Of a stretch of DNA of 52,040 bases, positions 1-52,040 are shown one piece after another. The stretch's first letter is position 1; the number at the start of each line of letters is the position of its first letter. The DNA lies in NCBI GenBank assembly GCA_964645905.1, contig CAZYBR010000002.1, forward strand, positions 1-52,040, in the 5' to 3' direction. This DNA comes from an uncultured archaeon. GTDB lineage: Archaea > Aenigmatarchaeota > Aenigmatarchaeia > CG10238-14 > SCSR01. A model generated the notes under the pieces. It had not been told where the DNA came from and did not search any database. It saw nothing but the letters and a program-made list of their open reading frames with translations. Position numbers and translations under genes: made by a program.

Positions 1-273
1 TTAGATGAGCTCGCTTTCGCTTATTATGACAAAGTCGCCTATTGACTTTACAGAACTGAATGGAATGAGCGTTCTACCCCTTTCGTCAGCCTTTAGGTTC
101 AGTTCAGTAATATGTTTTGTTGGCTGGTCGACTATAATGTTCATCAGCTCTCCGCTTTCTGTGACAAAATCGACATTAGTGACAACACCGAACTTTCTAC
201 CAGTTTCTTCGCTGATAATCACCTTCCCTACAACGTCCCCAGCCCGTATTCTAGATTCACCCATAAAACTCAA
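1..273 (-). CDS. PRC-barrel domain protein (small stand-alone archaeal type)
   Basis: Complete 90-aa ORF; its stop codon is the first three bases of the window. The segment GDVVGKVIISEETGRKFGVVTNVDFVTESGELMNIIV fits the PRC-barrel signature (G-x-V...G-x-x-G-x-V-x-x-V-x-F...G-x-x-x-x-I-V). Confidence 0.6.
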   Translation of the reverse strand: MSFMGESRIRAGDVVGKVIISEETGRKFGVVTNVDFVTESGELMNIIVDQPTKHITELNLKADERGRTLIPFSSVKSIGDFVIISESELI

Positions 274-308
274 TTGAATATAATTATATTGTTAATTTAA
301 TAAACTTT

Positions 309-842
309 ATGGTGAGGGCATTCATAGGCATTTGCCTGTCGGAAGAGATTAAAAGCTATGTAATTGGTGTACAAGAACAAATAAAATCTACCGGTATAGA
401 TGCGAAATTTGTCGAACCTGAGAATTTGCATATCAGCCTATCGTTTCTTGGCGAGATAGCTGATGCAGAGCTCAAAGATGTCGAGTCAAAGTTGGATGAT
501 ATATCCGGAAATTATGCGCCGTTCAAAATGATTTTGGGTAACTTGCTGTTCATACCCAATGAGAAATTCACAAGAGTGGTAGCACTCGGAATTAAAAGTG
601 TTGCACTCGATAAATTAAGGAAAAACATTGTCAAGTCGATTGGTGGGGAAAGTAATCCTGGTCACCTGACATTGGCTCGAGTTAAAAATATTCCTGACAA
701 AAAGCGATTTTTCGAAAATGCAGAAAAAATAGATTTTAAGGAGGTGCTGATGCAGGCCGATGGCGTCAGTTTGGTCGAAAGCAGGCTTCAGAAAGACGGT
801 CCTGTCTATTCAATTTTGCATACAAGCAAATTCGGAAGTTAG
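309..842 (+). CDS. thpR: RNA 2',3'-cyclic phosphodiesterase / 2'-5' RNA ligase (2H phosphoesterase, ThpR/LigT)
   Basis: 177 aa with the two diagnostic H-x-[ST]-x motifs (HISLSF and HLTLAR) at the spacing expected for the 2H superfamily. Confidence 0.8.
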   Translation: MVRAFIGICLSEEIKSYVIGVQEQIKSTGIDAKFVEPENLHISLSFLGEIADAELKDVESKLDDISGNYAPFKMILGNLLFIPNEKFTRVVALGIKSVALDKLRKNIVKSIGGESNPGHLTLARVKNIPDKKRFFENAEKIDFKEVLMQADGVSLVESRLQKDGPVYSILHTSKFGS

Positions 843-1663
843 AGCATTTCTACGATATCTCTTTCTGTTATTATTCCTTTCAAAGAATTTTCCTCGTTGA
901 TTACGGGTAGCCCGCCGATTTTATATTCGGTCATCAGCTGAACCGCGTCGGACACATCATGGTCTTCTGTCAAATACTTCACAGGAGTAGACATTATACT
1001 ATCGACACTTTCCTCGATTTTCACGGGATTATAATTGGTGTCATTGATGAAATGGAGTATATCCAAACCAGTCACTATGCCTATTACATCCTTGTTTTTT
1101 AACACAGGCAACCTCCTATAATGCGAATTGACCATAGATTTCATACAGTTTCGAATCGATGACCCGCTTTGAACGAAGAAAGGCTTATGCGTCATTATCT
1201 CATTTACGGTCATCCCGAAATATTTCGGTGTCAGCGACTTTATGAAATCTCTTTCACTCACAATACCTACAAGCTTCTGATTTTTGACTAGAGGCATGCC
1301 GCCTCTTTTAGTGATATGAAATTTCTTTAGGACGGTGCTTATGCTCTCGTTCGGCTCGGCGAGAATTATTTCATGCGTCATAAAATTCGATATTTGCGCG
1401 TTCCTTGACACGCCTCTAAGTAGCGCATCAAGTATGTCCATATAAGTCACTATTCCTACGAGATCGTTATTTTTAGACACTATCGGTATTCTCCTATGGC
1501 CTGACATTAACATTGTTTTCACTGTGTTAGAAAGACTTTCATAGTCAAACACGTAAGCAGGCGAGAAATTAGCTATGCTTGATATCGAATCCGAATTGTT
1601 GATGCCTGTCTCGGCTAGCTTTGTCATGATTCCAGTTCTTCTCTGCAGTCTTCGCACAGCCAT
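839..1663 (-). CDS. CBS-domain protein (four tandem CBS domains)
   Basis: Repeated CBS-type segments (e.g. GLPVINEENSLKGIITERDIV, RLPVLKNKDVIGIVTGLDIL, GMPLVKNQKLVGIVSERDFI, RIPIVSKNNDLVGIVTYMDIL). The likely true start is the internal ATG at 1627 (MTKLAETG...), which forms an ATGA overlap with the stop of the upstream CBS gene. Confidence 0.8.
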   Translation of the reverse strand: MAVRRLQRRTGIMTKLAETGINNSDSISSIANFSPAYVFDYESLSNTVKTMLMSGHRRIPIVSKNNDLVGIVTYMDILDALLRGVSRNAQISNFMTHEIILAEPNESISTVLKKFHITKRGGMPLVKNQKLVGIVSERDFIKSLTPKYFGMTVNEIMTHKPFFVQSGSSIRNCMKSMVNSHYRRLPVLKNKDVIGIVTGLDILHFINDTNYNPVKIEESVDSIMSTPVKYLTEDHDVSDAVQLMTEYKIGGLPVINEENSLKGIITERDIVEML

Positions 1664-2166
1664 TGGTCATTGACAGTCTGTAAATCTTCGGTGAAGTTGT
1701 CGCATGAATCGCATATACCTAAAGCTATTTTTTCTGTTATCTCAATTGGCTTCTCCTTCATCTTTAGCCTGTATTCTAGAAGATTGAGCATCTCAGGCGA
1801 TGTTCTGGCTATGTCGGTAAGCGATATGACACCTGTCAGCTTCCCATCCGACACAACAGGCAATCTATGTATGTTATTTCCTTTCATCTTCCTTGAAGCT
1901 TCCAATATATCGTCTTCTGGTTCCACTGCTACAATCGGCTCTCTCATCATAGAGTCTAATTTTACCTTATCGGCTCGTTTGCCAGCTATAATTACATTCT
2001 CTATCAGATCGCTGTCTGAAATTACACCGACTGGTCTGTTTTTTTCCGTTACTACGAGAAACCCCTTTCTGTTCTTCCTCATCATTTTTCCGGCATCAAG
2101 TGCTGTTTTCTTGATATCGATTGTGAGTACAGGAGATGACATCACATCTTTGACTAGGACAACCAT
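1624..2166 (-). CDS. CBS-pair protein with C-terminal CxxC...CxxC zinc ribbon
   Basis: 180 aa. Two CBS domains (VKDVMSSPVLTI..., RLPVVSDGKLTGVISLTDI) are followed by CDSCDNF...CEDC. Confidence 0.75.
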   Translation of the reverse strand: MVVLVKDVMSSPVLTIDIKKTALDAGKMMRKNRKGFLVVTEKNRPVGVISDSDLIENVIIAGKRADKVKLDSMMREPIVAVEPEDDILEASRKMKGNNIHRLPVVSDGKLTGVISLTDIARTSPEMLNLLEYRLKMKEKPIEITEKIALGICDSCDNFTEDLQTVNDQWLCEDCREELES

Positions 2167-2195
2167 TTTACCACCAGATACTAATTGACTTCATA

Positions 2196-2522
2196 TTAAT
2201 AAATTTTAAGGAACTCCTCAAGAGGTTGGCCGTCTGTAGAAATGACCTTTTTGATTGGCTCCAAAACCCTGATTTTCTTGTACCCGAAGTCCACTACAAG
2301 GAAAAATGGGAACCCCTGAAAATCATTCTTAGCATATCCGTAGTAATAGAGATTTTTCTTTTTCGTTGATTTTATTTGGAGCAGGATGCATTTCTTATCC
2401 TTAAGGCAGATTAGATCTGCTTCCCCTAGGCTGGCGCCTGCCCTTAATACAGTCCATCCGCATTTCTCGAATAAAAGACGGATTTTCCTCTCCACACGGT
2501 ATCCTTTGAGTTTAGCAAGCAT
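2196..2522 (-). CDS. hjc: Holliday junction resolvase Hjc-like (PD-(D/E)xK nuclease)
   Basis: 108 aa, alignable by eye to archaeal Hjc: KGYRVERKIRLLFEKCGWTVLRAGAS..ADLICL....CILLQIKSTKK versus the canonical KG..ERE....LE..GF.V.R.AGS...DL.A......IEVK. The Glu of the E-x-K motif is Gln here (see findings). Confidence 0.7.
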   Translation of the reverse strand: MLAKLKGYRVERKIRLLFEKCGWTVLRAGASLGEADLICLKDKKCILLQIKSTKKKNLYYYGYAKNDFQGFPFFLVVDFGYKKIRVLEPIKKVISTDGQPLEEFLKIY

Positions 2523-2550
2523 TATTTAATATTTCTCTTACAAGATAAAA

Positions 2551-3231
2551 GTGATGAAAGTAGCCGTAGTTAGTTGCATACATGGTGACATCGAAAACCT
2601 GATGAAATTTCTGGATAAAACAGGAGCATTGAAACCAGATGTGCTTGTTTGTCCGGGAGATTTTACAGATTTTTCATTTCCTAAAGGTTTCAATAGGCTT
2701 GATATGGCAAAATTAATTTTAGAAGAAATGAAAGGCTTGAATGTGCCTATCCTTGCTGTTCCCGGAAGCTGGGATGGTGAATTGATAGGGTTCCTGAAGA
2801 AAGAAGGAATCAGTATACATGCTGAAGGAAGGATTATTGAAAACGTTGGGTTTTATGGGTATGGCGGAGCTAAAACTCCTTTCAACACACCATTCGAACC
2901 TAGTGAAGGAGAGATAGAATTAGGCCTTGAGAAGGCATTTAGTGAAGTGAAAAAAGCTAAAATTAAAATCCAGGTGACACATTCACCACCAAGCCACACA
3001 AAGTTAGATGTGATTGTCAGTGGTGCACATGTAGGATCGAACGCTGTTAGAAGCTTCATTGAGAACAGGCAGCCTAATGTTGCTGTATCCTCTCACATAC
3101 ATGAAAGCAGAGGTGTTGATGAGATAGGTAAAACGAAAATTATGAATTCTGGCCGTTTTCCAGAAGGTTATGTGGGCATGATTGAGATTCGCGATTCAGA
3201 AATAACAACGAAAGTAATTAGTCTGATATAA
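2551..3231 (+). CDS. Calcineurin-like metallophosphoesterase
   Basis: Motifs SCIHGD, CPGDFTD, VTHSPP and SSHIHES appear in the canonical order. The ATG at 2554 directly follows the GTG at 2551. Confidence 0.75.
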   Translation: MMKVAVVSCIHGDIENLMKFLDKTGALKPDVLVCPGDFTDFSFPKGFNRLDMAKLILEEMKGLNVPILAVPGSWDGELIGFLKKEGISIHAEGRIIENVGFYGYGGAKTPFNTPFEPSEGEIELGLEKAFSEVKKAKIKIQVTHSPPSHTKLDVIVSGAHVGSNAVRSFIENRQPNVAVSSHIHESRGVDEIGKTKIMNSGRFPEGYVGMIEIRDSEITTKVISLI

Positions 3232-3247
3232 CTTCTACACAATATAA

Positions 3248-3697
3248 ATGCACTTTAAAAGAATTCCATTAGTTTATTTTCCGCTCTCCAAGGAAACGTT
3301 TAAGATGACTGAAAATATTTTAGCAGAATCGATAGAAACGCAACAACAAGGAGATAATATAAAGGGTTTTGAGAATGCTATTGCCTTGGCAGAAAAGCTA
3401 GATTTCATGGACATCCAACTTCTCAGGAAATTTTATATGAATGGTAAGGAACAACCGTTCGATCTTCAACCTTATTGTTTCCCGCTTCTTTTCTCAGAAA
3501 TGAAAGTGAACCATAAACTTAAGATTGGGCTCGAGGCATTGAGGAAGAGACTGAATAACTTGGTCAGGCTCGGACTTTTATATAAGATAAACCAGTCTAA
3601 CCCTACAAATTACACACCATTCATAGACAAGAGGCAGTTTGTTCGTGCGGTTATCACAAAGTTTTTCGTTATCAACGGTTTAACTAAATTTCTATGA
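3248..3697 (+). CDS. Hypothetical protein, possible winged-helix DNA-binding protein
   Basis: 149-aa ORF. The C-terminal part (LEALRKRLNNLVRLGLLYKINQSNPTNYTP) looks like a recognition helix plus wing. An alternative start is at 3305 (MTENIL...). No family recognised. Confidence 0.4.
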   Translation: MHFKRIPLVYFPLSKETFKMTENILAESIETQQQGDNIKGFENAIALAEKLDFMDIQLLRKFYMNGKEQPFDLQPYCFPLLFSEMKVNHKLKIGLEALRKRLNNLVRLGLLYKINQSNPTNYTPFIDKRQFVRAVITKFFVINGLTKFL

Positions 3698-3988
3698 ACC
3701 TTCCAATAGATATTTGTGAACATTCAAACAATAATTCCGAATGTTTCCAATTAAATTCTCCGAGTATTCTCATACATTAGTCGAACTGTTCTATTCTAGA
3801 TTCAAGTAGTAGTATAAAATAATGGATTTAATAGAATAATGGAAAAAGGATTTATTATATTATTAAATATAACTACGTTATCATTATATTATTATGAATC
3901 TTATTTTTATTTTATATTTTAAGAAAAATTTTCATGTAGAACGCCTACCACAACTCTGCAAAGAAACATTATACATATGCGCAGAAAG

Positions 3989-3998
3989 TTTATAAAAA
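3989..3998 (+). promoter_or_regulatory. Putative BRE/TATA promoter of the wHTH-DP1-like-PolB operon
   Basis: AGAAAG followed by TTTATAAAAA lies about 30 nt upstream of the ATG at 4027. This is the geometry of an archaeal promoter giving a very short or absent leader. Confidence 0.4.
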
Positions 3999-4026
3999 TT
4001 AGTCCCCAAGTAAATTACTGGTAATT

Positions 4027-4284
4027 ATGAAACGCGGCAGACCAAACATAAGGCGTGATGTGCAACGCGAGATAATTTCATTTTTATCTGGCCGCGGAAC
4101 ACCAGTCACCATATCAGTAGTTTCTAAGGAATTATCAAAGACAATTAATAGAGAGGTAAGCTGGAACACTGTGCAAAAATATATGCAGGAACTGGTTGAG
4201 AGTGGGCAGTTACAGGCGATACAGCTGCCCCATTCCAAGCAGGAGAATAGGGACGGGCTAGTTGTATATACCTTAAAAAAGTGA
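4027..4284 (+). CDS. Small winged-helix DNA-binding protein
   Basis: 85 aa: a basic N-terminus (MKRGRPNIRRD), then an HTH-like core (VTISVVSKELSKTINREVSWNTVQKYMQELVESGQL) and a wing-like end (DGLVVYTLKK). It is the first gene of the polymerase operon, with an 18-nt spacer to the next gene. Confidence 0.5.
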   Translation: MKRGRPNIRRDVQREIISFLSGRGTPVTISVVSKELSKTINREVSWNTVQKYMQELVESGQLQAIQLPHSKQENRDGLVVYTLKK

Positions 4285-4302
4285 AATACCTTACCGTTTA
4301 AT

Positions 4303-5367
4303 ATGGATAGGAATATTATCCTTAAGCAGTTTATCTCCAGAGGTATCCAGATAAATAAACAAGCTCTAGACATGCTTTATGATAATCCGAACCTACTTGA
4401 TTCGGTGCTTAAGATAGACAATAACAATCTGCCTACAACCATAACACTTAACTTCCTGGAAACTTTGGAAGAAAAGCCCAAAGAGAAGACTACAGTGGTA
4501 AGAGAAGCAAAAACTGTAATGGATAGATACATCTTTCTCAGGGATGTACTTAGTGTGAAACCGGAATTAACTAATCTGATGTCGATAAGCAAAATAAACG
4601 AACGGACAAAGGATTTTTCAGTTATAGGAATCGTAGTCGAGAATAACGGGAAGCTCGTGCTCGAAGACACGACGGGGTATTATACATTTTCGATATCAAA
4701 CGACCTGGGCAGCCATATCCTCAAGGACGAAGTAATTGGAGCAGTCTGCCAGTTCAATAATAGTGTGATAGAAATTAAAAATGTGGTATATCCGGATATA
4801 CCGTTAAGGAAAGAAGCCACCAATACCAAGGCAGATATTGAGTGTATTTTCATATCGGATATACACATGGATTCACCGTCGCTTAACAGAGACATCTACA
4901 TAAATTTCATAGACTGGGTAAAATCCAAAAAAAATCTAATGATTTTCCTCGGTGGAGGCATATCAGAAAGGCAATCCGATATAGACAAATTAAAAGAGGA
5001 TATAGGAAATACAAATCTGTATTTTGCAGAAAATACAACGAAACAAATCGAAGAAGTGAAGATATTTTCCGGATACATACCATTCATACACCAATACTCC
5101 TCTAAATTAGGTACGACACTGGAGACCACCATCATGAACCTGCTGAAAAAAAGGAATCTAGACCCAACTTTCGGAAACAAAGTCTACAGCAATTCATTTT
5201 TGCTTAAGGATATACCTGATATACTGGTTCTAGGAGGAACCGGAACACCGTTATTGTTTAATTACAAAGGTACAACAGTGGTAACAAACGGTAGTTTCTT
5301 GGCAAAACCAGAATACTGGCAACTAAACCTCAAGACAAGAGAAACATTTAAAATCAACTTCTCATAA
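4303..5367 (+). CDS. DNA polymerase small (B) subunit, PolD-DP1-like, with degenerate phosphoesterase motifs
   Basis: 354 aa. It has a DP1-type N-terminal helical domain (ILKQFISRGIQINKQALDML) and a DP1-type OB fold (VIGIVVENNGKLVLEDTTGYYTFS...KDEVIGAVCQF...VVYPDIP). PDE motif I is present (FISDIHMD) and the conserved LLKKRNLDPTFG block matches canonical LL..RHLAP.YG. Motifs II-V are degenerate: LGGGISE for GDxxDG, AENTT for GNHD, LGGTGTP for GHxH. Confidence 0.7.
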   Translation: MDRNIILKQFISRGIQINKQALDMLYDNPNLLDSVLKIDNNNLPTTITLNFLETLEEKPKEKTTVVREAKTVMDRYIFLRDVLSVKPELTNLMSISKINERTKDFSVIGIVVENNGKLVLEDTTGYYTFSISNDLGSHILKDEVIGAVCQFNNSVIEIKNVVYPDIPLRKEATNTKADIECIFISDIHMDSPSLNRDIYINFIDWVKSKKNLMIFLGGGISERQSDIDKLKEDIGNTNLYFAENTTKQIEEVKIFSGYIPFIHQYSSKLGTTLETTIMNLLKKRNLDPTFGNKVYSNSFLLKDIPDILVLGGTGTPLLFNYKGTTVVTNGSFLAKPEYWQLNLKTRETFKINFS

Positions 5368-5374
5368 ACACTGT

Positions 5375-8086
5375 ATGGAGTTAGAATTCCAGCTTCTTGA
5401 TGCAGACTATGTGATGCTTGGAGGCAAGCCTCTGGTAAGGCTGTTCGGAATAAAGGACGGGAAATCCGTGTGCGTATTTGTAAAGGACTATTTCCCGTAT
5501 TTCTATGTACAACCAAAGCCTGAATTTATTCCCGACTTCGAGCACATGCTCAAGAAGAAGTTTCCTGGATTAGTGAGAAACGTTGAAACAGAATACAAAT
5601 TATTACCTATCGGATACCAGAAAGAAAAAACACTTCTGCTAAAAATATCCCTCAATGACCCGTCAAGGGTCCCCGAAGTCCGCGACACATTAAAGAAGGA
5701 TAAACTGGTGAATGAAATTTACGAGGCTGATATCCTTTTCAAATACCGTTACATGGCCGATAGGGGTATATCTGGATTCAAGTGGTTGAAAGTAAACGGA
5801 ACCCAAACAAGGACACAGACAGTCAAGACCGACATAACAGTGGACGCCAGTGAGATAAACGAAATAGAAAACTTGGAGAACAGCAGCATGAAATATCTTT
5901 CGTTGGATATCGAGACCATAGCAGAGGAAGGTGTACCGGACGCCAAGAAAGACATAATCGGCATGATAAGCCTGTCTTTTAGCCCAAGCTACAATGGAGA
6001 GAGTTCTCTTGTGCTCGTATCCAAGATATACCAGAAAGCTAACAATACGATAAAAGTATTTCCGAACGAGGAAGAGATGCTGAAAGAGTTTCTGAAAATC
6101 GTTGAAAACTATGACCCAGACGCGATTGTAGGCTATAACATAAATAATTTCGATTTCCCGTACATACTGACCAGATTACGCGAAAACAACCTTCCGTCGT
6201 TTCTCGGCAGGTGTAATCAAAAACCAGCAGTGTCAAGGAAGATAACCACTTATTATAAGAACACTGTGACAGGCAGGGTGATTGTAGACCCGTACGAACT
6301 CGTAAAGGAAGCGATACGGAAAGGAAACCTGCGCCTAAAACGATTGGGGCTAGGCGATGTCTCACGTGAATTATTGAACGACAAAAAAATGGATATAGAG
6401 CACGGGGAGATATTCGACCACTGGAACGGTGACGGGCAAAAAATGAGTAAGCTGGTCGAGTATGCAAGAAAAGATGCTGATCTGGCTCTCAGGCTCGTAT
6501 TGGAGAAAGGATTTCTCGATAAATTTTTTGAACTGAGCAAGGTATCAGGCATACTTCTGCAAGACTGCTTGGATGGGGGAGAGGCGCAGCGTGTGGAAAA
6601 CCTGTTTCTTAGAGAGTTCAACAAATATGGATATGTCTTACCCGGCAAACCTGCCGAAGACACGTATGGAGGGCAAGAAGTGCAGGAGTTGAAGGGCGCT
6701 CTCGTATTGGAACCGAAAACCGGGTTGCATACGGATCCGGTCGTCTATCTTGATTTTAAATCAATGTACCCTTCGATTTTTATTGCATACAATATCTGCC
6801 CTACAACTCTAGTCAGAAACAAAGATTTAGGCGTGGAGACAATCGAAACCCCATACGGAACCAAATTCGTTTCAAAAAATGTAAAAGAAGGCATCATGCC
6901 TATGATATTAAAAAAACTGATAGACGAAAGAGATAAGGTACGAAGCGAATCAAAGCATGCAGAAGACGGTAATGTCAAAAGATTGCTCGAAGCCAAGCAG
7001 GTCGCATTGAAAATAATGACAAATGCATTCTACGGATATACCGGATACCTGAGGGCAAGGCTTTATGTGATTGACATCGCAAGCACCATTACAGGTTGCG
7101 GTAGATTTCTGATAAACAAGACACGTGATATAATTGAATCTAATCCAGGCAGCGAAGTCATTTACGGTGATACGGATTCTATAATGGTTAAAATAAAGGA
7201 AGCCGACTTAGAAGCCGCATACAAGAAAGGAAGCGAGCTGGAGTCCATCGTCAACAACGAATTGAAAGGAATTATACAAATAAAAATCGAAAAGGTTTTC
7301 AAATCACTCCTCATTCTTTCTAAGAAAAGGTATTCTGGACTTGCTTACGAAAAGCATGGAAATGAGTGGAAAGAAGAAATGGTGATGAAGGGCATTGAGA
7401 CTGTAAGGCGTGATTGGTGCGACGCGGCTACAAAAATATTATTCGAAGTTCTAAACATCCTTTTAAGGGAACAGAATCCGAAGAAGGCTTTCGTATACGT
7501 GAAAGACTATCTGCAAAAACTGGAAAAAAATGAAGTATCACTTGACGAACTGCTCATAACAAAAAGCGTGTCAAAATCTATCAGCGCATACAAAGGAATG
7601 CAGCCGCACATAGAGCTTGTGAAAAAATTACAGAAAAGGAACGGCGAGGCGCCTGGAGTCGGCGATAGAGTAAGCTTTGTCATCGTCAAAGGACTGCAGT
7701 TATTGTCAGAGAGGGCTGAAGACCCTGAATATGTTAGGAAGAATAAAATTCCGATTGACTCGAAATATTATGTGGAAAACCAGATACTGCCTCCGCTAGA
7801 AAGAGTTTTTGAAGTTATAGGGTTCAGTAAGATAGAATTGCTTGGTATAGGGAGACAGACATTGCTTAAGGAGATGTTCAAGAATAACACAGGTCCTGCA
7901 AATGGAAACGGAACTATGGTCGAATGCCTAAATGATTCTGATGGAGTCGTTTGCGGCAAATGCAATAAAGCGTACAGGAGAATACCATTAGTCGGGAAAT
8001 GTCTGGACTGTGGAGGTGACGTGTTGTTCAGTTTTAATGGTGAAAAGTCATATTATAAGCAAGTACCTTCGAAGGAGATTAAATGA
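5375..8086 (+). CDS. polB: Family-B DNA polymerase with C-terminal zinc-ribbon extension
   Basis: 903 aa. Exo I is YLSLDIET, Exo II is NINNFDFPYIL, Exo III is YARKDADLALRL. Pol motif A is DFKSMYPSI, motif B is KIMTNAFYGYTGY, motif C is YGDTDS. All catalytic motifs are intact and no intein is evident. An extra tail of about 75 aa contains CGKC-x12-CLDC. Confidence 0.95.
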   Translation: MELEFQLLDADYVMLGGKPLVRLFGIKDGKSVCVFVKDYFPYFYVQPKPEFIPDFEHMLKKKFPGLVRNVETEYKLLPIGYQKEKTLLLKISLNDPSRVPEVRDTLKKDKLVNEIYEADILFKYRYMADRGISGFKWLKVNGTQTRTQTVKTDITVDASEINEIENLENSSMKYLSLDIETIAEEGVPDAKKDIIGMISLSFSPSYNGESSLVLVSKIYQKANNTIKVFPNEEEMLKEFLKIVENYDPDAIVGYNINNFDFPYILTRLRENNLPSFLGRCNQKPAVSRKITTYYKNTVTGRVIVDPYELVKEAIRKGNLRLKRLGLGDVSRELLNDKKMDIEHGEIFDHWNGDGQKMSKLVEYARKDADLALRLVLEKGFLDKFFELSKVSGILLQDCLDGGEAQRVENLFLREFNKYGYVLPGKPAEDTYGGQEVQELKGALVLEPKTGLHTDPVVYLDFKSMYPSIFIAYNICPTTLVRNKDLGVETIETPYGTKFVSKNVKEGIMPMILKKLIDERDKVRSESKHAEDGNVKRLLEAKQVALKIMTNAFYGYTGYLRARLYVIDIASTITGCGRFLINKTRDIIESNPGSEVIYGDTDSIMVKIKEADLEAAYKKGSELESIVNNELKGIIQIKIEKVFKSLLILSKKRYSGLAYEKHGNEWKEEMVMKGIETVRRDWCDAATKILFEVLNILLREQNPKKAFVYVKDYLQKLEKNEVSLDELLITKSVSKSISAYKGMQPHIELVKKLQKRNGEAPGVGDRVSFVIVKGLQLLSERAEDPEYVRKNKIPIDSKYYVENQILPPLERVFEVIGFSKIELLGIGRQTLLKEMFKNNTGPANGNGTMVECLNDSDGVVCGKCNKAYRRIPLVGKCLDCGGDVLFSFNGEKSYYKQVPSKEIK

Positions 8087-9105
8087 TAGCTCTAGTTATT
8101 GCATTATTCGTTTCTCTGATAACCACATTTTTAATAATACCACCATTGAGAAAATTCCTTTCCTCAGTTGGGATAGTCAGTCTAGATGTAAATAAAAAAA
8201 ATAGACCTGTGCTTCCGGCAAGCGGCGGAATTTTTATAGCCGTAGGCGTCTTAGCAGGAATACTTGTTTATACCGGATTGCAAACATTCATTTACGGAAA
8301 TTATGACATATCATTATTCCTTCTGACATCAGTTTCAAGCGTCATCATAGTAGCATTCATAGGAGTATTGGATGATTTGAATGTCAAATCGAAGCCAGTG
8401 CTAACACGCGATGGTAAAAATATTAAGGTGGGATTGATTCAATGGGTGAAAGCCCTACTGGTATTACCTGCAGCAATTCCGCTTATGGTCATAAATGTCA
8501 GTTCCACTACAATGTCACTTCCGTTCATAGGCGATGTTAACTTCGGTTTGTTATATCCCCTTTTGATTATACCATTTGGGGTTATAGTGTCATCCAATAT
8601 GGTGAACATGTTGGGCGGATACAACGGTATAGAAGCTGGGATGGGCGCGGTTTACACATTGGGATTGGGAGTATATGCTCTCACACATGGCAGTGAGGCA
8701 GCCGCGGTAGTCTTTCTTTCGACATTCGCAGCTTTACTGCCTTTCCTCAGATATAATTGGTATCCAGCAAAACTTTTACCGGGTGATAGTCTGACTTATC
8801 TACTTGGAGTAATTGTTGCGGTGGGTATTATAATTGGGCACATGCAGAGAGCTGGTATAGTAATGATGCTCCCTTTTATTTTTCAAGGAACGATAAAATT
8901 CTATTCTAAATTCAAGCTTGGTGAATTCGCATCTGATATAGGAATCGTACAAAAGGACGGCACTATCAAGCCGAGGTATGATAAAATCTATTCACTCATC
9001 CATGTTATTCTAAGATTAGGCAGATTCAAAGAATTCCAAGTAACTATAATTTTCATGGTAATTCAAGCGTTATTCGTTATACTACCTTTCATCTTATGGG
9101 GTTAA
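8083..9105 (+). CDS. aglH: Dolichyl-phosphate hexose/GlcNAc-1-phosphate transferase (MraY/WecA/Alg7 superfamily, AglH-like)
   Basis: 340 aa and polytopic. It has the VLDDLN motif and NMLGGYNGIEAG (the archaeal version of NxxDGxDGL). Its ATGA overlaps the polB stop. Confidence 0.7.
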   Translation: MIALVIALFVSLITTFLIIPPLRKFLSSVGIVSLDVNKKNRPVLPASGGIFIAVGVLAGILVYTGLQTFIYGNYDISLFLLTSVSSVIIVAFIGVLDDLNVKSKPVLTRDGKNIKVGLIQWVKALLVLPAAIPLMVINVSSTTMSLPFIGDVNFGLLYPLLIIPFGVIVSSNMVNMLGGYNGIEAGMGAVYTLGLGVYALTHGSEAAAVVFLSTFAALLPFLRYNWYPAKLLPGDSLTYLLGVIVAVGIIIGHMQRAGIVMMLPFIFQGTIKFYSKFKLGEFASDIGIVQKDGTIKPRYDKIYSLIHVILRLGRFKEFQVTIIFMVIQALFVILPFILWG

Positions 9106-9106
9106 A

Positions 9107-10648
9107 TCATTCTTTGAACTTTGACAACAGGCTTTGCAACTTGACAACATACTTACCAATAATCGGTATCTTAGTTGAAAAGAACTCCAAAACTTTGATA
9201 TCCTCATCCTTGTAAAATTTAATCGGCAACAAAACAATCAAGTAGAGCATGCAGCTCATAAGAGCAAATAAAATTCTGATTTTGAAATCATGAACATATC
9301 CCATTATTAGATACAACAATCCGAATGAGAATGCCGCAGACAATATGAGTTTAGCTAATCCTTTGAATGGAAAACCAAGCTTTATCTTATTCCTCAAATA
9401 CATGTAGCTCACAAGAACCAGAAATACAGCTGAAATTGTGTATGCGATAGCAGATCCTAAAGCTGAAAATAAATGTATTAAGATTCCAGCGGAAAGTAAG
9501 AATATCAAGGTGCCGAAAATCAATATATTTCTATTTACCTTCGGCTGTCCCACTGCATAAATGTTATCAAGAAATATACCACTAATGCCCTGTATCAACG
9601 ATGCGAACGCAAGCAATGGAATAAATTGCGATGCTGATACATATTCTGCTCTCGAAAAGATCAATATAGCAGGCTCTGAGAACAACACCAATAATACTGC
9701 AAGTGGGATTGTTATAAGCAAACTGTAACGAAGCACCAAACCTATGAGACGGCTTTGTTTGACTTTTGCATCGGATTCTATTGATAGACTGGAAGTGATT
9801 GGTATCAAAGCTGAGTTTAAAGTGGTCGGTATCACTACTAAATAAGATGTTAAGACCATCGCGACTGCGTATATACCAGTCACTTCAGGACCTTTCAAAG
9901 CCGTTATCAGTATATACTGACCATTTATAAACACCAACCAGCAAAGAGTGATGATGAAAGCTGGTATTGCATATGTCAGCATTATTGATTTTTCATCAAT
10001 TTTCCCAGTTTTTAATTTTAACGGAATATATCTGAACCGTAGTATGATCATTATCACATTACCTAGAAGAAAACCTATCAATGGCCCGAAATACTTGAAC
10101 CCGAATAAAATCAATGCCAACGAAATCACAAGCTTTCCAACCTGACCAATGATATCCGTAATCGCTAAAACCTTCATTTCTTGGAAGCTGTAAATTATGT
10201 ATCTGAACTGCAGTGCCACTGAATATGAAAACAGAGCAAGTACACTAATGAGTAGAACATTCACAGGCATTTTTAAGACCGATGAAATAAAAGATGAAAA
10301 CATCAAAGTTGTTACCAGAATAATAGAATTTGAAATTAGCACAAATTTCATAGAAGATTTTATTAAGGAATTTATCTTCATGTGCTCACGTCTTCCTAAG
10401 AATTCAGGAATCAGCTTCCAGACAGTGAAATGTAAACCTAATAGACTCGCACTTCCAACTAACAAAGCGAGGTTCACCGAAGTTGATACAATCCCATATT
10501 CTACAGGCAATAAGAATTTTCCAGCTATAAACCAAAAAAAGAACCCTATTACAGAAAGGCTAGCCCAATCCAAGAAAAGATATATTGTATTTGAAATGAG
10601 CTTGTCTTTTATCGGACCATCATTGCTTTTAATTTCGTTTTTTTTCAT
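9107..10648 (-). CDS. Oligo/polysaccharide flippase (MOP superfamily, Wzx-like)
   Basis: 513 aa, with hydrophobic helices along the whole length, a basic N-terminus and glycan-cluster context. This matches the architecture of polysaccharide biosynthesis protein/Wzx. Confidence 0.6.
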   Translation of the reverse strand: MKKNEIKSNDGPIKDKLISNTIYLFLDWASLSVIGFFFWFIAGKFLLPVEYGIVSTSVNLALLVGSASLLGLHFTVWKLIPEFLGRREHMKINSLIKSSMKFVLISNSIILVTTLMFSSFISSVLKMPVNVLLISVLALFSYSVALQFRYIIYSFQEMKVLAITDIIGQVGKLVISLALILFGFKYFGPLIGFLLGNVIMIILRFRYIPLKLKTGKIDEKSIMLTYAIPAFIITLCWLVFINGQYILITALKGPEVTGIYAVAMVLTSYLVVIPTTLNSALIPITSSLSIESDAKVKQSRLIGLVLRYSLLITIPLAVLLVLFSEPAILIFSRAEYVSASQFIPLLAFASLIQGISGIFLDNIYAVGQPKVNRNILIFGTLIFLLSAGILIHLFSALGSAIAYTISAVFLVLVSYMYLRNKIKLGFPFKGLAKLILSAAFSFGLLYLIMGYVHDFKIRILFALMSCMLYLIVLLPIKFYKDEDIKVLEFFSTKIPIIGKYVVKLQSLLSKFKE

Positions 10649-10665
10649 TACAACATCTCAGCAGG

Positions 10666-11385
10666 TTACTTTATTTTCCGTAGCTTCAATAATACAATCT
10701 TCTTGATGAATTCAGGTACCACACTGCGTAATTTTATCCCGCTTTGTAGTTTAGTCTCTTCCCAAACCACAGGTATTTCTTTTATTTTGAACCCCTTCTT
10801 CTCTGCAATGTATAGCATTTCTGATTCAAAGAACCATTTCCTATCCCTTACTAAATGCAATAATTTTCTAGCTACATCTCTCCTAACCGCTTTGAATCCA
10901 CATTGACCATCATTAAATTTGACATTCAGCAGAAATTTCAACAGAATTTTATGGTATACGAATGATGCAATCTTACGTTTTAAAGATCTTTTGACTATAG
11001 ACTTTCGCATATATCTTGAACCTACACAGATATCAAATCCTTCTTCTACGCCTCCAATCAAATTTTTGAATTCGTCTAATCTTACAGAGAGGTCGACATC
11101 CATATATGAAAGTATTTCCGCATTGCTCTTTTCCCAAGCTGTTATGACACCAGAACCTTTTCCTGGGATTTTAGTGTAAATGTAAGAGACTTCCTTATAT
11201 TGTTTTGAAAGCATTTCCGACAAATCTATTATTGCATTCGCATCCCCGCCATTTATTGCAATGACGATTCTCCAATCATATTCTTTTAGATTCTTTCTGA
11301 AAAACTTCACTTGCCTTTCTATATTGGGTTGCAATTCTTTCAAGTTTCCATGGTAGACTGGGATTATTATATCAACCGTTTTCAT
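10666..11385 (-). CDS. GT2 glycosyltransferase (dolichyl-phosphate sugar synthase-like)
   Basis: N-terminal VDIIIPVYHGN, DxD-type MDVDLS, about 240 aa, soluble GT-A size. Confidence 0.7.
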   Translation of the reverse strand: MKTVDIIIPVYHGNLKELQPNIERQVKFFRKNLKEYDWRIVIAINGGDANAIIDLSEMLSKQYKEVSYIYTKIPGKGSGVITAWEKSNAEILSYMDVDLSVRLDEFKNLIGGVEEGFDICVGSRYMRKSIVKRSLKRKIASFVYHKILLKFLLNVKFNDGQCGFKAVRRDVARKLLHLVRDRKWFFESEMLYIAEKKGFKIKEIPVVWEETKLQSGIKLRSVVPEFIKKIVLLKLRKIK

Positions 11386-12287
11386 ATCATCTTACCAAAT
11401 TGTGTCTTAAATGGTCTGATTGTTTTTTTGATTCCTATCTTGAACGACGTCGGCTTGTATCTGAATATTTGGACAGTTTTACTAATATCGTAGATTTTAT
11501 CTATTTCCAAACTTTTAACCTGGAAAAAGCCAAATTTAGGTTTCTTCATTCTTTTATTGAAGGAATTTACAAGCTTCAATAAAATCGTGGGTATATGGAC
11601 AAGCAATTTGTTGATATTCAATTCCTTTAGTACGCCTTCCGCAAATTCGTCATAACTTATCTTAGAAGGGCCAGCAATGACATATTCTCCTTGAATGTCG
11701 TATTTTAAGCCGTTCTCTATGCTTTTTACAACATCTTCTACAAAGACTGGTTGGAAAAGTTTTTTGCCGTTTCCAGGTATCGGAACCACATTATATTTCT
11801 TGATAATATCCAACAATTTTTTGACATACCTTTCGTCATAACGGCCATAAACTAACGTAGGCCTAATGATTAAGTAGTCATCAAAGGTTTTCACTAGCTT
11901 TTCAGCGATTCGTTTAGTCCCTGAATACATGTCGTCAAAATTATAAAGTACATTTTCACTGCTGATTAAAATAATCTTTTTGACATAGAACATATTAGCA
12001 GCATCAACAATATTTTTCGTAGAATTGACATTAATCTTTACTATATCCTTGTCGAACGGGTCAAGTATTGCCGCTAAGTGGACTACGGCATCTATGTTAT
12101 GAATAGCATTATTTATACAATCCGGGTCTGTTATATCACCGTGAATTACTTTTATATCAGCTCTATTGTAGGACGGATCTCTGACTATAGCGACGACTTC
12201 ATAGTTTTTAACCAGCCTATCGATTAAATGCCTGCCTATGAAACCGGTACCGCCAGTTACAAGAATCCTTTTAATTGTATTTCGCAT
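11382..12287 (-). CDS. NAD-dependent nucleotide-sugar epimerase/dehydratase (extended SDR)
   Basis: ILVTGGTGFIGRHL Rossmann motif and YSGTKRIAE (YxxxK). There is a 4-nt overlap with the downstream GT2 gene. Confidence 0.75.
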   Translation of the reverse strand: MRNTIKRILVTGGTGFIGRHLIDRLVKNYEVVAIVRDPSYNRADIKVIHGDITDPDCINNAIHNIDAVVHLAAILDPFDKDIVKINVNSTKNIVDAANMFYVKKIILISSENVLYNFDDMYSGTKRIAEKLVKTFDDYLIIRPTLVYGRYDERYVKKLLDIIKKYNVVPIPGNGKKLFQPVFVEDVVKSIENGLKYDIQGEYVIAGPSKISYDEFAEGVLKELNINKLLVHIPTILLKLVNSFNKRMKKPKFGFFQVKSLEIDKIYDISKTVQIFRYKPTSFKIGIKKTIRPFKTQFGKMI

Positions 12288-12325
12288 AGGTTAAATTACC
12301 CCAAATAGTATATAGAAGGAATATT

Positions 12326-13903
12326 ATGAAAAGCTTAAGTAGTCTCTGGAAAACTTCCGATAAGCCGGATATATACCTCATCGCGTTTCTTTTAATTTTC
12401 ACTACAGTATCACTGTTCTTGTTGAATGCACCGGCAACTACAGATGAGGGCACTCACAGCCTTATATCGCTCTTCTTCCGAGATCTTATTCGAGATTGGG
12501 TAAATAATCCTACGCTTTCCTTTTCGAAAATTTACGATTATGCTATATCGTATCTTGTACACTATCCTAAACTGTCACTCTATTATCCGCCATTGTTGCA
12601 TGTGATAGTCTCGTTTTTCTATTCGCTTTTCGGTCCATCATTTTTTGTAGCTAGGATTGTTGTACTTCTTTTTTCAGTTGGTATGCTGGTAATGCTGTAC
12701 AAAACCGTGAAAATCCTTCTCAATGGAAAGACAGCTTTACTGGTAACATGCCTAGCCTCGGTAATGCCGATGGTGTATTACAATTCCATAACGGTGATGA
12801 CTGATATACCCTACATGTTCTTTTTCATGCTGGCTATGTATTTCTACATCAAAGCATTTGACTCTAATAAAAAGGTACATTTCATTATAGCGTCTGTCGC
12901 TACGGCGTTAGGGTTTCTCACAAAATGGAATGCCATATTGATATTACCCATAATTTTTGCTTACGCTTTTCTAGAAAAGCGTGATCAGATGAAAAACGTC
13001 GTACTGTCCATAATCTTAGTATTCCTTATAATTTCGCCATATATGTTTGTCATTTGGAAGACAGGCTTGATTTCCATACCTTTCATCTCGTCGCTACAGG
13101 TGTCGGCAACAGCTAAGCACGATCCACAATTCGATACAGTTGAAGGTTGGATGTATTATCCGAAGGTTTTGGCAAATCAGTATTTTACTATCCCGATTTT
13201 TCTCGCCTCGATAGCGGCTTTGATATACTATTCTCTCAGAAAGGAAAGGTATTGGAAACTTCTTGTAATATGGTCGCTTGTTTTCTATTTGTTCTTTACA
13301 GTCTTGTCGAATAAAGAACCTAGGTACGTCATACCAATGATACCTGCCTTATTACTACCATTGTCATTTTTTATTGTGTCACAAAGATATAGAATTTCAG
13401 TACCAATTATAATTTTCATTTCAATATTGCTGTTATTTTCAACTTCACAACTAATCTCAAGTGCATTCTACTACAATCCGGATATATCAGGGGTTGTAAA
13501 ACAGACGCTTGATTCAGATGGGAATGTACTCGTAGCCGCAGAATCAGGCTGGTTCTATTCATCCCAGTTTATTTTTAAATTGGCTTCGATGGATGAAAGT
13601 GCATCAAAATTTGTATACAGGCCATGCTCATTGTCAGCCATGTCATTAAGCGAGTTATCATCGATACATGGTATAAGATATGTGATATTGCCAGAACCGG
13701 TCGACCGAGACCTAGATAAGGTGGCGATAGTAAAATCATCGAGTATATTGAATACCGAAAAGGTATTTTCCACAAGCACGACGAATATCACGTTATACAC
13801 GTCTAATGATTATGTACCTCAGAAAGAATACTGCAATTTTGTTTGCGTTCTGAATACAACTGTTTGCAGCAAATATGAACTTCCGAGAGATGCTTTAAAA
13901 TAG
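12326..13903 (+). CDS. GT-C fold membrane glycosyltransferase (GT39/GT83, ArnT/PMT-like)
   Basis: 525 aa and polytopic. The first-loop acidic motif (TTDEGTH) and YYPPLLH (hPPL) loop are typical of ArnT/PMT-type enzymes. Confidence 0.6.
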   Translation: MKSLSSLWKTSDKPDIYLIAFLLIFTTVSLFLLNAPATTDEGTHSLISLFFRDLIRDWVNNPTLSFSKIYDYAISYLVHYPKLSLYYPPLLHVIVSFFYSLFGPSFFVARIVVLLFSVGMLVMLYKTVKILLNGKTALLVTCLASVMPMVYYNSITVMTDIPYMFFFMLAMYFYIKAFDSNKKVHFIIASVATALGFLTKWNAILILPIIFAYAFLEKRDQMKNVVLSIILVFLIISPYMFVIWKTGLISIPFISSLQVSATAKHDPQFDTVEGWMYYPKVLANQYFTIPIFLASIAALIYYSLRKERYWKLLVIWSLVFYLFFTVLSNKEPRYVIPMIPALLLPLSFFIVSQRYRISVPIIIFISILLLFSTSQLISSAFYYNPDISGVVKQTLDSDGNVLVAAESGWFYSSQFIFKLASMDESASKFVYRPCSLSAMSLSELSSIHGIRYVILPEPVDRDLDKVAIVKSSSILNTEKVFSTSTTNITLYTSNDYVPQKEYCNFVCVLNTTVCSKYELPRDALK

Positions 13904-13932
13904 CCTAAAATTTAGTAGATATATAAGATTTC

Positions 13933-15441
13933 ATGCTTGGCATATACCTGCTATGTTCGATAGCAACTTTAGTATTTGGTTTAATCGGTTGGTTCGGTGT
14001 CTCATATTTTATTTCAAAGTATAGAAATACATCGAATGTTCTTTCATTTTCAATAGGATCTCTGATATTTTTATCAGCTTTTCTTTTCTACGGGGTAGCA
14101 TTATTTTATTCAGGAATTTTCAATAGGATTACTATACTATTGCCGTTAGTCGTACTCTTCCCATTCGCCTTCAAGTTTGTCAAACAGTCTGACCCAGAAA
14201 CTAAAATACTATCACTTCTTTTTGTTTCAATGTTCACAATAGGAATTCTTCTTCAGACGCTACTACCATATTATCCTATTGGCGGAGACTGGTTCTCTCA
14301 CTATAAGACAAGCTCGGATTACCTGAAGAACAATGAGATTACGTTCCTCAATGGCAGACCACCAGTTTTCAACTTTCTCGGTGCAATGTTCCTTAAAATC
14401 TTTGCAGATAACTTCTGGATATATCAGATAGCTTCTGTTTTCCTGAACAGCCTGGTAATAATACCTCTTTATCTAATTGCGAAATTTTTCGATAAAAGAA
14501 TAGCATTAACCGCAGTAATTTTCGTTCTTTTGAATTCATTCGTATTGCAGAACACAATTTATACATGGCCTAAGAACCTCACATCATTTTTCATATTGTT
14601 CTTTTTTTATTTCGCCCTCCGAAACCAGACTTTATTTTCTGTTTTACCTGCATCACTAGCACTTTATACAAGTCCAATAAGCTTGTTTTTCCTGCCAGCC
14701 GGATTTATTTATAGTTATTTCAAGAAAAACAAGGATTTGCTAAAAAGCGCCTTGTTGATAATACTTATCTTCATGCCATTCGCTTTGTACTCTTTACTCA
14801 AAACTGGTACTGGAGAAACTACACCATTTTTATTATATCCAATAGCTGTCAATGGGTACGAGAGCTTGATAACAGAGCCATTATCGAAGACGATTGGAGA
14901 CTTTCTAAGCAAGTCAATTTACTATATAATTGGAATACGAATCATAGTGGCCATAATGACGATGTTCCCTGCACTATTGGCATTAAAATTCCTCACACTA
15001 TTTGTAAATTTGCCGGTTATACAAATCCAGAAGACAGTCGTAGTGAGCCAAGTACCACTTCTATACCATTTCATGCATTCTATACCAGGAGCATTATCAA
15101 CATTGGTTTATGTTTTTAGTATGATAGGCCTGTATAATCTCTTCAAACGGGACAGAAATTTGTTCTTCCTATTTGTTCTTCCCCTGGTTTTTGCTATTTT
15201 ATATTGGGGCTGGATAAAAGCAGGTCTAATGAACGATTTGTTACAACCACTTGTGCCATTGCTGATAATGGTTGCAGTTTCTCAGATGAAGAGCAAAAAA
15301 CTGATCTATTTGTCATTAGCAGTCATGTTGATCGAGGGCGTTATATTCGGTTACGTTTATCATTCGCAGATTGCAGATTTCATTAGAACCACTACGGACC
15401 AGGAAATGCTGTCTGTGGACAGTATAAACAGGCTTCTATGA
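13933..15441 (+). CDS. Polytopic membrane protein, GT-C-like glycosyltransferase or polymerase
   Basis: 502 aa, more than 10 predicted helices, an RPPVFNFLGAMF loop resembling the hPPL loop of GT-C enzymes, and glycan-cluster context. Confidence 0.4.
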   Translation: MLGIYLLCSIATLVFGLIGWFGVSYFISKYRNTSNVLSFSIGSLIFLSAFLFYGVALFYSGIFNRITILLPLVVLFPFAFKFVKQSDPETKILSLLFVSMFTIGILLQTLLPYYPIGGDWFSHYKTSSDYLKNNEITFLNGRPPVFNFLGAMFLKIFADNFWIYQIASVFLNSLVIIPLYLIAKFFDKRIALTAVIFVLLNSFVLQNTIYTWPKNLTSFFILFFFYFALRNQTLFSVLPASLALYTSPISLFFLPAGFIYSYFKKNKDLLKSALLIILIFMPFALYSLLKTGTGETTPFLLYPIAVNGYESLITEPLSKTIGDFLSKSIYYIIGIRIIVAIMTMFPALLALKFLTLFVNLPVIQIQKTVVVSQVPLLYHFMHSIPGALSTLVYVFSMIGLYNLFKRDRNLFFLFVLPLVFAILYWGWIKAGLMNDLLQPLVPLLIMVAVSQMKSKKLIYLSLAVMLIEGVIFGYVYHSQIADFIRTTTDQEMLSVDSINRLL

Positions 15442-15493
15442 CTACCGTCGTAACAACTAATTTAAAAGACTTCAAGTTTATCTTAATGATTAG

Positions 15494-16471
15494 ATGTTAC
15501 CGAAAGTATCGATAGTAATTGTAAATTACAACCGTAAAGAAATAATAGAATGCATAAAATCAGTCAAAAAAGCAGACTACCCACAGGACAAAATAGAGAT
15601 TATAGTATCTGACAACAATTCAACAGACGATTCTCTATCCCAGATAAGGAAACTTTTTCTAGACATAGCGATAATAAAATCTGGTAAAAATCAAGGCTAC
15701 GGTGCAGGATGCAATCATGGTGCGAAATATGCACATGGGAAATACATGGTATTCTTGACTCCTGACAACATTGTTGACCGAAAATGGCTTCCGAATCTTG
15801 TGAATAAAATAGAAAATGATAAAACAGTCGGCACTGTGACTTCAAAGGTCATGTACCTTAGTCAAAAAAATAAAATAAATTCTATGGGATGTTTCTTGAG
15901 CATATTTGGGATTTGTGGGAGCATCAACTCGTCTAAATATGTGCATAATTCAAATATATTCGCTCCATCCGGAGCATCTTTCATAATTTCTAGAGAGCTG
16001 TTCAAGAAAGTGGGCGGATTCGATGAGAAACTGTTCATGTATTCAGAAGATGTCGATCTTGGATGGCGTGTATTAAATCTAGGATATAGGAACATAACAT
16101 CCGCTGATTCTGTAACGTATCATAATACCGATATAACAACCAAGAATAAAGGTGATTTGTTTTATCATTACAATACTAGGAATAATCTTCTAATCATAAT
16201 GAAAAATGCCACATTTCCACTTATTATACCGATGATGGTATTTTCAACTTCATTCCACTTGTCAAGAGCCATAATATTTGCGATGATTGGCAGGATGTCT
16301 TACAGCAAAGCCACATTCAGTGGGTTGTTTTGGATTTTAACTAATCTGAAGGATGGGTTAAGAAGCAGGGTTTTACAGAGAAATAGAAATAACAAATACA
16401 CGAGATTCATTACCGGGATAAAAGACAGCGTACCTATACTCTTTGGGAAGGTTTTCAAACATTTAAGTTAG
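15494..16471 (+). CDS. GT2 glycosyltransferase (rhamnosyl/galactosyl-transferase-like)
   Basis: VSIVIVNYNRKE...SDNNSTDDS and YSEDVDLGWR motifs. The 3' end overlaps the convergent Alg13-like gene by 17 nt. Confidence 0.75.
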   Translation: MLPKVSIVIVNYNRKEIIECIKSVKKADYPQDKIEIIVSDNNSTDDSLSQIRKLFLDIAIIKSGKNQGYGAGCNHGAKYAHGKYMVFLTPDNIVDRKWLPNLVNKIENDKTVGTVTSKVMYLSQKNKINSMGCFLSIFGICGSINSSKYVHNSNIFAPSGASFIISRELFKKVGGFDEKLFMYSEDVDLGWRVLNLGYRNITSADSVTYHNTDITTKNKGDLFYHYNTRNNLLIIMKNATFPLIIPMMVFSTSFHLSRAIIFAMIGRMSYSKATFSGLFWILTNLKDGLRSRVLQRNRNNKYTRFITGIKDSVPILFGKVFKHLS

Positions 16472-16946
16472 ATTCGAGCTTTGATAAATAATTTTTTATA
16501 ATATCTGGTATTCTAGATTCAGAACCTCTTTGTCTCGGTTTGAATGCTTTTACTCTCTCCACAGCTTTAGAAAGATTCTTTAGACTATAAACTGCTATTA
16601 TCCTGCCCTTCTTTTCCAATTCCCTGGTGGTGAATATTTGATGACGGTCCAGATGCTCGTTATATTCTGGCAGTCTAGGTACAACTATAATGGTTTTGTT
16701 CAGTTCCAATCCAGTCATTATAGACCCCACACCACCGTGCGAAATTATGAAATCTGCTTTTTTTTGCAATTCCAGCATCTTTTCAAATTCTAGAAACCTA
16801 AACCATTTGTAATTTTTAGGAATATAGTTAGAGTGTCCTATCTGAGCCACTACAACCTGTATTTTGCCATTCGCAACCATTATATCCAGTCCTTTCAACA
16901 GCCTATCAAATATGCGGTCATGTGTACCGACAGTTACGAATATCAA
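16455..16946 (-). CDS. Alg13-like glycosyltransferase subunit (GT28 C-terminal domain)
   Basis: 163 aa: MIFVTVGTH..FDRL at the N-terminus and ISHGGVGSIMTGL nucleotide-sugar loop. There is a 4-nt overlap with the upstream Alg14-like gene. Confidence 0.7.
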   Translation of the reverse strand: MIFVTVGTHDRIFDRLLKGLDIMVANGKIQVVVAQIGHSNYIPKNYKWFRFLEFEKMLELQKKADFIISHGGVGSIMTGLELNKTIIVVPRLPEYNEHLDRHQIFTTRELEKKGRIIAVYSLKNLSKAVERVKAFKPRQRGSESRIPDIIKNYLSKLESNLNV

Positions 16947-17401
16947 AGCAACTGACCTCCATATATTGCCTTGTCACCGTAGAATTTTTCCAATTTCTCC
17001 CACTGGATTATGAACAAGTCAGAAATGTGGTAGACTATTCTTCCAGTCAATGAAGGTTTGTCTATTCTAGAGAAAGTTTCAATAAAAATTATTTTTGATC
17101 TGAAAAGGATCTTCGCCATGAAGCACAGAGGTACTACAAGACCTGCTCCAGTAGTGATTACCACTTGGGGCCTCTCCTTAAGTAAGACAAACAATGTCCT
17201 GATCGAGTGAGTGACAAATTTCAACGGGTTTCTTCCAGGGTTGTCAACGAGATACAATTTATAATTTTTGAGTACATTCCTCATATGCGAAGCCGGTGTA
17301 ACAAAAAACAGCTTATGTTTTTTCAATATAGGAAGTATTTTCATCAGTTGGTTGAAATGGCCACCTGAGCTTGCAGTCAAACAAATCTTCATTTCTATCA
17401 A
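16943..17401 (-). CDS. Alg14-like oligosaccharide biosynthesis subunit
   Basis: 152 aa with CLTASSGGHFNQL (the SGGH motif of Alg14/PssD/CpsF-type proteins). No N-terminal TM anchor is visible. Confidence 0.65.
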   Translation of the reverse strand: MIEMKICLTASSGGHFNQLMKILPILKKHKLFFVTPASHMRNVLKNYKLYLVDNPGRNPLKFVTHSIRTLFVLLKERPQVVITTGAGLVVPLCFMAKILFRSKIIFIETFSRIDKPSLTGRIVYHISDLFIIQWEKLEKFYGDKAIYGGQLL

Positions 17402-17485
17402 TATAGACTCTTATCGCAAGAGTTATAAATTTAAGTCGAATGAAGGTCAATAGGTGTAAATAAAGTTACTTACAAAGGTCATTTT

Positions 17486-18580
17486 ATGAAAATATGCCAT
17501 TTGGGAGATGCTAGTGTCATCCATACGTGGAGATGGGTAGACGCTATGGAAAAGAAAGGTCACGAGACCCATTTGATTAGCTTGAATCCACCTCGAGAAG
17601 AATTCCAAAACCCGAATGTCAAAATCCATATTATACCAAAAAAGAATCTCAGAAATCCAATAAATCTGATTTTGACAGTCCTTAAAATAAGAAAACTTGT
17701 CAGAGAAATAAACCCTGATTTGGTAGATGCCCACTATGTGACCCATTACGGATTCTTTGCAGCTATGACCGGCAAACCTTACATATGTTGCGCTTGGGGG
17801 AGTGATGTAGTAGTTATGCCTAAGAAATCTAGAATAATCAAAACTGTGACAAAATATACGCTAAAGAGATCCTTGGCTGTCACATGCGACGCATATCATA
17901 TGGCAAAAGCGATTGAAGATCTTGGAGTCGGCAAAGACAAGATAAAATTGATTTATTACGGCGTAGATTTGAACAAGATAAATCCCGACAAATATAGAGA
18001 GACCTTCAAGAGAGTTGATGGCCGTCCTGCTGTGGTTACAGTGAGGGGGCTGGAGCCGCGTTATGACACAGAGACAATAATAAAGTCTATCCCGAATGTG
18101 CGAAGGGAATTTCCTGATGTACGGTTTATAATTATCGGAGACGGCAGTCAAAGGCAGTATTTAGAAGATCTCGCAAAATCACTGAACTGCTCACAGAATG
18201 TCCAATTCTTGGGAAGACTGCCAAACGAAAGGTTGCCTGAATTTTTTGTTCAGTCAGATGTTTATGTATCTACCTCTTTGGCAGATGGTGGGCTCGGTGC
18301 CGCTACAGCAGAAGCAATGACATGCGAAATGCCGGTTATAGTGACAAATTTCGGCGACAACAGGGTGTGGGTCGATGACGGGAAGAACGGATTCGTAATA
18401 GGACCTCAGGACAATGAAGCATTGTCATTGAAAATCATAGAACTATTGAAAAACAAGCCTATGAGGGAAGAAATGGGTAAAATGAACAGGGAAATAATCA
18501 GGACTAGGTTGAATGCAGAGACAGAGATGGCGAAATTGGACAAGCTTTATAAAGATGTCGTGGCCAATCTCAAAAAATAA
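17486..18580 (+). CDS. GT4-family (GT-B fold) glycosyltransferase
   Basis: 364 aa. The C-terminal half carries the EGLGAATAEAMTCEMPVIVT-type E-x7-E region typical of GT4 retaining transferases. Confidence 0.75.
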   Translation: MKICHLGDASVIHTWRWVDAMEKKGHETHLISLNPPREEFQNPNVKIHIIPKKNLRNPINLILTVLKIRKLVREINPDLVDAHYVTHYGFFAAMTGKPYICCAWGSDVVVMPKKSRIIKTVTKYTLKRSLAVTCDAYHMAKAIEDLGVGKDKIKLIYYGVDLNKINPDKYRETFKRVDGRPAVVTVRGLEPRYDTETIIKSIPNVRREFPDVRFIIIGDGSQRQYLEDLAKSLNCSQNVQFLGRLPNERLPEFFVQSDVYVSTSLADGGLGAATAEAMTCEMPVIVTNFGDNRVWVDDGKNGFVIGPQDNEALSLKIIELLKNKPMREEMGKMNREIIRTRLNAETEMAKLDKLYKDVVANLKK

Positions 18581-18646
18581 GTATTTTCGCCTGTCGTGAT
18601 GACGCTCAAAATCAAATATTTAAAATTGATAAACAGTTGGTAATTA

Positions 18647-19702
18647 ATGGAATTCAGAACCGATGGAATAGAGCACGGACTCTTAAAAGAAATGTACGAG
18701 TCGATGGTAAAAATCAGGAAAGCCGAAGAGAAGATAGCTCAAGTCCTGCTTGCGGGAGAGGTAATAACACCTACTCATCTGTACATAGGCGAGGAAGCCG
18801 TGGCTGCAGGCTCATGCAAGGCGCTGACTGATGCAGATTATGTTTTTAGCAATTACAGAGGCCATGGTCACTATCTTGCAAAAGGAGGGGACTTGAACAA
18901 GATGATTGCAGAACTTTATGGAAAGTCTACCGGCACTTCCAAAGGAAAAGGAGGATCGATGCATCTTGTGGCTCCAAACGTGTCAATAGCAGCTGTCAAC
19001 ACAGCTATCGTAGGCAGCCAGATATCCCATGCGACAGGCGCCGCACTTGCAATAAAATTGAGAGGCGAAAATAAAGTCTCTATGGTATTCTTCGGAGATG
19101 CAGGAACAGACACGGGAATATTTTACGAGTCTACGAATTTTGCCGCATTGAAGAAACTGCCTATAATTTTCATATGCGAAAATAACTTTTATTCAAGCCA
19201 TGTTCATCTGAAGGACAGGCAGCCGATAAAGGATCTCTATCTCAAGACGCAGCACATAATGCCAAGTCTTCAAATAGACGGTAACAATGTCGTGGAAGTT
19301 TTCAAGGCGGTGCGTGATGCAGTGAAAAGAGCGAGAAACGGAGAAGGGCCTTCTTTCATAGAATGCATTACTTACAGGCATCTGGGTCATGTGGGACCGA
19401 ACTTGGATGTAGATGATGCAGAGATGATTTCAGAAGAGGAAAGAACAAAATGGGCCAAATTTAGCCCGATAAAGCTTGTAGAAAAAGCGACAAGAACAAG
19501 AGAAGAACTTGACAAATGGTTGGCTGTAGATCCGATAAAACATTTTGAAAACTATCTGATCGATAAAAAAATATTGACAATCGAGGAAAAAGACAATCTT
19601 AACAAAAGATTAATTGTGGAGATGGAAAATGCTGTCGAGTATGCAAGAAAGAGTGAATATCCGACAGACGACCAATTAACAAAGGATGTTTATGCAGGAT
19701 AG
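18647..19702 (+). CDS. ThDP-dependent 2-oxoacid dehydrogenase E1 component, alpha subunit
   Basis: YRGHGH motif and ThDP-binding FFGDAGTDTG...ENNFYS. 351 aa. Confidence 0.8.
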   Translation: MEFRTDGIEHGLLKEMYESMVKIRKAEEKIAQVLLAGEVITPTHLYIGEEAVAAGSCKALTDADYVFSNYRGHGHYLAKGGDLNKMIAELYGKSTGTSKGKGGSMHLVAPNVSIAAVNTAIVGSQISHATGAALAIKLRGENKVSMVFFGDAGTDTGIFYESTNFAALKKLPIIFICENNFYSSHVHLKDRQPIKDLYLKTQHIMPSLQIDGNNVVEVFKAVRDAVKRARNGEGPSFIECITYRHLGHVGPNLDVDDAEMISEEERTKWAKFSPIKLVEKATRTREELDKWLAVDPIKHFENYLIDKKILTIEEKDNLNKRLIVEMENAVEYARKSEYPTDDQLTKDVYAG

Positions 19703-20675
19703 AAAATTAAATTACGGCAGCGCGATTAACGAAGCGTTCAAGCAGTTGATGAAAGAAGACAAAGATGTATTTTTGCTCGGCGTAGGCATCAATAGCCCAT
19801 GGTACATTGGAAATACAACTACCGACTTGGTGAGCATGTTCGGAGAAGACAGGGTCATCGACACGCCTGTTTCTGAAAACGGAATCACAGGCATGGCATA
19901 TGGTGCCGCAGTAGTCGGAATGAAACCGATCATTGTCCATCCAAGGCACGATTTTCTAACTATCGCTCTTGACCAAGTCTTCAATCATGCCGCAATGGCA
20001 CATTACATGTCAGGAGGCGCCACAAAAGTCCCGCTGGTAATCCGTGCAATTGTAAATCGCGGGGCGGAACAATCATCCCAGCATTCCAAGAGTCTTCAAT
20101 CGATTTTTGCACACATACCTGGATTGAAAATTGTTATGCCGAGCACTGCATATGACGCGAAAGGCCTTATGATATCCGCAGTCAAGGACGGAAACCCGGT
20201 GATATACATTGATGACAGATGGCTCTATGGCGTAGAGGACAATGTGCCAGAAGAAATGTATAAAGTTCCTATAGGAAAAGCTGTGATAAGAAGAAATGGC
20301 AACGATGTCACTCTTGTGACCACATCTTATCTTTCACTCGAAGCTATGAAAGCATGCCATGAATTGGAAAGCGAAGGAATCGATGTCGAACATATTGATT
20401 TGAGGACAATAAAACCGCTTGACAGCGAAACTATTTTGAATTCTGTGAAAAAAACAGGCAGACTAGTTATTGCTGACGCCTCTTGGAAGATGTGCAGCGT
20501 TTCATCTGAAATATCTGCGATTGTAGCAGAAAATATCATTGATAAAATGAAAGCTCCTGTGGTCAGGATAGCATTACCAGAGGCTCCTGCACCAGCGAGC
20601 AGAACTCTTGAAAAGCTATATTACCCAAATCATAAAATGATAATAGAATCCGTCAGAAGCATGATGAAGAGATAA
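19686..20675 (+). CDS. ThDP-dependent 2-oxoacid dehydrogenase E1 component, beta subunit
   Basis: VIDTPVSENGITGMAYGAAVVGMKPIV pyrimidine-binding motif and a transketolase-C-like C-terminus. It overlaps the alpha gene by 17 nt; an alternative ATG is at 19692. Confidence 0.8.
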   Translation: MFMQDRKLNYGSAINEAFKQLMKEDKDVFLLGVGINSPWYIGNTTTDLVSMFGEDRVIDTPVSENGITGMAYGAAVVGMKPIIVHPRHDFLTIALDQVFNHAAMAHYMSGGATKVPLVIRAIVNRGAEQSSQHSKSLQSIFAHIPGLKIVMPSTAYDAKGLMISAVKDGNPVIYIDDRWLYGVEDNVPEEMYKVPIGKAVIRRNGNDVTLVTTSYLSLEAMKACHELESEGIDVEHIDLRTIKPLDSETILNSVKKTGRLVIADASWKMCSVSSEISAIVAENIIDKMKAPVVRIALPEAPAPASRTLEKLYYPNHKMIIESVRSMMKR

Positions 20676-20678
20676 AGT

Positions 20679-21788
20679 ATGGCATACAAAGTCGCAATGG
20701 TAAATTTCCGTAAGCAGTACCAAGACTTGAAAAGCGAGTTGGACGCTGCAGTGCATGAAGTCTTGGAGACCGGACAATTTGTTTTGAGACAGCAAATCGA
20801 AGACTACGAGAAGAGTTTCGCAGATTTTACAGGCGCTAAACATGCGGTCGGGCTCAACAGCGGAACAGATGCGATGTTATTGTCACTGCATGCTGCAGGA
20901 ATAGGGCACGGTGACGAAGTCATCACAGTTGCACACACGTATGTAGCCACAGTAGCATCAATTGTGCACCCAGGAGCTACACCAATTCTTGTAGACATTG
21001 CAGACGATTTTAACATGGATCCGCCTCTTTTAGAAAGTGCTATAACGGATAAGACGAAAGCCATAATGCCTGTCCACATGGAAGGGCGTGTGTGCAGGAT
21101 GGACGAGATAATGAAGATAGCTAATGAGCATAATTTAGTTGTTATAGAAGATGCAGCAAGAGCATTGGGCGCCAAGTTCGATGGCAAAGGTTCGGGAACT
21201 TTTGGATTGTCTGGTGCTTTCAGCCATTATCCTGCGAAGCTTTTAGGAACTGCAGGTGACGCTGGGATGCTTACTACAAACGACGAAGAATTTGCACAGA
21301 AGATAAGATTCCTTAGAAACCATTGCGACAACAAAGCTACGGGCGAGATTGTAGGTTATGGATTCAACAGCAGGCTGGATAATATTCATGCGGCAATACT
21401 GAATGTGAAATTGAAATATGTTCCAAAGTGGATTGAAAGACGAAAAGAAATTGCAGAAATATTTGACGGAGAATTGGAAGGACTGGGAGACATAGTAATT
21501 CCGCCAAAGCCAGATAGCAGATTTTCAGACGTGTATCAGAATTATGTCATAAGGACTAAGAGAAGGAATGAGCTTGCAAAATTCCTGAAGGAAAATGAAA
21601 TAGAAACATTGATTCAATGGGCCACCCCCATGCATAAGCAGAAGGCCTTGAACTTGAGCCACTTCAAGCTTCCAAAAACAGAACAGATATCAAACGAAGT
21701 TATTTCCATTCCAATGCATGCAGAATTGTCTGATGATGATGTTAATTACGTAATCCAGATGATTAAGAAATTCTTCAGCCAGAATTAA
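20679..21788 (+). CDS. DegT/DnrJ/EryC1/StrS-family PLP-dependent sugar aminotransferase
   Basis: 369 aa. It has the family-typical N-terminus (FEKSFADFTGAKHAVGLNSGTDA) and a PLP-lysine region (SFSHYPAKLLGTAGDAG). Confidence 0.85.
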   Translation: MAYKVAMVNFRKQYQDLKSELDAAVHEVLETGQFVLRQQIEDYEKSFADFTGAKHAVGLNSGTDAMLLSLHAAGIGHGDEVITVAHTYVATVASIVHPGATPILVDIADDFNMDPPLLESAITDKTKAIMPVHMEGRVCRMDEIMKIANEHNLVVIEDAARALGAKFDGKGSGTFGLSGAFSHYPAKLLGTAGDAGMLTTNDEEFAQKIRFLRNHCDNKATGEIVGYGFNSRLDNIHAAILNVKLKYVPKWIERRKEIAEIFDGELEGLGDIVIPPKPDSRFSDVYQNYVIRTKRRNELAKFLKENEIETLIQWATPMHKQKALNLSHFKLPKTEQISNEVISIPMHAELSDDDVNYVIQMIKKFFSQN

Positions 21789-22537
21789 TTTCCAAACTGC
21801 TTGTAGCTTTTGATACCAGATTTGTGCAAAATGTATTTCGCCAATGTTTCAAGTGTAGCCCAACCGTATTTGAATGCACGCTTGAATTTTATGCTTGAAG
21901 CTTCTTTGAAGTATCTTGTCGGTATCCCAATTTCACCAATCCGATTCTTGAATCCAAACACAACAGCCTGAGCTATTATTTCCTGGTCAAAAACAAAATC
22001 ATCCGAATTGTGGATATACGGCACGTTTTCCAGGAATTTTCTGCTGTACGCACGCAACCCGCTATGATATTCCGAAAGCCTTAGGCCTAGAATCAAATTC
22101 TCTACAAGCGTCAAGAATTTGTTTCCTGCAAATTTCCACACAGGCATGCCACCTTTCAGTGCGCCTTCTCCCATCATCCTTGAACCCAGCATGAAATCCT
22201 TTTTACCGTCTATTATCGGCTTGACTAATTCTGGGAGTTTAGAAGAATCATACTGATAATCAGGATGTACCATAACAACTACATCAGCACCATCCTTTAG
22301 AGCCTCCTTGTAACACGTCTTCTGGTTCCCGCCATATCCTGTATTTTTATGATGGACGATTGTCTTCAATCCTAATTTTCTAGAAATCTCTACAGTGTTA
22401 TCTCTGCTGGCGTCGTCAACAACGATTACCTTGCTGACAATATTTTTAGGCATCTCTTTGTAGGTCTTTTCTATCGTTTTTGCCGCATTGTATGCAGGCA
22501 TCACGACGATAATCTTAGGATTTTTCACAATAATCAT
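21785..22537 (-). CDS. GT2 glycosyltransferase (polyprenyl-phosphate sugar synthase-like)
   Basis: IIVVMPAYNAAKTIEKT...VVDDASRDNT, followed by VHPDYQYD. 250 aa. Confidence 0.75.
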   Translation of the reverse strand: MIIVKNPKIIVVMPAYNAAKTIEKTYKEMPKNIVSKVIVVDDASRDNTVEISRKLGLKTIVHHKNTGYGGNQKTCYKEALKDGADVVVMVHPDYQYDSSKLPELVKPIIDGKKDFMLGSRMMGEGALKGGMPVWKFAGNKFLTLVENLILGLRLSEYHSGLRAYSRKFLENVPYIHNSDDFVFDQEIIAQAVVFGFKNRIGEIGIPTRYFKEASSIKFKRAFKYGWATLETLAKYILHKSGIKSYKQFGN

Positions 22538-22551
22538 TTATCAGGAAATTA

Positions 22552-23850
22552 TTAAGTCTCTATCGGTTTCCGGCTTTCAACGAACTTTCTAACAGCGCTC
22601 CTTCCCGACATTATTGTCTCACCAGTCGATCTTTCTTTTGGATATGTCATGTACTGGCCAGCAAATTTCAAATTCACTATCTCATCGTTCGTTGGGATGT
22701 TGTCTAATAACCCCATTTTCTCAATCGCGCCTCCAACAGGAGTTTTGTTGACTTTATACCATTTGGTTTCGATTTTCTTGTTAAAAATCTTCTCCATGTA
22801 TCCCATATAATATTTGAAAAGCTCCTCGTCACTCATCTTCATCTGTGGGTCATCTTTGCTACAATATGTAGAGACATAATAGACTTTCCAAGGAAATTCG
22901 CCTTCACCATAAAGTGGGTTCTGTGCTATTATCGTACCGAATGGATATTCACCTATTGTGTTCACCCAATAATAGTCCGTAAGATTTTCATCAGTCCCAA
23001 TTACTAAGCAAATATTCGCCGCATAATCTATCGAATTCAATTTCTTTTCCAAGTCTTCTGGAAGACCCTCAGATATTTTCGTCATTACATATGGTGGGAG
23101 ACCGCATACAACCAGGTCATCTTTTGTCAGTTCAATTGTTTCGTTTGGCAGAATCACTTTCGTGACAATTCCATTTTCTATAACTATTTTTTCCGCCGAA
23201 GTGCTAGTCAATATTTTCCCTTTGATGTTCTTCTGCGCATAATCACTTATCATCTCCCACCCTCTTTTTCCTTTTGGATAGCCTAATGTATCCTGTCTTC
23301 CGATTTCGAGTTTGAATCTATCATATAACCATGCCGCAGACACTTGTGAGAATGGTATAGGGAATTTATGCTTCTCTATTAGATTCCCGAAAAATCTTGA
23401 TACGTTCTTGCTGACACTTTTATTCAACCATTCTTCAGCCGAAACTTTATCGAGCTTCTTTATGCTCTGGTTCCTTAAGAGGAGATTGATTCCCATAAGG
23501 CCAAATTTAAATTTGTCGTATAAAGTGAAGGGCTTGAAAAACAACAGCTTGATTTTGCTTAGTTCGTAGAATCTGTTGTATCTTTCCAGAAAAAACGAGA
23601 ATTTTACAGGCGTTTCCACAACCTGGTCATATAATCCAGCTTCTTTGAAAAAATCTCTGGTTATCTTGTCAGACAAGTGATGATAGAATTTAGGTATCCA
23701 CCATCCTTCAACTTCGAATGAAGACAACACACCCATCAGGTTTGGTTCCCTTTCTATCAGGGTGATGTCGTCTGTATGTTTCGATAGTTCTAATGCTGCA
23801 CCGAGCCCGCTTAATCCGCCGCCAAGCACTATACCTTTCATAAATATCAA
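22552..23850 (-). CDS. FAD/NAD(P)-binding oxidoreductase, possibly UDP-galactopyranose-mutase-like
   Basis: N-terminal dinucleotide fold GIVLGGGLSGLGAALEL...IERE. Loose resemblance to Glf in the EVEGWWIPKFYHHL and C-terminal FAGQYMTY regions. Only the general flavoprotein call is solid. Confidence 0.5.
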   Translation of the reverse strand: MIFMKGIVLGGGLSGLGAALELSKHTDDITLIEREPNLMGVLSSFEVEGWWIPKFYHHLSDKITRDFFKEAGLYDQVVETPVKFSFFLERYNRFYELSKIKLLFFKPFTLYDKFKFGLMGINLLLRNQSIKKLDKVSAEEWLNKSVSKNVSRFFGNLIEKHKFPIPFSQVSAAWLYDRFKLEIGRQDTLGYPKGKRGWEMISDYAQKNIKGKILTSTSAEKIVIENGIVTKVILPNETIELTKDDLVVCGLPPYVMTKISEGLPEDLEKKLNSIDYAANICLVIGTDENLTDYYWVNTIGEYPFGTIIAQNPLYGEGEFPWKVYYVSTYCSKDDPQMKMSDEELFKYYMGYMEKIFNKKIETKWYKVNKTPVGGAIEKMGLLDNIPTNDEIVNLKFAGQYMTYPKERSTGETIMSGRSAVRKFVESRKPIET

Positions 23851-23869
23851 ATGAATTATTCAATCGAAA

Positions 23870-26293
23870 CTATTTCAGGTTTTGGAACATGTCATTCAGG
23901 TTAGAATATGCAATATCTATCTTGTATCGGCCTCTATCTAAATATATCGATCTGAATAAATAATCAGCTCTTAGTATCTCTACTTCCGTTCTACCTGAGC
24001 AGGCTTCGTCATTACACTTCCACACATAAGCCTTCCAGTCAGGATACCATACCTCGCTCAATACAATGAGTCCCGGTTCTGACATGTTTGCAGATAGGGT
24101 TATCTCGTTAGGTGAATAATATCCAATTTCGGCTTCTGATATACCGTTCCAGTCATTTCCGCTGATAGTTACTTCAGGATTCTTCTCGAGAATAACAACA
24201 TTTCGTGGATCAAATCTCTCTTTCTGAATCTCATTCAATATTTCATTGCGGTTAGGGATAACCTTGAAATCATTTACTACGAAAACTCGTGGAAGGTGAT
24301 TATCGTTTTGGTATACATACACAGTTTGGTTGTAGTACAATGTTTTACGTATATCCAAGTTCACCACATCTTTTGAGAATAGCAAAGTAAACGGCTTGCT
24401 TCCGTCCAATTTTTCACTGGTCAAGACATATTTCACATTCAGTAAGTCAAGCATCTGCGGATATACAATTGTCCTAACAATAGGCTGTGATAGATCTCCT
24501 GTGAATGTCCTTCCGTCTATTGCTGTTATGTACTCTGCATACGACTTCAAATTCGGCGGGAGTATTCCATCAAGGGTCTCAATTCCATTCCTTGTGGCAA
24601 AGCGCGGTTCCATCGTCTTGTTTATGCCGAGAACTCTGAATTGATCGTTCTCGTATTCGCCGACAAGAAAATTTATAATTTCATTCTGCGGAAAGACTTT
24701 GTTTACAGGAGCCACATCAATATACTTCATGCCGAAAATCCAAAGATCAAACAGTACGATTAAAACCAATACCAACGTTATGTAATTCGGTTTGATTCTG
24801 AATTTGATTGCTGAAAGCAGAGCTATCGCGCTGGCAAGCAAAACGAAAAGTATCTTGTTTATATCCAAATTTATATAATTGTAAACTTTCGTGGCGATTG
24901 AATGCGCGTTGTCAGAATAATAATCCAATACATAGTTCCCGATTCTGTCAGATGACGAATCCAATTTACCTTTTATGATATTGTTCAAACTTGTTTCAGC
25001 AAATCCTATTGCAGTATCTCTGGTCAGATAGAATGCTATGCTAACTATGTATGTCAGTAATGCGAATATCAACAGAACTTTAACAATTCTATTTATATAT
25101 TTTCTGTTCCCAGATTTCAACAAGTCACTCAAATAATTGAGTCCGAATCCGGCTAGCAGTGATGCGGATAATGCGAATAGGAATAAAAACCTGGCAGGAT
25201 TTCTAACTATATCCAAGAACAGGATTATCTTATGCAGATACTTGAACAGCGGTGTGTACTGACCATAAGAAAACAGCAGTGCTGCGGCTGCGACGATTGC
25301 GAAGAAGATTACATACCTGTTCCTTCTGAATAAGAGAGCTAACGGTATTAACAACAATGGAAGGATGCCAAAATACGCTGACGATTCTTCAAATTGGTCA
25401 GATGCCCAGTAGGTGTTGTCAGTTCTACTTCCAAAGAAATCCGGCATCAACAAAGAGATTGTATACTCTGGCGTCACCGAGTAGGACGATGAATCCGAGG
25501 TCAGAAGCTCATAATCTATAGGCTGTCCTGCCTGTATGCTATACTTGGAAAATTCCAGAGACGGCAAAAATTGAAATGCAGATACCAGAAAACCTGTAAA
25601 GAACACTACTCCTATTAAGGAAAATCTTTTGAATAAATCTTTTCTTTTAAATTCCTTCGAAACAATCAAATCGTATACAAAATAGGCTCCTAGAAGATAT
25701 GCCGAATATATTGCGAACTGCAGGTAACCAGCCAATATCTGCAACCCAAGCACAATGCCTGTGAAGGTTCCATATTTGATGCTCCTGTTCTCGAGAGTTT
25801 TCAAGAATAATAGAAATAGCAGTGGCACCAATGCTATTACATCGATTGCAGGCTCATGCCCTATATTTATTCTACCGATGAAAACCCCGCCGAACATGAA
25901 AACTATAGAGGAAAAGAACGAGCTGTATTTGTCCAGCTTCAAATGCCGAGCAAGCAAGTAGATTGAAATTCCCGCAATGAATATGTCTATTATCAATTTG
26001 ATGCCAAATACAACATCTGTAGGGAAAACTAGAAACAGGAAATTAAGCGGATAGAACATTGCACTTAGTATATTTGCCAGAAATGGCGTACCAGAAGTCT
26101 CGTAATTGTTCCACATCGGCAGGTTTCCATATTTATGGACAGCATCAGAAAACAAGTATCTCCAGGAAGACAACATGTTCACTGTGTCCGGCGCAGGAAA
26201 TACCATTTCGTCAGGATTCAAGACTATTCTGTGGAAAAATACCAAAGTCAGGAGAAGCAACAATGTAGGTACGATAATATAATTCAATTTCAC
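23870..26293 (-). CDS. YfhO-family membrane glycosyltransferase (GT-C-like)
   Basis: 807 aa. The N-terminal region (YGNLPMWNNYETSGTPFLAN...) and the architecture of many TM helices plus a large C-terminal extracytoplasmic domain are typical of YfhO. Confidence 0.6.
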   Translation of the reverse strand: MKLNYIIVPTLLLLLTLVFFHRIVLNPDEMVFPAPDTVNMLSSWRYLFSDAVHKYGNLPMWNNYETSGTPFLANILSAMFYPLNFLFLVFPTDVVFGIKLIIDIFIAGISIYLLARHLKLDKYSSFFSSIVFMFGGVFIGRINIGHEPAIDVIALVPLLFLLFLKTLENRSIKYGTFTGIVLGLQILAGYLQFAIYSAYLLGAYFVYDLIVSKEFKRKDLFKRFSLIGVVFFTGFLVSAFQFLPSLEFSKYSIQAGQPIDYELLTSDSSSYSVTPEYTISLLMPDFFGSRTDNTYWASDQFEESSAYFGILPLLLIPLALLFRRNRYVIFFAIVAAAALLFSYGQYTPLFKYLHKIILFLDIVRNPARFLFLFALSASLLAGFGLNYLSDLLKSGNRKYINRIVKVLLIFALLTYIVSIAFYLTRDTAIGFAETSLNNIIKGKLDSSSDRIGNYVLDYYSDNAHSIATKVYNYINLDINKILFVLLASAIALLSAIKFRIKPNYITLVLVLIVLFDLWIFGMKYIDVAPVNKVFPQNEIINFLVGEYENDQFRVLGINKTMEPRFATRNGIETLDGILPPNLKSYAEYITAIDGRTFTGDLSQPIVRTIVYPQMLDLLNVKYVLTSEKLDGSKPFTLLFSKDVVNLDIRKTLYYNQTVYVYQNDNHLPRVFVVNDFKVIPNRNEILNEIQKERFDPRNVVILEKNPEVTISGNDWNGISEAEIGYYSPNEITLSANMSEPGLIVLSEVWYPDWKAYVWKCNDEACSGRTEVEILRADYLFRSIYLDRGRYKIDIAYSNLNDMFQNLK

Positions 26294-27816
26294 AATTCCA
26301 CTCCCCGAGGTTCCTTACCACTTCTGTCAAAATCAAATATGTGCGTCATATTGTCTCTAGGGATGCTATTGACTTCTGATCTTGAAATTTCGTAAATTGA
26401 ATAATTTGGATAATACATGGTATAGTTGATGACAGTCTGATTGTAGTCTACAGCCACAGTATGCGGTATATCCTCACCATTCGGATAATACAGGCTCATA
26501 GTCATTATCAATATCAAATCTTTGAATGGCATCGTATCGCTTACAAAATACAACTTTGAACCTTCAGGAAGTGTTGGGTATTTTGATTTCATAAAATCTA
26601 TCATTATGGATTCGTCGCTCACACCATTGTTGAATTTGGAGTGCTCTATCACAAACAAAGCAGCACTATTACCAGCCAATATCAGAAGTGTGATGGCTAC
26701 CGAGATAAATCTTGCTTTATTGTCGCCAAACCAATTACCGAATCTTTTGTAAAGGTCGTAAATGATGGCGCCCATGAGAATGGCCACTCCAATAGATGCG
26801 CCGTAAGTGTATCTGGACTGCACAGGTGTCATGAATAGCAAGAATGGCGATACGGCTATCAGATACCATGCTAAAAAGAATTTCGAGCTTCTGGAACCCT
26901 TGAGTATTATGTATAATGATACCAGAATAATTCCAACGTAAACAGCGATAATACCCTGTGATATCAGAGGATATACAGACTTTGGTATTCCGATTCGTGA
27001 TAGATAATTCACGTCAATCATTGGGAAGAGAGTAAGCATTGATGAAAAATAATCTAAAATGTTTTTGAAAACATGCGAACCTAATCCATAGATTCCAATG
27101 CTTACAACATGACCTTTTATTTGGATCCAATACTGGAATGCCAGATATGGCACAAGTGGAATAGCGAACAAAATTATTTTCTTGACATGACCGATTAAAC
27201 TTCCTAGATAGGATTTCTTAGAAAAGAAAACCAAATACATGAACAAAAGAGGGAACAACACTACAGAAGATTCGTAGGATAGAAGATTCAAAACGAATAC
27301 AAGCAGGGACACAAAAAGATATTTTTTCCGGTTTGTTTCATTCCATTTCACAAATGCAATGAAAGAGAATAATGTGAACAATGTTGAAAGGCTGTTGTCA
27401 ACCATTCCACCGCTCTGGAATAGTGTAGAATCAAAATGAGCTGCCATAGTCGCAAAAATTAGTGCCGATACCAATCCAATATGTCTGCTTTTAGTGAAAT
27501 TTCTGGCTATATAATAAACCAATACACTGCTAACAAAATGGAATAGCAAGATATTCACAGCATGATATCCGAATGGATTCAGTCCAAACAGATTAAACCA
27601 AGCCGAAAATAACATATGATTATATGGTCTGAAGAACCCGCCGAGATCCAAAGTCAACGCATGCATTAAATTACTGTTCGTGATCTTTGAAACGTACAGC
27701 CATGCAAAGTCGTCGGCTTTGAATTCGTTGAAAAACGCCAGAGAAAAGACTACCAAAATAGTAGAAAATATCAGCAAAATGAAGAATTTTTCATTATCAA
27801 ACCGGTTTAGTCTCAT
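26290..27816 (-). CDS. GT-C fold membrane glycosyltransferase (ArnT-like)
   Basis: 508 aa, polytopic, with an acidic first loop (FKADDFAW). It has 4-nt overlaps with both neighbouring genes. Confidence 0.5.
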   Translation of the reverse strand: MRLNRFDNEKFFILLIFSTILVVFSLAFFNEFKADDFAWLYVSKITNSNLMHALTLDLGGFFRPYNHMLFSAWFNLFGLNPFGYHAVNILLFHFVSSVLVYYIARNFTKSRHIGLVSALIFATMAAHFDSTLFQSGGMVDNSLSTLFTLFSFIAFVKWNETNRKKYLFVSLLVFVLNLLSYESSVVLFPLLFMYLVFFSKKSYLGSLIGHVKKIILFAIPLVPYLAFQYWIQIKGHVVSIGIYGLGSHVFKNILDYFSSMLTLFPMIDVNYLSRIGIPKSVYPLISQGIIAVYVGIILVSLYIILKGSRSSKFFLAWYLIAVSPFLLFMTPVQSRYTYGASIGVAILMGAIIYDLYKRFGNWFGDNKARFISVAITLLILAGNSAALFVIEHSKFNNGVSDESIMIDFMKSKYPTLPEGSKLYFVSDTMPFKDLILIMTMSLYYPNGEDIPHTVAVDYNQTVINYTMYYPNYSIYEISRSEVNSIPRDNMTHIFDFDRSGKEPRGVEL

Positions 27817-28532
27817 AGGCCAATACCTAAAAATATCTTCAATGAAGTTATCAAATGCCTTTGTATGCTCTTGAGTATTTTCATCTTTGACACACCGTAT
27901 TTTCTTCCCGTCCAGCTTATCGGAATAGTTCTGTAAGACAGACCTTTCTTAACTCCTTTCAGCGCAAGCTCTAATCCTATCTCAAAGCTGTCTGCTTTAG
28001 GTTTTATCACTTGGAGAGATTTCCGGCTGAACCCTTTGAAGGTGTTTGTGACATCGCTGCATTTTATTCCGAACAATATTCTCAAAAATAAATTGCCCAA
28101 TTTCGAGACCAGAACTTTATTTGAAGGATAGTTTATCACCCTTCCGCCTTTCATGTATCTGGAGCCGAAAGCCATGTCATACCCTTCCTCTTTTATTATC
28201 CTGTAATATTTCATTGCATCATCCAGGGAATCGCACATATCGCCGTTGAATGGGATTAGTACATCGCCTTTTGCTGTGTTAAAGCCTTTCCTGATAGCCT
28301 TCCCATATCCTGGAGGCTTGTCGCCCTGCACAGCTTTGAAATTCTTGTATTTTTTCTCCAAAGATTTCAGTATATCCCATGTCTCGTCGGTGCTGTCGTC
28401 GATGGCTATAATCTCGAAATCGATCTTCTTATCTGAAAAATAGGTGTAGATTGTCGATATTACCTCCTTTGCATACTCTTTTTCGTTCCTGAATGGCACT
28501 ATGAGCGATAAATCAGTCAAGCTATCATCCAT
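27813..28532 (-). CDS. GT2 glycosyltransferase (dolichyl-phosphate sugar synthase-like)
   Basis: LSLIVPFRNEKEY...AIDDSTDETWD and FNGDMCDS motifs. 239 aa. Confidence 0.75.
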   Translation of the reverse strand: MDDSLTDLSLIVPFRNEKEYAKEVISTIYTYFSDKKIDFEIIAIDDSTDETWDILKSLEKKYKNFKAVQGDKPPGYGKAIRKGFNTAKGDVLIPFNGDMCDSLDDAMKYYRIIKEEGYDMAFGSRYMKGGRVINYPSNKVLVSKLGNLFLRILFGIKCSDVTNTFKGFSRKSLQVIKPKADSFEIGLELALKGVKKGLSYRTIPISWTGRKYGVSKMKILKSIQRHLITSLKIFLGIGL

Positions 28533-28592
28533 TTAAATTCTTTATTTTTATAACAATATACAAGGTTAATAACTTTCAAAAAGGTAATTGGT

Positions 28593-29645
28593 TTGGCTGA
28601 TTTGGAGAGCATATACAATGGAAGAACTGTATTCATAACTGGTGCTGACGGCTTCATAGGCTCTCATCTGGTCGACAAGTTGATTTCTCTCGGTTCTGAT
28701 GTGAGGATTTTCCTCGAGTCAACTCCACATAACCCAATCGCAAACATAGCCGGTCATTTAGGCAAGATGAAAATCTCTCGTGGGGACATTACAGACAAAC
28801 ATTCTATTGATATCGCACTGAAGTCATTGAAGAAGACATCTCAGGACAAGCCGATTATTTTCCATCTTGCCGCGCAGGCTCATGTCGGAGAGTCATGGGA
28901 GAGGCCGTTGGAGACGATGATGGTCAACACGATTGGAACTTACAATATTTTGCAGTCGATACTGGATGCAGAGCTGGATATCCATAGATTTGATTTTGCA
29001 GGAACAGCCGAAGAATTCGGAAACAATTCAGAGATGATAAATTCGACTGAAGAGGTGACCCATTTGCATGAAAGTTCGCCTGTAAATCCAACGAGCATAT
29101 ACGCCACATCAAAGCTAGCTGGTGATTTCCTTACATTGAACTTTTACCACGCATATAACCTGCCTACGGTGGTGGCAAGGATGTTCAATCATTTCGGTCC
29201 TCGCCAGAGTCCAAGATATGTCACAGGCGTGATAATTTCACAAGCTTTGTTGAAAGATCAGATTACATTAGGAAAGCTAGATCCTAGAAGAGATTTTGTT
29301 TATGTCGAAGACGGCGTTGATGCCCATTTGAATATAGCGGCTCATGGCAAGCCTGGAGAAACATATTGCTATGGCCACGGCAAGGATATTTCCATCAAGG
29401 AATGGGCAGAGCTTATTGTCAAGGTCGGCAAGAACATGGGGGTATGGGGCGACAAGCAAATAGTTTCAGATCCTTCAAGGTTCAGGCCAGGAAAGAGCGA
29501 TGTGATGAGACTGAAAGTCGGTTATGGGAAATTGCATGGCTTGACTGGATGGGAGCCGAAGACCAGCTGGGAAGAAGGAATTGCGAAAACAATCCAATGG
29601 TATGTTGATAATCAGCCGAAGTGGATTGGAATTAAGGATTGGTAA
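28593..29645 (+). CDS. NDP-sugar 4,6-dehydratase/epimerase (extended SDR)
   Basis: VFITGADGFIGSHLV and YATSKLAGD (YxxxK). 350 aa. The ORF begins with TTG. Confidence 0.7.
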   Translation: MADLESIYNGRTVFITGADGFIGSHLVDKLISLGSDVRIFLESTPHNPIANIAGHLGKMKISRGDITDKHSIDIALKSLKKTSQDKPIIFHLAAQAHVGESWERPLETMMVNTIGTYNILQSILDAELDIHRFDFAGTAEEFGNNSEMINSTEEVTHLHESSPVNPTSIYATSKLAGDFLTLNFYHAYNLPTVVARMFNHFGPRQSPRYVTGVIISQALLKDQITLGKLDPRRDFVYVEDGVDAHLNIAAHGKPGETYCYGHGKDISIKEWAELIVKVGKNMGVWGDKQIVSDPSRFRPGKSDVMRLKVGYGKLHGLTGWEPKTSWEEGIAKTIQWYVDNQPKWIGIKDW

Positions 29646-29672
29646 ATTATTGTAAGGTTCAATAGTTTATTA

Positions 29673-29689
29673 TTTTTTTCATTTTTTTT
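29673..29689 (+). terminator. Oligo-T tract, putative archaeal intrinsic terminator between convergent genes
   Basis: TTTTTTTCATTTTTTTT lies about 30 nt after the stop codon at 29645. Confidence 0.4.
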
Positions 29690-29724
29690 GCATCGTCTAA
29701 TTGACGGGACTTCTGAAATTTTGT

Positions 29725-29952
29725 CTAACACCTGGACTTTCTCAAAATCTTATCTAATGTATATATTAGCGGTTTTCTCCAGTCTCTTTCTAATTGAGTC
29801 CTTGCGAATTTAACAAGAGAACTTTCTTCCTTAGATAACTTCAATTTCTCAAGCTGTTTTATTTTGCTTAAAATCTCATAATCTCTGATAGCCAGCATTA
29901 CATACTTCTTTTTTTCTGTCTTTGTCAATGGAAATTTCTTAGTTTTTGACAT
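29725..29952 (-). CDS. Small lysine-rich hypothetical protein
   Basis: 75-aa ORF, strongly basic and predicted helical. No family recognised. Confidence 0.35.
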   Translation of the reverse strand: MSKTKKFPLTKTEKKKYVMLAIRDYEILSKIKQLEKLKLSKEESSLVKFARTQLERDWRKPLIYTLDKILRKSRC

Positions 29953-30092
29953 CAGCTTTTAATTTTATTTTCAACATTTAAACTCTTCTTCAATAAGCTT
30001 AATCACCTATTCCTATCCAAGTTCAATGGTATGTGATACCAGCAGAGAAAAGCGGGATTGGATGTAGTTTTCGTATTCTAAGAATCACCTAA

Positions 30093-31319
30093 TTATAATA
30101 TTGTCGGCGACGGTATAGGAATAATAAACTTCCCGCCTCTCTGCTTGAATTCCTGCTCCTGCTTAATAATGTCATCTTTTATGTTCCACGGAAGTACCAC
30201 CATGTAATCAGGATTGTCCTTGTGCATCTGTTCCAACGGGACTACAGGTATGTGCATACCAGGATTGTACAGGCCGTGCTTAAGCTGATTGATTTCCGCC
30301 AGATAATCTATCACGTCGGGACCTATGCTGCAGAAATTCAACAGGGCATTCCCCTTCGCCGGCGCGCCGTTGCCTACTATCCTCTTACCTTCTGCTTTCA
30401 ATCTCTTCAACATGTCTACAAAGTCTTCCATGACCTTGTTGACCCTCTTCGCGAATTCCACATAAGTGTCCAAGCTGTCCAGCTTCATGCTCTTCTCCAA
30501 CTCCAACAGCTCGTCTATTATGGCGTGGTTGACTTGCCACTTGCCGACAGACTTTTTCACGAATATCCTTATCGAGCCACCGTGTATTGGATTCTTTTTC
30601 ACGTCAAACAGTTCCATATTGAATCTCTTAAAAAGTACTATCAGGGGCTTTATGCTGAAGTACGATAGGTGCTCATGGTACATCGTGTCGAACTCCATCT
30701 TGTTCAGAGTATCCACCAAATATGGGAACTCCCATATCATCACCCCGTCATCTTCAAGGATCGCATTCAGTCCGTTTAAGAAACTGTCATAATCGTCTAT
30801 GTGCGCGAACACGTTCGTGCCTGTCACCACACCAGCCTTGCCGTACTTCAACACCTTGTCAGTCATCTTTTCATTGAAGAAATCATTGATTATGTCTATC
30901 CCGTCCGCTATCGCAAACTTTACCGTAGGCGACGGATCTATCCCAAGTACTCTTGTGCCAAATGACCTGAAACTTTTCAAAAGCGTCCCGTCATTGCATC
31001 CTATGTCTATCGCAAGCGAGTCCTTTCCGAGATCGAATCTTTTCACAGCTTCTTCTGCCATGTTCTGGAAGTTATCCCTCATCGTCTTGCTTACTGAAGA
31101 CAGGTAAGTGAATGATGCGAAAAGTGGCTTTCTCGATGCAATATATCCTAACTGCACATGGCCGCATGCATTGCAGAACCATACCTCCAGTGGAAATTTA
31201 GGCTCCTTTTCATTGAGCTGCTCTTCCTTAAGGAACGAATCTGCTGCAGGCTGCATGCCGAAATCCAGGAACTTGTGCAGGTCCTTGCTCTTGCATACCC
31301 TGCATTCTGTTATGTACAT
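30093..31319 (-). CDS. NDP-hexose C-methyltransferase (TylCIII-type, Zn-ribbon + class I SAM MTase + C-MTase C-terminal domain)
   Basis: 408 aa. N-terminal CRVCKS...CNACGHVQL zinc-binding domain, a DIGCNDG SAM motif and a long C-terminal domain. This architecture is characteristic of sugar C3-methyltransferases. Confidence 0.7.
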   Translation of the reverse strand: MYITECRVCKSKDLHKFLDFGMQPAADSFLKEEQLNEKEPKFPLEVWFCNACGHVQLGYIASRKPLFASFTYLSSVSKTMRDNFQNMAEEAVKRFDLGKDSLAIDIGCNDGTLLKSFRSFGTRVLGIDPSPTVKFAIADGIDIINDFFNEKMTDKVLKYGKAGVVTGTNVFAHIDDYDSFLNGLNAILEDDGVMIWEFPYLVDTLNKMEFDTMYHEHLSYFSIKPLIVLFKRFNMELFDVKKNPIHGGSIRIFVKKSVGKWQVNHAIIDELLELEKSMKLDSLDTYVEFAKRVNKVMEDFVDMLKRLKAEGKRIVGNGAPAKGNALLNFCSIGPDVIDYLAEINQLKHGLYNPGMHIPVVPLEQMHKDNPDYMVVLPWNIKDDIIKQEQEFKQRGGKFIIPIPSPTIL

Positions 31320-31754
31320 TCATTGTCCCCTGAGGATGCCTAAAATCTCTTCAGATGCCAGGCGTTTTTCCAATTTTATTATGTCTCTATAAGGATTATA
31401 ATCTTTTATCTCATAGGAGTCCGAGCCTTTTTTCATCTCGCTTATGATTGATTCTCCTATCGAGATCAGCAGATGCGGCACATCCTTAGGGACGTTGATT
31501 ATGTTCTCTTTCTGCGAGTCGAATCTTTTGGACTTGCTCTCATTCGGTTTTTCTGCAGATTCTGTCCATATGTAATCAACAGTCCCATCGAATATGATAA
31601 TATGGCTATCGTAAGGATGTGAATGTCCGCCTCTGATCGCACCATCTGAATTCAGAGTTATGGTCACGATTTCTTTGGAGCCTTGCTTGATTACGTTGAT
31701 GCTGCCTCTAGCATCAGTATGGACTTGATTTAGTGCAAGTTTTAATTCAGACAT
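31320..31754 (-). CDS. Cupin-fold sugar isomerase/epimerase-like protein (FdtA/WxcM-like)
   Basis: 144 aa. TDARGSINVI (the D-x-RG-x-L-type motif) and IRGGHSHPYD (the RG-x-H-x-H motif) are as in sugar 3,4-ketoisomerases. It abuts the C-methyltransferase gene with no spacer. Confidence 0.45.
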   Translation of the reverse strand: MSELKLALNQVHTDARGSINVIKQGSKEIVTITLNSDGAIRGGHSHPYDSHIIIFDGTVDYIWTESAEKPNESKSKRFDSQKENIINVPKDVPHLLISIGESIISEMKKGSDSYEIKDYNPYRDIIKLEKRLASEEILGILRGQ

Positions 31755-31782
31755 TTGTAAACTTATGTAAGTTAAATTTAAA

Positions 31783-33972
31783 TCAGCTTGTAACAGTCGT
31801 AGTTGAAGTATCGTTATATAAAGTCGAATTGACTGTATGCTTTACCACATAGATATTTGAATTTGTGTAATTGTTCTGGATTATGATAAAGACCGATTCA
31901 GAATTATTCAATGTAGTCTGCTGAATTGAAGAAATATTCTGTTCTCCTGTGTCAATGCTCCAAGATATGTTTGTCAGGCCCAAGTTATTTATCGTAACTA
32001 TTTCGGATATCGTATTATTCTGATTTTCGAACAGGGTCAGATGTCTTAGGATTTCTATCACCTTTACAAGTATCCTGTCCGCAAATGAAGTCGTAAAAGT
32101 ATTGTTGTAAGCTGTTATCTGCGGTTTGTTTATTCCTTGTGCAGTATAATTGTTGACTATCAACACTAAGACAGATTCCCCAGATGTTATATTAGTGACA
32201 TTATTGCTTACCACTGAAGGATTTGTTGCATTCCAATTGATGCTCTGGTTTTCTGGCCAGTTGTTCTTTATGAAGAATTGCAGAAGTCGGTTTGTAGCCG
32301 TCAGATTGATGCTGTCAAAGTCATTTATCCTTATGGCTTCCAGTGTCAGCGATTCATTGTAATAATCTGTAATGCTGCCTGAAGTTATGTTGATTATCAC
32401 TTCCTTTCTGCCGTCAGTAGAATAGTTTATCGTCTGCGACACAAGCGATGTCCCATTTGTGCCTAATGTCGATGTAGTGTTTGTGAACGTCTGTCCGTCG
32501 CTTGCTATGTACCATTCCACAGCTGAAGGCATCCAGTAGTTTTTTATTGTAAAGTTGACCATGCGTGTGTTCTCGTCTATCGAAGTGCTGTTGTAGTTTT
32601 CTATCTTTATTCCCTTGATTTCAAATTCTATCGATTCGGTATCATTGCCGTCAACCGAAGTTGTAGTGCACGAGAATGTCTTTATTCCAGGCGATGAATA
32701 GTTGTTGCTCATTGTATCTACCCTGCTGGCATTTCCTGTCAAGGTGAACGGTCCTCCAGTCAATCCTTCGCTGCACGACCAGTTAATGTTCTGTGAAGTG
32801 TCGTTCATGTTGCCCAGTATCCCAAGCTTGAATGTTATGTTCGATGTGTTCATGTTGCTTATTGTAAGATTACTTATAACAGCGCCGAATTTGATTGTAA
32901 CATTCTCAAAATCAATAGAGTTTATTGAAGACTTGCCGGTTACATTGATCCGATAACTTCCGGCATTGTTATAATTATAACCCGCTATTACCCAAATAGT
33001 CTCATTGCTTGTCAGATTGAAAGCTACGGTCGAGTTGACCTTGTTCGAACTTTCAAAGTCCACGCTCCAGTTCGCATTTGTTATTGTAGAGTTCTTTTCA
33101 TTTGAAAGGAAGAAGCTTATTATTCTTTGCTTTGCATTCGAATAAAGCTCTTTCAATTTGTTTACATCCGTTCCTGCATCGTTTGTTATTATCTTTGATG
33201 GTGCATGTACAGGACTACTGCCGTAGACAAACTTTGTAGTGTTTACATTATCCCCGACTATCTTGAGTATGCTTCCTATCTCGTTGTAGGAATAAACGTA
33301 ATTGATTCCTCCTATGCTTGCATTCGTTAATCTGTCCAAGAAATCGTAACTCATATTATACAGCCTGCCGTTGGCAGAATCATTTATTCTTATTATGTTG
33401 CCTATTGCATCGTATGAGTAGCTCAAGTTCTGGAGGTTCCCTGTCTTGATTTCGTTTATCCTGCCTTTATTGTCATAACTGAATTCTGACAGCTTGCTGC
33501 TATTGTATGTCCTGTTCGAAGGATTGCCGAAAGCATCGTGGGACGTGGAATTTACAAAACCGATTATTTTATTAATCTTGCTTTGATTGTCATATGTATA
33601 ATTTAGGTTTGTGCCAGGTGTGAATACTTGTTTCGCTATCCTGCTCATCGAATCATAATGAATAGTTCTGGCGAAGACAATACCGTCTATAATTTTTGTC
33701 TCATTCGTCAGTCTAAGTTTATCGTCATAGCCGTATTTGTAAGTAGAATTACCGAAAGTTATATTTGCTAAAGTCCCTTCGTATTGGTCGTCGTACGAAT
33801 ATGTTATGTTTGTTGTCGTCCCATTCTTGATTAAGATTCTGTTTAGTGAATCGTATGTTATATTCACCTGGTTTGTCGCAGAATTATAAGTAATGTCTTG
33901 AGTAGACGCTGATGTTATTTGTACAATGATTACAAGCGATAAAATTATAATTAATGGTAGTCTAATTTTCAT
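31783..33972 (-). CDS. Secreted surface protein: signal peptide + YD repeats + sequon-rich Ig-like repeat region
   Basis: Signal peptide MKIRLPLIIILSLVIIVQITSAS. At least six YD-type repeats (YSYDDQ, YGYDDKLRL, YTYDNQSKI, FSYDNKGRI, YSYDAIGNI, MSYDFLDRL). These are followed by about 480 aa of repeated beta-rich modules with very many N-x-S/T sequons. Confidence 0.7.
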   Translation of the reverse strand: MKIRLPLIIILSLVIIVQITSASTQDITYNSATNQVNITYDSLNRILIKNGTTTNITYSYDDQYEGTLANITFGNSTYKYGYDDKLRLTNETKIIDGIVFARTIHYDSMSRIAKQVFTPGTNLNYTYDNQSKINKIIGFVNSTSHDAFGNPSNRTYNSSKLSEFSYDNKGRINEIKTGNLQNLSYSYDAIGNIIRINDSANGRLYNMSYDFLDRLTNASIGGINYVYSYNEIGSILKIVGDNVNTTKFVYGSSPVHAPSKIITNDAGTDVNKLKELYSNAKQRIISFFLSNEKNSTITNANWSVDFESSNKVNSTVAFNLTSNETIWVIAGYNYNNAGSYRINVTGKSSINSIDFENVTIKFGAVISNLTISNMNTSNITFKLGILGNMNDTSQNINWSCSEGLTGGPFTLTGNASRVDTMSNNYSSPGIKTFSCTTTSVDGNDTESIEFEIKGIKIENYNSTSIDENTRMVNFTIKNYWMPSAVEWYIASDGQTFTNTTSTLGTNGTSLVSQTINYSTDGRKEVIINITSGSITDYYNESLTLEAIRINDFDSINLTATNRLLQFFIKNNWPENQSINWNATNPSVVSNNVTNITSGESVLVLIVNNYTAQGINKPQITAYNNTFTTSFADRILVKVIEILRHLTLFENQNNTISEIVTINNLGLTNISWSIDTGEQNISSIQQTTLNNSESVFIIIQNNYTNSNIYVVKHTVNSTLYNDTSTTTVTS

Positions 33973-33989
33973 AGAATCCTCTTGAAGTA

Positions 33990-34180
33990 ATTCTCATCAA
34001 TTCCTTGAACGGAGTGTAGATTGTAGTGTTGGCAGAATCGTTGCGCATTATCTTGATTCTTATTCCGAACGGGTCATAGGTGTAGTTCTCAAGTTGCGGT
34101 GACACCACTGAACTTACATTACGAATAATTGTCAACTGATTCAATTCATTGTATTCACGGTAATAACCATCGCTAGTAAC
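33990..34180 (-). pseudogene. Orphan rhs-core fragment (duplicate of 35907..36097)
   Basis: 191 nt with 152/191 identical positions by my ungapped hand alignment, including a 34-nt perfect run, to an internal part of the large RHS gene. It encodes SDGYYREYNELNQLTIIRN...YTPFKELMRI, then diverges and stops. Confidence 0.7.
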
Positions 34181-34232
34181 TTTTAACCCAATCTTTTTAA
34201 CTAGTCTAAACCAAATAATATTTGTTGACGCA

Positions 34233-34436
34233 ATGAAAGAAGACTCTAAGAAACTCACCATTGCAGAACAAATAGTATTGGTGGCATTTGCTGTTGGTGG
34301 ATATATGATACTGAAAAATATAGCCGAATTATATTTAGGAATTACTGGTGTTTTGGTATGGGTTATTTCAGGCGCTATTGGTGGTGCTATAGGTTGGTTA
34401 GTTTTGAAGGTATTCAAAACGATAAAGAAAAAGTGA
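34233..34436 (+). CDS. Small two-TM glycine-zipper membrane protein
   Basis: 67 aa: charged ends (MKEDSKK... / ...KTIKKK) and two hydrophobic helices (IVLVAFAVGGYMIL; GVLVWVISGAIGGAIGWLVL). It is more protein-like than the antisense 181-aa ORF, whose N-terminus is a Pro-rich mirror of the Gly codons. Confidence 0.5.
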   Translation: MKEDSKKLTIAEQIVLVAFAVGGYMILKNIAELYLGITGVLVWVISGAIGGAIGWLVLKVFKTIKKK

Positions 34437-34506
34437 TAAGATTTATTCTCAGTTATAAAGTTCTTTTCGTTTGAGTCACTTGATAAATTGAATAAAATTT
34501 GTTTCA

Positions 34507-34842
34507 TCAGTTAGAACCTCCATACCATTCACAAAACTCATCAACATATGTAGAAAAAACTTTCTTTTGTTTTTCGTTTTTAAATCTGGCAGAAATAATA
34601 ACTGCATTATGAGTAAAAATTAAATCTATATCAAAATTTACATTTTTGTAGTTCTCTAATATATCTTCAAACTTTGTTATATCGGTTTTGTAAAATTTAT
34701 CATCTGTAAGATATAAATTATAACTGAAACCACATTTTGACAGTAAATTGCCTAAAAATTCTCTTAACTTCTTATTCTTTTCTATAGTAATAGCCAATTT
34801 ATTTTTATCACGCTTCATCCCTAATATTTTAGGTTTTTCCAC
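34507..34842 (-). CDS. Putative immunity protein of the RHS toxin
   Basis: 111 aa, cytoplasmic-looking. Its GTG start is preceded by GGAGGTG at 5-nt spacing. It overlaps the last 14 nt of the toxin gene, which is the position typical of polymorphic-toxin immunity genes. No family recognised. Confidence 0.55.
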   Translation of the reverse strand: MEKPKILGMKRDKNKLAITIEKNKKLREFLGNLLSKCGFSYNLYLTDDKFYKTDITKFEDILENYKNVNFDIDLIFTHNAVIISARFKNEKQKKVFSTYVDEFCEWYGGSN

Positions 34843-37800
34843 TTAACCACCTCCAAATATTTTCTAATATGTTTGATTGTCCGTTTGATTGTTCTATAGT
34901 ACGGCTATATATTTCCGTTCGATACTCGCCAGTTTCTGGATACGTTCTAACAGTTCCATGGATCTTAACAGGACCGCTTTTATCCACGACAATTGTATCA
35001 TGATAATCTCCACTAAATGTTTTACCTTGTGGTGTAGTCATAGGTTTAGGTAATATGTCCGGATTAGTACTCATGGCTAGTGGACTACTTTTACTTACTT
35101 TGAAGTCAGATGGCTTATTAGAAATAGTTGATACAGATGTAAACATTTTATTCACACCGTATCCTAATGCCGCTCCTCCACCCCCGCCAAGCCCTTCTAT
35201 GAGCAAATCTTTAGGCTGTCCTAATCCTTGAGTTAAGGGCATTCCCGTTATGAAATTCCCACCAGCTATACTAGTTTGTCCACCAGCAATTCCCGCACCT
35301 GCTCCAGATAAAACTGTGGCGCCGAATCCAGTTCCAAATACAGCAGTACCTGCACCGAATGTTAACCCACCTATACCACCAGCGACAGCACTTACACCTA
35401 CTTCACTCCAACTAACTTTGCTCAAATCACCATTATTATGCCAAAGCTGTACCCCAAGATCAATTCCACCACCGATAAGTGCTCCTGCAGCTGCGGCTAT
35501 GCACATCGGACAATTGCCGCTCGAATCTGTGTATTTGTAAGGATTATTTAATCCATACGAAAATCTATTCAAACCTTGAGGATTGTAGAAGCTTTGATAA
35601 CTGTCTGATTGTGTAAATATTCCTAAACACGGGTTGTAATACCTCGCACCGTAATAATACTCACACGAAAAGTCTTTGAACTGACTTGTATAAAGTTTTA
35701 CATCAGCCGTTCCACCACCAAGCAACTCCCCATAAGGACTATAGAACGTATTCTCAACTACATTCCCATTCTGGTCTGTTATCAATGATGTGGAGCCTAG
35801 ATGGTCGGAATGGTAATAATATTTAGAAGCGTCTGGATTCACTCGTGCAACTAGTGTATTTCCGTCATAGATGTAAGTGAAATCATAATTTCCTGACGAG
35901 TTTACTATTCGCATTAATTCTTTGAACGGCGTGTAGATTGTAGTGTTGACTGTATCGTTGCGCATTATCTTGATTCTCTGTCCGAATGGGTCGTATGTAT
36001 AATTTTCCAACTGTGGCGATGTTATTGTAGAACCATTACGAATAATTGTCAACTGATTCAATTCATTATACTCACGATAATAACCGTCACCTGTTACTAA
36101 ATTCCCTCCACCATTCTGCACCTGCCTAATCAAGTTTCCAATCAAGTCATACGTGTAACTCCAATTTCCCAAATCTGGGTCTTGCAATGATATTCTTCTA
36201 CCGAGAGAGTCGTATCCAAATATAAAATTATTACCCAAAGCATCTGTAATTTTAATCAGATTGTCTGCTGTGTCATAATTATAATTTGTAGTGTATATGT
36301 CAATCTCGAAATTGAAATGCAGAACAGGATTATTATTGTATTCAAGAACATTAATTATTCTTCCATATGAATCGGTTACATATGTCTTCATGTGACCGTT
36401 CTCGTCATATGCTGTAACATTCCAATGATTGAAAGTAATATTTGTTGTGTTCCCGTCTGGATTTCTCACCGAGATTACACGTGATAAAGTATCATAGGTA
36501 TAATTGATGAAATCGGAATTATGAGTTGTTGTTAATCCTGCTGATGTTGGAGCAAAGTAAGGATTGCTCTCTGCTCTAACCCTTTCCATTCCGTCATAAA
36601 AGAGATTCTTCACAATTTGTTGGTTACCATCACTAGGTTTCTTAAATTGAATAAAATTACCCAACCCATCATAGTAAAAGTAAGTATCAAAGGTCTTGTT
36701 GGCTGTTGTTCTTTGCGAAATCTTAATCGATTCAGGCGCGGTTCCGTCAAAAGAATAATTGTAACTCTTTGTAGGCAGTTCATTCGAATCAAACGGCTGT
36801 ATCTCTTTAATCAATCTCCCGAATGTGTCATAAACGAAGTAAGTGTATATCCCATTCTGCTTCTTCCACAGCAAATTTCCAGTCCCTAAATCATACTTAA
36901 AGTCGGTCTGGTGATCCAATGCATTTGTTATCTTGTCGACGAAAGTGAATGTAGTATCTCTTAGTCCATATGTGTAACTGGTTTCACGATAAAGTGGATC
37001 TGTAACACGAATAACATTACCAAACCTGTCATATTCAAACCTTGTAATAGGATTAGCTCCTTTATCATTCCAATTCTCGACAGCAGTGACATCCCCTTTG
37101 GTAGCATTCCTGCCGTAAACCTGACCATCATAATGATACTTCGTTTCGCGAACCTTCTGATTATTAGAATCAAACAACAAATACCAGCTTAACTTGTCGA
37201 CAATCCATGCACTCGTATTGATAACATAAGAATAATTCTCGTACTTCTCGTCGCCTGTGGCATTCACATCGCCGAGGAAACTGCGGTAAATAACATTACC
37301 GAAACTATCATAAGAGTAAGTCACATTAGTTACCTTGGGATTGCCGACAGCACCATCGTGCAGATAATTAGTCTGAGAGACAGTGAAAACCTTGAAATAG
37401 CCAGCACTTGCATTAGTGTAATTGAACAGAGCTTCATCCCTTGTGAAAATATTACCAGAAGAATTGTAGATTGTAGTATTGTATTCCTTACCTTTCAATA
37501 TCTCGTCCTGATAAAATCTATGCGATATGATTGAACTGTCCGGCAAAGTTTCATTGACAATAGAGAATCCCCTGAAATCTTTTTCCTCGTAATCATACTT
37601 GCCGTCTGAGTAATTGTAGGAATAATTAAAGAAAGATGTGAAAGGCCCAGTAAGGGAATTGTTGTAGCTGACATTCTTTACAACAAACATGTTGAATCCG
37701 ATGTCGGAGACGGAGTCATTGCCGGCATTGTCAAAGTTGGTAGAATTAGCATAAGACACGGAAATAATCCTTCCAAGCTCTGTGGTGATGCTTCTAAGCA

Positions 37801-39655
37801 TGTAAGGCGTTGATGTATTCCTTGTCCACACAAAAAGTTCAGTCGTCCCGTTCGGATAACGGTGCGCGACTATTATTCCAGCAAATCCATCTCCATTGAT
37901 GTCGGCCAGTCTTCTTCCTATGTTCCTGCCGTCTCTTGTGAAAGGCTCTGGTGACTGCCATGTATTGTTCTGTGTCCATCCTACTCCATTATTTATCCAT
38001 GCTCCTCTTTCTGTTGTGCTCGCATTCAGATAATCCACAGTAATGTCAGTTAGACCATCTCCATTCACATCATTGAATCTCACCCCGTTGTCAGGCCTTG
38101 CGGTTGTGGTGAATGCGACTGGAGGGTTCCAATTCGGAGAGCTTGTCCAACCATTTGCATTGTTAATCCACACGTTCTTGACAACGGAACCAAAATCAGA
38201 GCTTTCTATTATATCGGGCAATCCGTCTCCGTTCAAATCTTCAATTCTTGCGCCGGTGTCCTTGTCGGCATAGAAAAATGTCGGCGATGTCCATTCGCTA
38301 CTTACATCTTCCCATCCTACTCCATTATTGCGGTATGCCTTCTTTATATTTGCTCCGCCGTTATTGTGGGCTTGAAGAATGTCTACCTTTCCGTCACCGT
38401 CAAAATCAACCAATTGCACACCCTGATCTGCACCAGCGGAAATAAATGATATCGGAGGCGCCCATTGGCTGATGATAGTCCACCCAATACCATTGTTATA
38501 CCACGCAGCTTTTGTAGAGTTGATGCCTTGAAGCATGTCTACTAGACCATCGTTGTTGAAATCAACAAATCTTATTCCGTTATCAGAAGCAGTGACATCG
38601 ACAATAAATTCCGGGGCAGAGAAAAGATTTGACGACACCCAACTTCCTTTCTTGTCATTAATCCATACATTTTTCACGCTTCCTGCAAATTCTGATTGAA
38701 TGATATCAAGAAAACCATCATTATCCAAATCCACAGTCCTGATTCCTTTATCCGAACCATCAACTGAAAACGAAACTGGCGGAGTCCATACCGATGTCTG
38801 CTTTACATAGTTTGTGATATCGGGATAATAATCGAATGTTATCTGGTGAAGGACGGAGGAATTATCGGCTCCTATGAATTTTATTTTTGCCAATGACGAC
38901 AATGATTTCTCAGAATTAAGGTTTCCATATTCAAACTGATATGTTCTTACTAAGATGTTGTCGACAGAAATGTTGATACTCGAAAGCCTTCTAGTCTCGT
39001 TCAGTTTGTTCCCTTGGTCATAAACAGTTCTCAAATCTGGTCTGCTAGAGCTTTCATATACGAAATCTATATTCCTTTTTCTGTCATTGTTGTAAATTAT
39101 CTGAGACGGATATGAAGTTCCACTATCCCCAGAATTTGGATCTTCCAGATAAGAATAAAATATTTTGTTGTCATGTGCATCAGTTACTTGATCAAGGCTC
39201 CATCGCAACGCATAAGATTTTCCTGTATTGGATGTTAATTCTGAATCGCTGTTGTAACCGAATCTGAATTGAGTCCCATCTTTTGTAGTTACAACCCAAT
39301 ATCCACTATATGTATTTGGCGCACCTGTGAGGTTCTGTATTCTTAGGAATGATTCAATTTTAGTGTGATAAAAAGTATCGTTTTGGTCGTAAACAAACTC
39401 GTAAGAACCACCGTTGAATACCAACATGAACCTGTCATCTGTTGTATTATCTGGAGTCGAGTTGACATCGCGGTAGATATAGTTTTGTGAAATCGACCAA
39501 CCGGCACCGATTATTCCAGGTCGCTGTTTAACCGATTGACTGTTGTAATTTATCGAAATGAACGGTTGTAGATTGTTAGTTCCTTTTGGAACCTCTATCG
39601 CATAAGTGTATGTCGCAGCTCCTGGAAATAAATTCGTCTGATAGCTTCCGTACAA
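34829..39655 (-). CDS. Tc-toxin BC-fusion-like polymorphic toxin: SpvB/TcB N-domain + FG-GAP beta-propeller + RHS/YD-repeat shell + C-terminal cargo
   Basis: 1608 aa from the TTG at 39655. SpvB-type N-terminus (GAATYTYAIEVPKG...PFISINYNS...GAGWSISQNYIYRD). Six D-x-[DN]-x-DG-x-x-D propeller blades. Dozens of YD repeats. RHS core end YYHSDHLGS...GARYYNPCLGIFTQSDS...NRFSYGLNNPYKYTDSSGN, then a 227-aa C-terminal region. An in-frame upstream extension to 39811 encodes a signal peptide (see findings). Confidence 0.85.
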   Translation of the reverse strand: MYGSYQTNLFPGAATYTYAIEVPKGTNNLQPFISINYNSQSVKQRPGIIGAGWSISQNYIYRDVNSTPDNTTDDRFMLVFNGGSYEFVYDQNDTFYHTKIESFLRIQNLTGAPNTYSGYWVVTTKDGTQFRFGYNSDSELTSNTGKSYALRWSLDQVTDAHDNKIFYSYLEDPNSGDSGTSYPSQIIYNNDRKRNIDFVYESSSRPDLRTVYDQGNKLNETRRLSSINISVDNILVRTYQFEYGNLNSEKSLSSLAKIKFIGADNSSVLHQITFDYYPDITNYVKQTSVWTPPVSFSVDGSDKGIRTVDLDNDGFLDIIQSEFAGSVKNVWINDKKGSWVSSNLFSAPEFIVDVTASDNGIRFVDFNNDGLVDMLQGINSTKAAWYNNGIGWTIISQWAPPISFISAGADQGVQLVDFDGDGKVDILQAHNNGGANIKKAYRNNGVGWEDVSSEWTSPTFFYADKDTGARIEDLNGDGLPDIIESSDFGSVVKNVWINNANGWTSSPNWNPPVAFTTTARPDNGVRFNDVNGDGLTDITVDYLNASTTERGAWINNGVGWTQNNTWQSPEPFTRDGRNIGRRLADINGDGFAGIIVAHRYPNGTTELFVWTRNTSTPYMLRSITTELGRIISVSYANSTNFDNAGNDSVSDIGFNMFVVKNVSYNNSLTGPFTSFFNYSYNYSDGKYDYEEKDFRGFSIVNETLPDSSIISHRFYQDEILKGKEYNTTIYNSSGNIFTRDEALFNYTNASAGYFKVFTVSQTNYLHDGAVGNPKVTNVTYSYDSFGNVIYRSFLGDVNATGDEKYENYSYVINTSAWIVDKLSWYLLFDSNNQKVRETKYHYDGQVYGRNATKGDVTAVENWNDKGANPITRFEYDRFGNVIRVTDPLYRETSYTYGLRDTTFTFVDKITNALDHQTDFKYDLGTGNLLWKKQNGIYTYFVYDTFGRLIKEIQPFDSNELPTKSYNYSFDGTAPESIKISQRTTANKTFDTYFYYDGLGNFIQFKKPSDGNQQIVKNLFYDGMERVRAESNPYFAPTSAGLTTTHNSDFINYTYDTLSRVISVRNPDGNTTNITFNHWNVTAYDENGHMKTYVTDSYGRIINVLEYNNNPVLHFNFEIDIYTTNYNYDTADNLIKITDALGNNFIFGYDSLGRRISLQDPDLGNWSYTYDLIGNLIRQVQNGGGNLVTGDGYYREYNELNQLTIIRNGSTITSPQLENYTYDPFGQRIKIMRNDTVNTTIYTPFKELMRIVNSSGNYDFTYIYDGNTLVARVNPDASKYYYHSDHLGSTSLITDQNGNVVENTFYSPYGELLGGGTADVKLYTSQFKDFSCEYYYGARYYNPCLGIFTQSDSYQSFYNPQGLNRFSYGLNNPYKYTDSSGNCPMCIAAAAGALIGGGIDLGVQLWHNNGDLSKVSWSEVGVSAVAGGIGGLTFGAGTAVFGTGFGATVLSGAGAGIAGGQTSIAGGNFITGMPLTQGLGQPKDLLIEGLGGGGGAALGYGVNKMFTSVSTISNKPSDFKVSKSSPLAMSTNPDILPKPMTTPQGKTFSGDYHDTIVVDKSGPVKIHGTVRTYPETGEYRTEIYSRTIEQSNGQSNILENIWRWLSGKT
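35907..36097 (-). repeat. Master copy of the 191-nt rhs-core segment duplicated at 33990..34180
   Basis: Direct (same-orientation) repeat about 1.9 kb from its copy. It encodes aa 1189-1250 of the RHS protein. Confidence 0.8.
37871..38731 (-). repeat. Six FG-GAP/VCBS-type propeller repeats inside the RHS gene
   Basis: DLDNDGFLD, DFNNDGLVD, DFDGDGKVD, DLNGDGLPD, DVNGDGLTD and DINGDGFAG recur every 52-56 aa (aa 309-595). Confidence 0.8.
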
Positions 39656-39821
39656 TTTTACTTTAGGATGTTCTGGAACATTCGCCTTGTGGAGATACGG
39701 CTTGTAAGAATCATCGACAGCTGCAAGAACCGACTGGATATTTATTATAAATAACGATAAGGATACGGTTATAATTATAAAAACTTTTTTATTTGATGTA
39801 ATAGCACTGATATGCTCACCA

Positions 39822-41726
39822 CTAAGACGTTTTCGTCTGGTTTATGAACGCACTGACCCTTTGTGCAATAACATTGTTAGTCGTCAAGTTTTGCATTTCC
39901 AGCACATAGAAAGCAGGCGTAATGTTCGGCATGTTAGTTAACGTGTCACTTCCTGTAAGATAATTAAACGCCCATATCTGACCACCGTACTTTACGACTT
40001 TGTCGAAGCTTGACAACTGTTGGTAATTGCTAAGGTTTCTTAGATAAATTTTTTGATCGCTGTATATAGGAACGCTTACAAGCGAACTCAGAATACCGTT
40101 TTCCATTGAAGTTCTTGCACTGCTTTCATTAGTTGTAGAAATAGAATCCTGAACCAGACCGGATGCGATTCCATAATTATAGCTTGCCCTTATCCAATCA
40201 TCACTTGGGTCAACAGAATCATAAAACCTGAATTCATCGATTAGACCTGTAATATATCCCCCACCGGCCTGATGGCTTGCGATAAATAGATTGCTCATTG
40301 GAAATTGTGGTGTCCCAATTGATGTATCACTACCGGCAAGACTGCCATTGACATAGATATACATACCGGTATTGTTTTTCTTGCAGAATACATGTACCCA
40401 TGTGTTTGCAGGTGGATTAGTTGCAGACGCCATGCTATTAGTCCAACTTCCATCGTAGAACGCACAGTTCAGTTTATCATTTGCTGCAGGATCGCCAAAT
40501 GCGATCAGATACTGTGGTTCCTTTTTGACTATATAACCGGTATTTGCATCCAAATACATCCAAAATTCTATTCCAAATGGGCTTGAGCTACTTTGAATAG
40601 CAATTGATGCAGAATGGTTTACTTCAATATTGTCACCTGAACCGTCGAATCTCAATGCTCTTCCAAACTTGCCGTCCTGCCATGTCGGGTTCCCAGTAAT
40701 GGCACCATTGTTGACATTTCCCGTACTGTCCTTGACCAATGAACCTCCGTCTTCCTTGAAATGAAGAACCATCCCAAAATCAGAACTCCAAGTAGTTGTT
40801 GTACTGTTGTAGAAATTTGTTTCATCAGGGTTGTTGTAATACCAACTTAGAATGCTGTCATTGTTATTGCTCAATACGTCCATTTTTGTCCATAGTATAC
40901 TCTTAGCGGCATTACAGCCATAAGTTCCATTGTTGTATATTTCCCATTCGAAATTCTGTTTTGCGTCCGAGCCATTCAGAACCTGCACATCTTTGCAATC
41001 AGATTTCATAGAACCGCCTGATACAAGATTAGCTGTATCCCAGAAACTACCATTAATTGGATGCGGAAACTTGTACAGGTTACCACCAGCGATACTATAA
41101 ACTGTTTCATTTGCTCTTAACCCGTATGTCGTGTTCCACCATGCCCATTTGCTCTGCTCATATGCGTTGCTATTTACAGTTATCTGCGGAAACCATTCCC
41201 TGTTATTGGATCCCAATTTCGGTGTCCAGTGTGCGATAATCTTTATTCTTGCCGTCTGATTAGGATTAAGGGCTATCGAATTGAGGGGTACGAATCCACT
41301 CTTTGTAATATTATTCCAATGCCATCCAGAAGCCTGAGTTGTACAATTGCTTACAGAAAATGTTCCGCTTACATTAGTCACCTCAAAAGTATTGCATGTG
41401 GTCGAATAGTCAGTGACATTAGTAGAATACATGATATTTTTCTCGACAAAGAATTCAGTTGATTTAAGTGGTGTAGTCTCCTGCCCCCCGTTTTGGAACC
41501 GCAAACTCAAGATGTTAGCATTTATGTTGATTGTCGCTGGTGTAGGATTCTTTAGGTCGAATATCGCAGTACCTTGTGAAATTTCTGCCTTATTTTCTAC
41601 CAAATTGACAAAGAAGTCGTCTGCTATAAGAGTGGTCTGAGAAAGAGTCGGAATCAAGAATGCGAGAGAAGCAACGGCAAATACGGCTAATAGAACAACC
41701 AAACTTGCAGTTGTCAAAGCCTTCAT
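39822..41726 (-). CDS. Secreted/anchored DUF2341 + LamG (concanavalin A-like lectin) domain protein
   Basis: 634 aa. Hydrophobic N-terminus MKALTTASLVVLLAVFAVASLAFLI. A DUF2341-like block (WAWWNTTYGLRANETVY...). A Laminin_G_3-like block (LHFKEDGGSLVKDSTGNVNNGAITGNPTWQDGKFGRALRFDGSGDNIEV...WVHVFCKK...LIDEFRFYD). Confidence 0.65.
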   Translation of the reverse strand: MKALTTASLVVLLAVFAVASLAFLIPTLSQTTLIADDFFVNLVENKAEISQGTAIFDLKNPTPATININANILSLRFQNGGQETTPLKSTEFFVEKNIMYSTNVTDYSTTCNTFEVTNVSGTFSVSNCTTQASGWHWNNITKSGFVPLNSIALNPNQTARIKIIAHWTPKLGSNNREWFPQITVNSNAYEQSKWAWWNTTYGLRANETVYSIAGGNLYKFPHPINGSFWDTANLVSGGSMKSDCKDVQVLNGSDAKQNFEWEIYNNGTYGCNAAKSILWTKMDVLSNNNDSILSWYYNNPDETNFYNSTTTTWSSDFGMVLHFKEDGGSLVKDSTGNVNNGAITGNPTWQDGKFGRALRFDGSGDNIEVNHSASIAIQSSSSPFGIEFWMYLDANTGYIVKKEPQYLIAFGDPAANDKLNCAFYDGSWTNSMASATNPPANTWVHVFCKKNNTGMYIYVNGSLAGSDTSIGTPQFPMSNLFIASHQAGGGYITGLIDEFRFYDSVDPSDDWIRASYNYGIASGLVQDSISTTNESSARTSMENGILSSLVSVPIYSDQKIYLRNLSNYQQLSSFDKVVKYGGQIWAFNYLTGSDTLTNMPNITPAFYVLEMQNLTTNNVIAQRVSAFINQTKTS

Positions 41727-41745
41727 ATTATTTTAAGTAATTCTC

Positions 41746-41756
41746 TATAATATAAA
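41746..41756. promoter_or_regulatory. TATA-like element in divergent intergenic region
   Basis: TATAATATAAA is centred about 25 nt from the ATG of the minus-strand LamG gene (leaderless geometry) and about 35 nt from the ATG at 41786 on the plus strand. Confidence 0.35.
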
Positions 41757-41785
41757 GTTATCTTTTAAGAATGCACATATATTAT

Positions 41786-41929
41786 ATGGTCAAAATCCTC
41801 CTTGAGATAGATGAAGAAGAGGACAGGATAGTCAATATAGTGAAAAGCCACTACAAGCTCGCTGACAAGAAGCAGGCTATAAGGAAAATCATCAAAGAGT
41901 TTGGTAAAAAAATCAAGATAGAGATTTGA
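41786..41929 (+). CDS. Small conserved-looking archaeal protein (DUF2683-like, antitoxin/RHH-like pattern)
   Basis: 47-aa ORF below the ORF-track cutoff: MVKILLEIDEEEDRIVNIVKSHYKLADKKQAIRKIIKEFGKKIKIEI. The pattern I-x-L-x-I-D-E...N-I-V-K-x-x-Y-x-L-x-D-K-x-x-A-I recalls small archaeal proteins of that family. Confidence 0.4.
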   Translation: MVKILLEIDEEEDRIVNIVKSHYKLADKKQAIRKIIKEFGKKIKIEI

Positions 41930-41987
41930 ATTTCAACCGTATTTAAAACTTTTGGTTCATATTACTAATAGCTTGAAAGGTAGTACA

Positions 41988-42863
41988 ATGAACGTATCAA
42001 TAATCGGAAGCGGTGTTGTAGGAAGCGTAGTCGGAGAAGGCTTGACTAAGCTAGGCAATAAGGTAATTTTTCATGACATAGATCCATCAAGAATCGAGAA
42101 AGCAAAGAACAGGGGATTCGGCGCCACAACAGATATAGAATACGCCATAAATAATTCAGAAATCTCCTTTATCTGCGTCCCTTCACCTACAGAAAACGGG
42201 AAAATAAACCTGACTTACATTACATCTGCAATAGAAAATGTTGGAAGAGCATTGAAGAACAAAAGAGGCTATCATGTCATTGTTGTTAAAAGCACTGTGA
42301 CACCCCAGACAACTGAGAGCGTGGTAATACCCGCCTTAGAGAAGGCATCTGGTAGGAAAGCCGGACAGGATTTCGGAGTATGCATGAACCCTGAGTTCCT
42401 GACAGAAATCGCAAATACATGGACAGATGAAAGCACTCTAGCAAGAGGATTCTTCGATGAAGAAAGGATAGTTATCGGTGAATTTGATAAAAAATCAGGA
42501 GAAATGCTGGCTAATTTGTATGCAAAACTTGCGAAACCAGTTTTCAGAACGGACCTGAAGACAGCAGAATTCATAAAATATGCAGCCAATTGCGCATTGG
42601 CAAGCAGGGTATCCTACTGGAATGAAATAGCAGCAATTGGTAAAAGATTAGGGATAGACAGCCAGAAAGTAGCAGACATAGTCGCGCTGGATAAGAGAAT
42701 CGGAAAGTACGGATCCATAATAACTGGAAAAGGATTCCAGGGCAAGTGTCTTCCAAAGGACATAGAAGCATTTATTTCATTCGCAGAGCAGCACATTGAT
42801 CCTGCATTATTGAAAGCCGTAAAGAAAGTCAATGATGATATCCAAAAAACCTTGCGAGAATAA
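41988..42863 (+). CDS. UDP-glucose/GDP-mannose dehydrogenase-family protein lacking the C-terminal UDP-binding domain
   Basis: N-terminal Rossmann motif (VSIIGSGVVGS), a central domain (KYAANCALASRVSYWNEIAAIGKRLGID) and a catalytic-Cys motif (GFQGKCLPKD). The protein ends about 45 aa after the Cys. The ATG at 41988 is preferred over the TTG at 41952. Confidence 0.65.
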   Translation: MNVSIIGSGVVGSVVGEGLTKLGNKVIFHDIDPSRIEKAKNRGFGATTDIEYAINNSEISFICVPSPTENGKINLTYITSAIENVGRALKNKRGYHVIVVKSTVTPQTTESVVIPALEKASGRKAGQDFGVCMNPEFLTEIANTWTDESTLARGFFDEERIVIGEFDKKSGEMLANLYAKLAKPVFRTDLKTAEFIKYAANCALASRVSYWNEIAAIGKRLGIDSQKVADIVALDKRIGKYGSIITGKGFQGKCLPKDIEAFISFAEQHIDPALLKAVKKVNDDIQKTLRE

Positions 42864-42865
42864 TC

Positions 42866-43726
42866 ATGGAAATCAAAAAAGCAGTCATACCAGCAGCCGG
42901 CATGGGAATAAGATTCCTTCCAGCGACAAAATCACAGCCAAAAGAAATGCTACCTATAGTAGACAAGCCGGTGATACATTTTGTAGTCGAAGAATTGGTC
43001 AAGTCTGGAATAGACGATATAATAATAATCACTGGAAGAGGAAAGAGGGCGATAGAGGATTATTTTGATTTCACGCCTGAATTAGAAACTTACCTGAAAA
43101 ACTCCGGTCAATCGGACCTGTTGAAATCAGTGGATGAAATTCTCAACAATGCAAGCATTCATTTCATAAGGCAGAAAGAGCCTAAGGGCCTAGGAGATGC
43201 AATCCTTTGCGCTGAAAAGCACATTGGAAATGAGCCATTTGTTGTAGCTTTAGGCGACGATATAGTAGTCTCTGAAGAGCCTGCAGCAAAGCAAGTCATA
43301 AACACTTTCAAGAAATACAGTTCGACAGTAATAGGAGTCGAGGAAGTTCCGGAAGAGTCTCTGCCCCTATATGGAGTAATAGATGGAAATCAAATAAGCG
43401 AAAATATTTATGAAATCAAGAATTTAGTGGAGAAACCGAAACTAAACGAAGCGCCGTCAAACATTGGTGTGATAGGCCGTTATGTGCTCACACCGGAAAT
43501 ATTCTCTGCTTTGAAGCAGACTACACCAGGCCATAAAAATGAGATACAATTAACAGATGCATTGAAAGTCCTGTTGAAGACGCAGAAATTATTCGCCCAC
43601 AAGATTGAAGGAAAAAGATATGACGTAGGGAGCAAGCCCGGTTATCTCAAAGCGATAATAGAGATGGCTCTCAAGAGAGAAGACCTAAAGGATGAAGTAA
43701 AGAATTATTTGAGTAATGCTTTGTAG
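42866..43726 (+). CDS. galU: UTP--glucose-1-phosphate uridylyltransferase
   Basis: AVIPAAGMGIRFLPATKSQPKEMLPIVDKPVI at the N-terminus, then the LGDD and VEKP motifs. 286 aa. Confidence 0.85.
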   Translation: MEIKKAVIPAAGMGIRFLPATKSQPKEMLPIVDKPVIHFVVEELVKSGIDDIIIITGRGKRAIEDYFDFTPELETYLKNSGQSDLLKSVDEILNNASIHFIRQKEPKGLGDAILCAEKHIGNEPFVVALGDDIVVSEEPAAKQVINTFKKYSSTVIGVEEVPEESLPLYGVIDGNQISENIYEIKNLVEKPKLNEAPSNIGVIGRYVLTPEIFSALKQTTPGHKNEIQLTDALKVLLKTQKLFAHKIEGKRYDVGSKPGYLKAIIEMALKREDLKDEVKNYLSNAL

Positions 43727-43729
43727 TAA

Positions 43730-44113
43730 TCATCGCTTTGTTGAGATGAAATAAACACCAGAAATTATCATCGCTATTCCGAGAAACCTGAAGATTGTCA
43801 TATTTTCCTTGAATATCATCCAGGCAAGCAACGATGTCACAATATAACTTATCCCGATCATCGGATACGCATAACTCAATTCCGCCCTAGACAGGACCAC
43901 AAGCCATACAACAGATGCCAGAACATACAAACCTACACCAACGATTATGAAAGGATTGAAAATTACTTGGAACAATGCAGGAGGTCGTATTATCTGGGAC
44001 AGGCTTATTTCCCCTACAATTCTCATACCGTTCTTCATGAATAATTGTCCGCCTACGCTCAGCATGACACTGAGAAGTATCAAAATAAGTATAGCTTTTG
44101 CAGGTTTGTCCAT
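43730..44113 (-). CDS. Small 4-TM SMR/EamA-like transporter (ArnE/ArnF-like lipid-linked sugar flippase candidate)
   Basis: 127 aa with four hydrophobic helices. It is a full-length paralogue of the 50045..50404 product (shared GQL.MK.GM...GEI.L, LY.....W..VLS..ELS..YP..G..Y). Confidence 0.55.
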   Translation of the reverse strand: MDKPAKAILILILLSVMLSVGGQLFMKNGMRIVGEISLSQIIRPPALFQVIFNPFIIVGVGLYVLASVVWLVVLSRAELSYAYPMIGISYIVTSLLAWMIFKENMTIFRFLGIAMIISGVYFISTKR

Positions 44114-44144
44114 GAAGTGTGTTGACTTTTAATCTTAATTAATC

Positions 44145-44870
44145 TTACGAGTCCAGTTCAAAACCAGAACGCTTGGCATGCAGTATTGTCGCCCTGAACA
44201 ATGACTCGAACGTCCCTGCATCAGACCAGAACCCGTCCAAGGTCACGGACTTCAATTTGTTCTGCTTGATGAACCAGTTATTGACATCTGTGATTTCCAG
44301 CTCTCCTCTTCCGCTCGGCTTCAGGGTCTTGATGAACTCAAAGACGCTCGGAGGATAGATGTAAAGCCCTGTTACAGCGTATTCAGATTTTGGATTTGCC
44401 GGCTTTTCCTCAATATCTATGATATTTTGGTTTCCATCGAACACAGGCACCCCGAACCTTTCAGGATCCTTCACCTGCTTCAGAAATATGTATGCGTTAT
44501 TGTCCTTCGTCGCCTCTTCTGGTATTTCTACCTTTTCAAAGATATTGTCACCAAGGATAACCACTACTTTTTCATCCTTGAAGAACTCTTCAGCCTGTAA
44601 TAGAGAATGCGCTATGCCCAACGGGCCGTCCTGTATCCTGTAGGTTAGATTGACGCCAAATGAAGCCCCGCTACCTAGGAATTTCATGAAATCCCCTATG
44701 TTTTCACCGCCTGTCACAATGCAGATATCGATAATACCTAGACCTTTCAGGGTCTCAATAGGGTGCAGTATCATAGGCTTGTCAAAAACAGGCAACAAGT
44801 GCTTGTTGGTTATAGCTGTCAACGGTCTTAGACGCTTACCTTCTCCGCCTGCTAGAACGACACCTTTCAA
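44145..44870 (-). CDS. rmlA: Glucose-1-phosphate thymidylyltransferase
   Basis: KGVVLAGGEGKRLRPLT...NKHLLPVFDKPMILHPIETL. The start is set at the TTG at 44870, preceded by GGTGA at 5-nt spacing. The longest ORF (to 44948) adds 26 non-conserved residues and would overlap the divergent rmlC ORF. Confidence 0.8.
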   Translation of the reverse strand: MKGVVLAGGEGKRLRPLTAITNKHLLPVFDKPMILHPIETLKGLGIIDICIVTGGENIGDFMKFLGSGASFGVNLTYRIQDGPLGIAHSLLQAEEFFKDEKVVVILGDNIFEKVEIPEEATKDNNAYIFLKQVKDPERFGVPVFDGNQNIIDIEEKPANPKSEYAVTGLYIYPPSVFEFIKTLKPSGRGELEITDVNNWFIKQNKLKSVTLDGFWSDAGTFESLFRATILHAKRSGFELDS

Positions 44871-44936
44871 CCCAGTCACCTTAACCTTTAGATGAAATGA
44901 AATGTATTTATGCTTTTTAAACAAAGGAATTTTACG

Positions 44937-45416
44937 ATGACGATACAAGGCGTGCAGATTAAGGACCTAAAGCTTCTATCTGATGCAAGAGGCCAGCTGA
45001 TGGAGATGTTGCGGTCGGACGACAGTATTTTCAAGGGTTTCGGTCAGTGTTACATCACAGTATGCAATAAGGATGCTGTGAAAGCGTGGCACTATCATAA
45101 AGTGCAGACCGACAATTTCGTATGCATCAAGGGAAAGGCGCTTGTAGTGTTGTACGACCAAAGAAAAGACTCTCCTACGCATGGAAACGTGTTGAAATTT
45201 ATAATGGAGGAGCCATCTGATAAATCAAACCCGATTTTATTGCAAATTCCACCAGGAATAACACATGGATTCACCGCACTGGATAGTGAAAGAGCAGTTA
45301 TCCTGAACATTCCAGACAAAGTGTACAATCACAAAAACCCAGATGAGTTAAGATTGCCATGGAATACTGATGAAGTGCCGTTCAAGTGGCCGGACACTAT
45401 AAAAGTAGGTGGTTAA
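44937..45416 (+). CDS. rmlC: dTDP-4-dehydrorhamnose 3,5-epimerase-like cupin
   Basis: SDARGQLMEM and KAWHYHKVQTDNFVCIKGKALVVLYD motifs. An alternative upstream ATG is at 44910. Confidence 0.7.
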   Translation: MTIQGVQIKDLKLLSDARGQLMEMLRSDDSIFKGFGQCYITVCNKDAVKAWHYHKVQTDNFVCIKGKALVVLYDQRKDSPTHGNVLKFIMEEPSDKSNPILLQIPPGITHGFTALDSERAVILNIPDKVYNHKNPDELRLPWNTDEVPFKWPDTIKVGG

Positions 45417-46407
45417 GATTAAGATACTGGTGACAGGTGGCGCTGGTTTCATAGGGAGTAATTTTATAAGGCATATTTTGGCAAACGACTCAGATTCTGA
45501 AATCATTAATCTTGACAAATTGACATATTCTGGGAACCTTGACAATCTAAAGGACATTGAAAAGAACCCTCGATATTCTTTTGTCCAAGGGGACATTTGC
45601 GACAAAGATATTGTTGAAAAAATAATGGCGAAAGTCGACACAGTCGTAAATTTTTCTGCCGAGACGCATGTTGATAGGTCTATAGTATCAGCAAGCCCTT
45701 TCGTTACAACCAATGTATTGGGAACAACGATTCTATTGGAAGCCGCCCGAAAATCTGATATCAAGAAATTCATACATATCAGCACCGATGAAGTGTACGG
45801 AAGTATAAGTGAAGGCGCGTTCACAGAAGAGGATGAATTAAATCCAAGCAGTCCATATGCCGCAAGTAAGGCGGCTGCAGACATGGTAGCATTATCATTT
45901 TTTAAAACACATGGGTTGCCAGTCATCATAACAAGAACCACGAATAATTTTGGCCCATACCATTATCTAGAGAAGTTAATTCCAAAGATGATAGTCAATG
46001 CAATCATGGATAAGGAACTTCCTGTATACGGTGAAGGAAAAAATATAAGAGACTGGATATACGTAGAAGACAACTGCCGTGCGATATATCTCATTCTTGA
46101 GAAAGGTAAATCTGGGGAGATATACAACATTGCAGGTGAAAGTAAGATGCCTAATGTAGAAATTGTCAGAAAGATTCTGAATAAATTAGGAAAGAACGAA
46201 AGTCTAATCAAATTTGTAAAGGACAGACCAGGTCACGACTTCAGATATTCTCTCAATTGCGACAAGCTGAAGAAACTGGGTTGGAAAACTTCGGCAAGTT
46301 TCGATGAGAACTTGGGGAAGACAATTTCTTGGTATCAATCCAATGAGTGGTGGTGGAAGAAACTGCTTTCAAAAGATTCCGTTGATTTTCATCAAAAGTT
46401 TAACTAA
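45409..46407 (+). CDS. rmlB: dTDP-glucose 4,6-dehydratase
   Basis: ILVTGGAGFIGSNF, YAASKAAAD, NNFGPYHYLEKLIPKMI. 332 aa. Confidence 0.9.
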   Translation: MVKIKILVTGGAGFIGSNFIRHILANDSDSEIINLDKLTYSGNLDNLKDIEKNPRYSFVQGDICDKDIVEKIMAKVDTVVNFSAETHVDRSIVSASPFVTTNVLGTTILLEAARKSDIKKFIHISTDEVYGSISEGAFTEEDELNPSSPYAASKAAADMVALSFFKTHGLPVIITRTTNNFGPYHYLEKLIPKMIVNAIMDKELPVYGEGKNIRDWIYVEDNCRAIYLILEKGKSGEIYNIAGESKMPNVEIVRKILNKLGKNESLIKFVKDRPGHDFRYSLNCDKLKKLGWKTSASFDENLGKTISWYQSNEWWWKKLLSKDSVDFHQKFN

Positions 46408-46424
46408 TCCACCTAATTATTATT

Positions 46425-47294
46425 ATGAAAACAGCATTGGTTGCAATTCCGACTAATGGAAAACGCGAAGATATTCTAGACGTGATCAAGAATATACGCA
46501 CAAGTCTGAAGAGAATCAATGTCAGAGCAGTATTTTCAATATGTGCAGACAACCAAGACATCATAGTTAAAAAATCCCTGAAAGATACAATTTGTTTTTC
46601 ACTGAAACCAGAAGAATTCGATTACACCCATCATTTTGTAGAGGCGGTTAAACGTGGAATCTCGGAGTTCAAGCCAGATTTCATATCTACTACGGCAGAC
46701 GATTTTATAATACCTTCTAAAAGATTCTCAAACATGATAAAACCACTATTAGGTAAATGTGATCTCACTTTCGCTTCTTGGGGCTCCCAAAAAGTTGCAG
46801 ATTCTTATCCGAAATTCCAATATGTATCCGAACTTTTCGTAAGCAGAATCATAAACATAGCATCATCGAAGTCTTCGATAACAAACCAGATTACGTCATA
46901 CACGTTCGATTATAAAAAAGATTTTTCCAATATCATACAACTCTTCACAGGTTTATTTGCTATGAAGACCTACAAATGGAACTCAGTATTATCTAGAATA
47001 ATGGAAATTTATGGTTCCACCAAACTCGGATGGTCGTTGGAAGTATTGGTTTTATTCCTTGGTCATGATATGGGATTGAAAATAATGAACGCTCCGTGTG
47101 ACAGGTTTAAAGAAGGAAACAGCCCTGTAAAAGGCGAGAGATTTACAAGAATAAAACAAATGGAGGACGTCTTTAGACATACAAAACACTATTTGGAATT
47201 TACGAAACAGTTTGAAAAATTAAATAAGATAACGAAAATCCAGTCCGAAATGATTGGAATAGTCAATGAGATTCTGAATAAATCAGGCGCCTGA
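46425..47294 (+). CDS. Hypothetical protein, possibly a divergent GT-A fold glycosyltransferase
   Basis: 289 aa. The N-terminus is beta-strand-like (ALVAIPTNGKRED), with a DxD-like TTADDF and GWSLEV resembling the G-[WY]-G-x-E block of GT2/GT81 enzymes. It is embedded in the rml operon. Confidence 0.3.
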   Translation: MKTALVAIPTNGKREDILDVIKNIRTSLKRINVRAVFSICADNQDIIVKKSLKDTICFSLKPEEFDYTHHFVEAVKRGISEFKPDFISTTADDFIIPSKRFSNMIKPLLGKCDLTFASWGSQKVADSYPKFQYVSELFVSRIINIASSKSSITNQITSYTFDYKKDFSNIIQLFTGLFAMKTYKWNSVLSRIMEIYGSTKLGWSLEVLVLFLGHDMGLKIMNAPCDRFKEGNSPVKGERFTRIKQMEDVFRHTKHYLEFTKQFEKLNKITKIQSEMIGIVNEILNKSGA

Positions 47295-48149
47295 TTGCAT
47301 CTGAGTTTTCAATCTTCGCAGGCAGCTATCTACGTCCGAGAATTTCACACCTTCATTCAGTATCTTCGAAATATTCAATGAAGAATTTACCGGTCTCTTA
47401 GCAGTGAAATTGATTTCACTCATTTTAACAGGCTTTATTTTTGATTCGCCATAGCCGAATGCATTCGCAATCTTTCTAGCGAAATCATAACGTGATATGT
47501 TCTGGTTGCCCGCAGCATGATACGTCCCATTTAAACCTTTCTCAATAGATTTCATGACGGCTTCTGCAAGTTCAATTGCCAAAGTAGGGGAACTAATCAT
47601 GTCAGCCGGACACTCTAGATTACCAGACTGAAGCTTCTTAATCACCCATAATACAAAATTCTCTCCAGCATTGCTGTATACATGGGATGTTCTCATTATC
47701 AGATGATCTCCTAAATTTTTGACATATAATTCTCCTTCTAACTTGGTCACACCATAATAATTGATGGGATTTGTTTGGTCTGTTTCTTTATAATCCCCTT
47801 TGTTCCCGTCGAATACGTAATCAGTTGAAACATACAAAAATTTTGAGCTTACTTCTTTAGCAGCGTCGACTAGATTTTTCGTGCCATCGAAGTTTATTTG
47901 TCGCGCATCTTCTCTGTTCGTTTCACACAGGTCAACTTTGGTCGCAGCTGCACAGTGTATTATCCAATCCGGCTCGACTTTCTTAATTGTCTCAAAAATA
48001 TCTTCTCTATTCCGTATATCCACTTTGAAGAGATTACTGCCTAGTTTCTTAGGTTCTGTACCGAAATAAATCCCATAGTTTTCATGTTTGGATACGTTCA
48101 ACACTTGTGATCCAACCTGACCGCTCACGCCTGTTATCAGGATTTTCAT
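47283..48149 (-). CDS. rmlD: dTDP-4-dehydrorhamnose reductase
   Basis: MKILITGVSGQVGSQ and YGVTKLEGE. 288 aa. Confidence 0.85.
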   Translation of the reverse strand: MKILITGVSGQVGSQVLNVSKHENYGIYFGTEPKKLGSNLFKVDIRNREDIFETIKKVEPDWIIHCAAATKVDLCETNREDARQINFDGTKNLVDAAKEVSSKFLYVSTDYVFDGNKGDYKETDQTNPINYYGVTKLEGELYVKNLGDHLIMRTSHVYSNAGENFVLWVIKKLQSGNLECPADMISSPTLAIELAEAVMKSIEKGLNGTYHAAGNQNISRYDFARKIANAFGYGESKIKPVKMSEINFTAKRPVNSSLNISKILNEGVKFSDVDSCLRRLKTQMQSGA

Positions 48150-49600
48150 TCTTGTCTCACCTTGCTTATCTTATGTAGGAAGACTAGAAGCAATAAATTC
48201 GAGAAGACAACAAAACCAATCGAAAGAAACTGCTGTGAGCCGAACGAGATTATAGGCGATTTAAGGATAGGAATTATGCTACCGAACAACATGAAAAGTT
48301 TTGCATGGTCTGTAAGCCACAATCCCCATGAAAATGCCGAGAAAGACCACAGTAACTTGAAATCATTTTTCATCATCATGAAGAAAGTCCCGATGGTCGA
48401 CAAGACTACGCTCAACAATAGTATAGACTGCTCCAACGACGTGTATTCAGGTATCTTTGTCCATCTATATAGGGCAGCATAAGAAATCGCGCTTACCATC
48501 AGGAATAATATTCCTAGAACCTCCAATTTAGACATCCAAAAACCTTTCATACCACGTTGCGCATAAGTCATCAGCACAAAAATGAATGGCACAGACCAAT
48601 AGAATATATGCCAATGACTCATCTTTACGAAAACAGCCAGTATAAGCATGATCAGCACTACATTTCTTATCAGCTCTATTTTCTTATCCTTCAACCCGGA
48701 CCTTAGTATGTATATCCCGGCAACAAGGGTTGAGGCAAACAGCATCGGAAATGATATCAGTGAGATCGTTGGGTTTGGCAATCTTGTCCTTTCGTCAACA
48801 CCGTATATGAAATAATTCACCAGAATGTTGATGAATGATTGCATGCTTGTGCCGCCTATCGGATCCTGTAGCCCATAAGTTATCTGGATGAAAATGTTCA
48901 TGCCAGCTTCCAACAGGAATGGAAGGTTGATTGCAAATAGAGTTATCGCAAATACCGATGTGAATAGGAAAATTTTCTTGAATTGCATTGACTGGAGGAA
49001 ATAATAACCTATCATTGACAGGAATATAAGAGACGTCGGCATCTTGAAGCCGGCGGAAAGCGCGAGGAAAAATGCCGATAGGAATATATTCGGATTATTT
49101 TTGGTTACAAAATAAATCGAGCTTATCAAGAAGAACACTAACGGCAGATCGGATGTAGCATCAGCACCAGATATTAGCAATGGTACTAGTGAAAAAGCAT
49201 AAAAGACTGTAGCGTATCTTGCTTTTGTTGATCCTAGCAGATTCTTGGTCAAGTAGAATAATACAAAAATAATTCCTATGTCTGCTAATATCGCAGGCAT
49301 TTTTAGCATCAGATAATTCTCCCCAAAAAGTTTTATAATCCCTGCCATGATGAGCATGAACAAAGGACCGTATGGAGCAGGTTTTCCACCAGTATGGGTC
49401 GGCTCGACATAGAGAGTATTGCCTTCTAGAATAGCCTTGGCATCATCGACGTAATGCACAAAATCATGCGGCACGACGCTATAGCCTTCTCCAGGCAGCG
49501 AAATGTAAAGAGGAGCGAGTACCATCCTTACTGAAAGAGCCAGAATTAAAATTGTGAACAAAAAAGTTTTATCATTCTTTACGATGATGCTACCAAACAT
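48146..49600 (-). CDS. GT-C fold membrane glycosyltransferase (DUF2029/GT87-like)
   Basis: 484 aa and polytopic. The first loop HDFVHYVDDAKAILEGNTLY...APYGPLF resembles the DF..Y...A...G..LY...Y.Y.P motif of GT87/DUF2029 mannosyltransferases. Confidence 0.5.
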   Translation of the reverse strand: MFGSIIVKNDKTFLFTILILALSVRMVLAPLYISLPGEGYSVVPHDFVHYVDDAKAILEGNTLYVEPTHTGGKPAPYGPLFMLIMAGIIKLFGENYLMLKMPAILADIGIIFVLFYLTKNLLGSTKARYATVFYAFSLVPLLISGADATSDLPLVFFLISSIYFVTKNNPNIFLSAFFLALSAGFKMPTSLIFLSMIGYYFLQSMQFKKIFLFTSVFAITLFAINLPFLLEAGMNIFIQITYGLQDPIGGTSMQSFINILVNYFIYGVDERTRLPNPTISLISFPMLFASTLVAGIYILRSGLKDKKIELIRNVVLIMLILAVFVKMSHWHIFYWSVPFIFVLMTYAQRGMKGFWMSKLEVLGILFLMVSAISYAALYRWTKIPEYTSLEQSILLLSVVLSTIGTFFMMMKNDFKLLWSFSAFSWGLWLTDHAKLFMLFGSIIPILKSPIISFGSQQFLSIGFVVFSNLLLLVFLHKISKVRQE

Positions 49601-49604
49601 TAGA

Positions 49605-49988
49605 TCACATGTCCTTTTCGCTGATTTCCCGATAAGGCTTGTAAGGAATCATCTCTATTTTTCCTTTTGCACCTGGAGTGAATTCAATCATGCATGTGTC
49701 TTCTAATGCAGTGAACATATGTGCATTTCCAGGCTTTACGGTGAAATGATCCCCTGTTCTTATAGTCTTTTTAATTTCTTCCCCGTCGGCAAGGCTCTTT
49801 TCAGAATATTCAAATGACCCAGAAAGAACTATGTAAACCCGGTCTACTTTGAAAGAGTAGCCGCTTCTCGATTTTCCCTTTACTGTAAGTGATACAAGTG
49901 CTTCATAATCGCCGAACCTCAACAGTTTGAGATAGCCTCTTTTGTCGACTGAAATTTCTTCAAGCTTTGAATCTGTGTTAGCCATCAA
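49605..49988 (-). CDS. Cupin-domain protein
   Basis: 127 aa. It has VDKRGYL and cupin motif 2 (VKPGNAHMF). Motif 1 lacks the usual HxH (SGYSFK). Confidence 0.5.
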   Translation of the reverse strand: MMANTDSKLEEISVDKRGYLKLLRFGDYEALVSLTVKGKSRSGYSFKVDRVYIVLSGSFEYSEKSLADGEEIKKTIRTGDHFTVKPGNAHMFTALEDTCMIEFTPGAKGKIEMIPYKPYREISEKDM

Positions 49989-50044
49989 TTATTCTAATAA
50001 TTCTAATACTTTTAAATCATAGTAACCAATCATAGGATGGTAAC

Positions 50045-50404
50045 ATGTCACTGGTTTTAATTTTCTCTGCTATAATCCTAGCAGTTTTTGGTCAGCTCTC
50101 GATGAAAAAAGGCATGTCCAATGTCGGAGAGATCGCATTAAGGCAGTTGATTGGCCCTAGGATATTTTCACTTTTAGAAAAGTTTGTCATTCTAGGAATT
50201 GCATTATACGTGATGTCTACAGCCATATGGCTTGTCGTCTTGTCTCAAGAGGAGCTGAGCCTAGTTTATCCTTTGGTCGGGACAGGATATGCTCTGACAG
50301 CTATTCTGGCTAAATTCTTTTTCAAAGAAAAGCTGACTATGTTTCGCATGTTGGGAATCATGATGATCATTACCGGCGCATATCTTATTGTATCTAAGAT
50401 GTAG
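50045..50404 (+). CDS. Small 4-TM SMR/EamA-like transporter (ArnE/ArnF-like flippase candidate)
   Basis: 119 aa with four helices. It is a paralogue of the 43730..44113 product and is adjacent and convergent to an ArnT-like GT-C gene. Confidence 0.55.
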   Translation: MSLVLIFSAIILAVFGQLSMKKGMSNVGEIALRQLIGPRIFSLLEKFVILGIALYVMSTAIWLVVLSQEELSLVYPLVGTGYALTAILAKFFFKEKLTMFRMLGIMMIITGAYLIVSKM

Positions 50405-51995
50405 AATTTATTTCGTAAATTATGTTGCCGTCGCATCCGCCCTGCTGTATGCATTGCTGCAAGTTCGGACCGTTCTCGTAGACTTTCTTGAATTCATTCG
50501 TATTGTCTTCTAAAAGCCTTACGAAATTCACGGTATAGCCCTCTTGAAGAGGATCGTTTCTGAGGCTGAACTTTTGGACAAAGATATGTGTTATGCCGGT
50601 TTCTTTGGCGACCTTGAGTATAAAGTCTACATCATTGCTCAATTGGAAATCCGCAAGGTTTGGTGCCACTGTTCTCTGGCAGTTGTATGTCGTATGATGG
50701 CCCCATACAGTCGTTATCAATACATCCTGCGGCAGATTTTCTTTTACCCAATCACACGCTTCGAAAAATGAAGGCGAGAATTTCTTCACACTGGTCATGA
50801 CTTCCAGTTTTTGGGTCATGCTCGAATATCCGATGAAAATCACGATTATGATAATTGCAGTGCCCAGATACTTGTTATACTTTGTCATGAAAGAGTATAT
50901 CTCAGACAGGTATATGGCGGCAATAGTAGCGATTATAGGAGACCATCCCAACGTCCATCTTGCGACATCTTCTGTACGCGCATCGAACAATCTCGCGAAC
51001 AGAATCAGCATCACAAATACCATAATCCCAACCAATATGTTGGTATGGCTGTTCTTCCATAGCAGAAAGAGACCGGCTATCAGCGTAATGCCGACGAACC
51101 ATATGTTACCATAGGCAAATAGCATATAGTCTACCAATCCGAATTTCAAAAATCCTATATTTGTCCCAGCCTGTTCTACTACTTGAGAAAAGTTATATTT
51201 CGGTTCATATGTACTGGAATCACAGCGGCTGGTATCCAGAGGCGAAGTGCATAAAGGAGTATTGTAATAGACCAAGTTCCTAGCCAAAAAGGAAAATACA
51301 AGAATCAGAGCCAGCATGAGAGGCAACGAATATAATCTGAGTAGTTTCCTTAAATCATGTCTTGCTTTTAAGAACCCATAAACCACGACCATGCCCAGTA
51401 TCATGAAGATGAACACACCGATGATCTTTGTCAGGAACGCAAGTGCCGCAAACAAGCCAGATAAAATCAGATATCTCTTGTCCTCATTCTTGATTCCTAA
51501 AATCAGGCAAAACGCAAAAAGTGCGAAATAGAGCATCAGCAAGGTATCTACGTAGAACAATACAGCATAGGTGACTACAGCTGGAAAAGTGACCAAGATT
51601 ATAGACGCTATTGCCCCGACTTTCTCGTTGTATATTCTCTTCACCAAAAGATAGGTCGCGAGCCCTGTCAAGACAGAAATGAAAGGCGTTAGAAATTGGA
51701 CTATGAATTCTCTGAATCCGAAAATTGAATATATGCCAGATTCCAATAATTCCCACAATGGGGGTCTGGTGAAGCCACGCTGTTCCAAATTTGTAGTCTC
51801 TATCGGATTGTAAACAGGATACTCTTTATGTTCAGCCATCCATTGGGACATCCTGGTGTGGAATCCTTCGTCACCAAAGGCTATTGGAGATGTGAAAGTC
51901 ACCTGCAGTTCTGAAACAAGTGCAAAGAGCAAGAAACCAAGCAGAATGACAAGTTCGTATCTCCTTTTTAGGAAGTCCCCAAAGTCCATAACCAA
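50394..51995 (-). CDS. GT-C fold membrane glycosyltransferase (GT39/GT83, ArnT/PMT-like)
   Basis: 533 aa. The first loop FGDEGFHTRMSQWM...FTRPPLWELL (DE..H plus hPPL) is typical of ArnT/PMT-type enzymes. Confidence 0.65.
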   Translation of the reverse strand: MVMDFGDFLKRRYELVILLGFLLFALVSELQVTFTSPIAFGDEGFHTRMSQWMAEHKEYPVYNPIETTNLEQRGFTRPPLWELLESGIYSIFGFREFIVQFLTPFISVLTGLATYLLVKRIYNEKVGAIASIILVTFPAVVTYAVLFYVDTLLMLYFALFAFCLILGIKNEDKRYLILSGLFAALAFLTKIIGVFIFMILGMVVVYGFLKARHDLRKLLRLYSLPLMLALILVFSFLARNLVYYNTPLCTSPLDTSRCDSSTYEPKYNFSQVVEQAGTNIGFLKFGLVDYMLFAYGNIWFVGITLIAGLFLLWKNSHTNILVGIMVFVMLILFARLFDARTEDVARWTLGWSPIIATIAAIYLSEIYSFMTKYNKYLGTAIIIIVIFIGYSSMTQKLEVMTSVKKFSPSFFEACDWVKENLPQDVLITTVWGHHTTYNCQRTVAPNLADFQLSNDVDFILKVAKETGITHIFVQKFSLRNDPLQEGYTVNFVRLLEDNTNEFKKVYENGPNLQQCIQQGGCDGNIIYEINSTS

Positions 51996-52040
51996 ATATA
52001 GCTTATAAGGATTAAAACTTTTCTTAGTTTAAAAATGGGG

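Follow-up and report, generated by a model that had tools for sequence, protein, structure and literature searches.

A family-B DNA polymerase (PolB) paired with a catalytically dead DP1 subunit is not a new arrangement: a description appeared in 2020, and experimental tests followed in 2025. In Aenigmarchaeota, the 'B6-aenigma1' PolB was reported together with an inactive DP1, with DP2 absent (Kazlauskas et al. 2020, PMC7544198). More recently, binding of an Aenigmatarchaeota DP1 to PolB-DP2CTD was shown by AlphaFold3 and yeast two-hybrid (Y2H) analysis, with a protein pair from another member of the phylum than the one studied here; the C-terminal domain (CTD) in this group was termed a 'degenerate DP2CTD' with a different predicted structure (PMC12680538). 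A comparable PolB3-DP2CTD plus DP1 system occurs in Baldrarchaeia, an Asgard lineage (Aenigmatarchaeota belong to DPANN), where PolB carries a CTD derived from DP2 as a fusion, DP2 has been lost, DP1 is kept, and Y2H demonstrated binding between DP1 and the CTD. In Baldrarchaeia this CTD has its full length and is DP2-/eukaryote-like, whereas that of Aenigmatarchaeota is shorter and 'degenerate' (PMC12680538). Eukaryotic Pol δ (p125 + p50), like Pol α/ε/ζ with their B-subunits, combines a family-B catalytic subunit with a nuclease-dead B-subunit of the DP1 family. Whether archaeal DP1 proteins of this kind are phylogenetic sisters of the eukaryotic B-subunits is disputed in the literature (PMC7544198, PMC12680538).

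We analysed a 52,040-nt stretch of archaeal DNA (hereafter the window). As stated in an initial annotation made from the sequence alone, three tightly spaced genes lie on the + strand, encoding an 85-aa winged helix-turn-helix (wHTH) protein (4027..4284), a 354-aa DP1-like protein (DP1L; 4303..5367), and a 903-aa PolB (5375..8086); ORF coordinates confirmed the order and the intergenic gaps of 18 and 7 nt. Our analysis confirmed that the DP1L-PolB gene pair is real, and it probably encodes a eukaryote-like two-subunit replicase in one predicted operon. The module is likely the replicative polymerase of its host, a member of the Aenigmatarchaeota: a Pol δ-like enzyme with PolB in place of the catalytic part of DP2. 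It is the same system as the published Aenigmarchaeota PolB-DP2CTD + DP1: the nearest relatives are from the same phylum, PolB is Delta-like with one C4 motif nearest to DP2 Zn-III, the phosphoesterase site of DP1 is dead, and no DP2 is nearby. Unlike the published system, the window DP1L is divergent and belongs to the most decayed subclade (2/7 metal ligands). The initial reading of a nuclease-dead DP1-type B-subunit with an intact PolB was thus supported, and coincides with the published one (PMC7544198, PMC12680538). Genes resembling RHS/Tc toxins also occur in the window, as does a variable glycan island.

A BRE/TATA-like element, GAAAGTTTATAAAAA (3984..3998, + strand), stops 28 nt short of the start codon of the wHTH gene and has one exact copy within the window. 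In most related loci, GAAAGTT[T/C]ATAAAA is located 14-51 nt 5' of the orthologous wHTH start, which is consistent with a putative promoter. Together with the short spacing, this single conserved element suggests that the wHTH, DP1L, and PolB genes are co-transcribed.

Profile searches assigned DP1L to the PolD small subunits. It matched NCBIfam model NF003118 (E 9e-32) at 110 bits, below the model cut-off of 445 bits, and in the Pfam search it was below detection, DNA_pol_E_B not being reached. At E 5e-34, the DP1L family profile aligned to DP1 chains of known structure as two blocks, with the motif II/III region left out. Among the best 50 PDB matches of the AlphaFold (AF2) model (pLDDT 89.5), only DP1 and eukaryotic B-subunits were found. 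Foldseek aligned the model with archaeal DP1 at E 9e-20 (TM 0.65-0.72), and the best non-DP1 match was p50 (E 2e-15). The N-terminal helical domain (aa 1-56; 4303..4470, +) contains helices at residues 3-12, 19-27, 29-36, and 49-55 in the model, and its HMM aligns with canonical DP1 N-termini from residue 1 (E 1e-8 to 1e-5). It is followed by a five-strand OB-fold region (aa about 104-162; 4612..4788, +), which aligned with the DP1 OB in the PDB profile matches and with DP1/p50 in Foldseek, and by a phosphoesterase (PDE) domain (aa about 178-354; 4834..5364, +). All three folds are shared with DP1 of Pyrococcus abyssi PolD (PDB 5IHE, 6T8H, 8PPT). The LLKKRNLDPTFG block (5140..5175, +) aligns with 'LLKxRHLxPT' of solved DP1; R284 and P288 are invariant, and L280, K282, and K283 are at least 90% conserved (alignment A1). 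Profiles, HMM, and model agree with the DP1-like architecture initially proposed.

Alignment to canonical DP1 showed that the PDE domain is degenerate. Metal-ligand columns were scored against P. abyssi D363, H365, D407, N453, H500, H563, and H565, with H451 as the proton donor (PMC4996933). The window DP1L keeps two of the seven ligands, D186 and H188, both in motif I (FISDIHMD; 4849..4872, +), and the proton-donor histidine is gone; the remaining ligand and donor columns read G219, gap, gap, Y258, G312, and G314. At motif II, GGG precedes a deletion of ~19 aa; motif III is missing; Tyr/Ser stands in for the His of motif IV; and GHxH of motif V has become GGTGT. The initial annotation was right that motif I is the sole survivor and that motifs II and V are lost, but GNHD has not become 'AENTT'; it is deleted clade-wide. 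From these losses we infer that DP1L is a structural B-subunit with no possible nuclease activity. Because some deeper-clade members keep 6/7 ligands, residual metal binding is possible in the family, the window protein excepted.

The Pol δ-like PolB matched Pfam DNA_pol_B (6e-118) and exo1 (6e-38), and its best PDB sequence match was the human Pol δ catalytic subunit p125 (3e-109). Its predicted catalytic integrity was borne out at the level of motifs. The 3'-5' exonuclease domain (aa 114-320; 5714..6334, +) has intact ExoI (DIE, aa 178-180) and ExoII (aa 254), and the ExoIII YxxxD at aa 363, just past the domain boundary, is also intact. In the polymerase domain (aa 395-815; 6557..7819, +), motifs A (DFKSMYPS), B (KxxxNxxYG), C (YGDTDS), and KKRY are all intact. 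The exonuclease motifs are at least 90% conserved among 44 orthologues. A PIP-box-like motif, QTLLKEMF (aa 828-835; 7856..7879, +), lies past the thumb and ahead of the zinc module, at the position that the PIP box of human p125 occupies between thumb and CysA (PMC7048817). The pattern GxG[KR]Qxx[LM]x[ED]ΦΦ keeps its position in the 44 orthologues, and 16/44 fit a relaxed PIP pattern in which the last two positions may be any hydrophobic residue; the motif may bind PCNA.

The C-terminal C4 zinc module CGKCNKAYRRIPLVGKCLDCGG (aa 860-881; 7952..8017, +) is a homologue of DP2 Zn-III and the predicted DP1L-binding element. This region matched the C-terminal ends of the NCBIfam DP2 models TIGR00354 (2e-6) and NF003103 (1e-5), and an outgroup DP2, aligned by tblastn to 7952-8032, shared 56% identity with it across 27 aa. 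C..CN...RR.PL.GKC..CGG is kept in 44/44 complete PolB orthologues. This physical link to DP2 had been absent from the initial annotation. The order of thumb, PIP-like motif, and zinc module is that of Pol δ; however, PolB has one zinc module, unlike Pol δ with CysA and CysB (Fe-S), a helical CTD bundle is not evident, and homologues of p66 or p12 were not identified. The module is followed by just 22 residues, compared with about 60 in DP2, so that the CTD ends earlier than in PolD, and with its single module and short tail is less eukaryote-like than the CTDs of Pol α/δ/ε or Baldrarchaeia PolB3. The catalytic subunit also differs from that of PolD in being a family-B polymerase and not a double-psi β-barrel DP2.

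The 85-aa protein begins with an AT-hook-like MKRGRP sequence followed by the wHTH. Its AF2 model (pLDDT 88.6) is a winged helix with an H-H-H-E-E layout, and M1, R3, G4, R5, S45-W46-N47-T48, K51, Y52, and H69-S70-K71 are invariant. The family has only 94 representatives in 1.84 billion proteins, and in about 35 loci the gene is the immediate 5' neighbour of DP1L, at a median distance of 16 nt. By resemblance of fold and motif, it is most likely a dedicated DNA-binding regulator of the operon. In Pol δ, the N-terminal domain of p66 (p66N) is itself a winged helix that binds p50. A stoichiometric third polymerase subunit comparable to the p66/Pol32 N-terminal winged helix, seen bound to p50 in PDB entry 3e0j, would fit the tiny, lineage-specific family, the fixed length, the invariable position immediately 5' of DP1L in one clade, and a conservation similar to that of neighbouring genes and far above that of DP1L. 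We nevertheless consider this unlikely. The best 50 Foldseek matches were DNA-binding regulators (the top ones PadR/Phr/Fur/RTP-type, at borderline E about 1e-3), with no polymerase accessory subunit among them, and DNA binding is suggested by the invariant RGRP N-terminus and by conservation of the recognition helix. Moreover, the 85-aa gene is missing from the deeper half of the clade, where the DP1L-PolB pair is the same, indicating that the protein is not required for the enzyme.

The DP1L-PolB adjacency is not unique to this genome. Same-strand, directly adjacent DP1L and PolB genes were found in ~50 of 60 related loci (median gap 9 nt), and adjacency of DP1L to a CTD-bearing PolB is kept in about 50 species-level Aenigmatarchaeota genomes, far beyond chance. 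Upstream in the window are an Hjc-type Holliday-junction resolvase gene (108 aa; 2196..2522, - strand; Pfam Hjc 3.2e-7), a calcineurin-type metallophosphoesterase gene (226 aa, intact; 2551..3231, +; Pfam Metallophos 3.6e-16), and a second winged-helix-like gene (149-aa ORF; 3248..3697, +). The best PDB match of the phosphoesterase was aq_1956 and not a DP1; its gene is syntenic in about 40 loci, ancestral-state loci included, and Hjc-like ORFs come before it in L039, L043, and L052. The 149-aa ORF is syntenic in about 30 loci (alignment A3), matched no Pfam family, and probably starts at M20 (3305), since its alignment to the family profile begins at residue 20. The phylum-wide gene order, seen on contigs as long as 0.8 Mb, is CBS-Hjc-phosphoesterase-[cdc6 or wHTH genes]-DP1L-PolB. 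In ancestral-state loci, the operon lies beside ORB repeats and orc1/cdc6 (ORB-cdc6-DP1L-PolB); in the subclade to which the window belongs, orc1/cdc6 gave way to two winged-helix genes specific to that lineage, one of them the 85-aa gene. The outgroup L044 has cdc6-DP1-DP2, the same order of small and catalytic subunit, which points to an in situ displacement of DP2 by a PolB that retained the DP2 zinc module.

This synteny makes it very improbable that the module is an accessory polymerase of a mobile element or virus and not a chromosomal replicase. Kazlauskas et al. suggested that the B6 PolB may derive from a mobile genetic element (PMC7544198), and the toxin-like genes and glycan island of the window could be read in the same way. 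However, chromosomal synteny is stable, ancestral-state loci adjoin ORB repeats and orc1/cdc6, GC content is unremarkable, and the surroundings of the locus showed no integrase, no capsid genes, and no terminal repeats.

We give still less credence to DP1L partnering a canonical DP2 encoded elsewhere as a PolD holoenzyme, with PolB adjacency merely historical. The initial annotation had noted no adjacent DP2, and DP2, a second DP1, and Cdc6 were all absent from the 52-kb window, which is the extent that this search covers. In favour of this rival, PMC7544198 includes Aenigmarchaeota in an alignment of DP2 subunits (Supplementary Fig. S16), and its main text characterises these divergent DP1 groups by inactive DP1, no active DP2, or co-occurring Zn-motif PolBs. 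Against this, Aenigmatarchaeota lack DP2 and have DP1 according to PMC12680538, the DP1-docking Zn-III module sits on PolB itself, tight adjacency persists over about 50 species, and a PolD whose sole proofreading subunit is dead would have no proofreading.

In 18/18 loci, DP1L evolves faster than any other gene of the block (median 34% identity vs 51-63%), and the window protein has at most 46-47% identity to any public sequence, near-identical strain copies aside. That it is a functionless relic carried along in the operon is just as improbable: its speed of evolution, its escape from Pfam detection, and the progressive decay of catalytic motifs over the clade would fit, but the ORF is full-length and intact in every locus with contig coverage, 16 alignment columns are invariant and 36 nearly so, distributed over the N-terminal domain, the OB fold, and the C-terminal blocks, the fold is predicted confidently, and a clade member interacts in Y2H (PMC12680538). 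Fast evolution of an intact ORF instead fits a scaffold freed from catalytic constraint.

In the two-subunit enzyme that we favour, the OB/PDE body of DP1L would dock the PolB zinc module, while its N-terminal domain would probably anchor the polymerase to GINS/CMG, in the manner of DP1N in PolD (PMC9023282). Proofreading would have to be supplied by the PolB exonuclease domain, since DP1L, unlike its PolD counterpart, lacks 5/7 metal ligands and the proton donor. Processivity may come from PCNA held by the PIP-like motif, and the 85-aa protein, co-transcribed first, may regulate the operon by binding DNA.

The available portions of the published texts do not mention the DP1L-PolB adjacency in this many genomes, the rate of DP1L evolution, the ancestral operon position beside ORB repeats and orc1/cdc6, or the replacement of these by two winged-helix genes, of which the 85-aa one shares a conserved promoter-like BRE/TATA element with the polymerase genes. 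A FigShare neighbourhood file accompanying PMC12680538 may show the adjacency.

ORF calling confirmed the three same-strand genes described in the initial annotation: one for an 85-aa winged-helix (wHTH) protein (4027-4284, +), one for a 354-aa DP1-like B-subunit (DP1L; 4303-5367, +) and one for a 903-aa family-B polymerase (PolB; 5375-8086, +), with gaps of 18 and 7 nt between them. The reported lack of an adjacent DP2 gene held for the entire 52-kb window, in which no DP2, second DP1 or Orc1/Cdc6 gene was found. On its 5' side, the unit is preceded by genes for a LigT-like protein, two CBS-domain proteins, an Hjc resolvase (minus strand), an intact metallophosphoesterase of 226 aa and a winged-helix-like protein of 149 aa.

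DP1L matched models of the PolD small subunit (NCBIfam NF003118, E 9e-32), with a score of 110.6 bits that lies far under the curated equivalog cut-off of 445. No Pfam match was obtained, PF04042 (DNA_pol_E_B) included, and with Pfam silent the placement of DP1L required NCBIfam and structure prediction. A homologue search with DP1L returned 58 proteins, none of which, the strain copy aside, was more than 46-47% identical, and every named close relative belonged to Candidatus Aenigmat(arch)aeota. The family profile matched solved DP1 chains (5e-34) in two blocks that bypassed the motif II/III region, and matched Pol31 weakly (E 0.007). An AlphaFold2 model was obtained with confidence (pLDDT 89.5, pTM 0.75); its best 50 Foldseek matches in the PDB consisted entirely of P. 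abyssi DP1 (E 9e-20, TM 0.65-0.72) and, ranking behind it, eukaryotic B-subunits: human Pol δ p50 (2e-15), that of Pol ε (8e-14), Pol31 and that of Pol α. In an N-terminal HMM comparison, residues 1 to ~55 aligned with canonical DP1 N-termini from residue 1. The DP1 homology claimed for the N-terminal domain, OB fold and PDE fold was therefore borne out by the agreement of NCBIfam, the PDB profile, Foldseek and the N-terminal HMM.

We then scored the metal-ligand columns by aligning DP1L with canonical DP1 sequences and reading them against the ligands of P. abyssi DP1 (D363, H365, D407, N453, H500, H563 and H565, with H451 as proton donor; PMC4996933). DP1L retains only D186 and H188 of motif I (FISDIHMD), the remaining columns reading G, gap, gap, Y, G and G. 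The motif II Asp column is occupied by G219, after which comes a clade-wide deletion of ~19 residues; the motif IV His is replaced, and GHxH of motif V has become GGTGT. These results upheld the proposal that motif I alone survives and that the PDE site is inactivated, with one correction: GNHD had been read as substituted by AENTT, whereas the motif III region has been deleted. DP1L thus differs from active DP1 by its lost ligands and lost proton-donor histidine. It combines an OB fold with an inactive PDE fold, as eukaryotic B-subunits do (Foldseek), and is an 'inactive DP1' in the sense used for the Aenigmatarchaeota clade of Kazlauskas 2020.

Of the 47 sequences compared across the clade, one has the Asn of motif III, and none has the proton-donor His or the second motif II Asp. 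About a dozen deeper members still hold six ligands, which indicates that decay has been graded and that the DP1L of the window stands at its decayed end. The most decayed DP1-like proteins (that of the window and the homologues P0002, P0016, P0023 and P0028) have no Pfam match and are named 'hypothetical protein' at NCBI; deeper clade members still match PF04042, in some cases as precomputed matches, or PF12850. With degenerate DP1L below Pfam detection, domain-based surveys of replication genes will miss this subunit and automated ones will under-count it, a point of modest practical value.

PolB proved catalytically intact by its motifs, as had been proposed. Pfam detected the DNA_pol_B (6e-118) and exonuclease (6e-38) domains, and ExoI (DIE), ExoII, ExoIII, motifs A, B and C (YGDTDS) and KKRY were all present and at least 90% conserved across 44 orthologues. 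The best solved sequence relative was the human Pol δ catalytic subunit (3e-109), with Thermococcales PolBs behind; this ranking is consistent with the published 'Delta-like/B6' placement. A PIP-box-like QTLLKEMF follows the thumb (aa 828-835), and its position is conserved as GxG[KR]Qxx[LM]x[ED]ΦΦ; the PIP box of human Pol δ p125 likewise lies between thumb and CysA (PMC7048817). Further downstream, PolB carries one C4 module, CxxC-x13-CxxC (aa 860-881; CGKCNKAYRRIPLVGKCLDCGG), which was kept in every complete orthologue. Residues 858-886 matched the extreme C-terminal part of the DP2 model TIGR00354 (1014-1042 of 1096; E 2e-6), and the module is 56% identical to the Zn-III of an outgroup DP2 (CVDCNEKYRRVPLSGKCEKCGG). 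It is followed by 22 residues in PolB, compared with ~60 in DP2. Missing from the initial annotation, this DP2-type zinc module appears to be the key physical link between DP1L and PolB.

In eukaryotic replicative polymerases, a family-B catalytic subunit has its zinc-containing C-terminal domain (CTD) docked to an inactivated DP1-type B-subunit. The catalytic partners of eukaryotic B-subunits carry CysA and CysB, whereas the PolB CTD has one conserved C4 module. The eukaryote-like pairing of a dead DP1-type B-subunit with an intact PolB was supported by the sequence and fold tests, but it had already been published. Kazlauskas et al. (2020) described metal-binding motifs in the CTDs of Aenigmarchaeota PolBs belonging to archaeal group B6, among them 'B6-aenigma1', with one motif closest to the DP2 zinc motif, and an inactive-DP1 clade named 'Aenigma_GB_GCA_002789635-like' (PMC7544198). 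They found DP2 missing from most Aenigmarchaeota, and proposed that PolB replaced DP2 and that eukaryotic B-subunits may stem from such a lineage (PMC7544198). In 2025, DP1 was shown to bind PolB-DP2CTD in Aenigmatarchaeota and Baldrarchaeia by AlphaFold3 and yeast two-hybrid, with another Aenigmatarchaeota pair than that of the window providing the CTD-DP1 evidence; the phylum was reported without DP2, its CTD was called 'degenerate', and the 'B6-aenigma2' sequences were reassigned to Baldrarchaeia contamination (PMC12680538). The published trees disagree on grouping with eukaryotic B-subunits (PMC7544198, PMC12680538).

The window shares with the Kazlauskas inactive-DP1 clade an inactivated PDE site, an adjacent zinc-motif PolB and Aenigmatarchaeota relatives, by which its own taxonomy was assigned, and its PolB appears to share with B6-aenigma1 a Delta-like family-B core and a single DP2-like zinc motif. 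It is another, more decayed member and not a discovery, the significance of the pairing having been published in 2020 and the subunit interaction tested in 2025. PolB with dead DP1 offers a living model of how eukaryotic replicative polymerases could have arisen from PolD. Our increment over the literature is modest, comprising operon-level conservation, rate asymmetry, origin-proximal ancestry and the replacement of cdc6/ORB by lineage-specific winged-helix genes. The 2020 text and supplement never use 'operon', 'adjacent' or 'neighbo(u)r' (PMC7544198), and the 2025 main text uses 'operon' and 'neighbourhood' once each, for RFC and priL-priS only; the FigShare neighbourhood file of that paper may display the DP1L-PolB adjacency (PMC12680538).

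The module most likely forms a Pol δ-like heterodimer of PolB and DP1L, in which PolB would perform both synthesis and proofreading. Its Zn-III-type module is predicted to be the dock for the nuclease-dead DP1L, and its PIP-like motif to contact PCNA. By analogy with PolD, for which the DP1 N-terminal domain has been shown to make the link to GINS/CMG (PMC9023282), the N-terminal domain of DP1L probably provides such a link.

Adjacency of the two genes extends beyond this genome. Scanning the genome collection with the 354-aa protein as sole query found nothing; an alignment-based scan of species-representative genomes was used instead and identified 60 loci, almost all of them in Aenigmatarchaeota MAGs. 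At ~50 of the 60, the gene immediately after DP1L on the same strand was a zinc-module PolB, at a median distance of 9 nt. Median identity to the window protein was 34% for DP1L, 51% for wHTH, 58% for both the phosphoesterase and the PolB core, and 63% for the 149-aa gene, and in all 18 comparable loci DP1L ranked lowest in conservation among the five syntenic genes. It was nonetheless intact in every locus that covered it, with 16 invariant columns. A fast-evolving yet intact DP1L is the pattern expected of a scaffold freed from catalytic constraint.

In deeper-branching loci, a gene of ~400 aa for Orc1/Cdc6 lies immediately 5' of DP1L, often after the same Hjc and phosphoesterase genes. Directly upstream of cdc6, six loci (L038, L046, L047, L049, L050 and L051) contain TCCACGTGAAACAAGGGGGT three times in forward and one to three times in reverse orientation, with clusters at 2770-3085 in L038, 4125-4330 in L049 and 4136-4325 in L051. 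We take these repeats to be canonical archaeal origin recognition boxes (ORB). Their position beside cdc6-DP1L-PolB indicates that the polymerase operon is origin-proximal in Aenigmatarchaeota of the ancestral state. Weaker ORB-like matches were seen just 3' of PolB in L039, L040, L048 and L052 and 3' of DP2 in L044.

In the outgroup locus L044, the order is cdc6, canonical DP1, DP2. A neighbour-joining PolB tree placed all loci with the 85-aa gene in one clade, nested in a grade of cdc6-state loci. From this nesting and the locus orders, we infer a history in three stages. The first would have been oriC-cdc6-DP1-DP2, and the second oriC-cdc6-DP1L-PolB(Zn-III), with DP2 displaced in situ; in the third, reached in the subclade of the window, two winged-helix genes would have replaced cdc6 and the ORB repeats once. 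The operon history from ORB-cdc6-DP1-DP2 through ORB-cdc6-DP1L-PolB to wHTH-DP1L-PolB provides testable material for enzyme reconstitution, of modest practical value.

The window locus was searched for an origin and for ORB elements, and neither was found. A 329-nt AT-rich non-coding gap (3698-4026) separates the two winged-helix genes there, and its repeats are weak: a 13-nt ATAAAATAATGGA occurring twice at 17-nt spacing, and 15-nt inverted arms. Replacement of cdc6 by the winged-helix genes is positional only. The 85-aa and 149-aa genes were rejected as Orc1/Cdc6 fragments, with hhalign probabilities of 0.2% and 0.1% and HMMs that missed the outgroup Cdc6 ORFs. We also considered whether the intact 226-aa phosphoesterase (2551-3231, +) might be a displaced, compensating DP1 PDE domain; its only solved relative was aq_1956 (E 6.7e-5). 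As its synteny extends to ancestral-state loci, and PolB brings an exonuclease of its own, we read it as an old neighbour and not a partner.

The 85-aa protein begins with an invariant MKRGRP, whose RGRP core resembles an AT-hook, and its recognition helix bears an invariant SWNT…KY. Its AF2 model (pLDDT 88.6) showed a winged-helix fold of three helices and a β-hairpin. The best Foldseek matches were DNA-binding proteins of the PadR, Phr, Fur and RTP types at borderline E ~1e-3, with TM 0.6-0.73 against PadR, Phr and Fur. Pfam and NCBIfam gave no match above cut-off, and a PDB profile search yielded E values of at least 0.4. The family is tiny: one search gave 93 clusters, and another, covering 1.84 billion proteins, gave 94 representatives. 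NCBI locus tags show that its members adjoin the DP1L gene. In some loci, a second, paralogous wHTH copy of ~80 aa (HMM E 1e-8 to 1e-10) lies between the 149-aa and 85-aa genes (L009:898-1125; L023:4822-5070; L024-L026:5721-5951; L029-L032, about 5445-5698); the window has a single copy.

A BRE/TATA-like element, GAAAGTT[T/C]ATAAAA, was found 14-51 nt 5' of the wHTH start in most loci, with an exact copy at 3984-3998 in the window, and k-mer enrichment of orthologous upstream regions recovered this promoter-like element alone. Because gaps of 18 and 7 nt are too short to accommodate such an element before DP1L or PolB, the wHTH, DP1L and PolB genes probably form one transcription unit. The wHTH protein is most likely a DNA-binding regulator of its own operon. 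We think it improbable that, after the replacement of orc1/cdc6 and ORB by the two winged-helix genes, the wHTH protein became more than an ordinary regulator, acting as a dedicated DNA tether of this minimal Pol δ-like replicase or as a recognition factor for the origin-proximal region. A resemblance to the N-terminal winged helix of p66/Pol32 was not supported: neither the top 50 Foldseek matches, which contained no polymerase accessory subunit, nor the sequence searches returned it.

Besides the promoter-like element, the sister loci L011 (5559-5637), L013 (5567-5637), L020 (5549-5626) and, at the equivalent place, L010 contain three to four tandem 21-bp repeats, TTTTATGAACTTTCrrAaAaT. Each repeat holds the reverse complement of the BRE/TATA-like element, and the array faces the forward copy over an AT-rich spacer of ~75-128 nt, 5' of the wHTH gene. 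The arrangement resembles an operator array or iterons. No such repeats occur in the window or in L001 and L003, its closest relatives, both of which were checked.

Two Logan assemblies, of SRR12113383 (L061) and SRR12113385 (L062), contained DNA near-identical to window positions 3924-8367, differing at 17 of 4444 nt and at 3 of 3734 nt, respectively. The public copy of DP1L and the window protein are alike but for a single residue, L317S.

The start codon of a GT4 glycosyltransferase gene (8083-9105), with GGAG ~8 nt upstream, overlaps the PolB stop (ATGA, 8083-8086). As this gene opens a large glycan-biosynthesis island 3' of PolB, the replication operon runs directly into the island in this genome; GT4 was syntenic in none of the 60 related loci. 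The surface-glycan island is very large (9107-31319 and 41952-51995) and encodes five PMT_2-family transferases, GT1, GT2 and Alg13/Alg14-like transferases, a flippase, rmlA/B/C/D-like genes, a DegT aminotransferase, a TPP-dependent E1 α/β pair and a C-methyltransferase, together with an 807-aa ORF without a Pfam match (23870-26293, -). Rfam and tRNA scans of the window gave no match. Between the two parts of the island lies a Tc-toxin/RHS-like polymorphic toxin cassette (31783-41726, -), which is unusual for a small DPANN-type archaeon. It comprises a 729-aa RHS-repeat protein (31783-33972, -), a 181-aa ORF without a Pfam match (33962-34507, -), a 1608-aa protein with SpvB, TcdB_toxin_midN, FG-GAP and RHS repeats (34829-39655, -) and a 634-aa LamG-domain protein (39822-41726, -).

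What the first reader, a model, noticed from the sequence alone, without database searches (positions are those of the whole stretch)
34507..39655. Archaeal Tc-toxin-like BC fusion (SpvB + six-blade FG-GAP propeller + RHS cocoon) with an overlapping immunity gene and no TcA
One ORF combines three parts. (1) An SpvB/TcB-type N-terminal domain (PGAATYTYAIEVPKG..PFISINYNS..GAGWSISQNYIYRD). (2) Six regularly spaced D-x-[DN]-x-DG-x-x-D FG-GAP blades at aa 309-595; in Photorhabdus/Yersinia TcB this propeller gates the cocoon and docks onto TcA. (3) About 750 aa of YD repeats ending in the RHS core terminus YYHSDHLGS...ARYYNP.LG.F...D...NPYKYTDSSG, followed by a variable tip. A 111-aa gene overlapping the last 14 nt, with its own GGAGGTG ribosome-binding site inside the toxin gene, is in the canonical immunity position. 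This is the full toxin-encapsulating BC architecture in an archaeal genomic context, but no TcA-like translocator, PAAR/VgrG or other known delivery module is in the window. RHS-type polymorphic toxins have been predicted computationally in archaea but, to my knowledge, none has been characterised. How an archaeon would export and deliver an encapsulated toxin across an S-layer is unknown.
Basis: partly seen in the sequence, partly recalled or inferred. Interest (0 to 1): 0.8.

Follow-up and report, generated by a model that had tools for sequence, protein, structure and literature searches.

The report
Secreted archaeal RHS toxin with immunity gene
A small (DPANN-type) archaeon encodes a secreted protein cage of the kind insect-killing bacteria use to hold a toxin, followed by a likely antidote gene; the design was described in 2012 and has many relatives in public archaeal genomes, but no archaeal example has been tested.

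Summary
One minus-strand gene combines an SpvB domain, a six-bladed FG-GAP propeller, a YD/RHS shell, an RHS core end and a 227-aa variable tip. An overlapping 111-aa gene follows. Predicted structures match TcB and TcB-TcC best. The contig is archaeal.

Three corrections lower the novelty:
- The gene starts about 156 nt further upstream. The in-frame extension encodes a Sec-type signal peptide and a motif conserved in relatives, but has no ATG/GTG/TTG. Export is therefore probably by Sec.
- [quoted passage not shown] is the TcdB/TcaC class of polymorphic toxins (Zhang et al. 2012, Euryarchaeota listed). At least 378 relatives exist, many named Woesearchaeota, Nanoarchaeota, Pacearchaeota or Altiarchaeota.
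- The tip has two parts: a roughly 125-aa Gly/Ala-rich hydrophobic module, weakly similar to the pore-forming Tse5-CT, and a roughly 100-aa unknown domain.

The 111-aa protein co-varies with the tip in two relatives and is missing in a third. Tips are polymorphic and orphan cassettes occur. Two partner genes are conserved: a lectin-like protein and a secreted YD+repeat protein. In 41 of 120 relatives that second protein is fused in place of the toxin.

Verdict: a real new member of a known kind. Delivery is unknown. Interest is moderate.

The parts
39822..41726 (-). Upstream partner gene (634 aa). It has an N-terminal hydrophobic signal or anchor, a weak DUF2341 match, a Laminin_G_3 domain and a conserved C-terminal segment of about 100 aa. 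Its stop codon lies 10 nt before the proposed RHS start.
   Evidence: Pfam Laminin_G_3 at 2e-18 and DUF2341 at 0.03. Relatives of the whole protein or of its last ~100 aa lie next to the RHS gene in L002, L003, L004, L006, L088, L089 and L090. N- and C-terminal motifs are conserved.
39815..39820 (-). GGTGAG, a Shine-Dalgarno-like site directly after the stop codon of the upstream gene.
   Evidence: Read from the sequence. The GGTG lies 5 nt before ATC 39811, the same GGTG-to-start spacing as at the 111-aa gene.
39722..39811 (-). Proposed true 5' end of the RHS gene: a Sec-type signal peptide, (I/M)SAITSNKKVFIIITVSLSLFIINIQSVLA|AVDD. No ATG/GTG/TTG is present. Candidate starts are ATC 39811 and ATT 39802.
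   Evidence: The frame is open for 62 codons upstream of the TTG. Close relatives carry a hydrophobic leader followed by A|(A/V)DDSYKPY. Of 120 relatives, 94 have the YKPYLH motif and 88 of those have a hydrophobic leader. The maximum Kyte-Doolittle score (15-aa window) is 2.57.
38756..39721 (-). Mature N-terminus (conserved DDSYKPYLHKANVPEHPKVK) and the SpvB/TcB-type N-terminal domain, which forms the first part of the shell.
   Evidence: Pfam SpvB at aa 12-180, E 4.9e-12. Foldseek matches TcB chains and the SpvB N-terminal domain 6p0x_A (E 1.5e-11).
37784..38743 (-). Six-bladed FG-GAP (integrin-like) beta-propeller, ORF aa 305-624.
   Evidence: FG-GAP_3 in 4 stretches at 5e-19. DSSP on the AF2 model shows six four-stranded blades. 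The model superposes on TcdB1, TcdB2 and YenB with TMq up to 0.75.
35819..37783 (-). TcdB_toxin_midN region and YD/RHS repeat shell, ORF aa 625-1279.
   Evidence: TcdB_toxin_midN at 1.5e-24, RHS_repeat, YD_repeat_2x. The AF2 shell has pLDDT mostly 80-94. The best fold match is TcdB2-TccC3, E 5e-26.
35513..35818 (-). RHS-associated core end, YYHSDHLGS...ARYYNP...QSD...NPYKYTDSSGN. It holds R1338, D1351 and D1377. The predicted autoproteolytic cut is N1381|C1382.
   Evidence: Rhs_assc_core at 4e-10. The residue-by-residue alignment to TccC3 (...RYYQP...SSDP...LLDPDGL|MP), YenC2 and RHS2 has E 3e-5 to 5e-4. D1351 and G1380 are invariant and D1377 is at least 90% conserved in the 42-sequence alignment.
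35138..35512 (-). Tip part 1: a Gly/Ala-rich hydrophobic module of about 125 aa (40% G+A, 13 small-xxx-small-xxx-small motifs, helical in the model).
   Evidence: Composition. A profile search finds 389 proteins in which only this module is shared. It sits between an RHS core end and varied C-terminal domains (Tox-REase-9, Tox-MPTase5, HINT). It is weakly similar to Tse5-CT 8cp6_C (E 1.3e-5; an independent profile gives 26 bits).
34832..35137 (-). Tip part 2: a linker and a C-terminal domain of about 100 aa of unknown family (GDYHD..VD.SG..IHGT...Y...WL). This is the presumed effector domain. It has no N-x-S/T sequons.
   Evidence: No Pfam or NCBIfam match. The motif recurs in the aligned P0004 and P0030 tips and in P0164. 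The AF2 model shows beta-beta-beta-alpha but with pLDDT below 50.
34507..34842 (-). 111-aa candidate immunity gene. It overlaps the RHS gene by 14 nt, starts at a GTG 5 nt after GGAGGTG, encodes a soluble protein and has 25% G+C.
   Evidence: Homologues follow RHS genes with related tips: L001/L087 (38% identity, E 7e-21) and L004 (24% identity, E 2e-6). The family is small, with 4 clusters. No homologue is present in L084.
34182..34506 (.). AT-rich spacer (31% G+C). It holds a 67-aa ORF with two hydrophobic, Gly-rich segments on the opposite (+) strand at 34233-34436. Its status is unknown.
   Evidence: No relative in the fetched loci. Only a weak DUF6518 match at 0.007. Not similar to a small membrane ORF in L001.
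33990..34181 (-). Orphan RHS fragment, a duplicate of 35907-36098 (ORF aa about 1186-1249, GDGYYREYNELNQL...TPFKELMRI). It ends at the ribosome-binding region of the next gene.
   Evidence: Direct repeat D1: 192 nt, 80% identical. L003, L004 and L089 carry longer orphan RHS pieces at the same position.
31783..33972 (-). Downstream partner gene (729 aa): a signal peptide, about 230 aa of YD repeats ending in ...SSPVHAPSKI, then about 460 aa of repeated, sequon-rich beta-type modules (7.1 sequons per 100 aa).
   Evidence: RHS_repeat at 1e-5. Homologues follow the RHS/immunity pair in L001, L002, L003, L084, L088, L089 and L090 (42-72% identity over the N-terminal 270 aa). The same sequence is fused to the shell in 41 of 120 relatives.

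Best explanation
This is a Sec-exported, single-chain TcB-TcC-like RHS polymorphic toxin of a DPANN-type (Woesearchaeota-like) archaeon, followed by its cognate immunity gene and flanked by two conserved secreted partner genes.

Shown in silico:
- The genes LamG-like partner, RHS, 111-aa gene, orphan fragment and YD+repeat partner run in one direction with 10-nt gaps or overlaps.
- The RHS precursor carries a cleavable signal peptide.
- The mature protein folds like TcB plus TcC: an SpvB start, a six-bladed propeller and a YD shell.
- The core end keeps the Arg/Asp/Asp of the TcC/Rhs aspartyl autoprotease.
- The C-terminal 227 aa are a swappable cassette.

Inferred:
- The tip is cut after N1381 and stays inside the shell.
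- The protein is exported by Sec and N-glycosylated on the outside. The shell has 40 sequons and the tip has none.
- It is presented at or released from the cell surface, possibly with the lectin-like and YD+repeat partners.
- On contact with a target cell, the Gly/Ala-rich hydrophobic module (Tse5-CT-like) inserts into the target membrane. It then either carries the C-terminal domain of about 100 aa across or forms a leak itself.
- The soluble 111-aa protein neutralises the C-terminal domain in the producer and its kin.
- New tips are acquired by recombination in the conserved GDGYYREYN...ELMRI stretch, which leaves orphan fragments.

The identity of the targets (kin, host archaea or bacteria) and the trigger that opens the shell are unknown.
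For: - Domains.
- Structure: N-terminal model with pLDDT 91, best matches TcdB1, TcdB2 and YenB at TMq 0.68-0.75. C-terminal shell best matches TcdB2-TccC3.
- Autoprotease residues aligned to TccC3, YenC2 and RHS2 and conserved in the family.
- Signal peptide: open frame, leaders in homologues, 88 of 94 motif-bearing relatives with a hydrophobic leader.
- Polymorphism: 36 toxin-type relatives carry tips in 22 unrelated clusters. A few match known toxin-type families (DUF4258, an AHH-like nuclease hit as DUF2380, a zincin).
- Orphan cassettes in the window, L003, L004 and L089.
- Immunity: translational coupling, co-variation with the tip and atypical 25% G+C.
- Tip anatomy: the hydrophobic module is shared by 389 proteins and precedes nuclease, peptidase or HINT domains, with a median of 106 aa after it. 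Similarity to pore-forming Tse5-CT (and PMC10684867).
- Sequon distribution.
- Archaeal context.
- The class is defined in the literature.
Against: - No canonical start codon precedes the signal peptide. Translation from ATC or ATT is unproven, and from the called TTG the protein would lack its leader.
- One relative with a 40-49% identical tip (L084) has no homologue of the 111-aa gene anywhere on its 6.7-kb contig.
- As far as I recall, the only characterised relative of the hydrophobic module (Tse5-CT) is neutralised by a membrane protein, whereas the 111-aa protein is soluble.
- The C-terminal domain and the 111-aa protein match no known family, and the tip model has low confidence.
- Many relatives (41 of 120) carry no toxin at all, so the scaffold has a function apart from toxin delivery.
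- No delivery step is supported by data. Nothing here is experimental.
Confidence: 0.7

Rival explanations
1. The scaffold is mainly a teneurin-like surface or adhesion protein, for example for attachment of a DPANN cell to its host. The toxin cassette in this copy is a secondary, possibly decaying, insertion.
For: 41 of 120 relatives end in the YD+repeat tail instead of a core end and tip. They are colinear with the window's RHS residues 1 to about 1250 plus the separate 729-aa gene. The shell and partners are rich in N-glycosylation sequons, and the locus sits in a glycosylation cluster. Lectin-like partners are conserved. A canonical start codon is missing, and an immunity gene is missing in L084.
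Against: The window copy keeps the R/D/D autoprotease residues, an intact open frame of 1660 codons, a co-varying coupled downstream gene and a conserved leader. Tips are highly polymorphic and orphan cassettes occur, which is the signature of toxin/immunity arms races.
Confidence: 0.12
2. It is the BC part of a true three-component Tc (ABC) toxin, and its TcA translocator is encoded elsewhere in the genome.
For: TcB and TcB-TcC are the best structural matches, including the propeller that binds TcA in Photorhabdus and Yersinia. Only about 52 kb of this genome, and ±5-10 kb of the related ones, could be inspected.
Against: No TcA-sized gene lies in the window or in nine related archaeal loci. 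The protein has a Sec signal peptide, which TcB proteins lack as far as I know. Zhang et al. 2012 treat SP+SpvB+propeller proteins as a trafficking class of their own. A 33%-identical relative on a contig titled 'uncultured Gammaproteobacteria' (L007, with an Ntox33 tip) also has no TcA within the ±10 kb held. Related contigs of about 0.8 Mb suggest very small genomes.
Confidence: 0.04
3. The hydrophobic Gly/Ala-rich module is itself the toxin: a Tse5-CT-type pore former that depolarises the target. The 111-aa protein is then not the immunity factor; a membrane protein would be, or there is none.
For: Profile similarity to Tse5-CT (E 1.3e-5, and 26 bits with an independent profile). Tse5-CT inserts spontaneously into membranes and forms ion-conducting pores (PMC10684867). 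A two-hydrophobic-segment ORF lies just downstream, on the other strand. L084 lacks the 111-aa gene.
Against: In 96 of 102 proteins the module is followed by at least 50 more residues, often nucleases or peptidases that must reach the cytoplasm. This fits a carrier role. The 111-aa protein tracks the divergence of the tip. The similarity to Tse5-CT covers only about 55-80 positions and carries a high composition bias.
Confidence: 0.2
4. The gene is inactive in this genome: the start codon is lost and it is on the way to becoming a pseudogene.
For: No ATG/GTG/TTG precedes the leader, whereas the closest relative has a TTG there. A degraded orphan fragment and an odd spacer lie downstream.
Against: The 1660 codons have no stop. 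The 52 codons upstream of the called start are open (about 1.6% expected by chance for the 62 codons back to the stop, my estimate from base composition) and encode a motif of which 19 of 20 residues match the closest relative. A GGTGAG site is correctly placed. ATC and ATT are permitted starts in translation table 11 (own knowledge). A sequencing error is also possible.
Confidence: 0.1

Closest known systems
TcB-TcC cocoon of Tc (ABC) toxins: Photorhabdus TcdB2-TccC3 and TcdB1-TccC2, Yersinia YenB-YenC2/RHS2
   Same: Same order of parts: SpvB-type start, inserted six-bladed propeller, TcdB mid-N region, YD shell, and a core end with the Arg/Asp/Asp autoprotease followed by a cargo of about 200 aa. 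These are the best structural matches (TMq up to 0.75 for the N-terminal half, 0.45 for the C-terminal half) and the best sequence matches for the core end.
   Different: This is one chain of about 1630 mature residues instead of two chains totalling about 2150. It has a Sec signal peptide. No TcA was found nearby. A downstream immunity-type gene and orphan cassettes point to use between microbes rather than against animals. Sequence identity is only 10-16%.
'TcdB/TcaC' trafficking class of polymorphic toxin systems (Zhang, de Souza, Anantharaman, Iyer, Aravind 2012, PMC3482391)
   Same: The definition fits exactly: a signal peptide, an SpvB domain, an integrin-like beta-propeller, RHS repeats, a variable C-terminal toxin, a neighbouring immunity gene and spare cassettes. 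Euryarchaeota are listed among the carriers.
   Different: That survey predates DPANN genomes and called such systems rare in archaea. Here the family is large in DPANN MAGs, has lineage-specific partner genes, and most of its tips and immunity proteins match no described family.
Tse5 (PA2684) of Pseudomonas aeruginosa, a T6SS Rhs effector with the pore-forming Tse5-CT
   Same: An RHS shell with an autoproteolytically released, encapsulated hydrophobic C-terminal fragment. The first half of the window's tip module resembles Tse5-CT (AAIGAxxGAGIxLGxQ...NWxxVGxSAxxG).
   Different: Tse5 is delivered by the T6SS and has no SpvB domain or propeller. Tse5-CT is the whole 149-aa cargo, whereas here the module is followed by another ~100 aa. 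The similarity is weak and compositionally biased.
WapA of Bacillus subtilis (Sec-dependent, wall-associated Rhs toxin with a polymorphic tRNase tip and immunity gene; own knowledge)
   Same: Export by a signal peptide without a dedicated injection machine, an RHS shell, a polymorphic tip, an adjacent immunity gene, and contact-dependent inhibition of kin.
   Different: WapA has wall-binding repeats rather than SpvB plus a propeller. The target envelope and the toxin families differ. Not compared by sequence here.
Teneurins and bacterial teneurin-like YD-shell proteins
   Same: A YD shell with a C-terminal domain that leaves the shell. The 41 relatives with the YD+repeat tail, and the window's separate 729-aa gene, resemble this non-toxic, surface-protein use of the fold. 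Teneurins appear among the fold matches.
   Different: Teneurins have an FN-plug and an NHL propeller, not SpvB and FG-GAP. Their TM-scores are lower (0.16-0.29). The window copy keeps the autoprotease and a toxin cassette.

Membership tests
Tc toxin BC subunit (TcB-TcC) | SpvB-type N-terminal domain that starts the shell | tested here: met
   Pfam SpvB at E 4.9e-12. Foldseek matches to TcB chains and to 6p0x_A.
Tc toxin BC subunit (TcB-TcC) | Six-bladed beta-propeller inserted in the shell, plus the TcdB mid region | tested here: met
   Six four-stranded blades in the AF2 model. FG-GAP_3 and TcdB_toxin_midN. TMq 0.68-0.75 to TcdB1, TcdB2 and YenB. TcdB_toxin_midC was not detected by Pfam.
Tc toxin BC subunit (TcB-TcC) | RHS core end with an aspartyl autoprotease and an encapsulated hypervariable cargo | tested here: met
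   The alignment to TccC3 and YenC2 has R1338, D1351 and D1377 in place and these are conserved in the family. The tip is variable. Cleavage itself was not tested.
Tc toxin BC subunit (TcB-TcC) | Works with a TcA pentameric translocator encoded in the same locus or genome | tested here: not met
   No TcA-sized gene in the window or in nine related loci. The rest of the genome is not available.
Tc toxin BC subunit (TcB-TcC) | No Sec signal peptide; release by other means (own knowledge) | tested here: not met
   A hydrophobic leader with an A|A-type site is present in the window frame and in 88 of the 94 relatives that carry the N-terminal motif.
Polymorphic toxin system, TcdB/TcaC class (Zhang et al. 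2012) | Signal peptide + SpvB + integrin-like propeller at the N-terminus | tested here: met
   Definition.
Polymorphic toxin system, TcdB/TcaC class (Zhang et al. 2012) | Conserved scaffold with unrelated C-terminal toxin domains among close relatives | tested here: met
   36 tips fall in 22 clusters behind a conserved NPYKYxDxxG end.
Polymorphic toxin system, TcdB/TcaC class (Zhang et al. 2012) | Cognate immunity gene immediately downstream that changes with the toxin | tested here: inconclusive
   Homologues of the 111-aa gene follow related tips in L001/L087 and L004, and unrelated small genes follow unrelated tips. L084, which has a related tip, lacks the gene. Neutralisation was not tested.
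Polymorphic toxin system, TcdB/TcaC class (Zhang et al. 2012) | Orphan or spare toxin cassettes left by recombination | tested here: met
   Window repeat D1. L004 carries a 441-aa orphan with a full core end and another tip. L003 and L089 carry orphan fragments.
T6SS Rhs effectors | PAAR, prePAAR or VgrG N-terminal module, or linkage to a T6SS locus | tested here: not met
   No such Pfam or NCBIfam hits. T6SS Rhs structures superpose poorly on the N-terminal half (TMq 0.22 or less). No T6SS genes appeared among the window genes scanned.
Tse5-CT-type pore-forming toxins | Sequence relationship of the cargo to Tse5-CT | tested here: inconclusive
   E 1.3e-5 over profile positions 7-87. An independent 102-sequence profile gives 26 bits but with a bias of 9.4.
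Tse5-CT-type pore-forming toxins | Membrane insertion and ion conduction | not testable with these tools
   Needs bilayer electrophysiology or depolarisation assays.

The most novel reading that the evidence does not exclude
DPANN archaea possess a lineage-specific, TcA-independent surface system built from four co-inherited genes:
1. A lectin-like protein with a variable sugar-binding head (LamG, DUF2341 or discoidin) and a conserved tail of about 100 aa. The tail would dock on the cocoon, perhaps on its propeller.
2. The SpvB-propeller-YD cocoon.
3. An immunity gene.
4. A secreted YD+repeat protein.

The same cocoon exists in two interconvertible states. One is an adhesin-like form with the YD+repeat tail fused on. 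The other is a toxin form in which a core-end/tip/immunity cassette has been recombined in at the GDGYYREYN hot spot, splitting off the tail as a separate gene. If so, these small-genome archaea would switch one scaffold between attachment and killing. The lectin partner would replace the receptor-binding role of TcA, and the hydrophobic pre-toxin module would replace its membrane-translocation role.
Probability: 0.25. Interest if true: 0.7.

Novelty: new member of a known kind. Interest (0 to 1): 0.5.

Why it matters
No archaeal polymorphic toxin has been tested experimentally (PMC8416519), and how DPANN archaea interact with hosts and competitors is largely unknown. This locus gives a compact, complete test case:
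- a secreted TcB-TcC-like cocoon that needs no TcA;
- a toxin/immunity pair of unknown families;
- a widespread hydrophobic pre-toxin module that may explain how RHS cargo crosses a target membrane without an injection machine.

The switch between toxin-type and adhesin-type ends on one scaffold, and the conserved lectin-like partner, are testable leads for how very small archaea attach to or attack other cells. The architecture itself is not new, and relatives are already abundant and partly annotated in public data. The value lies in follow-up, not in discovery of a new kind of system.

Tried and rejected
- Exact look-up of the called 1608-aa product found no record.
- tRNA and Rfam scans of the window were empty.
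- A search with the 111-aa protein alone found only itself. A three-sequence profile added only two more clusters.
- Pfam and NCBIfam gave nothing for the tip, its last 93 aa, the 111-aa protein, or the C-terminal 459 aa of the 729-aa protein.
It returned mostly bacterial loci, so it sampled DPANN poorly. It did show full-length bacterial relatives (33-34% identity) and Woesearchaeota AR15.
- Makarova et al. 2019 (mBio, archaeal polymorphic toxins) is not in the library, so its treatment of such proteins could not be checked.
- The 'pore-forming toxins of Woesearchaeota' in PMC9723730 turned out to be tlyC haemolysin homologues and are unrelated.
- No paper in the library links DPANN or Woesearchaeota with RHS, YD or SpvB.
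- I considered the + strand 67-aa membrane ORF as a Tsi5-like membrane immunity gene. It has no relatives in the other loci and is not similar to a small membrane ORF in L001, so this stays open.
- I considered a type IV pilin-like signal on the lectin-like partner. The FlaFind-type pattern fits only the window copy, not its relatives, so I do not claim it.
- The idea that the contig is bacterial or chimeric is rejected: a PolD small-subunit gene plus PolB lie in the window, the window is syntenic with archaeal contigs, and G+C is even except in the cassette.
- The AF2 model of the tip is too uncertain (pLDDT below 50) to search for a toxin fold.

Full report
**What is in the sequence.** The minus strand holds an ORF at 34829..39655 (1608 aa from a TTG). 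A 111-aa ORF at 34507..34842 overlaps it over 14 nt; its GTG lies 5 nt after GGAGGTG. Pfam finds SpvB (aa 12-180, E 4.9e-12), FG-GAP_3 (four stretches, 5e-19), TcdB_toxin_midN (579-726, 1.5e-24) and RHS_repeat. NCBIfam finds YD_repeat_2x and Rhs_assc_core (1305-1380, 4e-10).

**Structure.** An AlphaFold2 model of the mature N-terminal 782 residues, built on a 46-sequence alignment, has mean pLDDT 91 and pTM 0.88. It shows six four-stranded blades, which correspond to ORF aa 305-624. Foldseek against the PDB ranks TcB subunits first: TcdB1 6l7i_F at E 3.4e-34 and TMq 0.75, followed by TcdB2 and YenB. T6SS Rhs proteins superpose poorly (TMq 0.22 or less), and the SpvB N-terminal domain 6p0x_A is also matched. 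A model of the C-terminal 969 residues has a confident YD shell and an uncertain tip (pLDDT below 50). Its best matches are TcdB2-TccC3 fusions (E 5e-26, TMq about 0.45), ahead of T6SS Rhs proteins and teneurins. The last 100 residues of the core align with TccC3, YenC2 and RHS2 (E 3e-5 to 5e-4). Window residues R1338 (ARYYNP), D1351 (QSD) and D1377 (YTDSSGN) sit opposite the RYYQP...SSDP...LLDPDGL|MP residues of TccC3. From my own knowledge, those are the catalytic residues of the TcC autoprotease. D1351 and G1380 are invariant and D1377 is at least 90% conserved in the family alignment. By homology the cut falls at N1381|C1382, which releases a 227-aa tip.

**The gene start was missed.** Upstream of the TTG the frame stays open for 62 codons and reads ...SGEHISAITSNKKVFIIITVSLSLFIINIQSVLAAVDDSYKPYLHKANVPEHPKVK-LYGSYQ. 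Every close relative begins with a hydrophobic leader followed by A|(A/V)DDSYKPYLH.A.VPEHPK.KLYG. Of 120 relatives, 94 have the YKPYLH motif, and 88 of those have a hydrophobic stretch before it. The window segment contains no ATG, GTG or TTG. The candidate starts are ATC (39811) and ATT (39802). A GGTGAG site directly follows the stop codon of the upstream gene, and its GGTG lies 5 nt before the ATC, the same GGTG-to-start spacing as at the 111-aa gene. The closest relative (L003) has a TTG at the equivalent place, giving MKIKLKTFILLVIIGTLTLVPSALA|VDDSF. I conclude that the protein is a Sec substrate whose start codon is non-canonical, mis-sequenced or lost.

**Host.** The window encodes a PolD small-subunit homologue next to a family B polymerase, together with many glycosylation genes. 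Related loci carry a histone, RadA with an intein, STT3, Cdc6/Orc1, aIF2 and class I LysRS. Named relatives come from Woesearchaeota, Nanoarchaeota, Pacearchaeota and Altiarchaeota MAGs. One lies on the chromosome of Archaeon GW2011_AR15, which PMC11537232 uses as a Woesearchaeota genome. G+C is even across the window except in the cassette. A bacterial mis-bin is excluded.

**How common it is, and what is known.** The protein search returned 378 relatives at E 1e-10 or better among the 8000 candidates scored. The best are 72% and 67% identical. Some are already named 'toxin TcdB middle/N-terminal domain-containing protein' or 'RHS repeat-associated core domain-containing protein'. Full-length relatives at 33-34% identity also occur on two contigs titled 'uncultured Gammaproteobacteria'. 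One of them (L007) carries an Ntox33 tip and has no TcA within the ±10 kb held. Zhang et al. [quoted passage not shown] PMC8416519 states that predicted archaeal polymorphic toxin systems had not been characterised experimentally. I found no paper in the library that links DPANN with RHS, SpvB or YD proteins. Makarova et al. 2019 could not be read.

**Polymorphism and immunity.** Among the 120 best relatives, 36 have the toxin-type end (NP....D..G) followed by 54-249 residues. These tips fall into 22 unrelated clusters. Only three of 24 scanned tips match Pfam families: DUF4258, an AHH-like nuclease detected as DUF2380, and a zincin. The window's tip clusters with those of P0004, P0005 and P0030. 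At the P0004 locus (L001, and again in L087) the overlapping downstream 122-aa gene is 38% identical to the window's 111-aa protein (E 7e-21). At the P0005 locus (L004), where the C-terminal part of the tip is more diverged, the downstream 122-aa protein is 24% identical (E 2e-6). Loci with unrelated tips have unrelated small genes. This is the expected behaviour of an immunity gene. Two caveats apply. The P0030 locus (L084) has a related tip but no such gene on its 6.7-kb contig. The family is also tiny, with four clusters, one of which stands alone in a glycosylation cluster. The 111-aa gene has 25% G+C against 39% for the window.

**Orphan pieces.** Window positions 33990-34181 duplicate 35907-36098 at 80% identity; this is the GDGYYREYN...ELMRI stretch. 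L004 has a 441-aa orphan with a full core end and a different tip, and L003 and L089 carry other fragments. All of them lie between the immunity gene and the next gene.

**Anatomy of the tip.** The first ~125 residues are 40% Gly+Ala and hydrophobic. The last ~100 residues have ordinary composition and carry the conserved motifs GDYHD, IHGT and WL. A profile of four tips, searched against 1.84 billion representative proteins, found 389 hits. In almost all of them only the hydrophobic module matched. In those proteins the module sits just after an RHS core end and before varied domains: Tox-REase-9 in P0121 and P0181, Tox-MPTase5 in P0125, and HINT domains in P0183 and P0230. In 96 of 102 proteins at least 50 residues follow the module, with a median of 106. 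The same profile matches the Tse5-CT chain 8cp6_C at E 1.3e-5. An independent profile of 102 module sequences gives 26 bits, although with strong composition bias. Tse5-CT is the pore-forming cargo of a Pseudomonas Rhs effector; it inserts spontaneously into membranes (PMC10684867). I therefore read the module as a membrane-inserting pre-toxin unit and the last ~100 residues as the effector that the soluble 111-aa protein neutralises. The alternative, that the module itself is the toxin, is kept as a rival.

**Conserved neighbours.** The 729-aa gene downstream (31783..33972) encodes a signal peptide, about 230 aa of YD repeats that end in SSPVHAPSKI, and about 460 aa of repeated sequon-rich modules. 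Homologues follow the RHS/small-gene pair in L001, L002, L003, L084, L088, L089 and L090. The 634-aa gene upstream has a hydrophobic N-terminus and a Laminin_G_3 domain. Its last ~100 residues (...KYG.Q.WAFNY...NITP..Y...FINQTK) recur in a neighbouring protein in L002, L003, L004, L006, L088, L089 and L090, behind different lectin-like heads (DUF2341, LamG, discoidin). Of the 120 relatives, 41 lack a toxin end and instead finish with a tail homologous to the 729-aa protein; none has both. These are colinear with window RHS residues 1 to about 1250 followed by residues 30-729 of the 729-aa protein, and the junction lies in the region that is duplicated as the window's orphan. The toxin form thus looks like a cassette recombined into an adhesin-like scaffold, or the adhesin-like form looks like a deletion fusion. 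I could not decide the direction.

**Other support for an extracellular cocoon with an internal cargo.** N-x-S/T sequons number 40 in the leader-plus-shell, 0 in the tip, 0 in the 111-aa protein, 52 in the 729-aa protein, 20 in the lectin-like protein and 7 in PolB.

**Verdict.**
This is a real archaeal TcB-TcC-like toxin cocoon with a probable immunity gene and no TcA. It is a member of an already defined class of polymorphic toxins, is probably exported by Sec, and has hundreds of relatives in public DPANN data.
- The unknowns are the start codon, the activity of the tip and of the 111-aa protein, the roles of the two partner genes, and above all the delivery step.
- Interest is moderate (0.5). 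The most novel reading still open is a DPANN-specific four-gene system that switches one scaffold between adhesion and killing.

Noticed in passing
window 39800-39824: The RHS gene has a conserved, in-frame signal peptide but no ATG/GTG/TTG to start it. Only ATC (39811) or ATT (39802) lie behind a GGTGAG site. The gene caller therefore started 52 codons too late, at TTG 39655.
   Followed up: yes
window 31783-33972; P0032, P0041, P0051, P0071, P0083: The separate 729-aa secreted YD+repeat gene is the same sequence that forms the C-terminal ~700 aa of 41 of 120 relatives (about 1830-1930 aa in the five members compared). Those relatives have no toxin end. One scaffold therefore exists in a toxin form and a tail-fused, adhesin-like form.
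   Followed up: partly
window 39822-40124 (last ~100 codons of the 634-aa gene); L002, L003, L004, L006, L088, L089, L090: A conserved C-terminal segment of about 100 aa (KYG.Q.WAFNY...NITP..Y...FINQTK) sits behind variable lectin-like heads (LamG, DUF2341, discoidin). It is always in a gene next to the RHS gene, so it is a possible docking domain.
   Followed up: partly
window 35138-35512; P0121-P0269: A Gly/Ala-rich hydrophobic module of about 130 aa recurs between RHS core ends and many different toxin domains (389 profile hits). It matches no Pfam family and is weakly similar to pore-forming Tse5-CT.
   Followed up: partly
window 34233-34436 (+): A 67-aa ORF with two hydrophobic, GxxxG-rich segments lies antisense to the operon in the AT-rich spacer between the 111-aa gene and the orphan fragment. 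No relatives were found, so it may be spurious or the remnant of a membrane immunity gene.
   Followed up: partly
window 34507-34842 and 34182-34506: The 111-aa gene has 25% G+C and the spacer after it 31%, against 39% for the window. This is consistent with a horizontally exchanged cassette.
   Followed up: yes
window 31783-41726: N-x-S/T sequons are dense in the predicted extracellular proteins (shell 40, 729-aa protein 52, lectin-like protein 20). They are absent from the 227-aa tip and the 111-aa protein. The locus lies inside a large glycosylation gene cluster.
   Followed up: yes
window 4303-8086: A short (354-aa) PolD small-subunit-like gene directly precedes a 903-aa family B DNA polymerase. 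The Cys-rich C-terminal ~30 residues of the polymerase match the C-terminus of the PolD large subunit (TIGR00354, E 2e-6). This pairing is reminiscent of a eukaryotic catalytic subunit with its B-subunit.
   Followed up: no
L088 11956-12385: An uncalled ORF of about 117 aa with two hydrophobic segments lies in the gap after P0022, whose tip is Gly-rich and likely membrane-active. It is a candidate membrane-type immunity gene, in contrast to the soluble one in the window.
   Followed up: no
L085 3272-3616, L086 889-1233: A homologue of the 111-aa protein (P0273, 26% identity) stands alone between sugar aminotransferase genes with no RHS gene nearby. It may be an orphan immunity gene.
   Followed up: no
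L006 (Archaeon GW2011_AR15, CP010425.1) 9935-18368: AR15 has a 1488-aa tail-type protein followed by RHS-like and second tail-like ORFs (430, 149, 149, 122, 379 and 446 aa). The locus looks rearranged, with duplicated tail segments.
   Followed up: no
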